Assembly: GCA_964187785.1 (NCBI GenBank)
Contig: OZ076409.1
Location: 29,574,001-29,638,000, forward strand
Direction of reading: 5' to 3'
DNA: 64,000 bases
From: Amphiscolops sp. MND2022
Taxonomy: Eukaryota
Shown: positions 1 through 64,000 of the stretch, piece after piece
Layout of the letters: each line of letters opens with the position of its first letter
Numbering within the stretch: the stretch's first letter is position 1
Notes under the pieces: generated by a model
The model's database searches: none
The model's input: only the letters and a program-made list of their open reading frames with translations
What the model was told of the DNA's origin: nothing
Translations under genes and position numbers: made by a program

Positions 1-940
1 TCACAAATTACAAAACGCTCTTACTTCTGATACAGAACTTACAATACCCAATAAAAAACATCTTTTATTCATTACTGTTGATGCCTCATTAATTGGACTA
101 GGCGCTGTCCTTTTCCAACTCAATGAGAACAATAAAATGAAAGTTATTTCTGACAACTCCCGAATACTTATTCCGCAAGAACAAAACTCTCTACATTAGA
201 TCGTGAACTTCTTGGTATAGTACATGGTCTTCAAATATATGAATTTACACTTTAAAATTTAAAAATTATTTACACTCTATGTAAAAATTTGTCTGTTGCA
301 GACATGCTCAGTCGTTCTTTTACAAAAACAGAACTCCAACTAAATGAACTCAAACACAAACAACTACCGCCCCAAATAGATTTTGTTATACTAAAAAAAC
401 AGCTTTTAACACCTGTTCATTACTCAATACAACATGAAGAAGTATTACCACATCAAAAGCATGATTCTCACATTAACCTTGCTGATTATGGAACAGATCA
501 ATTCTCTATCCGTATAAATGATAAAGGTAATGACATTATTGTCAAACCTCTAGATTCATTTGCCTTCAAATCTATATTTCCTTTCCAGAAAAAATATAAA
601 ACACCTGCCACAAAACATAACAAATCTTTAGCTCAACAATCTCTACTACTTAATGATACAGATGTTACTAGTGATGATGATGATCATATATACACTCGTA
701 TTCAGAAATCTGTTACATTTTCATCCAATGATCAAACCAATGATACATATCAAACATCCACTCTCACGTTCAAACAGTTCTTCTACACTCACAAAAACAG
801 AACCTTCTTCATTATCAACTTCTGTCATTGATACAACTGAACCTATTAAACTCTCTACACATACTTCTCAAGTCATTCCCTTTTATGACCCTTCCTTCTT
901 TAGATACAAGAACTATTTTCAAAGATTTTCCTTGCCTGAT
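1..940 (+). mobile_element. Inverted pol fragment of Gypsy family A (RNase H-like region and downstream linker), with internal deletion and frameshifts
   Basis: Frame 2 reads TVDASLIGLGAVLFQ...(frameshift)DRELLGIVHGLQIYEF and later LSVADMLSRSF. Bases 1-246 are the reverse complement of 1009-1254. Confidence 0.8.
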
Positions 941-2140
941 GTAAAACAGTGTAACAGAGGTTTATGATCTGTGAATATGTGGACTGGATGTGGAGATCCA
1001 ACGATAAGAAATTCATATATTTGAAGAGCATGTACTATACCAAGAAGTTCACGATCTAATGTAGAGAGTTTTGTTCTTGTGGATCAAGTATTCGGGAGTT
1101 GTAAGAAATAACTTTCATTTTATTGTTCTCATTGAGTTGGAAAAGGACAGCGCCTAGTCCAATTAATGAGGCATCAACAGTAATGAATAAAAGATGTTTT
1201 TTATTGGGTATTGTAAGTTCTGTATCAGAAGTAAGAGCGTTTTGTAATTTGTGAAATAAAGCCTAATGTTCAGTAGTCTATGACCACGGAATATTCTCAT
1301 GAAATAAATCATGAAAATGTTTAAGATTAATGTGAAGTTTTTCGATATATTTTGTATAAAAATTAAGTGCACCGATAAAACTCATAAGGGCAACTTTACT
1401 AGTAGGGGAGGGAATTTGACGAATTGCATCAACTTTAGAGTCTACAGGTTTAGTTGTGTTATAACCAATTTCATTTCCGGGAAATTTAATTTTAAGTAAC
1501 ATAAAGAATGATTTTTCAGGAGCTAGTTTCAAATTATGTTTTGTACTGATAGTATGAAGTTGTTCAATGAAATGGAACATATGTTCTTTAGAGTTAGAAA
1601 GTAATAGAATATTGTCAATATAAACGGGAGCGAAGCCTTGTTCTTTAAGTGTTTTAAAGAAAGAAGACATTTGTTTTGTAAAGAAGTTTGGAATCCTTTA
1701 AGTCCTTAAAAACATCTAATGAATGCGAGCAGTTTATCACCTGAGGAAAAACTAGTAAGATTTTTGGTTTCTTCATTAAGAGGGGTGTGAGCATTTGCGT
1801 ACAATGTGTCTATATCACACTTGTATTTTTTATTTGCACGAGCTAAGTGTGGAACATGTGGTTCTATTGGCCAAGATTCATCGGATTGTTTTGTATTACA
1901 ATTCAAATGTCTGGTCTAATACACAATTAATAGAGTCTCCTTTGGGTATAAAATTGAGAGGATTGAGATAAGTTGTAATGTTTTTCTCTGTAATGAATAG
2001 GGACTTTAGAAGGACGTCGCGTAAGAAGTTGAGTTTTTGGTTTTAAACGTATTCTGAAAGGAGTTTCAATTTTTCCAACATCGTTTTTATGTGTAGCATA
2101 ACAATTCTTGTGCTTTACCAATAAGTTACACAATGTTATT
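941..2140 (-). pseudogene. Reverse transcriptase and RNase H of family A (disrupted)
   Basis: ORFs 1927-2133 (KNDVGKIETPFRIRLKP), 1706-1906 (ESWPIEP...LARANKKY), 1278-1670 (APVYIDNILLLS...FIGALNFY); RNase H FTDHKPL near 960. Confidence 0.85.
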
Positions 2141-2753
2141 ATTCGGTATCGGTAAGATCAGAAAATTGGAAGTTAAATATATTTATGAAATTTAGATTGT
2201 CTTTTGAATATGGTAGTGTAGGAAAAGTGCGAGACTTTCGTGTGTCAGAAGTAGGTTGAACGTTGTATATTTTGGATGAGGTGTATCATGTAATGTAGGA
2301 CATGTCATGTCTATTTGATGTAGAGAAAAATTATTTGGTAAAGAAGGCATATCTTGTGTAGGTGTATTGTAGCTAGATAACGGAATTGGTTCAGTTATAT
2401 CTGGATGATAAGTATGCGCTACCTTGTGTACAAGAGTGTTTAGATCATTAACTTGATAGTATTTAGCTTGTTCATTTGTGATAGGTACTTCATTATAACC
2501 AATATGTCCTTTAGGAGTGTTGCAATATGGTTTGTAGAGTTTTGAATAATTCTAGAACAAATATCAGGTTTGCCATCAGTGAAAACATCATTGAAATTGA
2601 AAGTTGTACGAAATTTAGATGAGAGAAGTAAGTATGTGGTATTGTAGGAAAGATTTTGTTTTTGGGGGTTGTAGCAAAGTATTGTAGTAGTTCTTTATGG
2701 GAAAATGAGCAATTTTTATGGAGATTGGGTTTAAACGTATTTGTGTTTTAGAT

Positions 2754-2953
2754 NNNNNNNNNNNNNNNNNNNNNNNNNNNNNNNNNNNNNNNNNNNNNNN
2801 NNNNNNNNNNNNNNNNNNNNNNNNNNNNNNNNNNNNNNNNNNNNNNNNNNNNNNNNNNNNNNNNNNNNNNNNNNNNNNNNNNNNNNNNNNNNNNNNNNNN
2901 NNNNNNNNNNNNNNNNNNNNNNNNNNNNNNNNNNNNNNNNNNNNNNNNNNNNN
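2754..2953. other. Assembly (scaffold) gap of 200 N
   Basis: Run of N. Confidence 1.
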
Positions 2954-2973
2954 GTAGGGAAATATATATACTA

Positions 2974-3400
2974 CTATATATATATATATCTGTATATAAA
3001 CGAGAAATATGGATAATCTTTTGAAAGTAGAGAAATAAGTATAATGGTATTCGATTGATCTTTGGATTGGCATTCGAATTGTAATGTAGAGTCTTGAATA
3101 TTTATCTTCTGTATATATTCTTCAAAGAATGGAGTTCCAAGAATATTATATTCAATATGTGCAACAGCAAATGGGATGATAAACTGTCTGGAGGTTTGTT
3201 CGATAGTCGTATTTAAGGTAGTAGTTATATAATGTAGAATAGGAACTTCAGTTTGGTTTGCAACAGTCAATGTTTTTGATGTATGATTTGTTTTGTTATT
3301 ACATGTGGTTTTGAGAAGTTTTGCGATTGTAAGTTGAGTGGGTTAGTTGAGTACTGAAATGGAAGCACCACTATCTAATAAAAATGTAAAAATGAGGTTT
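2974..3400 (-). pseudogene. Retroviral-type aspartic protease of family A
   Basis: FLLDSGASISVLN at about 3345-3384, followed by TVANQTEVPI...YNILGTPFF (ORF 2974-3270). Confidence 0.8.
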
Positions 3401-3419
3401 CTAATCTTGAAGGGTGATC

Positions 3420-4800
3420 ATTATCATTGTATCTTTCAGGAGTATGTATATATAGAGAATAAAAACTTGTAGGTGTTAAAGCGTTAGCCATTTCTGTAGG
3501 ATGGTACATATGGAATTCAAAAGTAATAGGCGAATTTGTTTGTTCTGTTTGAATGGTATTGGCTTTATTGTTTGTTTCAGAACTTGATCTAGATCTGAAA
3601 GGCCTAGACTCTCCTGCTTGTGAAGGAGGTCTTTATGACGAAGTATATTGTGGAAATTGTCTATCTCTAGTGTATGAACGTGATCTATATCTAGGACGTG
3701 AATCTCTTCTAAATGGCGATCTATATGAAGATCTGTATGGTGAACGATGTGAATGTGAATCTCGTCTGTAGTTGTCATATCTTGATCTCCTAAATTGTGG
3801 AGGAGTAGTAGTTCTGTCATATCTGTTTCGGTCTCTGGAGTGAGAACGATATCAATTTTGTGATGGAGTTTTGCGATTTGTATTACTATGACGTGTTTTA
3901 CTTCTACTACGGTTTCTATCATAGGGTCCTGTAGGTTTGTTGATTGTTCTGTAAGAGTTATTCTCACGAGAGGAAGAACAAAAGTATTGTACAAATGATT
4001 TTTGAGGGGATTTAGATCTAGCGTAGGCGTCTCTTTTATCTTCATCATCTCGTTGTTTCTTGAACCAAGCAGAGATGGAATGATTTGTTCTATGGCAAAA
4101 TGAACAAAATTTTTTATTTGCAGGGTTGTGTTTGTTATGATTCAACGTTTCGTGAATGTAGTTGATTTGTCATAGAGTTGACTTCGAGAGTAACATCATG
4201 AGTGCGTATTTTATCATTGGTTTTGTCTTCAGCGTCGACTAGTTTTACAAGTGTTTGAAATGGTATTGAAGGTTCTTAAACAGTTGAAGTATGTTTCACT
4301 TGTCTTTTATTCGCAAAGTCTATAAGGTTTTTGAGAAGACCTTTTGTAAAATTTTCATTACATTTCAAGTTGATGGTAGAAGCATTTTCATTACACAAGT
4401 CTTTTTCAACTAGTTGTTGAACTTTAGGAGCAAAGTGGCGTACCGTTTCATTATCTTTTTTGACAAGATTTAAGGCTTCAACTTGTGCATAATAAGCGTT
4501 CTTTTGAGAAGAAAATTGATTCTTAAAAACTTGTACAAAAGCAGACCAGTCTTGTTTGTATGTGTCATTCAAGCGAATGTACCAGCTAAGGGCTGTACCA
4601 GTAAGAGAGCATTGTATAAAAGCCATTCGTAGAGCGTGCCAAAATTTATATTCATGAGAAGTTGTAGGTTGTAGACCTAAAGAAAATGTAAAACGAGCTC
4701 CAATGTGTTGTAAATATTCTTCAGGTGTATATTTATGATCAAGACCATCAAATGGTTTGATTGGTTCTGAAATGGAAGAAGAAGAGTTCATATATGTAGG
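3420..4800 (-). pseudogene. gag of family A
   Basis: ORF 4276-4791 has a retrotransposon-gag-like core (LTGTALSWY...WSAFVQVFKNQF). CSFCHRTNHSISAW is a CX2CX4HX4C knuckle with the last C changed to W. An RS-rich tail follows. Confidence 0.8.
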
Positions 4801-5549
4801 ATTTTAATTGGTTGTGGATGGTTGAGTTTGAAGATGTGTTATATGATAATTTGAATGTGAGGTATTTGTTTGTAAATAGTTGAAATTTGTTGGAATTTGT
4901 GACATAGGTGTGAAATGTGGATTGGTTCTAATAGAGGAGGTTGATGGTACTGGAATATTTTGATGTGGTATGGAGTTACTTGAAGTAGCCGTTTGAGTGT
5001 TATGTTCCAGAGAATATATAGAGTGTTGTGTATCATGTGTATTTGTACTTGATTCTTTATATTGTAATAGGTTGGTAGGAATTGTTTGTAATGGAGGTCT
5101 AGAGAGCGTTCTAGAGTTAACAATATTAGGAGGAAGATTTTTATGTATCATGTTAATGCTAAAGGTGGTTGGTATATTTATATCAGAAGTATTTTGTGCT
5201 TGAGTATATGGATGTGTTGTAACAGACGTTTTTTCAGGAGTTGAAGGAGATTGAAATGTAAATCGTGTCTAAATCGTTTCTAAATTTTGGTGGTTGTGGT
5301 ATGTTGGTATTAGTAGTAGATAAGGTTGAAGAACATTGAACTAAATATTGTGGATCTTGTTCTGTATTACGTCTTATATCTTGTTCTTCAACATGTCTTA
5401 CAGGTACTAAGAATGCAGTTGAATCAACTGTGAGATATGTACTTCGAATGTGAAGTGTAGGATTTGGATCTTGAAGTTCATCTTGGTTATTGTTATTATT
5501 ATGATTGTCATCGAGGTGAAGTGATAAGTTTTCAATTTGTACATTAGGT

Positions 5550-6951
5550 GGTTGTTGTATTATCGGTTGTGTTGTTTGTGGACTTTGTTGTGAGTATTGA
5601 GCTGGTGATTCAGATGTATCGGAAAGAAGTTCAATTGGATCATGAGTTTGAGTGTTAGTGTTATAAGGTGTTGTATGGATTCACTTGTAGATGTAGTAAT
5701 ATATGGTGGGTTATCAGACGTTTCGGAAAATTCTACAATGAAGTCATTGTCGAAAGCAATAGTATCAAAGTATGGTATATGAAGTTTCAGAGGATTTATA
5801 CTTTGTGGATGTTTGAAATCATCTCTCATAATGAAAGGTAATAAATTTACTTTATCAAAGGTCTGTGGATAATTAGTATATGCAGATTGATCTTGTTGTA
5901 CCCATATTAGTTGATAATTGAATCGGAAGAACTTTAGAAGAAGTTTTGCAAAGACTTGGATTTGTGGTATAGTGTCATCATTAATTGTAAGATTTTGGAA
6001 GAAGTTGGTCTGAAAATGGGTAATTTGTAATATATCTTGTTGTATCCAGTAGTGAGGATTATTTTAGCTAGTTATCTTGGAGTCAATATCTGGGACTTCA
6101 AAATATTGATGTTTTTGTTGAAGTTTTTCTAAAAAGGCAGTACGATATAGTGGTGTATCTAAAATTTCATTGAAGTCAATTAATTTGTTCATATAGTTAT
6201 TGAAAACGTCTTGTATTGTTAGTTGTATGTTCTGTAGGTATATTGTTCTATAGTATGTTCCTGTGTTAATATTTTCAACAGAGTTAAAATAGACTTGAAA
6301 TTGCGCTTGTGATGGAGTTATTCCACAAGTTCGATATCTGATGTAATAAAGATAAGAATCTAGATGTTCTCTAGGAAGAAGTAGTATAGTATGTATAGAA
6401 TGAGGTTCAGTTTCAAAAGGTTATGTATTTGTATATTGAAAGATGAGATTGTGTAGAAAATGGTTATTGTCTTGAGTGATTGAACGTACATCACGAATTG
6501 GTGCAGTACTACATTGAAAGGGAGTAGGAAGCATGTTGGATATTGTAATTTTGTTATATTGAAAGTTCTATAAAATCATGTATTTAGGTGGTAAAATGTT
6601 TTTCCAATATAGAGGCAATTGTGTATTCTGTACTGAAATGTGTATGATATGGAAAAAATTGATCAACTACAAGGACTTGAAAGAAGATAGTTAAACTGAT
6701 AGTGAGAAGAAGTATGTATATATTTGTTATCTATGTGTTATAGAAACGAGATGTATGATATATGCCAACGAGTCCAAGAAGAAGTAATAAAATGTTAAAA
6801 ATCATAAGAGTTCATAGAGTTTAAAACTTTAGAATGAAAAGTATGAGAAATTGATCAAATCTTACGGCAATTATGGCAATGAAAGCAAGGAAAAACCGAA
6901 TGAATAAAATGACACCAACAAAATCGTCAACAGTAAACATTTGAATGTCAT
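5550..6951 (-). pseudogene. ORF0: extra ORF upstream of gag, hydrophobic N-terminus, function unknown (family A)
   Basis: Disrupted frame with motifs REHLDSYLYYI, NNPHYW, NFFQNLT, FNYQLIW and LLPFI, all matched in family B at 29230-30040. Confidence 0.7.
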
Positions 6952-7209
6952 GGTGTATTATATGCTGTAATTTAAATGGTGTTCTATATGTGATTTGTAT
7001 CAGTGTCTATCCCTGGGACTGTTATGAAATTGTTGTGTATGTGATATATTAGGAGGTTCTGTAGTGTTCTAGAAAAGGTAAAAAGATGTGTCAAAAGATT
7101 GATAGAAAAGAAGTTAGGGTGTAAAATGTGTGCCAACTCAAGGAGTTGATCCAGACGGCTAGAACCGAGTCTACTAGCAGGAATTGTCGGATAGCACTTT
7201 AAAGAAAAA

Positions 7210-7473
7210 CCAACACGTATCGCACGTCTGCGGTTGGAATGAAGAAAAGACCAACACGAATCACCTTTGGCGGTGGTTGAAACGGAGAAATATTTTTACT
7301 AACATTTTACTAACACGGATCACTATAGGAGTGGTTGGAACGAAATATATTTGACCAACACGTATCACATCTTGTGTGGTTGGAGCGGAGTAGAAGTTAA
7401 CTGACAGGAATTACAGTGTGTACGTAGTCAGAACCATACCAACACGAATCAATTTTCTGAGAAAATTGGTTGG
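7210..7473. repeat. Array of five bulged hairpins in the family A 5' leader
   Basis: Consensus CCAAC-ACGNAT-[variable stem-loop]-GTTGG at about 7210, 7250, 7310, 7355 and 7439; inner stems differ in sequence but stay paired. Confidence 0.85.
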
Positions 7474-7611
7474 AACGAAAGATTAAAAGGTGTAGATTTT
7501 TCCGCGAGGAGGAGATACAGTGTGTCTGACAAAAAGTTGTCGAATTAGGAAGTTGAAAAAATGTGTACAATAAGAGGCGAGGCGTGCGTGAAAAGAAAGG
7601 CAAGTTTTCTT

Positions 7612-7621
7612 GATCACACCA
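7612..7621 (-). promoter_or_regulatory. Primer-binding site of family A (TGGTGTGATC)
   Basis: TGG starts 2 nt after the LTR-terminal CA. Identical at 40135-40144 and homologous to the family B PBS TGGTGCGACC. Cognate tRNA not assigned. Confidence 0.7.
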
Positions 7622-7623
7622 AT

Positions 7624-8732
7624 TGTACTGCTTAGATTAATGGTGTTATCTGTAGAAGTATGTTTAGATGTTTCCATAAGTTACATTCATTCAAAGCAGA
7701 TGCCGCTATTGATACTATTAGAGATCTCTTTTGATGCTTAGCTAAGTCTTTAGGGTATACCTTTTTAATTCTTTCACTAATTATGAACTGAGGGTAAACC
7801 TATCTATTGAGAGATATAAGTAAACCCTGAGTAGATATTTATCATGACATACATCAATAATGTAACTGTCATCAATAACTATCTAGATGAAGTAGCATCG
7901 CTAAATCAAATATTTGCCATTTCAAATTACTGAGAGTCTTTATTAAATAGATTAGTGTGTAATAATAACTGGATGGTAAGAACGTTCGCTAACTAGATCA
8001 AGTGAACTTCAAGATGTCATATGTCAATTTGTCAAGGAGTAAAAGTTCTAGACAGTTCCACAAGAAATTTTTGAGGTCATGTATCATAGTATCACAATGC
8101 TTGGTACAGGGTTGTAACAGAAAGATACAAGAGTTAAGATTAGACATCTTGAAGTATGCTGCGAGGAATGGTATGCTGGATTTCTTAAACTAATGAATTA
8201 CTAAAAAAGGGAAGGGTTTTGTGGTATCCATGAGATGGGCCCTGAGAGTGATGAAGAAAAACGCAACTTCGATAAAAATGCTGACTCGCATATATTTGGA
8301 AACGATGACTCTTGTTGACTCTTCTTTCTGATCATCATCAGACCTCCGGCTCTCAGGATTAAAAACTTTGGTCAATTGCGATCGAAGGTCTCCCCTTGAA
8401 TAGCTTCGGCGCTTTTGTTAGTTGTTTTCGTTAATATATAATATCGCTGTATAGGATGTAAAGGACTCCTGACAAAATGATTTTTTTTTCGTTTTTATTC
8501 ACTTTTGTATGACCAGCAAAAGCTTACAAACCTTACGTTCCATGATTTGCATGCTTTGGGTAGTTTATTTAGCAGCATTCTTTTCAAAATTCGGGGATGT
8601 AGGACTTTTGAAAAAAGTTTGAAGATATACCCAAATAAATTTCCATTGAAATTCCATACCGGAAGAAAATGCGAAAATTATGATGAATGAAATGAACTTC
8701 CGTTTGGGTTGAAGATAAGGACGATCCACACA
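7624..8732 (-). repeat. LTR of family A (about 1.11 kb, TGTGTGG...GTACA)
   Basis: TG start and CA end followed by PBS. Related copies at 8746-9653, 37333-37951 and 39023-40132 share the same TG terminus. Confidence 0.8.
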
Positions 8733-8745
8733 TCCATACATAAAA

Positions 8746-9653
8746 TATGTTTAGATGTTTCCATAAGTTACATTCATTCTAAGGAGATGCCGCTATTGAT
8801 ACTATTAGAGATCTCTTTTGATGCTTAGCTAAGTCTTTAGGGTATACCTTTTTGTTTCTTTCACTAATTATGAACTGAGGGAAAACCTATCTATTGAGAG
8901 ATGTAAGTAAACCCTGAGTAGATATTTATCATGACATACATCAATAATGTAATTGTCATCAATAACTATCTAGATGAAGTAGCATCGCTAAATCAAGTAT
9001 TTGCCATTTCAAATTACTGAGAGTCTTTATTAAATAGATTAGTGTGTAATAATAACTGGATGGTAAGAGCGTTCGCTAACTAGATCAAGTGAACTTCAAG
9101 ATGTCATATGTCAGTTTGTCAAGGAGTAGAAGTTCTAGACAGTTCCACAAGAAATTTTTGAGGTCATGTATCATGGTATCACAATGCTTGGTACAGGGTT
9201 GTAACAGAAAGATACAAGAGTTAAGATTAGACATCTTGAAGTAAGCTGCGAGGAATGGTTGGCTGGATTTCTTAAACTAATGAATTACTAAAAAAGGGAA
9301 GTGTTTTGTGGCATCCATGAGATGGGCCCTAAGAGTGATGAAGAAAAACGGAACTTCGATAAAAATGCTGACTCGCATATATTTGGAAACGATGACTCTT
9401 GTTGACTCTTCTTTCTGATCATCATCAGACCTCCGGCTCTCAGGATTAAAAACTTTGGTCAATTGCGATCGAAGGTCTCCCCTTGAATAGCTTCGGCGCT
9501 TTTGTTAGTTGTTTTCGTTAATATATAATATCGCTGTATAGGATGTAAAGGACTCCTGACAAAATGATTTTTTTTTCGTTTTTATTCACTTTTGTATGAC
9601 TAGCAAAAGCTTACAAACCTCCGTTTGGGTTGAAGATAAGGACGACCCACACA
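8746..9653 (-). repeat. Second, tandem LTR-A copy lacking about 36 bp of the 3' end and about 170 bp internally
   Basis: Period 1087 bp (identical ORF at 8190 and 9277). Sequence jumps from gcttacaaacct to ccgtttggg near 9620. Confidence 0.85.
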
Positions 9654-9746
9654 TCCGCAAAGTTTTTGATACTGCAGATCACCGAATGTTATTTGTGAAA
9701 TTGAATAGCGCGTTGTCCGCGAAATTGTTATGGATTTGATAGCAAG
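9654..9746 (+). mobile_element. 93-bp fragment of a non-LTR (LINE) reverse transcriptase
   Basis: Reads RKVFDTADHRMLFVKL (LINE DLxKAFDTVDH motif). Matches the reverse complement of about 38930-39022. Confidence 0.65.
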
Positions 9747-10259
9747 TGTGATGATCGGCATTTTCCTGTCTGTTTTCATTTATTAAGATAGTCTCATCTG
9801 AGGTTTCATTAGCAATTCCAAGGGGAGTGTATGGTTGTCTTAGTTCGCTCATTTCAGATGGGTAAAACCAATCATCCTGATTTTTGTCTCTGTCTATTGT
9901 TGTATTTGATGCATGTCTGTTCCTGAGACTCCTATTTGTCGATTTAGAAGGACCAGGTTGACTTCTCTCAACATCCTCTTCATCAGTTGCTATATTATAG
10001 TTTCTGTTTGTTCTAATATCTTTGAGTATTTCTTCAAACTTGTTATTTAATTGCTCCTCAATCTGTGTCATCTTACTGTTATTTTGCTCCGCCAATCTTT
10101 GTGATATGACTTCTATCTCGTTGCTTATTTGAGAAGGCTCTGTTACCTCACTGCCTAAGTTCCTGTCAAAAACGTTTTTAACATTTTCGGAAACAATAGT
10201 TAAAGTCGCATTACCTCGTGTAAAGCTCGTTTCTGACGTATTCTCATCTCTGTCTGGAT
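9747..10259 (-). mobile_element. 3' part of an LTR from another Gypsy family, containing a gag-like N-terminal ORF
   Basis: ORF (SETSFTRGNATLTIVSE...AEQNNSKMTQIEEQLNNKFEEIL...RQENADHH) ends at CACA exactly where LINE sequence resumes. Same layout as the LTR at 50503. Confidence 0.55.
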
Positions 10260-10526
10260 CAGAGCTGCAGTGTTAGGTCTTAATGGAAGACAACTTGATA
10301 GTGAAAAGTTAATTTCGTTGTGTCAGGATATAAACCAGATTGATGTTTTACAGTATTGAAAATGGTTGTGAATACAAATTAGATATAGGTTGATTACATT
10401 AATATTCAGAGTACAGAAATCTAATCTAGACATCAAGCCAAGAGGGTTGGGGGAGGTGAATGGTCGAATATAGATTACAGGTAAATGATCGAATATAATT
10501 TACAAGTATATCATCACAAGTAAATC
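10260..10526 (-). repeat. Part of the family B 3' LTR
   Basis: Direct repeat of 31383-31635, roughly 85% identical by eye. A possible PPT (AAGGAAAGAA, minus strand) near 10710-10720 suggests the LTR extends further. Confidence 0.7.
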
Positions 10527-11649
10527 ATTCGACCGGGTTTTGAAAAAATTATCATATCAAAGTAGGTTATCATGAGATGCGTAAGAGGTTTGTTCAAACT
10601 AGTTGTGGTGGTTTTATAGTTTCTAAGAGAGCTGATTTTAAGGTGTACATGATTGAGAGAAGTTGTAAGAATAGAAGTATATGTTTAAATTTTTCATCAA
10701 GTAGAATCTCACTATTCTTTCCTTACGTGAGCTTCGGGCGAATTTGCAACTTATATCGTGACTCCAGTTAAAAGGAACGGAGTTAGGTTGTAATGTTCAT
10801 TTTGAGTAGGAGTGAAAGTTAAAAAAGGTGTAAGGATTGGAACATTTATAATTTTTTACATGTTGTTTTGGGATTTTGTTATTTGATTTTCATGGATTTC
10901 CGTTCATTTTTTTTTCGTTTATCTTCCGTGGGGGTTTTAAAGTTTCTGAATGAGGAGGCATTGACTGACAAGTGAAGGCGTGGTGAAAAAAATGAAGAAC
11001 AGCGTTAAAAGAGCAAAAGTCAAAAAGGACGGCCTTGTTGACAAACATGAAGTTCCTTTTAAGACGGAGAATTCTTAACTATCATGTCAACGTAAGCGAA
11101 ATTCCTAAGCGTCTTTTGCGTGAAAACAGAAATAATTAAATTGAGAATCTTCTGCGACAAAAAAGCGGCATGAACAAAGTCAAAAACAAGTTCGAAAACA
11201 AGTCAAGAAGTAGTTATTATGTGTTCATAATTTGATCACATGAAGCGGGTAAAAGAGTGAAAAGGAACTTAGTCAATCAGGAGTTGCCATTAAAAACATC
11301 ATTCGATTCAAAATCAAACAAAGAGGTCAGTGACTTTTAAGGTGTGAACGAGGAGAATGAGAGGAAAGTTAAAAAGAGGGCTAGAACAGGAGTTATTGAA
11401 GTGTAATGTTAAGTTTTTTTAGAGAACGCGGTAAAATTTGGAGTTGCGGTTTGAAAAAAATGTTGTAAAAAGGAGTTAAATGTTTAAAAAATAGTAAAAG
11501 CATCACATGTACAGTTGGAGGAGATTGCAATGATCATGCTAAGAGAGAAAGTTATAATCGACACTCTGTAGAATCCAAATTAGAGAGGCATAAAAACGAA
11601 GTTTAGAAAGACAGAAACAAATGTTTTACTAATTATGTAAATAAACGTT

Positions 11650-12520
11650 CACTACAGTATATGGGAAGGTAAAAAACATCGTATAGATGGGGGTTGAAAA
11701 AGAGAACAAGGAGGGCAAAAATGAATGAATCTTTGTAAAGTGCTTGAGTTAAAACGACGAAAAAGAGTAGGTTTTACAAAAAAAACAGAGAAAATTGTCA
11801 CATTGAAGTTAATCAACTTCTTGAAGCGAGGTGAGGTTGGGAGATAGATCATTAAGAGAGTCACAACATTGGGGGCGTAAGAGGTTCAATTCGAAAAGGG
11901 ATGAGCGCTGGGGATGAAGAGGGGAAGGGAAATGAATAGGGATTACAAAATTTATGGGGTAGATGAGAACAGTTTTGTTGAGGGTAACAATCAAACTAAT
12001 TAGCGTTATTATGGGGTATTTGCACAGTTAATGGATGTAAGTTCGGAGGATTGTACTGAGGATATTCAAAAATGCGTATTTCAGAAGGGGTGTAAATAGA
12101 GTACCTAAAGTACTGCCATTTTTATTTATTTTATTAATTTTAATAATTAAAGTACTGACATTTTATTAATTTTAATAATTTTATCAATTTTATTAATTAA
12201 AGTACTGACATTTTTAATAATTTTATCTAATTCAGCAGCTTGTTCAGTCAGTAGTTGGTTGAAATAAAGTTCATACAATTTCACTGCATCATTATACTGA
12301 GTTAATTTTTGCAGAAGAAGAGGGCAACAGTGAAGAGATGGGCGGCATCGGGGCATGATGAATGGTCGTGGGGGGAGAAACAATTGCAGCGGATGTTGGA
12401 AGAGTGAATGTATACGAATGTGTTAAAGCATTGGGCAAATGAAGAGAATCCAACAGTTTGTTGAGATGTGGGTATGCTGTTGTGGAAGATGGGTATCGAG
12501 AAGATGGAGAAGAAGTCATG
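11650..12520 (-). pseudogene. Accessory ORF remnant 3' of env (family B), Ser/Pro-rich then coiled-coil-like
   Basis: Overlapping ORFs 12292-12519 and 12147-12383 (QKLTQYNDAVKLYELYFNQLLTEQAAELDKIIKN) and 11652-11994. Confidence 0.35.
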
Positions 12521-13419
12521 TTGAAATGGGCAGAAATGGAGACTGAAACAATTTTGTTATGAGTATTTGTAGAGATTTTTTTTATGTATGTGTGTCGAGT
12601 TTAAAATGTGTTCGTGTTCAAAGTGTTGTGGTTAAATTTATTGAAAAAAAACAATGTTGAAGATGTCTTGAGCAGAGGAGAGTGTTTTTAAAAGATCACA
12701 ACGTAGGTGATTTTTATTTGAAGAGTATGTAAACTTTGAAATGCCAATTTTTCAATGATTGTATAGACAGGCTTTCGACCGTACGGTAATCTGGCGGAGA
12801 TTCGATGAGTTTTTCACTAATCATAGGAAGCTTATGCAACTCTATACATGCCAATTAAAAACAAGCTTGGATGAGAAAGAAGTATCCAAGGAGCAAGTGA
12901 GTCTAGGACGATTTTCTCTTGAAATGAAAAAGAAACATTTGAAAGTGGGAAGATAATTTTTTTGTGAAAAAAACAAGGAAATTATGAATAGGAAGAAATC
13001 AATACTATTTTGCGTCTTTTGTAAAAAGCGAGTAATTGGAGGCTTTTGTTGAAAAGTGACAGTTTTAAAGAGTAGAACAATAAGACGATAAGAAAACGAT
13101 CAAAAATCTGTCAAATGTGAAAAGTGATCAAGATAGTTTTATTCGAGGCCTGATTGAGGCTTGTCGGTTAGACAATAAGAGAAATGATAAACTTGGAATT
13201 TGAAAGAAGAGAAAGGTGAATCAAACAAACAAATGGAGAGAAGAAAATCTGTCAAAATGAATTGAAAAGAGGAGATTTTTGAAAAAGGGAAAACTGTAAG
13301 TGGAAACAAAAAAAAATTATTCAAAAAGTTTTTTGAACACTGTTTGCGTAAATGTACCTAAAGGTGGATGAGTGAGAAATGAAATGTAAAAATTTGAAAG
13401 AGAGTGAAGGTTAAAGATG

Positions 13420-15063
13420 AATTAGGAAGAGACAGTGACTGTAGGAGTTTGAAGGAGAGCAATTTTTGTAAGGAAATCATTGACATGGATAGTAGAAAGA
13501 GTGAGGGATTGAACATAATTATTATGGAGATGAACAAGATTTTGAATAGTGCGATAGGTGTCAAAAATAAGTCTGAGGACTACAAAAGGATCAGTATTAG
13601 GGGAAGGTTCAAAATGTGGGCCAAAGAGGGTCAGGATTTCAGTTACAAACTTGTCAGTGGGACAGGAGAAGGAGTTGACGCAAACGTTGGGGTTGACAGT
13701 TTGAAGAACATAGGATGAGGGAATCGGTGGTACTATAGCAGTAGGAGGAGCATTTGAAGAGTCATTAGAGGAAGGGGTGTGTTTTGGAAGATCATTCTGA
13801 ATTTCCTCAGTTGTATTTTGCGTGAAGGGAAAATATTTATACTGTTTTTGAAGGAAGAGAGTTTAGCAATAATAAAGTTTAGTTGGGCAATGGAGTAATG
13901 TGTGCGATGTGTAACGAGAGCGAGAATGATGATCAAGAGGAGTTTCAACTAATTTAGACATTTTTCGAAAGAAGTTCGTGACATTAGTGGGTATGTGTGT
14001 AGGTAAGAGAAAATCATCCTTGAGATTGAGTGCTTCCTGGAGAACGAAAAGTGGACGAGTGGGGCCATGATGAGGAGAAAAGATGTAATATTGTTTGATT
14101 GGATCGTAGTTGCAGATTGTTCCAATAGTAAAGAGGTGGTTTATAGAGAAATGGGAACGATCAGAGAATAAAGAGGTGAACTTGTAGTTTTGAAAAATGA
14201 AATTTTGGGGTGTTTTTGTTGAAGAAAAAATTTATAGGTTTGATGGTGAAGTTTTTCGACGGAAGGAACAGTGGTAATTTTGTTGGCATTAGTGTTAAGA
14301 TCATGCTGTGTAGGTTTGAGAAGGTTAATTTGGAATTGGAAGAAACGAAGACGTTTATTTTGCCAGAAGGAGAGTTGTTCAAGATTTTTGGAGGCGTATG
14401 CAAAATAATATACAAAAACTCGATCTTGTGGGAGGAGAAATTTAGAAGTGGTAGGAGTCATATGAAGAGAAGGGAAATTTGCTTCAAAAAAGGGGTGAGT
14501 GCGATGACTTTCGTCAGTCAATGTATTGGATTGAGAAGGATTTTTTTGTGGATTTAAAACAGGAGGAAGAATACCAGCGTCAATTTAAACAGGATCTTCG
14601 AGTATATTATATTTTTTCCTGGTGGGAACGGTATAAGTGGCATTGTCAATAGGTATTTGGAGTATTTTAGGTGGAGCAATAGGTGACTGACGAATTTTAA
14701 GAGAAGCAAAGGTGGGTTGAATATTACAATTGAAGTATTGGAAGAGCAAGGTTTAATGTCAATGAAGGGTTCAGGAGTTGTGATGACCTCGATATCGATC
14801 GGGTCAGAAGATTGAGGGAGGTCAAAAGTACCAGATTTGGGAGACAAGGGAGGAGATAGTGAAGCAATACTAGAGAGGAGTCCTTCTTCACAAACTGAGG
14901 AAGACATTTTGAGACGTGATATTAAAATATGAACGAGAATGTACGAAATAGAGGTTTGTAATAGGCAAAGATATAATATTGAGTAGAAAAGTGCGTTGTG
15001 TGGAGAACGTGGTGTGAAATGCAGAAAGTAGTTTATGGAGAGATTACAGATACAGCAAGACAA
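13420..15063 (-). pseudogene. Accessory ORF remnant 3' of env (family B), unknown product
   Basis: Frames can be chained: 14554-15063, then 14141-14521 (DRVFVYYFAYASKNLEQLSFWQNK), then YKPPLYYWNNLQ, then an approximately 180-codon frame with one stop (MSKLVETPLDHH...FVTEILTLFGPHF...FVVLRLIFDTYRTIQ). Confidence 0.45.
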
Positions 15064-15639
15064 AGTGATTGTAGAAAGATTTTTGATGGGTGACGGAAAA
15101 TTGTTTTTTTTTTTAAAACAAAAGTAGAGATTCGGAACAAACGACTGTTCGATGAGAAGAAAAAGGGAATGAATGTTGGAATAAGAAAAAAACGGGGAAA
15201 ATGATTCAGGGGGGAAAGCTACATGATGAATAAATTGTAGAGGGGCTTTCTGATGGAATGAATATACAATTAACAGAGGTTAATGGGATGTCATTACAAT
15301 TCATAGGTGGTTGAGTAGGAGGACAAATTTTAGTTGATTGCCATACATTGTGAACAGGGGAATTATTAGAGGAGTTGTCAATATTGGTATTTTCAGGAAG
15401 TATGGAATTATGTAATTAGGAAAGAGAAAACGAAGATGGTATTAGGGAGTGTCGAAGTGAAAAATTATTAGGTGGATTAGTATGTAATATATAATTAGGA
15501 GGAGGAGGAGGTGAAGTATTGTCAGTTAATGGAGCAGTGATAAAAGGAGGATATGGTGAAGAATTATTAGGGAAGGAGGATTTTTTAGGCCATGACTTTT
15601 TGATTGGTGATGTGTGCATGGTATTTTTATTTTTAAGAT

Positions 15640-17900
15640 TTAAAAATTTAAAAGGTTAGATTTGATAGGTTTGTATTTATGAGATTTCGTATTTTTGTTT
15701 TTAGTTTCTTGGTGTGAAGGGGACACAGTGTCAGAATCTTCAGAGAATCGGGGCTAGAACCAGGTGTTTTTATCATAGCAGTCATCATCGGTTTGGTTAC
15801 AGTTCCAAAAAAGGTTAAAAATCCATAACCAAAAATAGAAACAAGAGAGATTTGTTTTTTAAAGAATTTTCCTAACAGAAAAGAAGCGATATAAACTAAG
15901 GAATGTGTTGAAAACAAACTAAAAAAAGAGCAGTGGAAAAACTAAGTTCTTATTGAGTTGAAATATAGCATGGGTAGCCAAAGAGTTTAATTAAAGCATC
16001 GATGACCCATTCAGGTGAAAAGAAAGGAGTCATATTTAACATATAGTCATGGAGACCAGTTCGGAGTTATTTATAAGGATGATTTGAGAGAATCTTAGAA
16101 GATTGTTTACTCATTAATTCACAACTAATAGCTTTACCTGAAAATTGTAGAGTACTGTCGGAGTGTTTTCTAAAAAAGAGTAAATGCCTGCATCTTGGGC
16201 AGTAAAGGTGTTTGGGCTAATAGCAGTTCGAAATTGAGTTGGTTCAAACAATAAAAGAGGGTCTGCTTCAATAGGTTGTGGATTAAGACATAATATTGAC
16301 CAGTATCAGGGTCGAGAGCAATAACAATTTGTGGGCTGTTTTCACATGGAATTTGATTTGCATAATTAAATGGGTGACGTTTAATTGGGTCAACATACAT
16401 GCTAGTGTCAAGATAAGAGACGGGGACTTTATCATAACATTGTTGAGCTATATTTATAGGAGAGAGGTGGCGAGGACAATCATTGAGTCAGGCAGTAGAA
16501 CCTTCACCATATAAGAAGTTACTACGATTTTGGGTAATGAGAAAACCAGCAAGTTGTGAATTTTTAACAGAAACGGCGAGGACGGTTAAAAGTAGGGTTT
16601 TTTCAACTTCACAATAATGTGAAGAGCATTCAGTTCGGCAACGGACATTGTTTTAAAGAATTGATTAATGAAAAAAGCAATTTTAGTGTTTATCTGAGCT
16701 TCATAATCAATAGTTGCGAAATTATTAGAGGAGTTTAGGGCAGGAAAGAAGATTTTATTCTGAGTATGTACGAGTTTACCAAAGATGAGTTGAGTAGAGA
16801 GTTTGGTATATTGTTCATCTTCAAGGAGTTGAAGAGGATTGAATTTACCAGTATGCATGTTGAATCCTTCTTCATATGTAACGAAGAGGTCAAAATAGTG
16901 GGTAGTTCATAATGGTGTGGGTTTATTGCAAAACATTTTACTTTCGGGGTAAATGTCAAAATGAGACGAACGTTTTCAAAACGAAAGGAGACGATTTGAG
17001 GCGAGTTTGAGATTTAGAGTCATGGTAAGGAGTTTCAGGTAAAATATGAGATTTGTTATTGTTTAGGAAGTATTCAGTTTCAAGCCAACAACGGTTGTTC
17101 AATTTAGACATACGTCCAATAAAGGAGTGGATGGAGAAAATTGAACAAAGATCTTCGGGGAATCAACAATTGTCACTGGGGTTAAAACGGTAAGTTTGCA
17201 AAAACCATCATCATGGAGGCAAAGTAAGGTATGACCTTGATAGATTATTTTGTTATCTTTATCATCCTTTGTTAACTCAATTTCACGAACTAATAAAGAC
17301 CAACTGTCTTTTTTGATTGAATATTCATTGCGATCCCAACAAACAGCTTTTTCTTCAAGAGTGGAATTTAAAACAAGTTGAGAGTTAGTTATTCAAGCAA
17401 AAGCACCATAGTGAAGTGTGTTAAGTTTAGTTATTCTTAAATGGGGTTGTTTAGTTTCAAGAAGGCATTGTTTTTGAATATCATCAAAGAAGGTAAAGGA
17501 GTTGCTGTAATCAAAAGCATTTAGGTGAGGGTTTTCAGTACTATTTAGATGACGGATAGCATGTTTGCATTCCGTGGGGTCTAAAGAACGACGGCGTTCC
17601 ATAGTATTTTGGTGGTAATCAGTACGATCGTACAACTATGGCGGCATTATTTGTAATGAGATTGTGCTCAAACAAACTTTTCACGTTTAACATAAGCTCC
17701 ATAAATCTAAGCTTTGAGGCGTTTAGTTTTAGCGCGGACAAAAACGTTAGCAAAAACACGAGTGCTTACAAATGCTGAAGGGGCTTGAGCACAAGGTTGT
17801 ACTCAGGTTAAACTAAACTGACGGAGGAAAGTTAGAACAATCATAGTGAGATATTAAGAGGTCAGAGCTTGAGGATCAATAGGGTCTACTATAGCAGTAG
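15640..17900 (-). pseudogene. Envelope-like glycoprotein resembling class III viral fusogens (chuvirus G / herpesvirus gB type), disrupted
   Basis: Cys-rich ectodomain (QPCAQAPS...; ECKHAIRHLN; CEVEKTLLLTVLAVSVKNSQLAGFL...DCPRHL...CYDKVPV...YVDP...QIPCEN) and a hydrophobic C-terminal segment at 15800-15990, located after integrase. Confidence 0.65.
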
Positions 17901-18364
17901 AGTGGGGGAGTACTTGATAGGGGTCAAGTGAGAGAATGAGGAGAAAAAATTGATGAGGAGGAAATGGAAAACTGAGTGTTTGAAAGAAGAAGTCATGAAA
18001 GGAAACTAAAACTGAGCAGTATATTTGAGGAAGGCGAGTGTGTTTAAGAAAGTAGTGGATCCGTGAAGAAGACGGAATGGGGGATGATCACTTACAAAAA
18101 GGTTAAGCTTAGTGGCAATAAAAGGGAGAGGGGTAGATTTAAAATAGACAGTAGTATGAGAAAAGGGATAGCATGAGGACTTAAATTAGCAGTGATTTCA
18201 TATTGGGTTTCAAGGTTTGTAGTGTCCAACCGGTGAAATTCTTATTGACGACCTTCGTCAGAAATATATGTTTTTTTAGAGTTTTTACTAGAGTTTAGTT
18301 TATGAATGGCAAAGTATAAATATCGACGGTCTTGACGAGGACTAGTGGCAGGGAGTAGAGTAGT

Positions 18365-21300
18365 GGTTTTTTATCATCAGAGGCAGGAGAGTTAGATTGA
18401 ATATCTTGATACGATTCAGTATCAGGGTTATTGAGAAGAGAGGGTGTTGAATGATATTGACGGAGACATGGAAAAATATTAGGTTCTGAGAAGTGGGTCT
18501 AAAAAAGAGATGATCAGTATGACTAACAAAAGAAAGAGATGATCGTTGGGCAAAGGCAACGTCATCACCAGAGGAGGTGGGAATATTGGTATTAGAGTTG
18601 AGAGATTCAGAAGAATGCGATTGAGCGTGGTGTCTTGGTAAAGAAGAATTAGTGCTTGCAAGTGAAGGAGAGGGCGAAGGAGAAAAGGAGGGTTGTTGCG
18701 CAGATTATATATATGACGAGGTTATCTACGGAAAGTAGATTCAGAAAGGGAATCCAAAAGATTATCTAGGGAAGAAGTGGTGTGTTTAGAAGCTGAATTG
18801 GAAGGAGGAAGTAGAGGATAGAGAAGAGAAAAGGTAGTAGAATCAACGTCATTTGAAGAAAATTTTTCACTCAAGGTTTCTATAGGTTCAAGAACAGGAA
18901 TTTTGAAATGTTTAGGAGGGGGAAGACATGGTCCAAGTTGAGAGTGGGAGCAAGATTTAGGAAATTGAAAAGAAAGATCAAATTGAGAGTGCCTACGGCG
19001 GCTTTTGATGGAGGTAGGAATAAAAGTTTTTTTTAGGAGTATGAGGTTTGTTAATATTGCGGAGGAGTATGGGGTCAAAATCACTGAGATCAGGGATATG
19101 ACTAAAGGAACGAGGCGGAGAATGAGTCGGAGTGATATCGAATGGATCTAATGGGAATTCAGTATCAGAAAGAGAAATAATTAAAGATTTTTGAGTTTGA
19201 AGAGCAGAAGGATTGAATTGTGGAGTTTGAGTAGGAGTTTAAGTTTGTGGGGTATGAGTAGGAGTAGTGTTAGGGGAAGGAGTGATAATGATTGGATTTA
19301 AAGGAGGACGATTGAATATACGAGAAGGGGTTTGAGAAGAGTTAATGGTCTCGGTAGAGACCGAAGAGCAAACAGAGGAGCTTGAGTTGGTAGAACTAGA
19401 AGATAGAGTGAGAGAAGAATCCAGGATGGAGGAGGATTCTGATAGTAAAAATGATGATCAATGGGGTAGCTGAAGAGGTTTATATTTTGGTATGTTTAGA
19501 GAAAAACAGAATTCGAAAGAGTTGATGCAAAAGAAGAAATTGTATTAGCCTTATGTGTATCAACTGTTCAGTCGAAAGTTTTAGAACAAAATGAACAGAA
19601 AGGAGGTGAGAAAATGGCTAATGCAATTAGAGGTGTCGAACGTCAAGCTTAATTTGGTGGCCAGACAGAAAACAATGACAGGTCATTGAGTAGACGGGAT
19701 ACAATGACAGGTCTGACAAGTGATCCAATTAACGAAAGGGAGAATAAGTTCAAGGTGGGAAACTAATATTAGGGTTTTGAAGTGTTGTAATTGTTAGAAG
19801 GAAGCGAGCGTAAATTATACGGAGAATGAGGTGCTCGAATATGAGTGGGTGAAGTTTGAGTATCGGGGGAAGGCTTAAGTTTACATCCAGGCGAGTCTGC
19901 AACAAGAGGGAATGTTTTCGGAAAGGAAGTGGAATGATAAATGGAATTATAGAGCATTTTGGAGTCGGAGTCAGTAGAGTTTGAAAAATCAACAAAGTTA
20001 TCGTCTGAAAGGGAGAATGAGGAAGGTTTTGGTACGTAGAAGGAAAATGAGCATTTGGTTTGGTTAGAGCAATAGGTTTAATAGAACTGTGCGATTGAAA
20101 TTGTTCAAAAGGTTTTTTATCATCAGAGGCAGGAGAGTTAGATTGAATATCTTGATACGATTCAGTATCAGGGTTATTGAGAAGAGAGGGTGTTGAATGA
20201 TATTGACGGAGACATGGAAAAATATTAGGTTCTGAGAAGTGGGTTTAAAAAAGAGATGATCAGTATGACTAACAAAAGAAAGAGATGATCGTTGGGCAAA
20301 GGCAACGTCATCACCAGAGGAGGTGGGAATATTGGTATTAGAGTTGAGAGATTCAGAAGAATGCGATTGAGCGTGGTGTCTTGGTAAAGAAGAATTAGTG
20401 CTTGCAAGTGAAGGAGAGGGCGAAGGAGAAAAGGAGGGTTGTTGCGCAGATTATATATATGACGAGGTTATCTACGGAAAGTAGATTCAGAAAGGGAATC
20501 CAAAAGACTATCTAGGGAAGAAGTGGTGTGTTTAGAAGCTGAATTGGAAGGAGGAAGTAGAGGATAGAGAAGAGAAAAGGTAGTAGAATCAACGTCATTT
20601 GAAGAAATTTTTTCACTCAAGGTTTCAATAGGTTCAAGAACAGGAATTTTGAAGTGTTTAGGAGGGGGAAGACATGGTCCAGGTTGAGAGTGGGAGCAAG
20701 ATTTAGGAAATTGAAAAGAAGGATCAAATTGAGAGTGCCTACGGCGGCTTTTGATGGAGGTAGGAATAAAAGGTTTTTTAGGAGTATGAGGTTTGTTAAT
20801 ATTGCGGAGGAGTATGGGGTCAATATCACTGAGATCAGGGATATGACTAAAAGAACGAGGCGGAGAATGAGTCGGAGTGATATCGAATGGATCTAATGGG
20901 AATTCAGTATCAGAAAGAGAAATAATTAAAGATTTTTGAGTTTGAAGAGCAGAAGGATTGAATTGTGGAGTTTGAGTAGGAGTTTAAGTTTGTGGGGTAT
21001 GAGTAGGGGTAGTGTTAGGGGAAGGAGTGATAATGATTGGATTTAAAGGAGGACGATTGAATATACGAGAAGGGGTTTGAGAAGAGTTAATGGTCTCGGT
21101 AGAGACCGAAGAGCAAACAGAGGAGCTTGAGTTGGTAGAACTAGAAGATAGAGTGAGAGAAGAATCCAGGATGGAGGAGGATTCTGATAGTAAAAATGAT
21201 GATCAATGGGGTAGCTGAAGAGGTTTATATTTTGGTATGTTTAGAGAAAAACAGAATTCGAAAGAGTTGATGCAAAAGATGAAATTGTATTAGCCTTATG

Positions 21301-24300
21301 TGTATCAACTGTTCAGTCGAAAGTTTTAGAACAAAATGAACAGAAAGGAGGTGCGAAAATGGCTAATGCAATTAGAGGTGTCGAACGTCAAGCCTAATTT
21401 GGTGGCCAGACAGAAAGCAATGACAGGTCATTGAGTAGACGGGATACAATGACAGGTCTGACAAGTGATCCAATTAACGAAAGGGAGAATAAGTTCAAGG
21501 TGGGAAACTAGTATTAGGTTTTGAAGTGTTGTAATTGTTAGAAGGAAGCGAGCGTAAATAATACGGAGAATGAGGTGCTCGAATATGAGTGGGTGAAGTT
21601 TGAGTATCGGGGGAAGGCTTAAGTTTACATCCAGGCGAGTCTGCAACAAGAGGGAATGTTTTTGGAAAGGAAGTGGAATGATAAATGGAATTATAGAGCA
21701 TTTTGGAGTCGGAGTCAGTAGAGTTTGAAAAATCATCAAAGTTATCGTCTGAAAGGGAGAATGAGGAAGGTTTTGGTACGTAGAAGGAAAATGAGCATTA
21801 GGTTTGGTTAGAGCAATGGGTTTAATAGAACTGTGCGATTGAATTATTCAAAAGGTTTTTTATCATCAGAGGCAGGAGAGTTAGATAGTATATCTTGATA
21901 CGATTCAGTATCAGGGTTATTGAGAAGAGAGGGTGTTGAATGATATTGACGAAGACAAGGAAAAATATTAGGTTCTGAGAAGTGGGTCTAGAAAAGAGAT
22001 GATCAGTATGACTAACAAAAGAAAGAGATGATCGTTGGGCAAAGGCAACGTCATCACCAGAGGAGGTGGGAATATTGGTATTAGAATTGAGAGATTCAGA
22101 AGAATGCGATTGAGCGTGGTGTCTTGGTAAAGAAGAATTAGTGCTTGCAAGTGAAGGAGAGGGCGAAGGAGAAAAGGAGGGTTGTTGCGCAGATTATATA
22201 TTTGACGAGGTTATCTACGGAAAGTAGATTCAGAAAGGGAATCCAAAAGATTATCTAGGGAAGAAGTGGTGTGTTTAGAAGCTGAATTGGAAGGAGGAAA
22301 TAGAGGATAGAGAAGAGAAAAGGTAGTAGAATCAACGTCATTTGAAGAAAATTTTTCACTCAAGGTTTCAATAGGTTCAAGAACAGGAATTTTGAAATGT
22401 TTAGGAGGGGGAAGACATGGTCCAGGTTGAGAGTGGGAGCAAGATTTAGGAAAATGAAAAGAAGGATCAAATTGAGAGTGCCTACGGCGGCTTTTGATGG
22501 AGGTAGGAATAAAAGGTTTTTTAGGAGTATGAGGTTTGTTAATATTGCGGAGGAGTATGGGGTCAATATCATTGAGATCAGGGATATGACTAAAGGAACG
22601 AGGCGGAGAATGAGTCGGAGTGATATTGAATGGATCTAATGGGAATTCAGCATCAGAAAGAGAAATAATTAAAGATTTTTGAGTTTGAAGAGCAGAATGA
22701 TTGAATTGCGGAGTTTGAGTAGGAGTTTAAGTTCGTGGGGTATGAGTAGTGGTAGTGTTAGGGGAAGGCGTGATAATGATTGGATTTAAAGGAGGACGAT
22801 TGAATATACGAGAAGGGGTTTGAGAAGAGTTAATGGTCTCGGTAGAGACCGAAGAGCAAACAGAGGAGCTTGAGTTGGTAGAACTAGAGTGAGAGAAGAA
22901 TCCAGGATGGAGGAGGATTCTGATAGTAAAAATGATGATCAATGGGGTAGCTGAAGAGGTTTATATTTTGGTATGTTTAGAGAAAAACAGAATTCGAAAG
23001 AGTTGATGCAAAAGATGAAATTGTATTACCCCTATGTGTATCAACTGTTCAGTCGAAAGTTTTAGAACAAATTGAACAGAAAGGAAGTGAGAAAATGGCT
23101 AATGCAATTAGAGGTGTCGAACGTCAAGCCTAATTTGGTGGCCAGACAGAAAACAATGACAGGTCATTGAGTAGACGGGATACAATGACAGGTCTGACAA
23201 GTGATCCAATTAACGAAAGGGAGAATAAGTTCAAGGTGGGAAACTAATATTAGGTTTTGAAGTGTTGTAATTGTTAGAAGGAAGCGAGCGTAAATAATAC
23301 GGAGAATGAGGTGCTCGAATATGAGTGGGTGAAGTTTGAGTATCGGGGGAAGGCTTAAGTTTACATCCAGGCGAGTCTGCAACAAGAGGGAATGTTTTTG
23401 GAAAGGAAGTGGAATGATAAATGGAATTATAGAGCATTTTGGAGTCGGAGTCAGTAGAGTTTGAAAAATCATCAAAGTTATCGTCTGAAAGGGAGAATGA
23501 GGAAGGTTTTGGTACGTAGAAGGAAAATGAGCATTTGGTTTGGTTAGAGCAATGGGTTTAATAGAACTGTGCGATTGAAATTATTCAAAAGGTTTTTTAT
23601 CATCAGAGGCAGGAGAGTTAGATAGTATATCTTGATACGATTCAGTATCAGGGTTATTGAGAAGAGAGGGTGTTGAATGATATTGACGAAGACATGGAAA
23701 AATATTAGGTTCTGAGAAGTGGGTCTAGAAAAGAGATGATCAGTATGACTAACAAAAGAAAGAGATGATCGTTGGGCAAAGGCAACGTCATCACCAGAGG
23801 AGGTGGGAATATTGGTATTAGAATTGAGAGATTCAGAAGAATGCGATTGAGCGTGGTGTCTTGGTAAAGAAGAATTAGTGCTTGCAAGTGAAGGAGAGGG
23901 CGAAGGAGAAAAGGAGGGTTGTTGCGCAGATTATATATTTGACGAGGTTATCTACGGAAAGTAGATTCAGAAAGGGAATCCAAAAGATTATCTAGGGAAG
24001 AAGTTGTGTGTTTAGAAGCTGAATTGGAAGGAGGAAATAGAGGATAGAGAAGAGAAAAGGTAGTAGAATCAACGTCATTTGAAGAAAATTTTTCACTCAA
24101 GGTTTCAATAGGTTCAAGAACAGGAATTTTGAAATGTTTAGGAGGGGGAAGACATGGTCCAGGTTGAGAGTGGGAGCAAGATTTAGGAAAATGAAAAGAA
24201 GGATCAAATTGAGAGTGCCTACGGCGGCTTTTGATGGAGGTAGGAATAAAAGGTTTTTTAGGAGTATGAGGTTTGTTAATATTGCGGAGGAGTATGGGGT

Positions 24301-25450
24301 CAATATCACTGAGATCAGGGATATGACTAAAGGAACGAGGCGGAGAATGAGTCGGAGTGATATTGAATGGATCTAATGGGAATTCAGCATCAGAAAGAGA
24401 AATAATTAAAGATTTTTGAGTTTGAAGAGCAGAATGATTGAATTGCGGAGTTTGAGTAGGAGTTTAAGTTCGTGGGGTATGAGTAGTGGTAGTGTTAGGG
24501 GAAGGAGTGATAATGATTGGATTTAAAGGAGGACGATTGAATATACGAGAAGGGGTTTGAGAAGAGTTAATGGTCTCGGTAGAGACCGAAGAGCAAACAG
24601 AGGAGCTTGAGTTGGTAGAACTAGAGTGAGAGAAGAATCCAGGATGGAGGAGGATTCTGATAGTAAAAATGATGATCAATGGGGTAGCTGAAGAGGTTTA
24701 TATTTTGGTATGTTTAGAGAAAAACAGAATTCGAAAGAGTTGATGCAAAAGATGAAATTGTATTACCCCTATGTGTATCAACTGTTCAGTCGAAAGTTTT
24801 AGAACAAATTGAACAGAAAGGAAGTGAGAAAATGGCTAATGCAATTAGAGGTGTCGAACGTCAAGCCTAATTTGGTGGCCAGACAGAAAACAATGACAGG
24901 TCATTGAGTAGACGGGATACAATGACAGGTCTGACAAGTGATCCAATTAACGAAAGGGAGAATAAGTTCAAGGTGGGAAACTAATATTAGGTTTTGAAGT
25001 GTTGTAATTGTTAGAAGGAAGCGAGCGTAAATTATACGGAGAATGAGGTGCTCGAATATGAGTGGGTGAAGTTTGAGTATCGGGGGAAGGCTTAAGTTTA
25101 CATCCAGGCGAGTCTGCAACAAGAGGGAATGTTTTTGGAAAGGAAGTGGAATGATAAATGGAATTATAGAGCATTTTGGAGTCGGAGTCAGTAGAGTTTG
25201 AAAAATCATCAAAGTTATCGTCTGAAAGGGAGAATGAGGAAGGTTTTGGTACGTAGAAGGAAAATGAGCATTTGGTTTGGTTAGAGCAATGGGTTTAATA
25301 GAACTGTGCGATTGAAATTATTCAAAAGGTTTTTTATCATCAGAGGCAGGCGAGTTAGATTGAATATCTTGATACGATTCAGTATCAGGGATATTAAGAA
25401 GAGAGAGTGTTGAATGATATTGACGGAGACATGGAAAAATATTAGGTTCT
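18365..25450. repeat. Tandem array of four 1.74-kb units plus a 120-bp partial unit, covering the integrase tail and env leader
   Basis: The same ORFs recur at 18479, 20225, 21968 and 23705 (periods 1746, 1743, 1737). Confidence 0.95.
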
Positions 25451-26560
25451 TTGGGATAATATGGTAAAATATGATTTCGATGAGTGTGAAATGTGGAACC
25501 ATCTTTGGCCATCAGTTCATAGGTGACGTCAGAGAGGTGCTGTAAAGTTTTTTTGGACCCAAACGAAAGGGTTTGCGTTTATGTGAGAAATTGACAGGTT
25601 TGAAAGTAGTGTGTATAACAAAGGTGTTAAGAGGGAGTTGTTTCAAAAGTATAGCTTTCTGAGTTTACTTTATTTGTAATATGGCGATGAACAGTGGAGT
25701 AAATTTCTAGCATTGCATGTTCAGCGGAGAGGAGCCATGGAGAAATAGGTTTGGTTATGGGTGAGTGGAAGAATGGGTTGAGGTCTTGATCACTATATTG
25801 TGTATGAGGAGTAAGAGAATTGGAATATGTTGCGATACAGTATTTAGAAGAGTCACGTGTTAGGTTAAGAGAAAAAGTTGAGGGGATACGAGGATGAGTA
25901 TGAAAATCTATTTGATTTGGAGAAAGTTTAAGTTGAGATAGAGGCGTGGTATTATGAGCATAAGCATACATTTGATTCTGAAATGACCAATTATCTGGAG
26001 GATTTTGTAAGAAAAGACGGTAAGAAGATTTCGATTTTGAACTTCGACTAAGCCATTTGTCCCAGGGGAGTATGGAGTTCGCGGAGAATTATTAATTTCA
26101 AATAGAGAACAAAGGTGAGTCATATCTTGGTAGATATATTCAGTACTCCGATCGTTGACGAGATATTGCGGTAGGCCAAATGAGTAAAGTTTGAATAGCA
26201 TATTTAGAGGAAATTTGAGGCGCAGGGTAAGTGACAACAAAATGACTGAAAGCGTCAATCATGACAAAAATGTAAGAATTTTTTTCAGACGAAGGAGAAA
26301 TATGTCATTGAGTGTCCATTGAAATGAGTTGCGTTTTCATAAAAAAGTAGTCGAGAGGAGATGTTCTTAGGTTTAATAGAAAAGTGTTTGTTTGATATTC
26401 AATACAATCATGAATGAAAATAGAAAACCATGAAGGTAGGTGAGGAATAAATAAAATTGGTTAAATGTTTTTCACCAGAATGACCATGTGAATGAGTTTT
26501 GCGAAAAGCAGCATAAACGAGTTTGAATGGTAAACATAAACGAGTTTGGTTAATAGAAGT
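25328..26560 (-). pseudogene. Integrase of family B (disrupted)
   Basis: HGHSGEK (zinc-finger region), YLVNDRSTEY, RTPYSPGTNGLVEVQNR (catalytic E region) and TFHTHRNHILPYYPKEP. Confidence 0.8.
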
Positions 26561-27269
26561 TTGAGTTTTGATAAAAATTTCAACGGAAATACGAGAATTT
26601 GGAGTGTAATACTGAATGAAATGTGAAATTGGGTCAATATGTAAATGTTGAAACTGTCAATATAGGTATAAAAAAAGAGTTAGCTTTAATAACTGGGGTT
26701 ACAAAGGAGGACTTTGTTTTAGTTTTAACCATGTATATACAGTGGAGAGGACAGGATCATCCTGTTGAGCTTGAAGGAGAGTGGGTATGATTAGAAAGGT
26801 GCCAGGGGAAGAAAGAATTTTTCAAAAGCTTTACAGTGAGCAAAGAAGGAAGAATCAAAAAATGGTAGTGAATTTGTAGATGTAGATTTAATAGGGTTTT
26901 GGATTATAGCATAAGACTTATTTGAGCTAGGAGAGCGTGGATAACAAGGGATGATTGAGGTTGTTGTGATTTTTGGTGAGGAAATAATTTAGAAACGGGA
27001 TCACCATATTCAAATAAATCAGTTTCATTCAGAAGAGGATTTTCTTGGAGTAGTGTTTTAACTTCATTCTTTCTCTGGGTTTTTTGTATTTATTCAAAAA
27101 GGATGAAACAATTTTAAGGGAGAATGAGTCTAGAGGTGTATAAGTAACAGTGTTAACTTTGTCTAAAATACGGAGTGTAAATTGATCATCACCATAATCA
27201 ATTGAGATTGGATGAGAATCATTTTTTTGAGTTGGTAAGACATCTTCACGTTTAACAAGGTAGTGGAAT

Positions 27270-28760
27270 TGTTTCAATGAATTAAAGTGTTTGGTTGAAT
27301 GAAGTCAAAATGAGGAGGAAGGATTTTTGTTGTAATTGACATAATTTATTTGTAATTTGAGAAAAATCTTGACTGAGCACATCAGCAACAGTTAAATTTG
27401 TTCCAGCTGTCTGAACAATTTGGAGGTTAGAGAATTTGGTTAATATCATTTGTGTTTTAAACCTCTTGGTGTTAAATTTCATTTACGGGTAAAGAGGAAA
27501 AGAATAGGATTGTGATCAGTGAAAACAATGATTGGAAACTTAGAGCCAATGATAAAAAATTCATATTGCGAGAGAGCAAAAGTTATAGCACAAAGTTTTC
27601 TATCATATGTAGAGAATTTTTGTTCTTGGGTGGTTAAAATGCGAGTATTATAAGATATAACTTGCATTTTGTTATCGGTATTGGTTTGAAAAAATATTGC
27701 TTCTAAACCAATTCAGGAAGGGTCAACGGTAAAATAAAATGGATAAGTGGTTTTGGGAATTGCAAGTTCAGCATCTTTTGAAAGAGAAATTTTATGGTCA
27801 ATAAAGAATTTGTCTAATTCTGGAGTATATTTAAAGGGAAAAAATGTCATGAAGGGAGTATAAAATTGTTTAGGAGAGATGTGGAGTTTGTTCATAAATT
27901 TGGAGAAGAAGTTCATTGATCCAATGAATCGCATTAGTTCAGTTTTAGAAGTGGGAGTTTTCAGTTTGTGGATACATCAACTTTAATTGAAATCGGTTTG
28001 ATAGTATTGTTGCCAATTTCATGTCCAAAAAATTTGACAGTGGGAGAGTATAAAAGGATTTTTCAGCATCTATTTTAAGATTACTGGAGCTACAGATTTG
28101 GTGTAATTGTTCAATTAAATCTAACATATGAGTTTTGGTGTGAGCAAGGAGGAGAATATCATCGATATAAACAAGTGCGAAGCCTCTATCATGAGTTTTT
28201 GGGAAAATCAGTACAATTTTTTGGTGAAAAAATTTTGGAGTCCTTCAAGGCCATAAAATCCTCAAATGAAAGCATAGTGTTTATCTCCAGAGGAGAAACT
28301 GGTAAAGAGAGATGATTTCTTCATCTAAAGGAGCGTGTGCATAAGCATACATTAGGTCTATTGCGGCTTTGAATTTTTTATTTGCACGAGCAAGTTGAGG
28401 AGCTAGAGGATCGATAGGCCAAGATTCAAAAGGCTGCTCAGTGTTAGAATTTATATGTCGAGCATCAAGAACTACTTTTATTGTATCTCCCATCAAGAAC
28501 TACTTTTATTATATCTCCATTGGGGATAATAATGAAAAGATTTAAAAAGGTGGTACCATAAATAGATTTGTCAGAAGGGGGAGCCAATTTGTCTAGTGAT
28601 ATTATGGTGTTCGAGTTCATCGAGTAACTTTTTAGGTTTATCTCTATAATGGTTTGGGACTTTAGTGGGTCGCTGAGTTTGAAGTTTGGCATTTATTTGG
28701 TTTGAGGCCAATTCTAAAAGGGGCTGCTATTTTACCAACATCATTACGATGAGTAGTATA
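27270..28760 (-). pseudogene. RT and RNase H of family B (disrupted)
   Basis: IKVVLDARHINS, ESWPIDPLAPQLARANKKF, VYIDDILL near 28165, FYFTVDPS, YDRKLCAITFAL, IVFTDHNPI, LTVADVLS. Confidence 0.85.
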
Positions 28761-29229
28761 ACAGTGTTGTTATTTAACCAAAATAGTGCAAAGTTTTAAA
28801 AATTCGTCATCAGTGACCTCATATTATTTTGAATTTGAATTTTTTGAGAAATTGTTGAACATCTGGGGAGTTTGGTAAAGGTAGAAGAGGATAATTTAAA
28901 GTTGGGAGGGTTGTAAATTGTTAATTTCAACATTAGATCGTTTGAGAGAAGAACGACGAACAGGAGGTTGCAGTTCGGAAAGATCAGGGTAGTATGTATG
29001 AAATATGGTGTGTATCAAGGTGTTGACATCATTAACTTTATATTGTGGTAGTTTAATATTAGTTGCGGGGACTTCAATATAAACGATGTATTCTGGTGAT
29101 AGGATAGCTGAGTGATGAATTGTATTTTGAATTATAACAGAACAATTGTTGGGTTCAGTTTTAGGATTTTGATAAACTTGGAGGAATTTAAGGGTGGAAA
29201 ATAAGTGAGGATTTCAAAATGAGTGACTG

Positions 29230-30700
29230 GGAAACCACGGAGGTCATAGAAGGAAGTGTTTTGATTCGCAGAGCTGCAATAAAAGGTAAGAGTTCATCTT
29301 TAGAAAATTGACAAAGAACGTTAGGACAAGCGTCTTGGAATTTAGAATCCCAAATGAGTTGGTAGTTATGTCTAAAAAATTTTCAAGAGAAACAAGAAGT
29401 ATAGTCGAATTTGTTCTTTAGTTTGAGTGTTTAGGGTGAGATTTTGAAAGAATTGACTTTGGAATTGTTGAATTTGAAGAAAAACTGTAACAAGCCAACC
29501 ATGGGGATTATTTTCAAGAGTACGGAGGTGTTCAATATTGGGGAGATCAAATTAGGTTTCCCTTGTAAGCAGTGCTCGTATAGCAGAAGGAGTAAAAAGA
29601 TGTTGAGGTAGGAGATTATTCTTCAGCGAAAGGTTTTTGAGAAAAGTTGTGAAGTTATGACCGATGGGAATGTAGATATTGGAGGGGTAAATGTTTTTAC
29701 GATAGATATTAGTAGGGTGGAGAGGGGAGGTGAAAGGTAGAGAAAGGGAATTTCATCAGGAGTAGAAGTTATAGAATGGTTGTCAATGTAATAAAGGTAG
29801 GAGTCGTGATGTTCACGAAAAAGAGGGATAGTATAGATATTTTCAGTGTATGTTTCAAAACAAAAAGAGACAGTGGAGTTATGGATGAGAATTTTGAGAA
29901 ATTTTGTTAAAATGTGACCGTTTTTGCGAGACAGGCGAGAACGGAAGGGATCAACTTCAACTGGGAGAGGAATGAGAAGAAAAGGAGGCGTAGTAACCAT
30001 TTTGAATGGCGATGAGGGTGAAAAAATAATGAAATACAATTGAGAAGAGTATCAGGATAAATAGGTGGTTCTGGAGAATGCGGGGGATTGTTGAAAAGAT
30101 AGAGTTTATGGCAAAAATCGGGATAATAGGGGAGTAGTTTACGGTTGAAAAAAAAACGAAAAAAAAATAAAAGAAATGAGCAAGAGTTGAAAAAGCGAAT
30201 TTAGAGGGTTGGGGTTTAGAAAAATTAGAAACATAAAGGAGAAGATGATTAAAATTAGGAGCAGTTTACTAGAAGGAAAAAAGATAAAACGGAGCAAGTG
30301 TAAAATTGTGTGGAGTGTTGTCAAGAGAGAAGGTGAAAAATATAGGAGAAATGATTAAAGACGATAGGGAGGTATGAGTAATAGTTGTGGAGGGTGAAAA
30401 ATATTGAAAGAGACTAGAGTTAGAGAAACGAGAAGGAAATGGGGAATTGGTAGGGAGATGTGGGAGGTTGAAAAGTAAAAGAGGTTTTGGAAAAGGAGAG
30501 TGAATTAGAAAAAATAAGTTTGAGTGAAAAGTGTGGTGTTTATTTTATTATTAAGGAGCATGAGAAAAACAAGCATAGCAAAAATGAATGGGACAAAATG
30601 AATAATTGTAGGAAGGCTTTCGGTGGGGAACATTGATTAAAGAGCGAAAAACTATCGAGGAAGGAAATCAATCATGAATTTGTCGACGACGAGAAGAACA
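29230..30700 (-). pseudogene. ORF0 homologue in family B
   Basis: FETYTENIYTIPLFREHHDSYLYYI, LENNPHGW, SQFFQNLTLN, RHNYQLIW and DELLPFI match family A ORF0. Hydrophobic stretches at 30140-30520. Confidence 0.7.
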
Positions 30701-30814
30701 TTTTCAAGTAGGTGACAAAAATACAATATAATCATTAGAGCACAGACGAAGTCATTGAGTTTAAACATTTCAAATTGAGGTTACAAAGTTATTAAAAAAG
30801 AAGTTAAAAAAGGT

Positions 30815-31215
30815 GTACCGACAAAAATTCGAATCAAGAGGTTAGCACTAGAAAGTACCGACAAAAGTCGAACCAACTTGATTGTATGAAAAAGTTGATG
30901 TACCAGCACGTAGCTGAATCACTTCAATGGTGATTAGTATGGAAGAAATGGTTGTACCAGCTTCAAGGCTGAATCACTTTTTTGTGATAAGTACAGAAGA
31001 AAGGGTTGTACAAGCTTCAAGGCTGAATCAATTTTTGTAGTTGGTACAGAAGAATTGTTTTTACCGACTACGAGGTCGAACCACCTTGAATGGTTAGTAC
31101 TGAAAAATTGATTAACCGACTCTATGTCGAATCACTTTTGTTTGTGATTAGTACAGAAATAATGAAGAACTGTGTACCGATGTGAAAAATATCTAATCAC
31201 TTTTGTGATTAGTAC
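30815..31215. repeat. Array of about eight three-way-junction-like motifs in the family B 5' leader
   Basis: GTAC-C-[P2]-G-[P3]-A-GTAC units; P2 is GAC/GTC, AGC/GCT or GAT/ATC and P3 is AATCAC/GTGATT or AACCA/TGGTT. Confidence 0.85.
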
Positions 31216-31272
31216 AGAAAGAAGAAAAGTGTGTATCGAGTAGAAAAAAAAGAAGGAAAGAAAAAAGGTTGT

Positions 31273-31282
31273 GGTCGCACCA
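31273..31282 (-). promoter_or_regulatory. Primer-binding site of family B (TGGTGCGACC)
   Basis: Same position and similar sequence as the family A PBS; lies between the LTR and the leader array. Confidence 0.6.
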
Positions 31283-31284
31283 GT

Positions 31285-31635
31285 TAAAGTACTTTTTGTT
31301 GGGTTGGTTTGGAAGTTATCAGATTTTAGATATTTTAGATTTTAGAATATTTCAAAGGGACAGTACTTTGAGGAGACGCTTACAGAGCTGCAGTGTTAGG
31401 TCTTAAGGGAAGACAACGAGTTAATTTCGTTGTGTCAGGATAAAAACCAGATTGATGCTTTGCAGTATTGAGTATAGTATTGAATACAAATTAGGCATAG
31501 CTTGATTACATTAGTATTCAGAGTGCATAAATCTAATCTAGAAATCAACCAAAGAGGAGGAGGGTGAATGATCGAATATAGATTATAGATGAATGATCGA
31601 AAATAATTTACAAGTATATCATCACAAGTAAATCA
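31285..31635 (-). repeat. Family B 5' LTR (outer end probably truncated)
   Basis: 31383-31635 repeats 10260-10526. 31285-31360 matches an orphan copy at 48752-48813. The PBS follows. Confidence 0.65.
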
Positions 31636-31636
31636 A

Positions 31637-33330
31637 AACGCAGTCGCCTATCTTGAGTATAACGTCAAACGTTCGGATATAGCGTACTGGGACAATTGTG
31701 AGCGCCTTTTCGAACATCCGCCTCCTCCTTAATGAAACGCAATAAGGTTCGGGATATTGATGATCGCTTTTGTTTCACTAGCGTTTACACTGAGTGTTCA
31801 TATCAAGACAGGAGCGTCCCAAGTCGGCGCAACACTTAAGGCTCAAAGGTGTTTTTAAAAAATGCTCGAGTTGTTTCTAGCAAAACCCACGAAAATGTCT
31901 TTCATGCTCAGAAAACGCTTCAAAAATTCGTATTGTGCGTGCTGGGTTACATGGTATCACATATTTTCGAAGCTCGGCCTCATCCTTAGAAAAACGCAAC
32001 TTGATCACGGATATAACGTCGAAAATTCAAATTTAGCGTGCTGAACTGGGGGCACTTTTTTCGAACCTGAATCTCCTCCCTAGTAAAACGCAATTTACTC
32101 CGGGTACAACGTCGTCAAAAGTTCGGATATAGCGTGCTCAGACAAATGGGAGCGCTTTTTCGAACCTCCGCCCCCTAGTCAGTGAAACGCAATAAAGTTC
32201 GGGTATAATGGCACCATTTCGAATATTGTGCAATGTTTGCAAATTTCTACCTCTTCTTTGGTGAAACGCAACGTACTTCGGATATAACGTCAAAAGTTCG
32301 GATATAGCGTGCTAGAGCAAGTGGGAACCATTGTTTTTAGACGTCCGCGTCTTCTTTACTAAATTTAAAACACGATATAGATTGAATTCAAGACGCCCGC
32401 TAAGCACCGGGATATTTTCCGCGACACTCTTATTGCAAAAAAAGTATAGCGAAGGAGAGGATCAAACCCACGACCTTCTGACTGGGAAACCAAAAAGTGA
32501 AGTGCACTTCACACGATAGAGTGGAGATAAAGTGGAGTTTTGGCAGAATTTGTAAAAAAAACGCGTCACAGATCATGATTTTCCTCCCCCATTTATGTGG
32601 GCGGAAAATAATGACGTCAGAAGTCTGAATACAATGTCAAAGGTTCAGATATAGCTTGCTGGGACAATTGCGCGCTCATGTTTCGAACTTCCGCCTCCTT
32701 ACTGAAACGCAAAATGGTTCGTATATAACGTCAGCAAGCCGGCCCAAGTTACTCAACCGGAAACTTCTCAAAAAACAAAAAATTTAGAAAAAATAATTTT
32801 ATTTTTCAAAAAATGTATCCGGTAATTCGCACAGTGCCGAAAACCCCAAGGAGGGGACCCCTTGGGGTTTTTCATGATAATTTCTGTTGCGAACTATCAA
32901 AAAAAGTGAACGGGGGACCCTATGAAGACTTTAAAAAGTTTTCAAAAATCTAACACTTTTGATCCGAACTTTAAAAACGTTATATCAGAACTTTCAAAAC
33001 GTTACATCCGAACATGGAAAAATATGTCCGAATTTTGAAAACGTTAAATCCGATCAAAATCTAAATACGTCCAAGTTTCTTCAAAGAGCTCAGCTTATAA
33101 AATCTGTCTTTTTGTCGGTCTTAAGAAAGCCAAGGCTATAGTCTGCGTTTTCTACGAAAAGTGCCGACTAAAAACCCGAATACAGCGCATTACTTTCAGA
33201 CCTCCACCTCCTCTTTAGTGACACGCAACTTATTTCGGGTAGAACGTCAAAAATTGAGATATAGCGTGCTGGGCCATGCCGCAGGAGTTCCAGGCGTAGG
33301 TCGTACAAATAAAGGACATTTCATTCTGAT
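31637..33330. repeat. Degenerate approximately 90-100-bp repeat cluster (aaacgcaa...tataacgtc...gttcggatatagcgtgct...cgaac.tccgcctcct)
   Basis: Units near 31637, 31737, 31990, 32085, 32185, 32265, 32630, 32705 and 33220; inverted relative at about 48850-48890. Confidence 0.75.
32955..33075. repeat. Approximately 23-bp minisatellite (tccgaactttaaaaacgttata-like)
   Basis: About five degenerate tandem units. Confidence 0.6.
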
Positions 33331-35635
33331 AGAAAACCAATTCCAAAAAAAAGTGAAAGAGGGGGCACTTTGGTCATTGTTAACGTGCAATTTGTTGCAA
33401 AAAAATCAAAATATTTGGAGGAGAAAAGTATCATGAAGCTGAAAAATTGAAAATGGGAACCCTTGGAACTAACTACATACGTTTGCGAGGTATACGTTTA
33501 ACTGAACAAATGGAACAAAAATTTCATCACCTGTCGTAAAGTCGGCGTCCCGCTCAAGGTTAAAAATCAAAGTTTTTTTAAATACACAAAAGGACACTTT
33601 TGAGAAAACTTTATCACATTCAACAGTGCCGAAAAATGCCTGAAAGGATACGAAGATCCGAAAACCGTTTTCCCTAACCTAAAACTTGAAAAAATTGATT
33701 TTTGGTCGAACGTCTCATAGTGCCAAAAAAGTTTTAATTTCGCCAAACATTTTTTTCAGCCCGAACACAATAAAGTTTCAAGTGAAAAAGGTACCCTTTG
33801 ACCGAATGAAAATTGTATCGAAAAATGTAATGTCAATTGTGAAGGAAATCACTAGAGAACACTCTGCGAAAAGCATTCATTTGGTTGAAGTGGATGAACG
33901 TACTCCCGGTAAATATTGAGTCTTTCAGTTGGGTTCATTTGCGTAAATATACAAAAAATCTCACCGATTTGTACATTGTTGATAACAAACACCTCTACTC
34001 AATTTTTTTCTAGGCTTTAAAGTAAAACGTAAAAACTATACTCAATTCGTCATAATTGGTTCTCGGGGCAAGGACTCAAAGAGCATGTATGCTCATTCCT
34101 TGTCATTTTTGGATGTTTTAGATTGATACTTAGTTGTATGTATCATTATTTTGTGTCTTTCTACGACTTCATCCAAATAAATTAACTTACTATGTCAAAA
34201 AACTGTAGGTTTCTCCACAATCAATGAGAAAACTCATCAGGTCCTCAGGTTCAAAAAAACTTTTCGAAAGTCTCACGGTGCCGAAAATAATCGAAAGGGT
34301 GACCCTTTAGTCTCATGCAGTTTGATATTGTACGTTTTAAAAAAAGAAAAAACGAGAGGCCTTTTGCACCTGTTTGGATGTGTTTTTGAGGCATTCGTTT
34401 ACTTACTGAACTAAAAAGTGTCCAATTCTGTGAGAGTCCTAAGAAATAGAATTAAAAGTTCTTTTACTGCAATGGTCGTGCACTTTTCTCTTATAAAAAG
34501 CGTCGACTAAAAAACAAGTGACAGTGATAGTCGGGCTCTATTATACAAAAACGCCGACAAACAACTGCTTGAAATTGTTACGTTTTTATTTATAACGGTT
34601 TCTCGTGATTACAGACAAAATTTTGATTCCTATTTTCCGTTTCCCTGCCGTTTTGGATGCTGGTTAACGAAAACTTTTGAAAAAGTTCGGTTTTGGTGTG
34701 AGCGGAGAGTGAAAACGATAAAAAATTGACATTGAAAACTTCGGCCACTGTTTGTGGAAACGTTTCGAATTTGTTCCTATTCTTGTTATTCTACTGAAGA
34801 GCCGAATATGATGTTTTCACTGTAAAAAATCTGTTTTGTGACGTGTTTGGACTTTTACACGCTCGAAAGAATTTTTCTGAGCAAATTTTCTAATTTCACC
34901 GTTTCTTCGTGAAGCTTGAAAATCAACACTTCGTTTCAATCCTCAGATTGCGCTGACAACGTCTAGTAATGTAGGTCTTAATTCATGGTGATGTGGTTTC
35001 AGAAGTAATTAGTTGAGCAAGAAAAATTACTGAGTTTCAGAGATATAAACGAACAACTGAGGGAATATCAGCAAAATATAGTATTTTACCATGCTCAAAT
35101 TATATTTTCATTCATAAACATGCAAAAACACACGTTACAGTGTCAAATCAAATTTTGTGGTAACGATCATCATAATATTAAATAAATTGCTACTGTGACA
35201 CAATAAAACAGAAGTATTTTCAATGAATGGAGATATACTGCAGTTGAAAGATTCTGACCATTCGGCAAAAACATCAAAATAGGCAAAAACAGGGAAATTT
35301 TAGAGACTTTAACAAAATGGCGGAAACGAATATACGATTGAGACAACGTCATATTCAAGCTATTTAAATATGAATCAAGTGCACTGTTGTGTTTTTTGTC
35401 GGCGCTTTTCTAGTGAAAAGTGCCCGACACTTACAGTGGCTAGTTTTTTAGTCGGCGCCTTTTCCCTTAAGGAAAAAAGCCCGACTATTACAGTGAGTAG
35501 TTTTTTTTTGTTTTTTTTCAGTTGACAATATCACTCTGAGTGGTCCACTTTTCTTACAATTTGTTCATCTTTCATAGTTGTTCATCTTCCATCTTCGACC
35601 CAGCCGGAGAGCGTGGGTTCGATTCTCCCACTAAG

Positions 35636-36417
35636 CCATAAATTTTTTAATGCTTCCAAAAGTACAGGTGAGACCAAAGGGTCCCCCTTTTGGGTTTTTT
35701 TCGGCACTATGCGACTTTTTTCGAAAATTTTGGAAATTTATCAAAGGGTACCCCCTTGCATTTTTTTGAAGTTTTCGGTTTGTAGAAAACGTTGAATGAG
35801 CCTGAATGGCCTCTTTTTGAGTTTTTCGGCATTGTGCGACTTAAAAAATACTTTTCGAAAAAAAAGTTCAAAAATAATTTTTTTTGAAAATTTTTTTTTC
35901 CAAATTTTTCCAATAGTTGTTCCTTGAATATTTTTGAGCCTAAGATATGGCGCCGACTTGGGACGTTCCCGTCTTGTTTTCTTTTTTTTCGTCAGACTAC
36001 GATCTCACTCTGATTGGGCCACTTTTCTTACTATCGAAACTACGAAAACTACTAGCATAAGGCCAAGTCCGGTCAGCGGAAATTAGAGCAAAAGGGTCTC
36101 CCCTTTCATATTTTACTATTTTACCGTAGCCTACAAAACCGGACGAGACTAAAGGGTCCCACCTTTCATTTTTTTCGGCATTGTGCGACTTTTTTTCAAA
36201 AATTTTTTAATGTATCAAAAGAGTCCACCTTTCGAGTTTTTTGATATTTTGCAACAGAATATATGTTGATAAAGCCCAAAGGGTCCCCCCTTTTACGTTT
36301 TTCGGCACTATGCGACATTTTCTGAAAGAAAAAATAATCAAAATTTTTTTTTCAAAAAAGTTTTTGCGCTTTTTGAGACTTAGATATAGCGCCGACTTTA
36401 GACTTTCCCGTCTTGTT
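35636..36417 (-). mobile_element. Two copies of a short non-autonomous element with conserved terminus AACAAGACGGGAACGTCCCAAGTCGGCGC (Helentron/HINE-like or MITE)
   Basis: Terminus at 35950-35978 and 36389-36417 (minus), 31804-31830 (plus) and about 49054-49083 (minus). Internal aaagggtcccccc and ttcggcactatgcgac motifs recur. Confidence 0.5.
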
Positions 36418-37332
36418 TAGGCTTATAGAAGCTATTGACAAGTATTGAAGCAGATTGATGAAACCAGTTATCATGGGTTAGAGGGAACGTTGATCAGCGC
36501 ATGGGCTTGTTGCTGTTAAAACACACCAAATCCAGTAGAACGGTGCATTTCATATTTTTGTCCGTTGCCTTTGCACTCTATTCTGGTCGTTTCTATCTAC
36601 TTACTGCTTTGCATTATGGTCACTAAATTCTAAGCATTTTTCAAATAAGTCATGTCTTTGAAAGGAAAGTGGCTGTGGACGCTGACTATATAGAACAAGA
36701 GGAGTGAGAGGAGCATTGGTTCGGTGACTGCGTCACGTGGGAAGAAGAAGGTGTGGAGAGATTTGATCGGCTGCGGATCCCTTTCTAGAAAGTTGGGTTG
36801 GTCTGAAGATAAAAAATTCTTTGGTAGAAAGAAGGGTCCGCATGCGCATCCACACCGTAAGCGGTTGACTGCCAGTAGAAATTTGCAGACAAGGGAGATC
36901 AATAAGCAGTATTAGGAGCTTGAAAAAAATCTGTCAAGAAGCGTGGCGAAGGGATGCAGCATCCCAATATCGAAGGTTGTTGCTTGAAGTCCGCCCAAAC
37001 CTTAAATCAAAATGGAGAGTCGTTGAGTCCGATGAGTCGTTATCGGAGCTCAGGAAGATCGAGCTGCAAAAACTGATTGAAGAGGAGCTGCAAGCAGAAA
37101 CGGCTCAGGGTGTAGTAATTCGTACTAGTACCTTCTTTTGTTTGTGGTTACCCTCCTCTGACAAAGTTTTCAGTTTATTGGTAAGTTCATTCACATTGAA
37201 GTGCTTACTAGTTTACTTTTTTAAAATGCAATGTCCCTTATACGTGCACAGTATCAATGAGACATTCTTTCGTCTGCATTTCGAGCCGAGAAAGTCCATC
37301 CTACCCTAACAAAGTTCTGAATATTTGAGACA

Positions 37333-37951
37333 TGTGTGGATCGTCCTTATCTTGAACCCAAACGGAAGTTCATTTTGTTCATCATCATTTTCGCATTTTC
37401 TTCCGGGATGGAATTAAAATGGAGATTTCGTTGGGTATATCTTCAAACTTTATTCAGAACAGTCCTACTTCCTCGAGTTTTGAAAGGAATGCTGCTAAAT
37501 AAGCAACCCAAAGCATGCAAATCGTGAAATGTAAGTTTTGTAAGCTTTTGCTAGTCATACAAAAGTGAATAAATAAGTATTAAAAATTCATTTTGTCAGG
37601 AGTCCATTACATTTAGAACAGAGATTTTATTTATTAACGGAAACAACTAACAAAAGCGCCGAAGCTTTTCAAGGGGAGACCTTCGATCGCAACTGCAGAA
37701 AGTTTGAAAGCCGGAGGTCTGATGAGGATCAGAAAGAAGAGTCATCGTTTCCAAATATATGCGAGTCAGCATTTTTGTCGAATTGCGTTTTTCTTCATCA
37801 CTCTTAGGGCCCATCTCATGGATGTCACAACACACTTCCCCTTTTTAGTAATGCATTAGTTTAAAAAATCCAGCATAACATTTCTCGCAGCATACTTCAA
37901 GATGTCTAATCTTAAGTCTTGTATCTTTCTGTTACAACCCTATACCAAGCA
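37333..37951 (+). repeat. 5' 620 bp of an older LTR-A copy
   Basis: Starts at the same TGTGTGGATCG terminus as 39023; more diverged than the other copies. Confidence 0.75.
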
Positions 37952-39022
37952 TTCCGTATGTTTTTGTTTGCACCCTATATCAAGCTTCTCAGAATTGTGT
38001 TTTCTTTGCAGTTTTGGACTCTTCAGAAGCTCGTACAAACGTGATTCAAATGCAGCTTTTAGTTTGCATTCTTTACACTTTCCAAAAGTATTCAGTAATA
38101 TGACAGATGGATTGCTTCAAGGACCTCTTTTTAAACGGACGATAACATCTGTTTTGAAGTTTTGTTTTTCGTACGAGATCATATAAAACTACAGCCGGTG
38201 ACATGAATTCTCTGATGTTGGCAAGTGCGATCAAAAACTTCCAGGATTTTCCAAAACATAGCATGATTTGAAAACTTTTTAAATTGAACATCAAAATTCG
38301 GGGACACTGCGTTCAATCCCCCCATGTACACCTTGTTGCGAACTTCCCCCCAACACGAAAGCACATTTTGTTCTTGAATAAAAATATTTCACTAATAAGA
38401 GAATATTATATGAATGTAAATACTCAGGGGATTTTTTTTACAATTGTTTTGATACTTCAGGCAAAAAAATACCACTATTTTTCGATTGTATTGTCCAAAA
38501 CTTGCACAAGCTTAAATCGCATAAATTGGCCCCTTTTTAAACCCAAATTTTCACATGGTCCAAATTTGGAATTCATCAAAGTTAACTCTGAGTACGTATA
38601 CCTTACGGAAGAAGAGATGATTTGTTCATCCAGTTCAATCTTTCAATTCGCGCACTTCTCAAAAATTGTTTTGAACTTGTACAACAAAACTTGTTCCAGT
38701 CTAACCAAGTCTGTACATTCTCTAGATTGTCTGTTTTTGACGATGAATTTTCAAACAGATTAGTATCCGAATAGAGTAATCATTTGTGGCAATTGTTTGC
38801 ATATGGTCCCGGTCGTTTATGTATACAAGGAAAAGAACGGTGTGGAATTCAACCATCGAGGAACATCTCGCTTTGGGAATCAAAATCTAACGTTTTCACA
38901 GTTTACAATTACAAACTGTTTTCCAGTCGCTTGCTATCAAATCCATAACGATTTCGCGGACAACGCGCAATTCAATTTCACAAATAACATTCGGTGATCT
39001 GCAGTATCGATAACTTTGCGGA
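37952..39022 (-). mobile_element. Degraded non-LTR retrotransposon (LINE) RT and C-terminal region
   Basis: DTADHRMLFVKL...KQFVIVN...DVPR, VLFLVYIND, LLYSDTNLF...NVQTWLDWNK, HITEYF...LYELLK, in LINE RT motif order with frameshifts. Confidence 0.65.
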
Positions 39023-40756
39023 TGTGTGGATCGTCCTTATCTTGAACCCAAACGGAAGTTCATTTCGTTCATCATAATTTTCGCATTTTCTTCCGGTATG
39101 GAATTTCAATGGAAATTTCTTTGGGTATATCTTCAAACTTTATTCAAAACAGTCCTACTTCCTCGAGTTTTGAAGGGAATGATGCTAAATAAACTACCCA
39201 AAGCATGCAAACCATGGAACGTAAGGTTTGTAAGCTTTTGCTAGTCATACAAAAGTGAATAAAAACGAAAAAAAAAATCATTTTGTCAGGAGTCCTTTAC
39301 ATCCTATACAGCGATATTATATATTAACGGAAACAACTAACAAAAGCGCCGAAGATATTCAAGGGGAGACCTTCGATCGCAATTGACCAAAGTTTTTAAT
39401 CCTGAGAGCCGGAGGTCTGATGATGATCAGAAAGAAGAGTCAACAAGAGTCATCGTTTCCAAATATATGCGAGTCAGCATTTTTATCGAAGTTGCGTTTT
39501 TCTTCATCATTTTTAGGCCCCATCTCATGGATGCCACAAAACACTTCCCTTTTTTAGTAATTCATTAGTTTAAGAAATCCAGCATACCATTCCTCGCAGC
39601 ATACTTCAAGATGTCTAATCTTAACTCTTGTATCTTTCTGTTACAACCCTGTACCAAGCATTGTGATACCATGATACATGACCTCAAAAATTTCTTGTGG
39701 AACTGTCTAGAACTTTTACTCCTTGACAAATTGACATATGACATCTTGAAGTTCACTTGATCTAGTTAGCGAACGCTCTTACCATCCAGTTATTATTACA
39801 CACTAATCTATTTAATAAAGACTCTCAGTAATTTGAAATGGCAAATAATTGATTTAGCGATGCTACTTCATCTAGATAGTTATTGATGACAGTTACATTT
39901 TTGATGTATGTCATGGTAAATATCTACTCTGGGTTTACTTATATCTCTCAATAGATAGGTTTTCTCTCAGTTCATAATTAGTGAAAGAAATAAAAAGGTA
40001 TACCCTAAAGACTTAGCTAAGCATCGAAAGAGATCTCTAATAGTATCAATAGCGGCATCTGCTTAGAATGAATGTAACTTATGGAAACATCTAAACATAC
40101 TTCTACAGATAACACTTAATCTAAGCAGTACAATTGGTGTGATCAAGAAAACATTCTACTTGCCTTTCTTTTCACGCACGCCTCGCCTCTTATTGTACAC
40201 AATTTTTCAACTTCCTAATTCGACAACGTTTTGTCAGACACACTGTATCTTCTCCTCGTGGAAAAATCTACACCTTTTAATCTTTCGTTCCAACCAATTT
40301 TCTTAGAAAATTGATTCGTGTTGGTATGGTTCTGACTACGTACACACTGTAATTCCTGTCAGTTAACTTCTACTCCGCTCCAACCACACAAGATGTGATA
40401 CGTGTTGGTCAAATATATTTCGTTCCAACCACTCCTATAGTGATCCGTGTTAGTAAAAATATTTCTCCGTTTCAACCACCGCCAAAGGTGATTCGTGTTG
40501 GTCTTTTCTTCATTCCAACCGCAGACGTGCGATACGTGTTGGTTTTTCTTTAAAGTGCTATCCCACGATTCCTGCTAGTAGACTCGGTTCTAGCCGTCTG
40601 GATCAACTCCTTGAGTTGGCACACATTTTACACCCTAACTTCTTTTCTATCAATCTTTTGACACATCTTTTTACCATTTCTACAACACTACAGAACCTCC
40701 TAATATATCACATACATAACACTTTTATAACAATCCCAGGGATAGACACTGATACA
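39023..40756 (+). mobile_element. Family A copy 2: 5' LTR (39023-40132), PBS (40135-40144) and leader with hairpin array (40290-40552), truncated at 40756
   Basis: Reverse complement of about 6996-8732, with the same LINE flank as the outer LTR of copy 1. Confidence 0.85.
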
Positions 40757-40794
40757 TTGACAGGAAAAACTCAAGACAACAAAACGAAGACGTG

Positions 40795-41163
40795 ATGGCA
40801 CCCAAAATCAGTGGAAAAGCTGTGAAGAAGGCTGGCAAAGCCCAGAAGAAGCCCACTACTGACAAGAAGAAGAAAAAGAAGAAGCCAGAAACTTACTCTC
40901 TCTACATCTACAAAGTGCTGAAGCAGGTTCACCCCGAGACTGGAATCAGCTCCAAGGCTATGTCAATCATGAACAGCTTCGTGAACGACGTTTTCGAGCG
41001 AATTGCCGGTGAAGCGTCCAGACTGGCCCACTACAACAAGCGAGCAACCATCTCTAGCCGTGAGATCCAAACCGCTGTGCGATTGCTGTTGCCCGGTGAG
41101 CTGGCCAAGCACGCTGTGAGTGAAGGAACCAAGGCTGTCACCAAGTACACAAGCTCCAACTAA
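40795..41163 (+). CDS. H2B: Histone H2B, intact 122-aa intronless ORF
   Basis: Canonical H2B fold: [85 protein letters not shown]. Confidence 0.97.
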
Positions 41164-41183
41164 ACACTTAGTTAGATGCCGCC

Positions 41184-42011
41184 GTGCTTACTGAAGTAGC
41201 AGAAGAAGATCAAAGACGAAATGCACTACATCATGATCAGACGAAAAAAAACATAATGCAATCGTACCTTAAATATAAGGCATACTACGATAGGAAAGCA
41301 AAGGCAGCACCTCTAACAACAGAAGACTACTGTTTTATTCTCAACCCAAAAGCCGACACACAAGCGACAAAAATACCCTTCCGTGAATTCCGCTGGGTTG
41401 GCCCTTATAAGGTTGAAAAAGTCCTACCGAACAACAACTACATTGTTCGTAGATTGGGCACAAATAAAACTCAACTGTTACATCGTATTCGACTACTAAT
41501 ATACATCCCGCAAGCTCCTCTAGCAGATAATTTCGTCAGGGAAACCGAATGGCAAAAAGAAGATACAATTATTGCCCAAGACGACTTATATGCCTATACT
41601 TGGGATACTAATTTCGGAGGAAGCCCATTTGATTCAGAGCAGGAAACTCATGATCAACAAGACGACATAGTTGAATATGAGCCTACTTCTCAACCTGAAA
41701 TATACCGCCCACCCGCCCGCGATAATTTCAAAAACAGTGGGGGGACCCCAGCAGAACAACCTGCTGTGAATGACGAAGAACCCCAAATACTAGAAAAAAC
41801 CCCTTCAGACGCTGAAAACCATGAATCCATTCCAGAAAATTCAAGAAATCCAGAAACTTCCCAAGAATTCCCTTCCCAAAATTCCCCAGAAAGTCCCGAA
41901 AATAACCCAGAAATTGATACACAAGATACAGAAGTTATTAATACAAGAGGTGAAAAATACAACTTACGCCCAAACCCTAACCCCAACTTTTCAGACGCAT
42001 ACAGATATTAA
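41184..42011 (+). pseudogene. C-terminal part of a Gypsy integrase (clade C, 5'-truncated element)
   Basis: YKAYYDRKAKAAPL...LNPK...KIPFREFRWVGPYKVEKVLPNNNYIVRR aligns with the integrase at 58901-59554; ends KYNLRPNPNPNFSDAYRY. Confidence 0.85.
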
Positions 42012-42309
42012 AAGAGAAATCAAGAGACTCCAAAACTTTAACTAAATACAAGTCTCATTCATCTTTTCTTGTCAGTTTTTATTCGTTTTCTTTTCACTGA
42101 CGTTCCCTTACTGACATTTAATTTACCCAACCAAAGTTGGAGAATACAAACTGAAGGTACGTCACTACAAAAACACCAAACCAGGTGTAATCAACCTGAT
42201 TTTGGGGAATAAACAATGTACAAATCAGAGAAGACATGGAATAAATACGGAGTAAATAAGTACAACACAAACTTTAAACAAATCTAAAAGAAAGTTGAAA
42301 ACAGGTATC

Positions 42310-45300
42310 TCATTTCCCTCCAGAATTCTTCTTCTTGATCGTTATCTTCTTTACAAACTTACTCTCTGTCGGAGGAAAGGGAATTTCACCAATTACACGA
42401 GGAACAGAAAGAGTTGCCGTAGCCAAATCTGGCATCCGATCAGCAGGGACAGAAGTGCTTGGCCCAGCCCGAATGGGAGACAATTTGGCAAACTTCCCAG
42501 ACTTTCCAACTGTAGGACTGACAGTGGTACTCGCTGACATGGGGACTGAATCAATACAAGTCCATAACCGCTCTTCTTCTGTGATGGTGCAAGTGTATCG
42601 GGAATCGAGCCGATTAAACAATCGCAGACGTCGTCCCGAACAGCTGGAAGTGACGTCCCTCACATAGAAACCAGGGTCCTCGAGCAAAGCCTTTCCTCTC
42701 CCGAGCAAGGAGAAGATTGGTGCAATAGTACGAGGATTGTTGGAGAGCCCGGTCACATTTGGAAAACCTGACAGGGAAGATTGTACGGTATGTACGCAAG
42801 ATTCAAAATCGTCCAAATTGGAAGACAATTCAGGCAAAACAATGGAGAATGTGGGAGGAACTTTACTAACATCCATCGAACTAAGGCAGCATAGCTTGAA
42901 GACAGTATTGAGGTGTTCTCGGCAATGAAGTTCGTAAAACCCCGACAAGAAAGAGACCCAGTCGTCATCATAACTGACATCATTGCTGCGGAATTTCTCG
43001 ACGAACGAGCAGTACTCACTAAGAACAAGAGGTTTAGCGGAGTTAGGTATCCACTGGTACCGAGACAAATAGTCGCATTCTTGTTCTTACTCGTATCGGT
43101 AATTTGCTTCCTCGCCATGACGGATGACACTTTCGTCAAAGATTGACATACCTCGTATGAGCTTTGACTTTCGAATGCTGTGTTTCAAAAGGAGACTGCA
43201 GAAGTGTTTGTAGAAACAGACCGCTTGCTCTACAAAATGTGTGGGAGTGGGGATCTCTGCTCTTGCCACGAGGTTTGCAAATTCTTTGTCTCTGAGGGAT
43301 TCAGTAGGCCCCTTTAAAGAAGGTCAGCTGATGTCAAATCGATGGACAAGAACTTATCCCAGTTAGAAATGTCCCCGAGGAAGGAAGTAGGGAGGATAGA
43401 TTTCAATTGACTGTAAACAAAAGTAGCATAGGCACTGTACTGCCGAAAACCGTCACCAGCAACTCCGAAGACATCTTTGAAAGCAGATTGATCTGAACAC
43501 AACCCAAATATACCATTTGGAAAGCGACTAAGAAAGAAGTGAAACAGAAGAGAACTAACAATGCAGTAGGACATTCCGTATTAAGAAAAGTTTCGCGGGA
43601 TAAGCTTTGTCCTTGTAAAAGGTCTCATCGAGACTTTTTGGCTGAAAGAACCAACGATTGAGCAAAAAGGAAGGAAAGGTAGAAAATGAACCAATAAATC
43701 GGAAATCACCTCTTTCATATGATATTTGAAGGCTTTAGACCAATCAGCGAGACGGAGGTGAGCGATCACATTGTTCCAGTTCATATACAACTGCTCAAGT
43801 AGGATGATGGAACTTTGAAGGTCGAAATCAAAATTACTGGTCGCCTGAAACAAAAAGCAAAATGCAAAGAAACACAAATTGATGCCGTTAAGGAAGCATA
43901 AAATAACAAATTATGATGCAGTATACCGAATTCAGAACTCAGCATAATAAAGTATACAGCATGCAGCATAGATAATACAGATTATGCGGTTTCCATGAGA
44001 AAGCTGCATAGAAGAAAACATTATGCGGTTTTCAGGAGAAAACAGCATAGAAGAGAACAATATGCGGTTTTCAGGAGAAAACAGCATAGAAGAAACCATA
44101 ATGCGGTTTTCAGGAGAAAACAGCATAGAAGAAAACATTATGCGGTTTTCTGGAGAAAACAGCATAGAAGAAATCAGTATGCGGTTTCCGGGAGAAAACA
44201 GCATAGAAGAAACCATTATGCGGTTTTCAGGAGAAAGCAGCATAGAAGAAACCATTATGTGGTTTTCAAGAGAAAACAGAATAGAAGAGAACATTATGCG
44301 TTTTTCAGAAGGAAACAGCATAAAAGAGTCGATCATACTGTTTTCAGAGGAAAACAGTATAAAGAGACGATCATGCGGTTTTTCGGGAAAACAGCATGAT
44401 GTTAAAGAGGAATGAACGACAAAGCGCGGAGTGACTATTATACGAGGATATGCCGTTTTGTTAAACAGCATATGATCTAAATAGTATGGGTCAAAATACT
44501 TCAAGAATTGGAATCTACAACGAAAATTCAGAACGAAAGCGTCGTTATGAATCAACATCATAAAAGTAAAATTACCTTGCGCAACTCAGGGAGATTAGAG
44601 AGCCAATCTGAGTCGAGAGCGGAATGGAGTTTCATAAGAAGGAATTTGATAACACTGCGAAAATCATTTCGGTCTAAGATTTTGATGGTGGGTCCAGCCA
44701 GTGTCTTATAAAGTTCCTCATAACTGAAGTTAGGGACAATGCAAATTTCGGGTGACTGTTGAAGTTCTGTAACCATAGCCTTGGGAGAACCGAGCGTCGA
44801 ACCCGAGCAAGGAATAAATCCTTGGGTTTTTGGAAGAAGTGGCTAGGAACGAGGAAACAATTTCCAAAGTTTTCCGTGCTGTTAATAAGCTGGTGGGATA
44901 CTTGCAAAGGGGAAGGCGATTAAACACGTTTCCGGTCCAGAACGTTACGACCACAATGGTGTGATGATTTGAAACTTGGAGCTGGATTGAACAAGGCCCA
45001 GACATGTCTGCTGACGAAATGGAATATGATACCAGCTCACGAAACATGTAGGTCAAAATTCCCGGTAACAACAAAACTTACAAACAACTTTTAAAACAAT
45101 GATAAGAAAGTGGAAAAGAGAGCTACTCACAAAGATCCGTTCAGGATTCCAATTTTATTGTGGGACTTTGGCTGGGCCGCGAACCTCAAGTCCAAGCTTG
45201 GTCCAGAGAGAAATTAGGGAGCTCAGAGTCCCACCATTTTGTAGCGCTGACAGTAAAATGCGGATTTGGGAACAAACCACAGTTGAAGGATCGAACTCAG

Positions 45301-46846
45301 CAGTGTCAGCGGGTAGTTTTCTCTGCCCAGGCATTAAGTAACATTCGCCGAGTACGGGGGCAATTGGCAACTCTTGTTCTGCTTTTGCTCTTGCATCCTC
45401 CAAAGCCGGACCAACTAGTTCCAACTAGTTTGAATCAAATAGAGGCAACCCGGGTGTTTCCATTCGAATTCGGTGCTCCCTCGTCAAATGAGCCTCAGTT
45501 CGGTAGTGTGAGAGGATTTCTAAAGACCCTTTTGTCTTAAGGGATAGTTCCAAATGGCAAACTCTGCAGCGCCATTTGTGTGGGTTTTTCTCACTATCAA
45601 TTGGTGCGGTGACAAAGAATGTGAACACAGGGTGCTTGCGGAACATCTGAAGGTTCAATTGTAACCTGGGCCGCGGTCGTTTCTGAGTAACAAATTGGTC
45701 CTCTGGAGGACTTGAAGGGGATTTGTTTACCCTAGCTTCAACAGGCGTTTTCCCTCTTCGCCTCTTCATGGGAGTTACCGTAGGATCCCTTGGCCCAGTG
45801 CTTGTTCTCGCTACTAAGTTTGGTAAACCACCTTCAGGTGAGTTAGCTTCAGAAGTTGGGGCAGTTCCGTCGGGGAAAGTGGTTGGATTGGCAATGTGAG
45901 TCAACAATCGTGAACTGATGGTGGTAGTAGCTTCAGCAACTAAAACTTCCAATTTTCGCTCAAGAGCAAGTAGATCAGTGCTGGTGGCGTAATTAATAGT
46001 AGTCGGAAGTGAAGTCTCAAGTGGTGTAGATTGGACGAAAGTCCTTCCCTCTGTTTGGTCATGCACCAAATTACCTTGGGTTTCCTCTAGGAATTTGGAG
46101 AATGGAGATGTGCAAGTTTTCTCAGCTGCAGTATCCGGTAAAGAATTACCCACGAGATTTGGATCAGAGTGCCCATACTCTTCAGCGAGCGGTTAGTTGG
46201 TGCCTTGAGCAACATCTTGCTCATTTTCAGACTCATTAAACAATCGAGAAACAGAATTGTCCTGAGGGGCACTGAGACCAGAGGAGCCCAATAGTGCAGA
46301 CACGTTGACAACAGTTTCCATGCTCCGATTGAAAGAATGCTTGATACCATCAAGATCAACGGCTTGGTCAGATTCTTCAAAAACTTGCAAATTGTGCTCT
46401 GGAGTGGATTGACTTTGAGGCTCAATGAATGGAACGAGTTCGGTTAAATTGTGGTCAACAGGTGGATTTTTGCCCGATTCACGAGGAATGAGAGGAGCTG
46501 AAGCACGGAAACAAAGTCAGAAATACAGGAAATTGAATCTGTCAGAAACAGAAGTTGTCTGATTAAAAGTGAAAGCCTGGTCAACTCTCACTTCAAATTC
46601 GAATGAGCTCAGAAAAATTTGTTCATCATCTATAACAGAAAATCCGAAAATGGACCTGTGATTCAATGATGAAATACAACGAAACCGTTCATTGCTTCAA
46701 AAGGAGAATAAAAACTTTTCTTGAAAGAGGTGAATGAAAACGAAACACTGGAATAGTTTCTTCATTAAAATGTTAGAATCTAGTCAAAAGAACAAACCTT
46801 GTGTTGGCTCCTTAAATTCTTGACCTTGGATGGACATCTCTGCCAT
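42310..46846 (-). pseudogene. Spliced BED-zinc-finger gene, hAT-transposase-like, antisense to the flanking Gypsy integrase; several premature stops
   Basis: WRCRVCHLELSLKTKGSLEILSHYRTEAH. In-frame GT-AG introns at 45078-45130 and 43845-44575. Homologous to the gene at 52489-56764. Upstream exons and start are tentative. Confidence 0.7.
43981..44400. repeat. 39-bp palindromic minisatellite, about 11 copies, within the 43845-44575 intron
   Basis: Unit tatgcggttttcaggagaaaacagcatagaagaaaacat; TATGCGGTTTTC/GAAAACAGCATA forms a 12-bp stem with one mismatch. Confidence 0.95.
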
Positions 46847-47160
46847 TGACGAGTTAAATCCACGAGCGCGAGGCAAATACGAAGGCGAATAACTGAACGG
46901 AAATGGTGTGGAAAGATGATGAATTACTGAAAGTATGTGAAGGAACAAGGAAGTTGGGAGAATACGTAATGGAATGTGTAACTCAACTAATTGAAGACAG
47001 AACGTGGAGAATTGTAAGGAAAGACTGACAGGATAACTTGGATAGACTATAGACTCTGGAAACTTTGACGACTAGAAACAATTGTTAAATCCAAAAGCAA
47101 ATGAAATAATTTGATCAAAGAAGGCGTGGCGATTGATACAAAGGCAATAAAGCAGATGAA

Positions 47161-47210
47161 TGACGTCAGATAATGGCGTTTACTATATATCTTAAATCTG
47201 ATTGGTCGTG
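47161..47210 (-). promoter_or_regulatory. Candidate promoter of the antisense BED gene
   Basis: On the minus strand CCAAT, then TATATA, then TGACGTCA, about 300 bp upstream of the tentative ATG at 46846. Motif match only. Confidence 0.3.
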
Positions 47211-48212
47211 ACAGATTGTACTCAGTTTGATCATTGCTGCCAGAAGGAGCAAATTGGAGAAGTACATTCCCTTATATGGTCACTAATTGTTTGCACAAGC
47301 TAACACAAATACAACACACAAAAGAGTGGACATTATACGGATCTGCTTGAGAAACAGCATAATCGTGTTATGCAGTTTTTACCACAAAACAGTATACCCT
47401 CTTGTTCGTTACGCAGATTCACAGACAAAAACGATTGAGTTACATTATGCGGATTTCTGTTAAGAACAGCATAATGGTCCAGCACCCAAGTAAAGAATAC
47501 AGTATAATTACGTAACACGGAATAGCTGAGTGACAGCGCGAACGAGGAACGTGGTATGCAGGAAACACAACGAAACATCCTAAAGAACTTATGCAGAAAT
47601 AAATGGAAAACAGCATAACGAGTTAGTAAAGTTAATGAGTGAAATTATGATGTAATATGATGTTTTCTGTAGGCAGTATATGATGTAGGTTACTACTAAA
47701 GGTGCTGTATTAAATACGATGCATTCAACATTGGTGAATGGAAATTCACACTATGAACGAAATGAGTCACACATTGTAGTGTGAAGGATTTTCACACCAT
47801 AAACCTGAATGAAATATGACTACCATATATTTATGATTATGAGTAATTAAAATTGGGTTACCCTATATGAGCTGGCAATCGTCGGTTTATGAAAGGCTTT
47901 AAAGAAGAATTACCGAAGACCGATGATTATTTATGACCAATTAACATAACTTGATGATGCTATTTTTCCCTAAATAGTCGATGGCTATCCGAGAAATCCG
48001 GGAAATGGGCAATTTAAAATATGTGTTGAAGCAATTTATAAGGAAACCCCCATAATCTTATAAAAATCTAGAAAACCTTGCCATTGTGGTCTACTCCTCA
48101 CAAAAAACAGTTGCCTTTACGTCGTCGAAACCTCAACAGTTCGTAATTTGAATTTGTAAAATAATTTGAACTTACAACATCATCCTGAAGATCGAAGGAC
48201 AATCAACACAAA

Positions 48213-48746
48213 ATGTTCAGCACACCTGTGACAGCCACTAACAGTGCAAGAGCACCGATGATCACGAGCCCTACTTTGGAATTGGTGAACATTTCGAGCA
48301 GCTCGGGGGAAGAATTTGAAGTAGAGCACTTGTCTCTTCCTGAATTGGAGGACAGGTTCAGGATAGCCCCTAACACGGCCAACGACATGCCAACAGCATT
48401 TATGGGGGCAGCTGGAGCAACCCTGTTCGTCCAGAATAACAACTCAGGAGTCGATACAGAACACGTAGTGGACACGAGAGGTTCAGTCATCGAGAACGAA
48501 CTGATGGATTTATTAGATGAAGTCTCTGAAATCTCATGATTAACATTTATCGGTTCCTCAGAAGGTGAAGCAGATCCATCTTTCGGGGCAAACTTCGCCA
48601 ACGTAGAAAGAAATTCTTATGGCCGCTCAAAACAACGAGTTCAACCAAACATCAGACAATCGCAGACAGCGGGATCAAACACTAACCCCCCGGTTGTCCC
48701 CAGTCAAAATAGTGCGTTCACCACCGTCATACCCACTCCCCGGTGA
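48213..48746 (+). mobile_element. gag-like N-terminal ORF, probably inside the 3' LTR of the 41184-onward element
   Basis: Low-complexity ORF (MFSTPVTATNS...) that continues past one stop, in the same position and orientation as the in-LTR gag start at 50833. LTR ends not resolved. Confidence 0.4.
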
Positions 48747-48751
48747 TTATT

Positions 48752-48813
48752 ACCTTTGAAATAATCTATCTAAAATCTGATAACTTCCAAACCAACCCAA
48801 CAAAAAGTACTTT
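48752..48813 (+). repeat. Orphan 60-bp copy of the family B LTR 3' end
   Basis: tctaaaatctgataacttccaaaccaacccaacaaaaagtacttta matches the reverse complement of about 31285-31330. Confidence 0.75.
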
Positions 48814-49229
48814 AGTTTCACCAAAAAAAAAGAAGTTGGAAAATATTTGCTATATCCGAACTTGCGACGTTATATCCGTTATACAGGCAAAGCTCTGCCG
48901 AGGTTCAAAAGGATGCGCTCCTATGTGGCCCAGCACGCTATATTCGATCTTTTGAAGAGCATAAAAGGTGCCCGTTGGGAGTTTCGACTCTTTTTTGTGA
49001 GCTTCTCATAAAAAGTCCCGAACATATTTTAAAAACTGTTTGAGCCCTAAGGGAGCGCCGATACGAGACGTTCCCGTCTTGTTAACTATTTGTTCCCAAG
49101 TCACTTCTTCTCTAATCTGAAAAATTCAGTTTTAGCCACGCTCTTTCAGTAAACTGTAACTCCAGTTTTGTCAGTATTTCCACGCTAATCATGTGTTTTG
49201 GTACTTTTCGTCACCACCAAGATGTCGTC

Positions 49230-49930
49230 TGACTATGACGGATCTCTATTGTCCAGTTTCTCGTCAGTCTCCAACCAAAGATGATGGCTTAGTCTGGAAA
49301 TCCGTGGAATCCCTCCCCCTCTGTTGAGTTTATCGATCCTTTTGTCGATGGCTGGTTGTAAATGCACGTCTAAGTGACGGACTGTTTTCGTCTGTATCAA
49401 TTTAGCGTCTTTCTTCAATTGGAAATCCTCTACTCTGACGTTGAATCTTTTGATTTTCATGGAAAATCAATTAGCATTTTTCAGGTAATATTTTTGGGAG
49501 GCTTCTTGGTTTTCCAGCATCTGTTATCATCGCCGAAGGTATCATCTAGTCCAATTCCGAGTAACCTGTTTGTTAGTTTTGTGGTTATCAATAGTTTCGA
49601 ACGGTAAGTAGTTCTTTGCTAGTGTTTTTAATTCAATATTTTAGAAGTATAATACAATTCATTTTCCGATAAGGAATTCGATTGGACTGTTGTTAACCAG
49701 TATCGTGATCGTAAAGAATGGTTGCCAGCGTTTGGCTTTGTTAGTTGTTGAATATACCGTTCGCTTTATCAGGTGGATTTTGTCTGGTTCCTTCATTTTG
49801 GCGATGGTCGCTTCGTCTTTCTTTCTTCTCCATGTGTCGTGTTTCCTTAGCTGAGCGGCAAAGTTTTCTGAAGTGTCCCAGTTTGCCATTTTTAATGTTT
49901 CACTCCTGCTAAGCATTGGTGCTGCTTATT
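49230..49930 (-). mobile_element. Fragment of another Gypsy pol (protease start to pre-RT region), internally deleted
   Basis: FTITILVNNSPIEFLI (start of protease) and LKKDAKLIQTK...VHLQPAIDKRIDKL. Confidence 0.5.
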
Positions 49931-50502
49931 TTGTTGTGTCGGTCACATTCTTTGTCTCATCGAGCCCGTGGGTTTTCCAATCGGGTTAGGGAATTGGAAT
50001 GCAAGTAGTTCTTCGACTGTTCTCTCCACGAACTCGCTGTTCTTTCCTGTTTGTTGAAACCTAAAGATAAATGATGCTTCTGAAAGATTTAAGATTAAGT
50101 TTGATGATGTGGTTTGGTTAACTACATTCTTTTTCCTTCGTCTGTGTTCATGTACTGTTTGTTGATTTTATGTCTCGACTCTTGAATGTTGTGTAGTTAA
50201 CCACTTCTCTGCTCAACATTCTCATGCATCAGGCATGACACAAGATAATATATTTCTCTTCTTTACTATCTATCAACTGATGTATATGTTTGTAACGTCA
50301 GGCAGTCGGTGAACGCAATTTTTGAAAATTTGGAACAAGTCATGCTCAACCTGGCAGGTACTTCCAATCAGTCTGGAAGACGTTAAAAAGACAGACACCC
50401 CACCCCATCACCCCATCCCCGATAGCGAGAAAGAGTGCAGAAAAACCCCACAAAAGGAACTCTAGACGTCGTCCGTGACAGAGTGCCGAAGAAGAACATC
50501 CC

Positions 50503-51590
50503 TGTCGGAACGTGCACTAGTCTTATCGGTAACTGCATTTTGATCGTTCCCTTCTCCGTGATTGGAGGATAACTTTTCCGTTAAAGCTAATACCAGGCCA
50601 GTAAGTTCATTAATTTGTCTATTCATACTCGAGAAACGTTGGTCAATAGTCATTTGGTCGGGATGTTGTTCAGAATGAATGAGGTTTTCATTATCTAGTT
50701 CATCAATTTGATCTCTCGTGAGGAGGTCAGGAATGCTACATTCACTTTCGGTATCACTAACACGGTCATTTCTACTTGCTTTACTCATGAATACTGGGAT
50801 GGAACTTCTTGCCTGAGATCGTGTATTTACCATTTTGTATAAAGAAACTGGAGTTGGTGAAAGAATTTGAATTGAGATTTTAAGGTTAAATTTAAGTTGA
50901 GAGGAAAGATTAAATCTTTCGCAATGATGTGGTAAGCTACTGAGCGTCAAGTTATACCAAAGGTTAATGGCTGTCTTCTTGCACCTCTTATCAATTTCGC
51001 AATGTCGGTCACGTGACAACGTCACCAACGTCACGTGACTGTATTGACCAATAGCACTGCACTACTAATGAGGTCTTAATTGCGACATACTGGAGGTTGT
51101 ACTATTTGAGGCTTTACGATGATGTTGCGTTGCCATCGCTACGCATAATGTTTGTTAATTTTACTACACTAATTGAAATGAGTAATAATGCACTATAATG
51201 GTGGTTATTACCATCGTTACATGTAAATTTAGAAAGCACTGTGATGTGGTTATATTACCAACATCACTTACATATGGAATGAAATATGTTTATGTCATTA
51301 ACGCTATATGCTTGAGCAATGAAATGGAGTGGTTGAGTTACCAGCATAGTCTGGTTTAACTAATTAAGAAATGAATAAAATAATTACTTTAAAAATAGTT
51401 CTGACGATAGTATATCAACTACATTACGTGATGCACTTTAGGAATGGGTTGAGAAAAGTCATGTTAAGAGTGTATGATTATAATGAAAATGGGATTGGGT
51501 TGTTATGTGATGACATGTAAATAATGTAGAAATGATGTAATTGAAGAGTTTTAGTTTTTTGGTTTTAGTGATGCCGTGTATATAACTACA
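50503..51590 (-). repeat. 3' LTR (1088 bp, TGTAGT...CCGACA) containing the gag start (ATG at 50833)
   Basis: Directly preceded by the PPT GGGGAAAAGAA (51591-51601). Ends in CA. MVNTRSQ...SARSD frame runs to the LTR end. Two GTCACGTGAC boxes at 51008 and 51030. Confidence 0.8.
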
Positions 51591-51601
51591 TTCTTTTCCC
51601 C
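51591..51601 (-). promoter_or_regulatory. Polypurine tract
   Basis: GGGGAAAAGAA on the minus strand abutting TGTAGT. Confidence 0.75.
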
Positions 51602-52488
51602 ATTTGCATTTCGGCGCGTATTGTCGGTTCACCTTTTACGGATGTTGTTCAGTTGAGAGCATCGTTGTTCAGTATTATCATGCGTCAGGCATGACACTCC
51701 GGGTCTTTTTTGAAAAGAGCAAGTTGTGGGGGTGGAGGAGAGTTGGATGTAATTGTTCGTTTCTATCGGCTGATTTGAGCTTTGTGCTGATTATTCGTCG
51801 GAAATGGCAGTGACGTTGTCATAGCAACTGCATCGTGGTGGATGATTCGGCATCATGCTTGGAAAAATGTTCACTGCATTACGAACATTCCACTTCGGTC
51901 AAGAGTAAATATAAAGTCGATGTGGCGAATGTAGCCACGTCATCCAATCGTGCGCATTGTTTGCAGTAAGAGAGTGAGAGCGAGAGTGAATTTGCCGGAA
52001 ATTAATAACGTGGCAGCGTAATGAAATTACTCAGCTTATTCGGTAACTGTTCGGAAGTAAGATGCAGTGGAAATGTCGTGCGCTTTGTAAACAAATCTTC
52101 GCCGATGCCAAAACCGAGAAACAAATGTTTCTCCATTATATTCATTGATGCGATTCTTCAGCAGTTCAGTTCGGCCGCGGCTTACTGAGTGACTGTATCA
52201 ACTAAGCAAGTAGGCTATAGATAGGATAAGCCAGGAAGTCGTGTTGTGATTTTGACAAATTTTTCGGGTAGGTGTTGACCATTTTAGAGGAAATATTAGT
52301 AGACGGGTGACGGGAATTCGGTTGTCCCTTTGAAATTTTCGGGTAGTAACTTTGCATAGATACTGTGGGTGATCAGGCCACATGATCCTTAGAAGTTAAT
52401 TTGAATCTCAGTAAATCGCAAACGACTGTATGCTTCCAGATTGTTAGCCTTGATTTTATTCTTTTCAGACTTGCTTGTTATTGCCGTT

Positions 52489-55400
52489 ATGAGTTCAACG
52501 CCTCAAGTGGAGACGTCTCAGGCTGCGACTGATGTGGCTTCTGTTGTGTTAGCTGCGGAGGGAGTGTTCACTGAGTTGGCACAGTTAAGTTTTTCTTCGG
52601 TGGGCAGTGAGTTAACAGCTGCTGTGGAGGAGACTCTGTCAGGAGACCGTCTAGGAATTTGTTGCCGTTTCGCTGGGAAAGTGACTGCTGCCAATAAAGA
52701 AGTAGCCAACACGTTATTAGAGATCGCTCTATCGAGTGAATTCCGTGAGTACCCTCAATTTCCAATATTTCGTTGTTCTTTTTTTTTGTTTTTCGAAGTA
52801 GTAACCAGGGAAGGTTATCTTCCTTCAGAGCATCCTGAATTATGGTATGCTAGTATGTGGTTTGCACGGTACTGGCATTGTGGCATGTACTTCCCGGGAT
52901 CAAATGCTCTGGGTAACTGATGTGGTAGCTCATTAGGCATTATTGTACTTTAGAAGAATTGTCACTCGTAGAGATTGTGAGTTTGCTCCGGAGGCTGTTA
53001 GCTTCGAAACGGAGTATTGCTGTCAGTGGTGCTATTGAACTAACTGCTGTGGAGGATCGGCTCAGTTCTGTCCTCGGTGATGAGTGAGGTACGTAGTCGA
53101 TTGTTATCCATTAGGTTGAATATACTTCCAGTCGTAGTTCACTGTTAGGATTGGCGGTATCTTTGCATGTTGAATGGTGCACAGCATATGGTCAAAATTA
53201 AGTTGTGTTGTAGGGACTGTTACAGGCTTGCCTGTAACCATTGCTGAGTTGGAGTCATCATTTCAGCGGATGACGAAAGAATTGGCAGGGACTGTCAAAG
53301 CAAATATCGATTCCAAAATGGGCGAGCTGGGATCGGTCTGTGCGTTGTCCGTCGAGGAGTTCATCTGAAAGTTGAAAACAACAATGGAGCACTTGGCTGC
53401 GTCTTCTGTGCCTGGTGGATCTGGGGTCGAGCAAGCTGTGACAAGTGTGCCGTCAGTGTGGTTGGAAGCACCCGGGAGTCCTTTGGATGCCAGTAGTTCA
53501 CGATCTGTCAGTTTGAGTCAAGTGTCCGATGTTCCGACTGCTTTCGCTGGTGTCCGTTCAGTGGCTTCGAAAGAGGGGGGTATCTCCACATCCGCTACTG
53601 CTAAACCTGGTAAGAAATCTCAGAAGATCATGGGAGGGGTTTTAGTATTAGCACTTAGGTTAAGGATTACGATTTACGACACAAGTTTTTTTTTTGGAGT
53701 TGCTGTTTTTTATTGTAGGTCGCAATAAGAAGGTGAAGACGTTGAAGCCGGCCTATTTCGTTTCTGGTGTGGTGGGGACCTTTGTTGGTTTCCCACGACA
53801 TAAGCGCGTAGTCGACGGGTATGCCAGGTGCCTGTTGTGCAAAGTCGACCTCAGCATTGCCGGACGTGGTTTGTCTTCCTTGTGGGAGCATTGGCGGGGT
53901 GTAGAGCACACCCGTGTGGAGCAGAAGTTTCGCATCATGATGCAGATGCCGTTACTTGATAAGGCATGTCGGCCAGTGTCAGCAGAAGAAGACAGACGGA
54001 TTCGGCGAGCACGGATGTCTGAACCGCCTGTGTTTTTGGAGTCAGAGCTGAGTCTTAGTGTTGATGAGAGGGTTGCCATTGAAGAGGCTGAAGCGGTTGC
54101 TGGAGGAAAACCTGTTTTGGGCGAGGAGAGCGTTTCATTCCTGTGGTTGAGCCAGTTTGTGAGCAGTTTCTGTAGTACTACCACATTCAGAGATGTGATG
54201 CAAATGGTGGAGTCGTGGCGGGACACCATGAATACGGAACTGCGAGTTGAGTGCCGCACCTTAACCTACACACGATGTCAGGTATGTATCTACATAAGTT
54301 CATGTCGATTTCTGTTTGTGTGTGATGAGGTCATCTAAGGGTTGTGGCTGTATGTTTGGGTGTGCAACTATGCGGCTATAGTTGAAATTGTGCAGAAAGA
54401 GGTTGATTTTTTTTCATTTGTTTACAGAGTCTGGTTCACTATGGATTGTATCGGTTCGTCGTGGAGCAGTTAGATGAACTGATAGCTCGTGGTAAAGGCG
54501 CGAGTGTCAGTATCAGACGACATGAAGCAGATTGGTTGTGTGAGTGTCATGTGGTGTGCGACTACGCTGTGAAAACAATCGTTCTTGGTGTTGTGGTCGG
54601 CGGGACCGGTTGGGAGAAGCGAATGCTCGATACTGTTGTTCCGGTGTTGTTGAGTCTGTCACATGCTTCTTCTATGAGGGGGTACAGCACGGAGTCAGAT
54701 ACCCGCATTGGATACGCGCTAGCAGCTTCAGTCGGGATCGTTGACCCTTTGGTTGTGGGTCGAGTGACGCAAGTGTGGTTGTTTGACCTTGTTAGGAAGC
54801 ACTTTCTTGCTGAGTTCGTGGGTCTGGATCCCCTCAGCGTTCTGGACTATTTGCGTGTTCGACTAGCCTCCGTGGTGCAGGAGAGTGTTCTGGATCGTTT
54901 GCCTCGTTTGAAACAAGTGAGTATTTTGAACTATACATGTATAGTATGTGGTATATCAAAGGACATTTGATCCAATTTTTTTTTTGAAGAGGAGGTGTTA
55001 CTTTGCGGGGTCTACTTATTTTTCTTGCGTGGATGTTTCTTTTGTTGTTATAGTTTATACTAGTCGGAGGAAGTGATGTGGTTTCGTTGGCTGCTTTGTG
55101 TGCAGAAGTTGTCGAATACTGGAACGACCTCGCAGTCTATTTTGGAACTCATCGCCCCCATGTGACTTCTGAGTTGCGCCTGGTGACTCCGCTTGAGGGG
55201 CAGGTATTTGACGATGCCATGATGCACCCTCGTTTTGCCGTTCTACGTTTCATTTTGGATTTGTGTTAGTATGGTTTTTTTGTAATTGAGTTCAGCCAGG
55301 GTATTGGTGGCTTTTGTCGACTTAACTCTTTATCCCCTCTTTTGTTTCTAAATGGTACGTTCAAACTAATTATGAGCATGGGTTAACGTGTGTTGCGTTG

Positions 55401-56764
55401 TGTTTACAGTGGCCGAAACGTGTCCTCGATTGTGTAGGAGCAGCAGTGATAGTAACATGGTTGCTGAGCGTGAACTGTCACAATTCGTTCGGAGGCTGAT
55501 GCGTTTAGTGTATCCTGAATCAACCATACCTGCTGAGTATGAAGTGGATTCACTCCTGAAGCCAGTGAAGCGCGATTTCTCTACAAAAGACGAGAGTCTG
55601 TACCAACTGCATTTTGGTCAGTATTTCCGGTATGACGTTCGCACACAACTCCCGTTCTTCTACCGGTCAGTGCAGAAATTGTTGGGAGTGATATGCACGG
55701 AGCTTGTGGGGACGTGGCAATGTGGAGCTATTGACCACTTCAGTCTGACTCCTTTCGATCCGCTGTTGGTGCATGGTGGGTCTGATGATCGCTGTATTGA
55801 TGCTTTGGTCGGAACCTGTGCTATTCTTTCTCGTTATAATTTAATGAGCGACACCATAGCTGCGAATACCCTGAGACAATATCGGGAAGTGACCCAATTT
55901 TTCAAAACCAAGTGGGCCTTGATTGAAGGCATGCCTGCAGTGGATGATGTAATCACGATGTGGTTCTCGTATCCTTTTTGGTCTCGATGTCAAGAGTTGT
56001 TGTCAGTACTGAACCTATTGTTTGGACTTGCAGTTGTCGGAACTTACAACCCTAACTTCAGTGATGAGTTTGGTACTGCTATGTCTGTTGATACTCAGCG
56101 TTCTAGTCTGCATCTTGTCAGGAGTTGGTTTTCGAAGATGTTTGCGGGTCATACCCCTCATTCGCTCACTGGGCTACTACGTGTTTGTTCTACGAGTGAT
56201 ATGCAAGTGTCCCGATTAACAGATGAGGCGCGGTGCAGGCCTTGGGATCGGTTAATCAAATCAAGTCTGAGTGAAGCTCTCTCTTTGGGAAACGCTGTAT
56301 TGTCCAATGATCTAACTACTACCTCAACTGTGCCTATTGATGATTATCGATCGAATGTCTTGGCTCAAGTGGATCTTGTGGAGGTATTGAGTCCCCCACG
56401 AGCTGGACGGCGAAGCAGTCCCATTGGTGTCAGTAGTGCTAAGTCAAAAAAGAGTGCACGGAGGCAGATTGATGTGACTTTGGGCATTAGTGCGCCGTTT
56501 TCCGCTCAGACAGCCCCCCAGAAGAAGAGATCCGCCGTTAAGAATCCTAGGGGTGCGAGACGTTGTATGCCTTCAACTAGTCGTGGTGGTGTCCGTACGA
56601 GACAGTCAGTTGGGCGTAGAACAGGAGGGATTCCCCGAGGAACGAAACACTTGCAGTTAGCTAATGTTGTTGGCTCCGATGACGATTCCGCTAGTGAAGT
56701 AGTTGTGAGCGGGAGGAAACGACTGAGCCGTATTCACTTGGATTCGTCTGGATCAGGCAATTAA
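52489..56764 (+). CDS. Spliced BED-zinc-finger, hAT-transposase-derived gene inside the Gypsy element (antisense); at least one in-frame stop
   Basis: RCLLCKVDLSIAGRGLSSLWEHWRGVEH. Frame-preserving GT-AG introns at 53610-53718, 54282-54427, 54917-55053 and 55265-55409. Long last exon (ORF 55388-56764). TGA at 53366-53368; the 5'-most exons are tentative. Confidence 0.75.
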
Positions 56765-58341
56765 ATGTATGCGAACTTGTCTACCGTGAAACTTTTTTAG
56801 AAACTGTTATCTTTTCTGTTTGTTTTTGGTCATAATTCACTACAGTGAATTATTTGTGCTATTTCGATTCTTTTTTGGTCAGTGTAGATTTGCTATTTGC
56901 TCGATGTGATTTGATTATGTTACATTTTGATTTACATTTTGTGTGACGGCCTATGATTTGGTCTACATTTAGCAGATTGGTCGGCTAGGTTGCATGTTTT
57001 TCATGTGAATTTACATGTTGACTGTGTTATACTAATTTTTTGCGTGTGAACTTCGTTAGCTGGTTTCAAAATGTTGGAGCGATAGGCTCAGCTTTGCAAG
57101 TCATTCAAGTTCTAGTAGAGTAGTCGCCTAGGTAACTACCATTGAAAAGCTCTCACTCACCAAGTGCCATCCTCGTGTCAGCGTTGTTCATGATTATGGC
57201 TTACATATGACAGAGATGGAAGCTTGGTGGGTGGGTGGAGTCGCTCAACTCCTACAGATGATTTGAACTTTTTGAGTAGCTGCTTTTATAGTGCTCTAGG
57301 TGGTTGTTTGACAGATGTGTTTACTAACTTAAGTGTCATTTTAATCTGTCAGTTCATGTCAAGTGTTACATATGTTTATTTCTCATGTAGCGTTATTCTT
57401 GACGTCGTCATCGTTGATGTGTGTCATGCGACGTCATCACTTCGTGTCGTGTGTCAAGTGTTAACGTCAATCTTAATGGTAGATGGGTTTCCCCATGGCC
57501 ATTAAACTTTTTGACAAGGGGTGGTGTGTACCATCCCTTGTTACGAATCTTCGGTAATGTAGTGAATATGACTACATGTTTTTTGTTGTTCTGTCGTTCC
57601 TGCCGCGAGGCGAAGCCTACGCATCAACAGTAAGAACAAAAGTGTCATGATCTAATTTCGATGTAGAGGTGACGACTGCATTTTACTGTCCTAGGAAAGT
57701 TTTATATGTTGTTCATTGAATTGGGAAGGTTATTTGCCGTCGCAAAAACCCATACAAAACTAACACCGAATCCACTTGCTAAAGAGCAAGCTTCATCTGA
57801 ATGTTTGTACAATCACACAGACGCGCTTTTGATGACGCACCCACACAGCCGAACCACATCATGATTTCCGGGGCGGAAGTGCAGGACTAGATTTTGGCGG
57901 CGTAACTTAACTAAGGCAGTTATCTCTTTTGCATGTCCGGTTGTGTGCTATTACCTTTTGCTAAAACGGTTTATTTCTGTCGTCATAACGTTGGTAGGTA
58001 CAGAATTGCGAAGCAATTCCTTTGAAAGCGTGTGGTTGGGGTTTTCTGTGAATTGCATAAATTAGTAGCTCGTTTGCATGTGTTTTACATGTACTTAATG
58101 ATTTCCGGTTAACGTGATGCGGTGTGTATGACTGCATTACATGTATTTACTTTTGCGCTCAGCTGTCTCGGTAGAGAGTAACCATTTACTCTGCCGGTAA
58201 ACTCAAGTATGTCGGACAGTGAGTATCAGTCGTCACTGAATTGCGTAAAGTAGACTAAATAATTTAAAGGTATGATTGATGCATGTGGTGATGTAGACTA
58301 CATTCAATTGAATGTGAAAATGAAGTTTTAGGAAAATTTTA

Positions 58342-61300
58342 CTAAAGGCTTGTTGATTTGCGTTGCATGAATTTTAAGAGTGCCGGTTTTGCATGTAACT
58401 CGTGAACGAGGAAGTTGTTGTATGTTTTTGGTACAGGCGCTTCTCTAAGACTATATCTGGTAATATTGTTTCGCGTGATTGGTTCGGGCGTTTCAGGTGA
58501 GGATGTGGTTGGTCCCACATCATTGTTGATCGGCAAATTCATTTCTTCAGGCAGACTTTTAGATTCAGTTTGTTCAGTGTTGTTTGTGTGAGCGGTATTT
58601 CGTAATGGCTCGGGTAGAGGTGGATCCTCGTACATTTGTTCTTGTTCATACAAGATGATACCATGTTGCACGTCGGTCATGTCAGATTGTTTGTCAGGGT
58701 GAACTATTTCGGGCAGAGCGTTCGGCAGAGGTGGAACTTCGTGCATTTGTTCGCGTTCGTAATAGATTGTTCCGTGTTCTTTATCGACGCTCTCAAACTC
58801 ATTAGCGCCGATTTCAGTTGTGTTTTCAGCCGGAGTTAGTATATCGGGTGCAGGCAAATTTTCATTAAATATGGTTTGGTCGTCGGTAGCGTTTGGATCA
58901 CTATAGTGTTTTTTCGCTTTTCGCATCGTCATCTATGTCGTCAATGGGGTCGTGTGGTACGAATGGGCGAAGCGGCATTCTATGTACACACTGTGTTCGG
59001 AATGTACCCACCTTTCTAATGATGTAGTTTGAATGTGATAGGACTTTGACTACCTTGTAGGGTTCTTCCCATTTAAAGGAGTTGAAGGGAATTTTGTCAG
59101 ATTGTGTTGTAATTTTAGGATTCAATAGAAAGGCAAAGTCGTTTACTTTCAGTGGCGATGCTTGCGCTTTTCGGTCGTAGTAGGCTTTGTATTTATGAAA
59201 AGCCTTGATGATGTTGGCGTGCGTCTCTTTGAACTTTGTATTCAGGTTGTCCACTAATGTTTTTGTGTCAACAGTGTTTCGTGGTAGATTCAGAGGGTTG
59301 CTAAATTTCAGGTCTAGAGCGTTGTATGGCACTCGGCCGTGGAAGACTTCAGTTGGAGAACATTTTAAGGACTGATGATAAGTTGTGTTATGCGCCACAA
59401 CTGCAAGGTTAACATATCGGTCGCACCGGGGACGGTCCGCAGAGACGTTTATTTTCAGAATCTGTTTTAAACGTTGGTGTGACCTTTCGACCATCCCAAT
59501 AGATTGGGCGTGTTTGATTGTCGCGTGTGAGACCTTGATTCCGGCTCTGTTCATTAATTCGGTTATGACTTGTGAAGTGAAATCAGAGCCTTTATCGGTG
59601 ATAATATGCTTTGGTACGTTTGCATGTTTTGTGAAAATGTCTAGCAGAGCATCGACGACGGACTTCGTATCAGGTTTGCGGATCGGGATAGCAAACAGAT
59701 AACGCGAAAAATAATCACAAGCCGTCAGGATGTGTGAGTACCCATTAGATCGCGGTAACTCACCTACGAGATCAATTTCAAGGATGTCTTCAGGACCGTT
59801 GCAGGGGTCGTATATTGGTTCAAGTGGGGGTACTAGAGTATTAGGTTTCGCAGTTAGGTTTCGCTTTGATACATTCTTGACAATTGTTTACAAACTCTTG
59901 CACTTTTTCAGTTAGGTTTGGGATGTTGTACCGTTTCCTTAGTTCACTTAGCATTTTGGAAGCGCCAGGGTGTCCCTGTATGGGATCGCCATGCATCGTC
60001 CTGATTATGGCTTCAGTAGTTTCTGGAGGAACTACAATTTGTCGGTAAGCTAGGTGTCCAACATTGTCAAAAAACTGTCTGTACAAGACGTTGTTAACCA
60101 CTTCAAGTCTTTTACGGTTCTTGAACAATTTTTGAAAAAAGGTACTTTCAAAGTTTACGTGCTTAGGGGGTGTTTCTTGGACAGTAAGGACCCTGATTAC
60201 ACGTTGGACGTCACTACTTTCGCCTTGAGCCTTAACAATTTCTGAAACCCCCGAAGGGCATACCTGATTTACCATGTGGACCTGGTCCCGTCGGTGGAAT
60301 CGGGTGAAGAGAAGAGTTGGGTCAGAGGGCATTACGAATGGTTGTATCTGGGACCTGATCCCATCGATACGTCTGTTGTATTGGTCGTCACTTTCACGGT
60401 GTTGTTGCGGGAACATCGTCATCAGTGTTTGCATTGTCTGGTTCGATGACGTGGCGACATCTGGTACATCATGATCGTCAGGGATGTACTCCTCCTCGTC
60501 ATCGTCTTGTTTGGGCGTCTTGGATGCCAGGTCGATTTCCACCTTGAAGACCGGTATCTCATCGTGTAACTTGAGGTGGATCCTGTCTGCTGGGTTGATA
60601 TCGATCCTCGATAGGTAATCGGCGGCTGGGTTCTCGACGCCGGGGACGTGGGCTAAGACGAAGTCGAATTGGAGTGCTTGGTCGCAGTAGTTCCACAACT
60701 TGGGTGGTATCGGCTTTGACTGGAAGAATCTTGTGAGGGCTTTGTTGTCTGTCATGACAATGGTTGGTTTCTTCACACCCCACAAGATATGAGCAAACTC
60801 GTCGAAGGCGAAGTGCATAGCCAGGAACTCTTTCGCGTACATCGTGAGTGACATCTGGCCCTCAGTGAACCTTTGTGAACCAAACGCCACTGGTGCATAT
60901 GACTTCGTTGGACCCTCGCTGGTTTCAGTGTAATCTTCTATCAAGAGGACATAACCGGCTGCGTGCTCACTAGCGTCGCACATGATCACCAACTGCTTGT
61001 CAGGAAACGGTAACCTCAATGACATCTCAGCAGCGTTTGCCAAATTTTCGTTGATGTCAAATATTGCGCCTCTGTGGACTTGCGTGAGTTGAAATTTTAC
61101 GTCCTTTTGCAACAACTTGTATAGTGGCACTAACTTCTCGGCTAGTCTCGGTATGTACTGCCGGTAGAATTGTACAAATCCAATGTATCGCTGAAGTGAT
61201 TTCACTGACGTCGGCGGTTTGATGTTTTTCAGGAAGTCGTCAATTTTCTTCTCGATGGGCCCGATGCCTTTACTGGTAATGCTCCTGCCAAGAAATTCGA

Positions 61301-63297
61301 TTTCGGGGTGACCAAATGCACACTTCGACATCGAAAATTTGAGACCTGCTTGTCTGACTATGGTGAACACGGCCTCTATGTTGTCGACCAATTCTTCAAC
61401 AGTGCTGGCTGCAATGCCGATGTCGTCAACGTACTGCGCACACTTGTCAGCTTTGACCAGGGGGTCCAAGTACTCTCGAACAATACTATTGAAAGCTGAC
61501 AGGGACCGGTTCAATCCTTGGGCCAGTCTGAGGAAGGCGAACGTCCTGATTCCAAAGTTGAATGCAAGCAACTGAATTGATTGCTCGTCTGCCATCTGCA
61601 AGCAGTGATACGCTTGCGAACAATCCAGTTTGCAGAAGTATCGCTTCCCAGCCATATGTTGTGCTGCATCGGCCATCGTCGTCACTGGATGGTTGTGCTG
61701 GTTATAGTCATTCTTCAACAGGTGGTTGATCCTCCTAAGGTCTACGAGTATTCTCAGTTTTCCATTCGTTTTACGCTGGGCGAAGATGGGTGATGAGTAC
61801 TTGCTGTACGGCAATGTTGTGATTATGCCGTACTCTTGCATCAACGCCAGTTCAACTAGGAGGTCGTCTTTCAAGTTCGTCGGTGTAGGCAGACTTTGTG
61901 CATAGACTGGCTCGTCGTGTTTAGGAGTCAACTTTATCTTGAATTCGGTGTTGATTCCAATATCCAGCCTATGCCTGGCGAAGATGTCATGGTACTTAAC
62001 CAATAGGGCCTCAACTTGCTGCTTTTCGTGCGGGCTCAGTATTGATTGTTCCCGCTGAAAGTTTGCCAGGAATTCGTGTCGTTGCTCTTCGCTCGTCGTC
62101 GGATCAAGTTTCTCCTGTTCCCTGAGTTTGATGATCTCCTCATAGATTCGTTTCTCAGTTTTGTTCAGTTTTGATGGGTCGTCACACGTCTCAGGGGTAG
62201 GGTACCATCGTCTGTCTGATTTGGCAGTAGGGTCCTGAAAAATCTGGTTCAGTACAGCTTCAGCTTCGTCTGGGTACTGTGAGATCAGATTCAGTTGATG
62301 GTCGGTCATCGGCTGCAGATTGGTTGCTTGCTTCGGCGTCAATATTTTGAAGGATGCTACAGCCGTGCCCACATTGATCGTTATCTGATAATCTAGTGGA
62401 TTGGTAATCTGGACATGAGTCCGGCCCTCCTGGGTTTCGCTGAGAGCTGGCGACACCAGTAGGTTCGTGCGTCGTTCAAATGCAAGTAATCCTTCGACTG
62501 TCCCGGTGATGTCGCCTAGATCACGTTCAATCACCACTGGAGTGAACACTTGTTGGTTTGGTTGAAGCACTATCTTCTGGGTGGTCTTCAGTTCTAGTAG
62601 TTTATTTTTGAATCTGCCGTTGACTGATCGCAATTGGAGTGTCCGGGAATTTGACGATGTTGTTGGCGAGGTCTAGGGTGACTGAGTACTTTTTAAAGAA
62701 CGACATTCCTATGAGGATGTTCCCCATCGTCGGGAGGACCTCGAACGTTTCCTCGAAGATTTTGCCGCCAATAAAAAATCGTAGAAGGACTTGTTTCCTC
62801 ACAGGTACAATATTGCCATTGGCGATTTGTACCTTGAACTCTGGAGCAGGGAGTTCTTCAAGGAGGGCTGCTGGGTGAGCCGTGAGGATTCGACGGAGTT
62901 CAGCTTCAGAGAGGGCGCTTTGGATTGCGCCGGTGTCGAGTAGACCGAAGTTCTCGTATGCACGGAATTGAAGTGGTACATAGAGCATCCTGTCTTTTCT
63001 GTTCAGTTGAAGAGTGGCACTCAGCTGACGTATTTCATACTTCGGCTTTCTTGGTGGTTTTGGTGATTTGGCGGATGTGGTTGTTGTATCAGCGTTTGTT
63101 TGGTTAGGGGCTGCGTCATTGGTGGGAGGCTGATTTATGTTGTTGACTTCACTTCTTGGTTTCGTCTCTTTTGGTTTAAGGGAGTAATTATCAGTCGAAT
63201 GTCGGGTGATGACAAAGTTTGTAGTCTCCTTAGTGTAAGTTGAAGGACGGGACTGCCACCCCGTGTTGTTTCCAGTATGTAGTCGAGTCTGGGTCAT
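58342..63297 (-). pseudogene. Gypsy pol: protease, dUTPase-like spacer, RT, RNase H, integrase; about three frameshifts
   Basis: LLDTGAIQSAL; RILVDLRRIN; CAQYVDDIG; IMCDASEHAAG; MTDNKAL; HGDPIQGH...CQEC; EIDLVG, ITDKGS, GMVERSH. Frameshifts near 62620, 59845 and 58915. Confidence 0.95.
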
Positions 63298-63356
63298 AGT
63301 TTGTTGTCGTTGATTTAGTAGCGCACTTTTGTATGATTGTGGAGGATGACGTGGCT

Positions 63357-64000
63357 CTAGAAATTTTTTGGGTCTTCTACGTCATCGTGCCTCTCCGTTT
63401 CTTCGACATGATCAGTTTCATCGTTGGTGGCGTGGGACAGTTCGTTCGCGTTGTAGACCCTGTTGTTAGTTTGTCTGAAGTCGCGGCGGAACTGCTTGTT
63501 TTCTTCGGTCGACTGCTTAGAATACGGGACGCTTCTATAGGCTGACGTCGTCGTATTTCTGTAGTAGCAGTCTCGGGCGGAGTGTCCCACTTTGCCACAT
63601 ATTTGGCACACCAACTTGGGGTTGTATTTAGGTTTGACATCCTGGGTGTTGGTGGGTTGAGCTGGTTGTTGTTGGTTGTGGCTGTTTTTGTTTTGCGCTT
63701 CCTCCCTGAGGCGCTTACGGCATTCGGCCCACTTGTGGCCTGTGATTCCACAGTGGCGGCATTGTCCGTCGAATTTTCGTTTCGTCTCCCGGTTTTGGGG
63801 TGGTTGGGAGTTCGATGACTGAGGTTCTGCTGCATTGTGTTGTGGAGCGCTGATCTGGTTGAATGGTTGTGGCGTTGTATTTGGTATGAGCTGGGCGTAT
63901 TGGCATCGTCGTTGAACAAATGTCCGTATTTCTTCCATGGTCGCATCGTGTTTCCCAGCCATAGCCAATTCGTTCTGCATCTGGACGGGCAGTTTAGCGA
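63357..64000 (-). CDS. Gypsy gag C-terminal part with two CCHC zinc knuckles (runs off the window)
   Basis: CRHCGITGHKWAEC and CQICGKVGHSARDC. Confidence 0.9.
   Translation of the reverse strand, partial: AKLPVQMQNELAMAGKHDATMEEIRTFVQRRCQYAQLIPNTTPQPFNQISAPQHNAAEPQSSNSQPPQNRETKRKFDGQCRHCGITGHKWAECRKRLREEAQNKNSHNQQQPAQPTNTQDVKPKYNPKLVCQICGKVGHSARDCYYRNTTTSAYRSVPYSKQSTEENKQFRRDFRQTNNRVYNANELSHATNDETDHVEETERHDDVEDPKNF

Follow-up and report, generated by a model that had tools for sequence, protein, structure and literature searches.

The packaging signal (psi) lies in the 5′ region of retroviral RNA, and the available text of one overview describes the minimal packaging sequences of LTR retrotransposons as largely unclear (PMC8096270). 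As far as the accessible parts of the sources go, HIV-1 psi is a tandem three-way junction in which the first nucleocapsid (NC) sites need a labile helix (PMC7395439). The NC of MoMuLV, which has a single knuckle, binds to a UCUG linker that adjoins a helix, and dimerisation exposes further UCUGs (PMC7599994). Ty1 and Ty3 also have 5′ cis-signals; those of Ty3 are spread over both UTRs and pol, with no modular array described in the available portion of the source (PMC8096270). At the DNA level, the accessible extracts of a Drosophila study report tandem repeats in the 5′ UTRs of 19 of 49 LTR elements, acting through DNA-binding proteins, and repeat arrays of polymorphic number in gypsy, ZAM, Idefix, Tirant and accord (PMC8872304); the words hairpin and secondary structure are absent from its text.

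The array described here lies in the leader of a decayed Ty3/gypsy element (family B) on the minus strand of a 64 kb window, the whole stretch of DNA that was analysed. It resembles the HIV-1 core encapsidation signal in its place in the 5′ leader behind the primer-binding site (PBS), its putative three-way junctions, its many candidate NC sites and a weak G-holding helix, which is predicted here (PMC7395439 and PMC7599994, in their available parts). The HIV-1 signal, however, is one unique fold with two nested junctions, whereas the array consists of near-identical, predicted modules in tandem and in variable number in a Ty3/gypsy element. With MoMuLV psi it shares the single CCHC knuckle, repeated UCUG beside helices and self-complementary segments; MoMuLV differs in having three distinct hairpins and loop kissing (PMC7599994, in part). 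In the array, every repeated module has UCUG at its foot, with the G predicted to be paired, and a sister family (family A) lacks UCUG at that place. The Drosophila arrays are likewise 5′ UTR repeats of varying number, but they are described, in the extracts available, as protein-binding sites in DNA, whereas the units found here covary as folded strands (PMC8872304). In the literature searched, which took in few subscription journals, no tandem array of covarying junction modules was found in the leader of an LTR retrotransposon. The first-pass annotation had proposed an undescribed class, in agreement with an Rfam search of the window (three matches, all below the gathering score, E 0.41-4) and of three young leaders (no matches up to E = 1). 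Thus, the array is likely a new form of 5′-leader cis-signal, and analogy with the retroviral systems suggests that its function is likely packaging.

The array had been placed at 30815-31215, just downstream of the PBS, and both its extent and its position hold: it begins 67 nt downstream of a real tRNA-Met PBS. A covariance model built from 42 units of other loci, the strand of which follows from its construction, has exactly eight matches in the window, all within 30813-31219, and a search of the 64 kb up to E = 1 returns these units and nothing else (Table 1). On the sense (minus) strand, each unit starts with GTAC and a single U, followed by a hairpin of 5-6 bp (P3), another of 4 bp (P2) and a second GTAC, the two GTAC segments making up the closing helix P1. 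The variants of P2 and P3 occur as initially listed, but the C and the G that had been taken as unpaired pair with each other, which makes P2 4 bp long; at the junction, where the helices abut, 0/0/1 bases are unpaired. The linkers are A-rich, as had been stated, on the strand shown; on the sense strand they are U/C-rich. The window copy is old and decayed, with 1-4 non-Watson-Crick pairs per unit, mostly private, in the seven units parsed. Because of this decay, a strict structural descriptor recovered only one of the eight units, among 28 rows over the window that were mostly AT-rich chance matches.

Table 1. Coordinates of the features in the 64 kb window
Feature	Position	Strand	Remarks
Unit 1	31174..31215	-	P2 type CGAT/ATCG, first base changed; model E 1.5e-9
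Unit 2	31113..31154	-	P2 CGAC/GTCG; model E 9.6e-9
Unit 3	31061..31100	-	P3 AACCA/TGGTT, P2 CGAC/GTCG; model E 4.9e-9
Unit 4	31008..31047	-	P2 CAGC type, decayed; model E 5e-4
Unit 5	30954..30994	-	P2 CAGC/GCTG; model E 5.5e-11; predicted three-way junction when folded alone
Unit 6	30900..30940	-	P2 CAGC/GCTG; model E 5.9e-10
Unit 7	30855..30887	-	Short loops, inherited U-G in P3, junction base lost here; model E 1.7e-4
Unit 8	30815..30848	-	Inherited G-U in P1, C-A in P3; model E 1.2e-3
5′ LTR, family B Ty3/gypsy	31285..31621	-	About 340 bp; copy similarity ends at 31621; 3′ LTR of another copy matches 31621-31285
PBS	31272..31282	-	11-nt complement of the 3′ end of genomic tRNA-Met(CAU), L035
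Small hydrophobic ORF 1	30652..30768	-	38 codons here; 45-48 in intact families
Small hydrophobic ORF 2	30505..30633	-	37 codons in intact families
Broken gag start (N-terminal domain)	29200..30000	-	About 2.9 kb including the rest of gag missing at about 29200
Broken pol region, same element	25450..29198	-	
Probable truncated 3′ LTR	10260..10527	-	84% identical to 5′ LTR
Family A PBS and leader array	40135..40622	+	Bulged-stem modules; terminal three-way junction (putative) 40555-40622
Second family A PBS and leader array	7130..7621	-	Terminal junction (putative) 7130-7197

Across the genome, the exact unit pattern has 1,231 matches (608 + 623) and the reversed control pattern none. A relaxed parser, allowing up to three mismatches and any purine or pyrimidine at variable sites without imposing pairing, found 554 units in the fetched loci once an isolated three-mismatch unit at L064 had been removed. 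With re-fetched loci counted twice, 531 of these have a PBS-like site upstream of them at a distance of up to 900 nt; the other 23 appear mostly clustered. The first unit is mostly 20-100 nt from the PBS-like site. Arrays contain about 3-9 units, mostly 3-8, and the number differs between copies; loci with 9-16 units have duplicated leaders. Strong model matches likewise form short clusters at leaders (41 sources, up to 10 kb each). A metagenome scan gave four isolated matches without arrays, two of them weak (E 0.002-0.005), which were judged to be chance.

Intact relatives of the window element carry a PF03732 gag followed by RVT_1, RT_RNaseH, H2C2 and rve in this order, and the domain order, LTRs and tRNA PBS of these relatives place them in Ty3/gypsy (Metaviridae); the closest solved match of the polyprotein and its RT is Ty3 (E 2e-44). 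In an RT tree of 14 rows, the window piece groups with families B-E (support 100/99), B-E are sister to family A (99/99 for the pair), and families with short leaders (about 45% identity) fall outside. The two branches of the array clade share 74% RT identity. LTR pairs are 99.5-99.7% identical in one A and one D copy and thus indicate recent activity. A protein search gave 189 matches, of which those at 45% identity or above all lack a protein name and the named ones reach about 30% or less; no relative of the clade's RT was found among viral contigs. Related families match the tRNA-Met of the family B PBS over 17 nt. The first, stricter tRNA pattern had no matches; a looser one matched 16 places, and the five fetched comprised one tRNA-Met, one tRNA-Val and three without a gene. 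A cluster of five tRNA-Val genes at L031 (G000:C2 56572494-56575514) includes one that ends in TGGTCGCA, like tRNA-Met, and could therefore match the 11-nt PBS too.

Several other features of these elements and of the window were recorded. After pol, an env-like ORF matches PF24664, the Monjiviricetes fusion glycoprotein (E about 2e-27; L214 3630-6020, L218 3367-5001), and further ORFs of 300-550 aa downstream of it have no Pfam match. Gag of the array clade starts with a conserved 270-aa N-terminal domain and an S/T/P-rich linker (L075 6100-6909, L202 1190-1999, window about 30000-29200); this extension has no Pfam match, was not seen in the short-leader sisters and gave a low-confidence fold prediction (pLDDT 41). 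Conserved small hydrophobic ORFs, two or three in number and 37-83 aa long, occupy the interval from the PBS region to gag (window 30768-30139, minus strand; also L075, L205, L213, L202, L195 and L200), both in the array clade and in its short-leader sisters. These ORFs, and not the array, recall sORF1 and sORF2 of the MDG1 group as presented in the available part of a preprint; MDG1 has no env, whereas the array clade has the PF24664 glycoprotein, and the likeness is one of description (bioRxiv 10.1101/2025.03.14.642691). About four tandem copies of a 1,743-bp block, 97-99% identical, lie inside the family B element (18365-25450). An intronless ORF of 122 aa for a histone (PF00125, read as H2B-like; 40795-41163, plus strand) lies between a truncated family A leader, which it follows directly, and the C-terminal fragment of an integrase. 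The Ty3/gypsy pol at 58342-63381 (minus strand) is unrelated and distant, with 27% RT identity to the array clade, and a 39-bp tandem repeat of about 11 copies (43981-44397) lies in open frames on both strands. Elsewhere in the genome, L086 (6827-9999) holds ORFs for DNA polymerase B, endonuclease VII and C2H2 fingers, read as Polinton-like.

Covariation within the array had been taken as a sign of selection on structure, and selection on base pairing is supported by pair-keeping double changes in P2 and P3, by stems that vary less than their surroundings and by the junction of family A described below. Among 359 distinct family B units, P2 pairs 2, 3 and 4 are Watson-Crick in 321, 323 and 314, against 176, 185 and 267 expected from shuffling, and P3 pair 3 is so in 263 against 210; none of 1000 shuffles reached these values. 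P2 occurs as CGAC/GTCG (111), CAGC/GCTG (99), CGAT/ATCG (16), CAAC/GTTG (9) and CAGT/ACTG (2), and the mixed form CAGC/GTCG was met twice. The junction base is U in 345 of the 359 units, while the loops are 2 to 16 nt and 3 to 13 nt long with free letters. Columns with a shared variant, defined as one present in at least three of 21 family B copies, number 9/156 in stems, 11/70 in loops and 16/56 in linkers (p = 1.2e-4; nine of the 30 family B loci, being duplicates, partial copies or copies in which no PBS was found, were left out). The dedicated covariation test on 42 little-decayed units was divided: 95.2% of cells pair and 37 cells hold double changes against 13.5 in shuffles, but the two measures least fooled by relatedness were not significant, with five covarying pairs against 4.2 (reached in 178/500 shuffles) and nine pair types against 10.7 (497/500). 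Since the copies are related, family B offers no more than about five double changes that count as independent; nearly all double changes in this family are transitions. In an RNAalifold consensus of 42 units, P1 and P3 were retained and P1 could be extended by a U-G pair; P2 was lost because its fourth pair was misaligned. The whole window array folds with a z-score of -4.9 on the sense and -4.5 on the antisense strand (40 shuffles). Taken together, the array is real and under selection and is probably an RNA-level element.

The proposal of a three-way junction stands in part. The two abutting hairpins are well founded, but whether P1 closes the unit in family B varies with the energy parameters, and the case for closure comes from family A. 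In family B, P1 is an invariant, self-complementary GTAC/GTAC without covariation (320-334 of 359 paired, no better than shuffles), and three of the five P1 pairs never vary in the 42 units. Because GTAC is both palindromic and invariant, a junction is indistinguishable from pairing between neighbouring units in this family. The Turner 2004 and Langdon 2018 parameters prefer the between-neighbour register (0.67-1.00 in families C and D), whereas Turner 1999 and Andronescu 2007 give a mixture of within-unit and between-neighbour registers; the link between units 7 and 8 prefers neighbour pairing with all four sets (0.92-0.96). Folded singly, window unit 5 and one family C unit are predicted to form junctions, and window units 3 and 6 only the two hairpins. 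During transcription, within-unit closure would form first.

The best evidence for a three-way junction comes from the sequences of family A. This family has the same PBS and an array of a different module, of which 32 leaders yielded 100 distinct examples (L123 and L141 were excluded as not belonging). The module is a bulged stem that combines GTT and a 5 bp stem with an upper helix that is free to vary and a 6-nt bulge that is conserved. The module pattern has 8,935 genomic matches against 7 for the control. Lower stems are of the types CCAAC/GTTGG, CTGAC/GTCAG and GCAAC/GTTGC, and the upper helices are many and unrelated. Shared variants are found in 5/86 stem columns against 17/83 in loops and linkers (p = 0.006), and in 2/30 columns of the bulge. 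The array ends in a putative junction of the family B type, with P1, one U, P3 ATCC/GGAT and P2 CAAC/GTTG (1,566 genomic matches, none for the control). Its P1 is GTGC/GCAC in 28 of 30 distinct copies, and is thus non-palindromic and without a neighbour to pair with. It differs from P1 of family B by a compensated pair, the G-U intermediate of which is inherited in unit 8 of family B. The P3 arm of this terminal junction holds a circularly permuted bulged module, in which the bulge strand comes first and the GTT strand second. The base before GTT is complementary to bulge position 5 in 93 of 100 forward and all 30 permuted modules; these sequences suggest a possible short pseudoknot, although the complementarity reflects one event and is confounded with module type.

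A few G-T pairs had been read as a better fit to the antisense strand, a hint that the larger sample weakens, with private mismatches symmetric between strands and inherited ones leaning to sense. Over the 13 core pairs there are 157 G-U against 117 A-C on the sense strand, and 85 against 81 once two positions carrying inherited variants are set aside, a symmetry that neutral decay predicts. Among inherited variants, P3 pair 3 has 54 U-G against 30 C-A (the U-G is inherited in unit 7 of family B and in the second unit of families C and D), P1 pair 3 has 17-18 G-U against 6 A-C, and pair 2 of the family A upper helix has 14 G-U against 2 of the opposite kind. The antisense strand is favoured instead by the inherited C-A in unit 8 of family B and by upper pair 1 of family A, with 10 C-A against 4 U-G owing to the module type that carries an extra A. 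In folding energy, the whole array does not distinguish the two strands. From these counts, sense RNA is more likely the functional strand.

The reading that we prefer is a multivalent packaging signal bound by the element's own Gag or nucleocapsid, which by analogy with psi we give about an even chance of being correct. The array lies in the 5′ region of the element, downstream of the PBS, and the cognate Gag of families A, C and D has a single CCHC zinc knuckle, as do array-less sisters. A UUCUG is conserved at the 5′ foot of the family B units: of 359 units, 248 have a UCUG whose last base is the first base of P1, and 294 have Y-Y-Y-G there. Conservation extends over the unpaired 5′ flank (T in 332 and 326 and C in 294 of 359), while the 3′ flank is free from +2. 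The motif argument is weakened in that UCUG is a short word in a pyrimidine-rich strand, and family A modules have none at their foot. On full-length sense RNA, each unit would close as a three-way junction through a weak helix of 4-5 bp; the G of UCUG would be the first base of this helix, and opening of the helix would let a single CCHC knuckle bind. With several units, an RNA would take up more than one Gag molecule and thereby nucleate a particle. Being self-complementary, GUAC could also pair with a strand from another unit or from a second genome, an exchange that could couple packaging with dimerisation. In family A, a different module would serve this purpose, and the difference would help each family to select its own RNA. 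In the array-less sister families, which share the PBS and have a CCHC Gag, L194-L201 gave no model match and the three leaders examined show no such repeats; packaging therefore does not require the array in every member of the group. The same PBS also occurs in an element (L114/L146/L210) with a single short hairpin-like stretch in the first 60 nt behind it and no array, and no RT was found within 10 kb of this element. No amplified gag-less derivative keeping the array was found, in that the deletion junction of the window copy was not fully spanned by any other of the 40 matches listed.

Other functions are less probable, the least unlikely being translational. The array might recruit ribosomes or a pyrimidine-tract-binding factor, or set shunting, and so allow translation of a leader with small ORFs ahead of gag. 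The leader measures about 1.0-1.2 kb and has two to three of these conserved ORFs before gag, the linkers are rich in U and C, and AUG is scarce before the first small ORF in five families (0, 1, 0, 1 and 2 against 2.8, 3.5, 2.2, 7.9 and 6.4 shuffled; p = 0.04, 0.11, 0.07, <0.002 and 0.02). However, AUG depletion indicates only a scanned or translated 5′ UTR, array-less sister families have small ORFs before gag too, and the distance from the end of the array is 45-240 nt to the first small ORF and 600-750 nt to gag. In addition, known IRESs are single large folds and are not known to be variable-number repeats.

It is also rather doubtful that the array serves export or localisation, like a CTE, an RRE or the musD transport element, with repeated sites for a host export factor or an accessory protein. 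Such a role would suit the modular sites and the conservation of the unpaired family A bulge, as well as the extra ORFs after env and the 270-aa Gag extension, but elements of the CTE/RRE type are usually internal or near the 3′ end, the array has no Rfam match, and the ORFs of the element include no accessory protein found to belong to an RNA-binding family.

We consider it improbable that the units are hidden splice or spliced-leader acceptors whose use is gated by folding. Nearly every family B unit contains UACUAAY, which we take to be branch-point-like, and CAGC-type units hold UUCAG about 20 nt downstream of it; CUGAC-type modules of family A have a similar spacing, and in family C (L075, L078) the AG that most closely precedes the first small ORF falls in the last CAGC unit. 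SL trans-splicing has been reported in an acoel, according to the part of the source available (PMC9911081). Nevertheless, CAG is missing from about half of the family B units (CGAC type) and from the CCAAC modules of family A, and it arises automatically as the partner of CTG. Families D and F have another AG after the array, and the LTRs and leaders of seven copies contain no GTRAG donor.

Just as improbable is an enhancer or insulator array acting as DNA, of the kind found in 5′ UTRs of the Drosophila elements gypsy, ZAM and Idefix. The core letters are strongly conserved across subfamilies, as such an array would have them; yet the inverted half-sites are separated by anything from 2 to 16 nt, changes preserve pairing rather than sequence, G-U pairs are inherited, and the circularly permuted module makes sense only for a folded strand.

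We hold it very improbable that the units are neutral by-products, palindromes generated by template switching in reverse transcription and multiplied by slippage: young copies do show tandem unit duplications (4 to 8 units) and nearly all family B double changes are transitions, but the junction geometry, the unpaired junction U, the unpaired 5′ flank and the family A bulge are all conserved, arrays persist in both branches of the clade always at the same place, and the lower frequency of shared variants in stems than in loops and linkers largely refutes this account.

The hammerhead ribozyme has a three-way junction with a conserved unpaired catalytic core; the array, with 0/0/1 unpaired junction bases, no catalytic core and no Rfam match, does not fit a hammerhead or another self-cleaving ribozyme, and a cut behind the PBS would sever the template.

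Returning to the packaging reading, it may be, as a tentative extension, that in this enveloped gypsy clade the packaging signal is made of interchangeable RNA aptamer modules that were multiplied in tandem, swapped for a second fold and nested in permuted form, a tunable code by which each family would select its genome. Evidence for a three-dimensional RNA motif seldom comes, as it does here, from a circularly permuted module that is found nested in nature. A 40-nt module repeated thousands of times with free loops and with varied stems and numbers marks what matters in it and makes the packaging question directly testable with short RNAs. Two sister families with two modules and one common junction represent a natural experiment in how RNA-protein specificity diverges.
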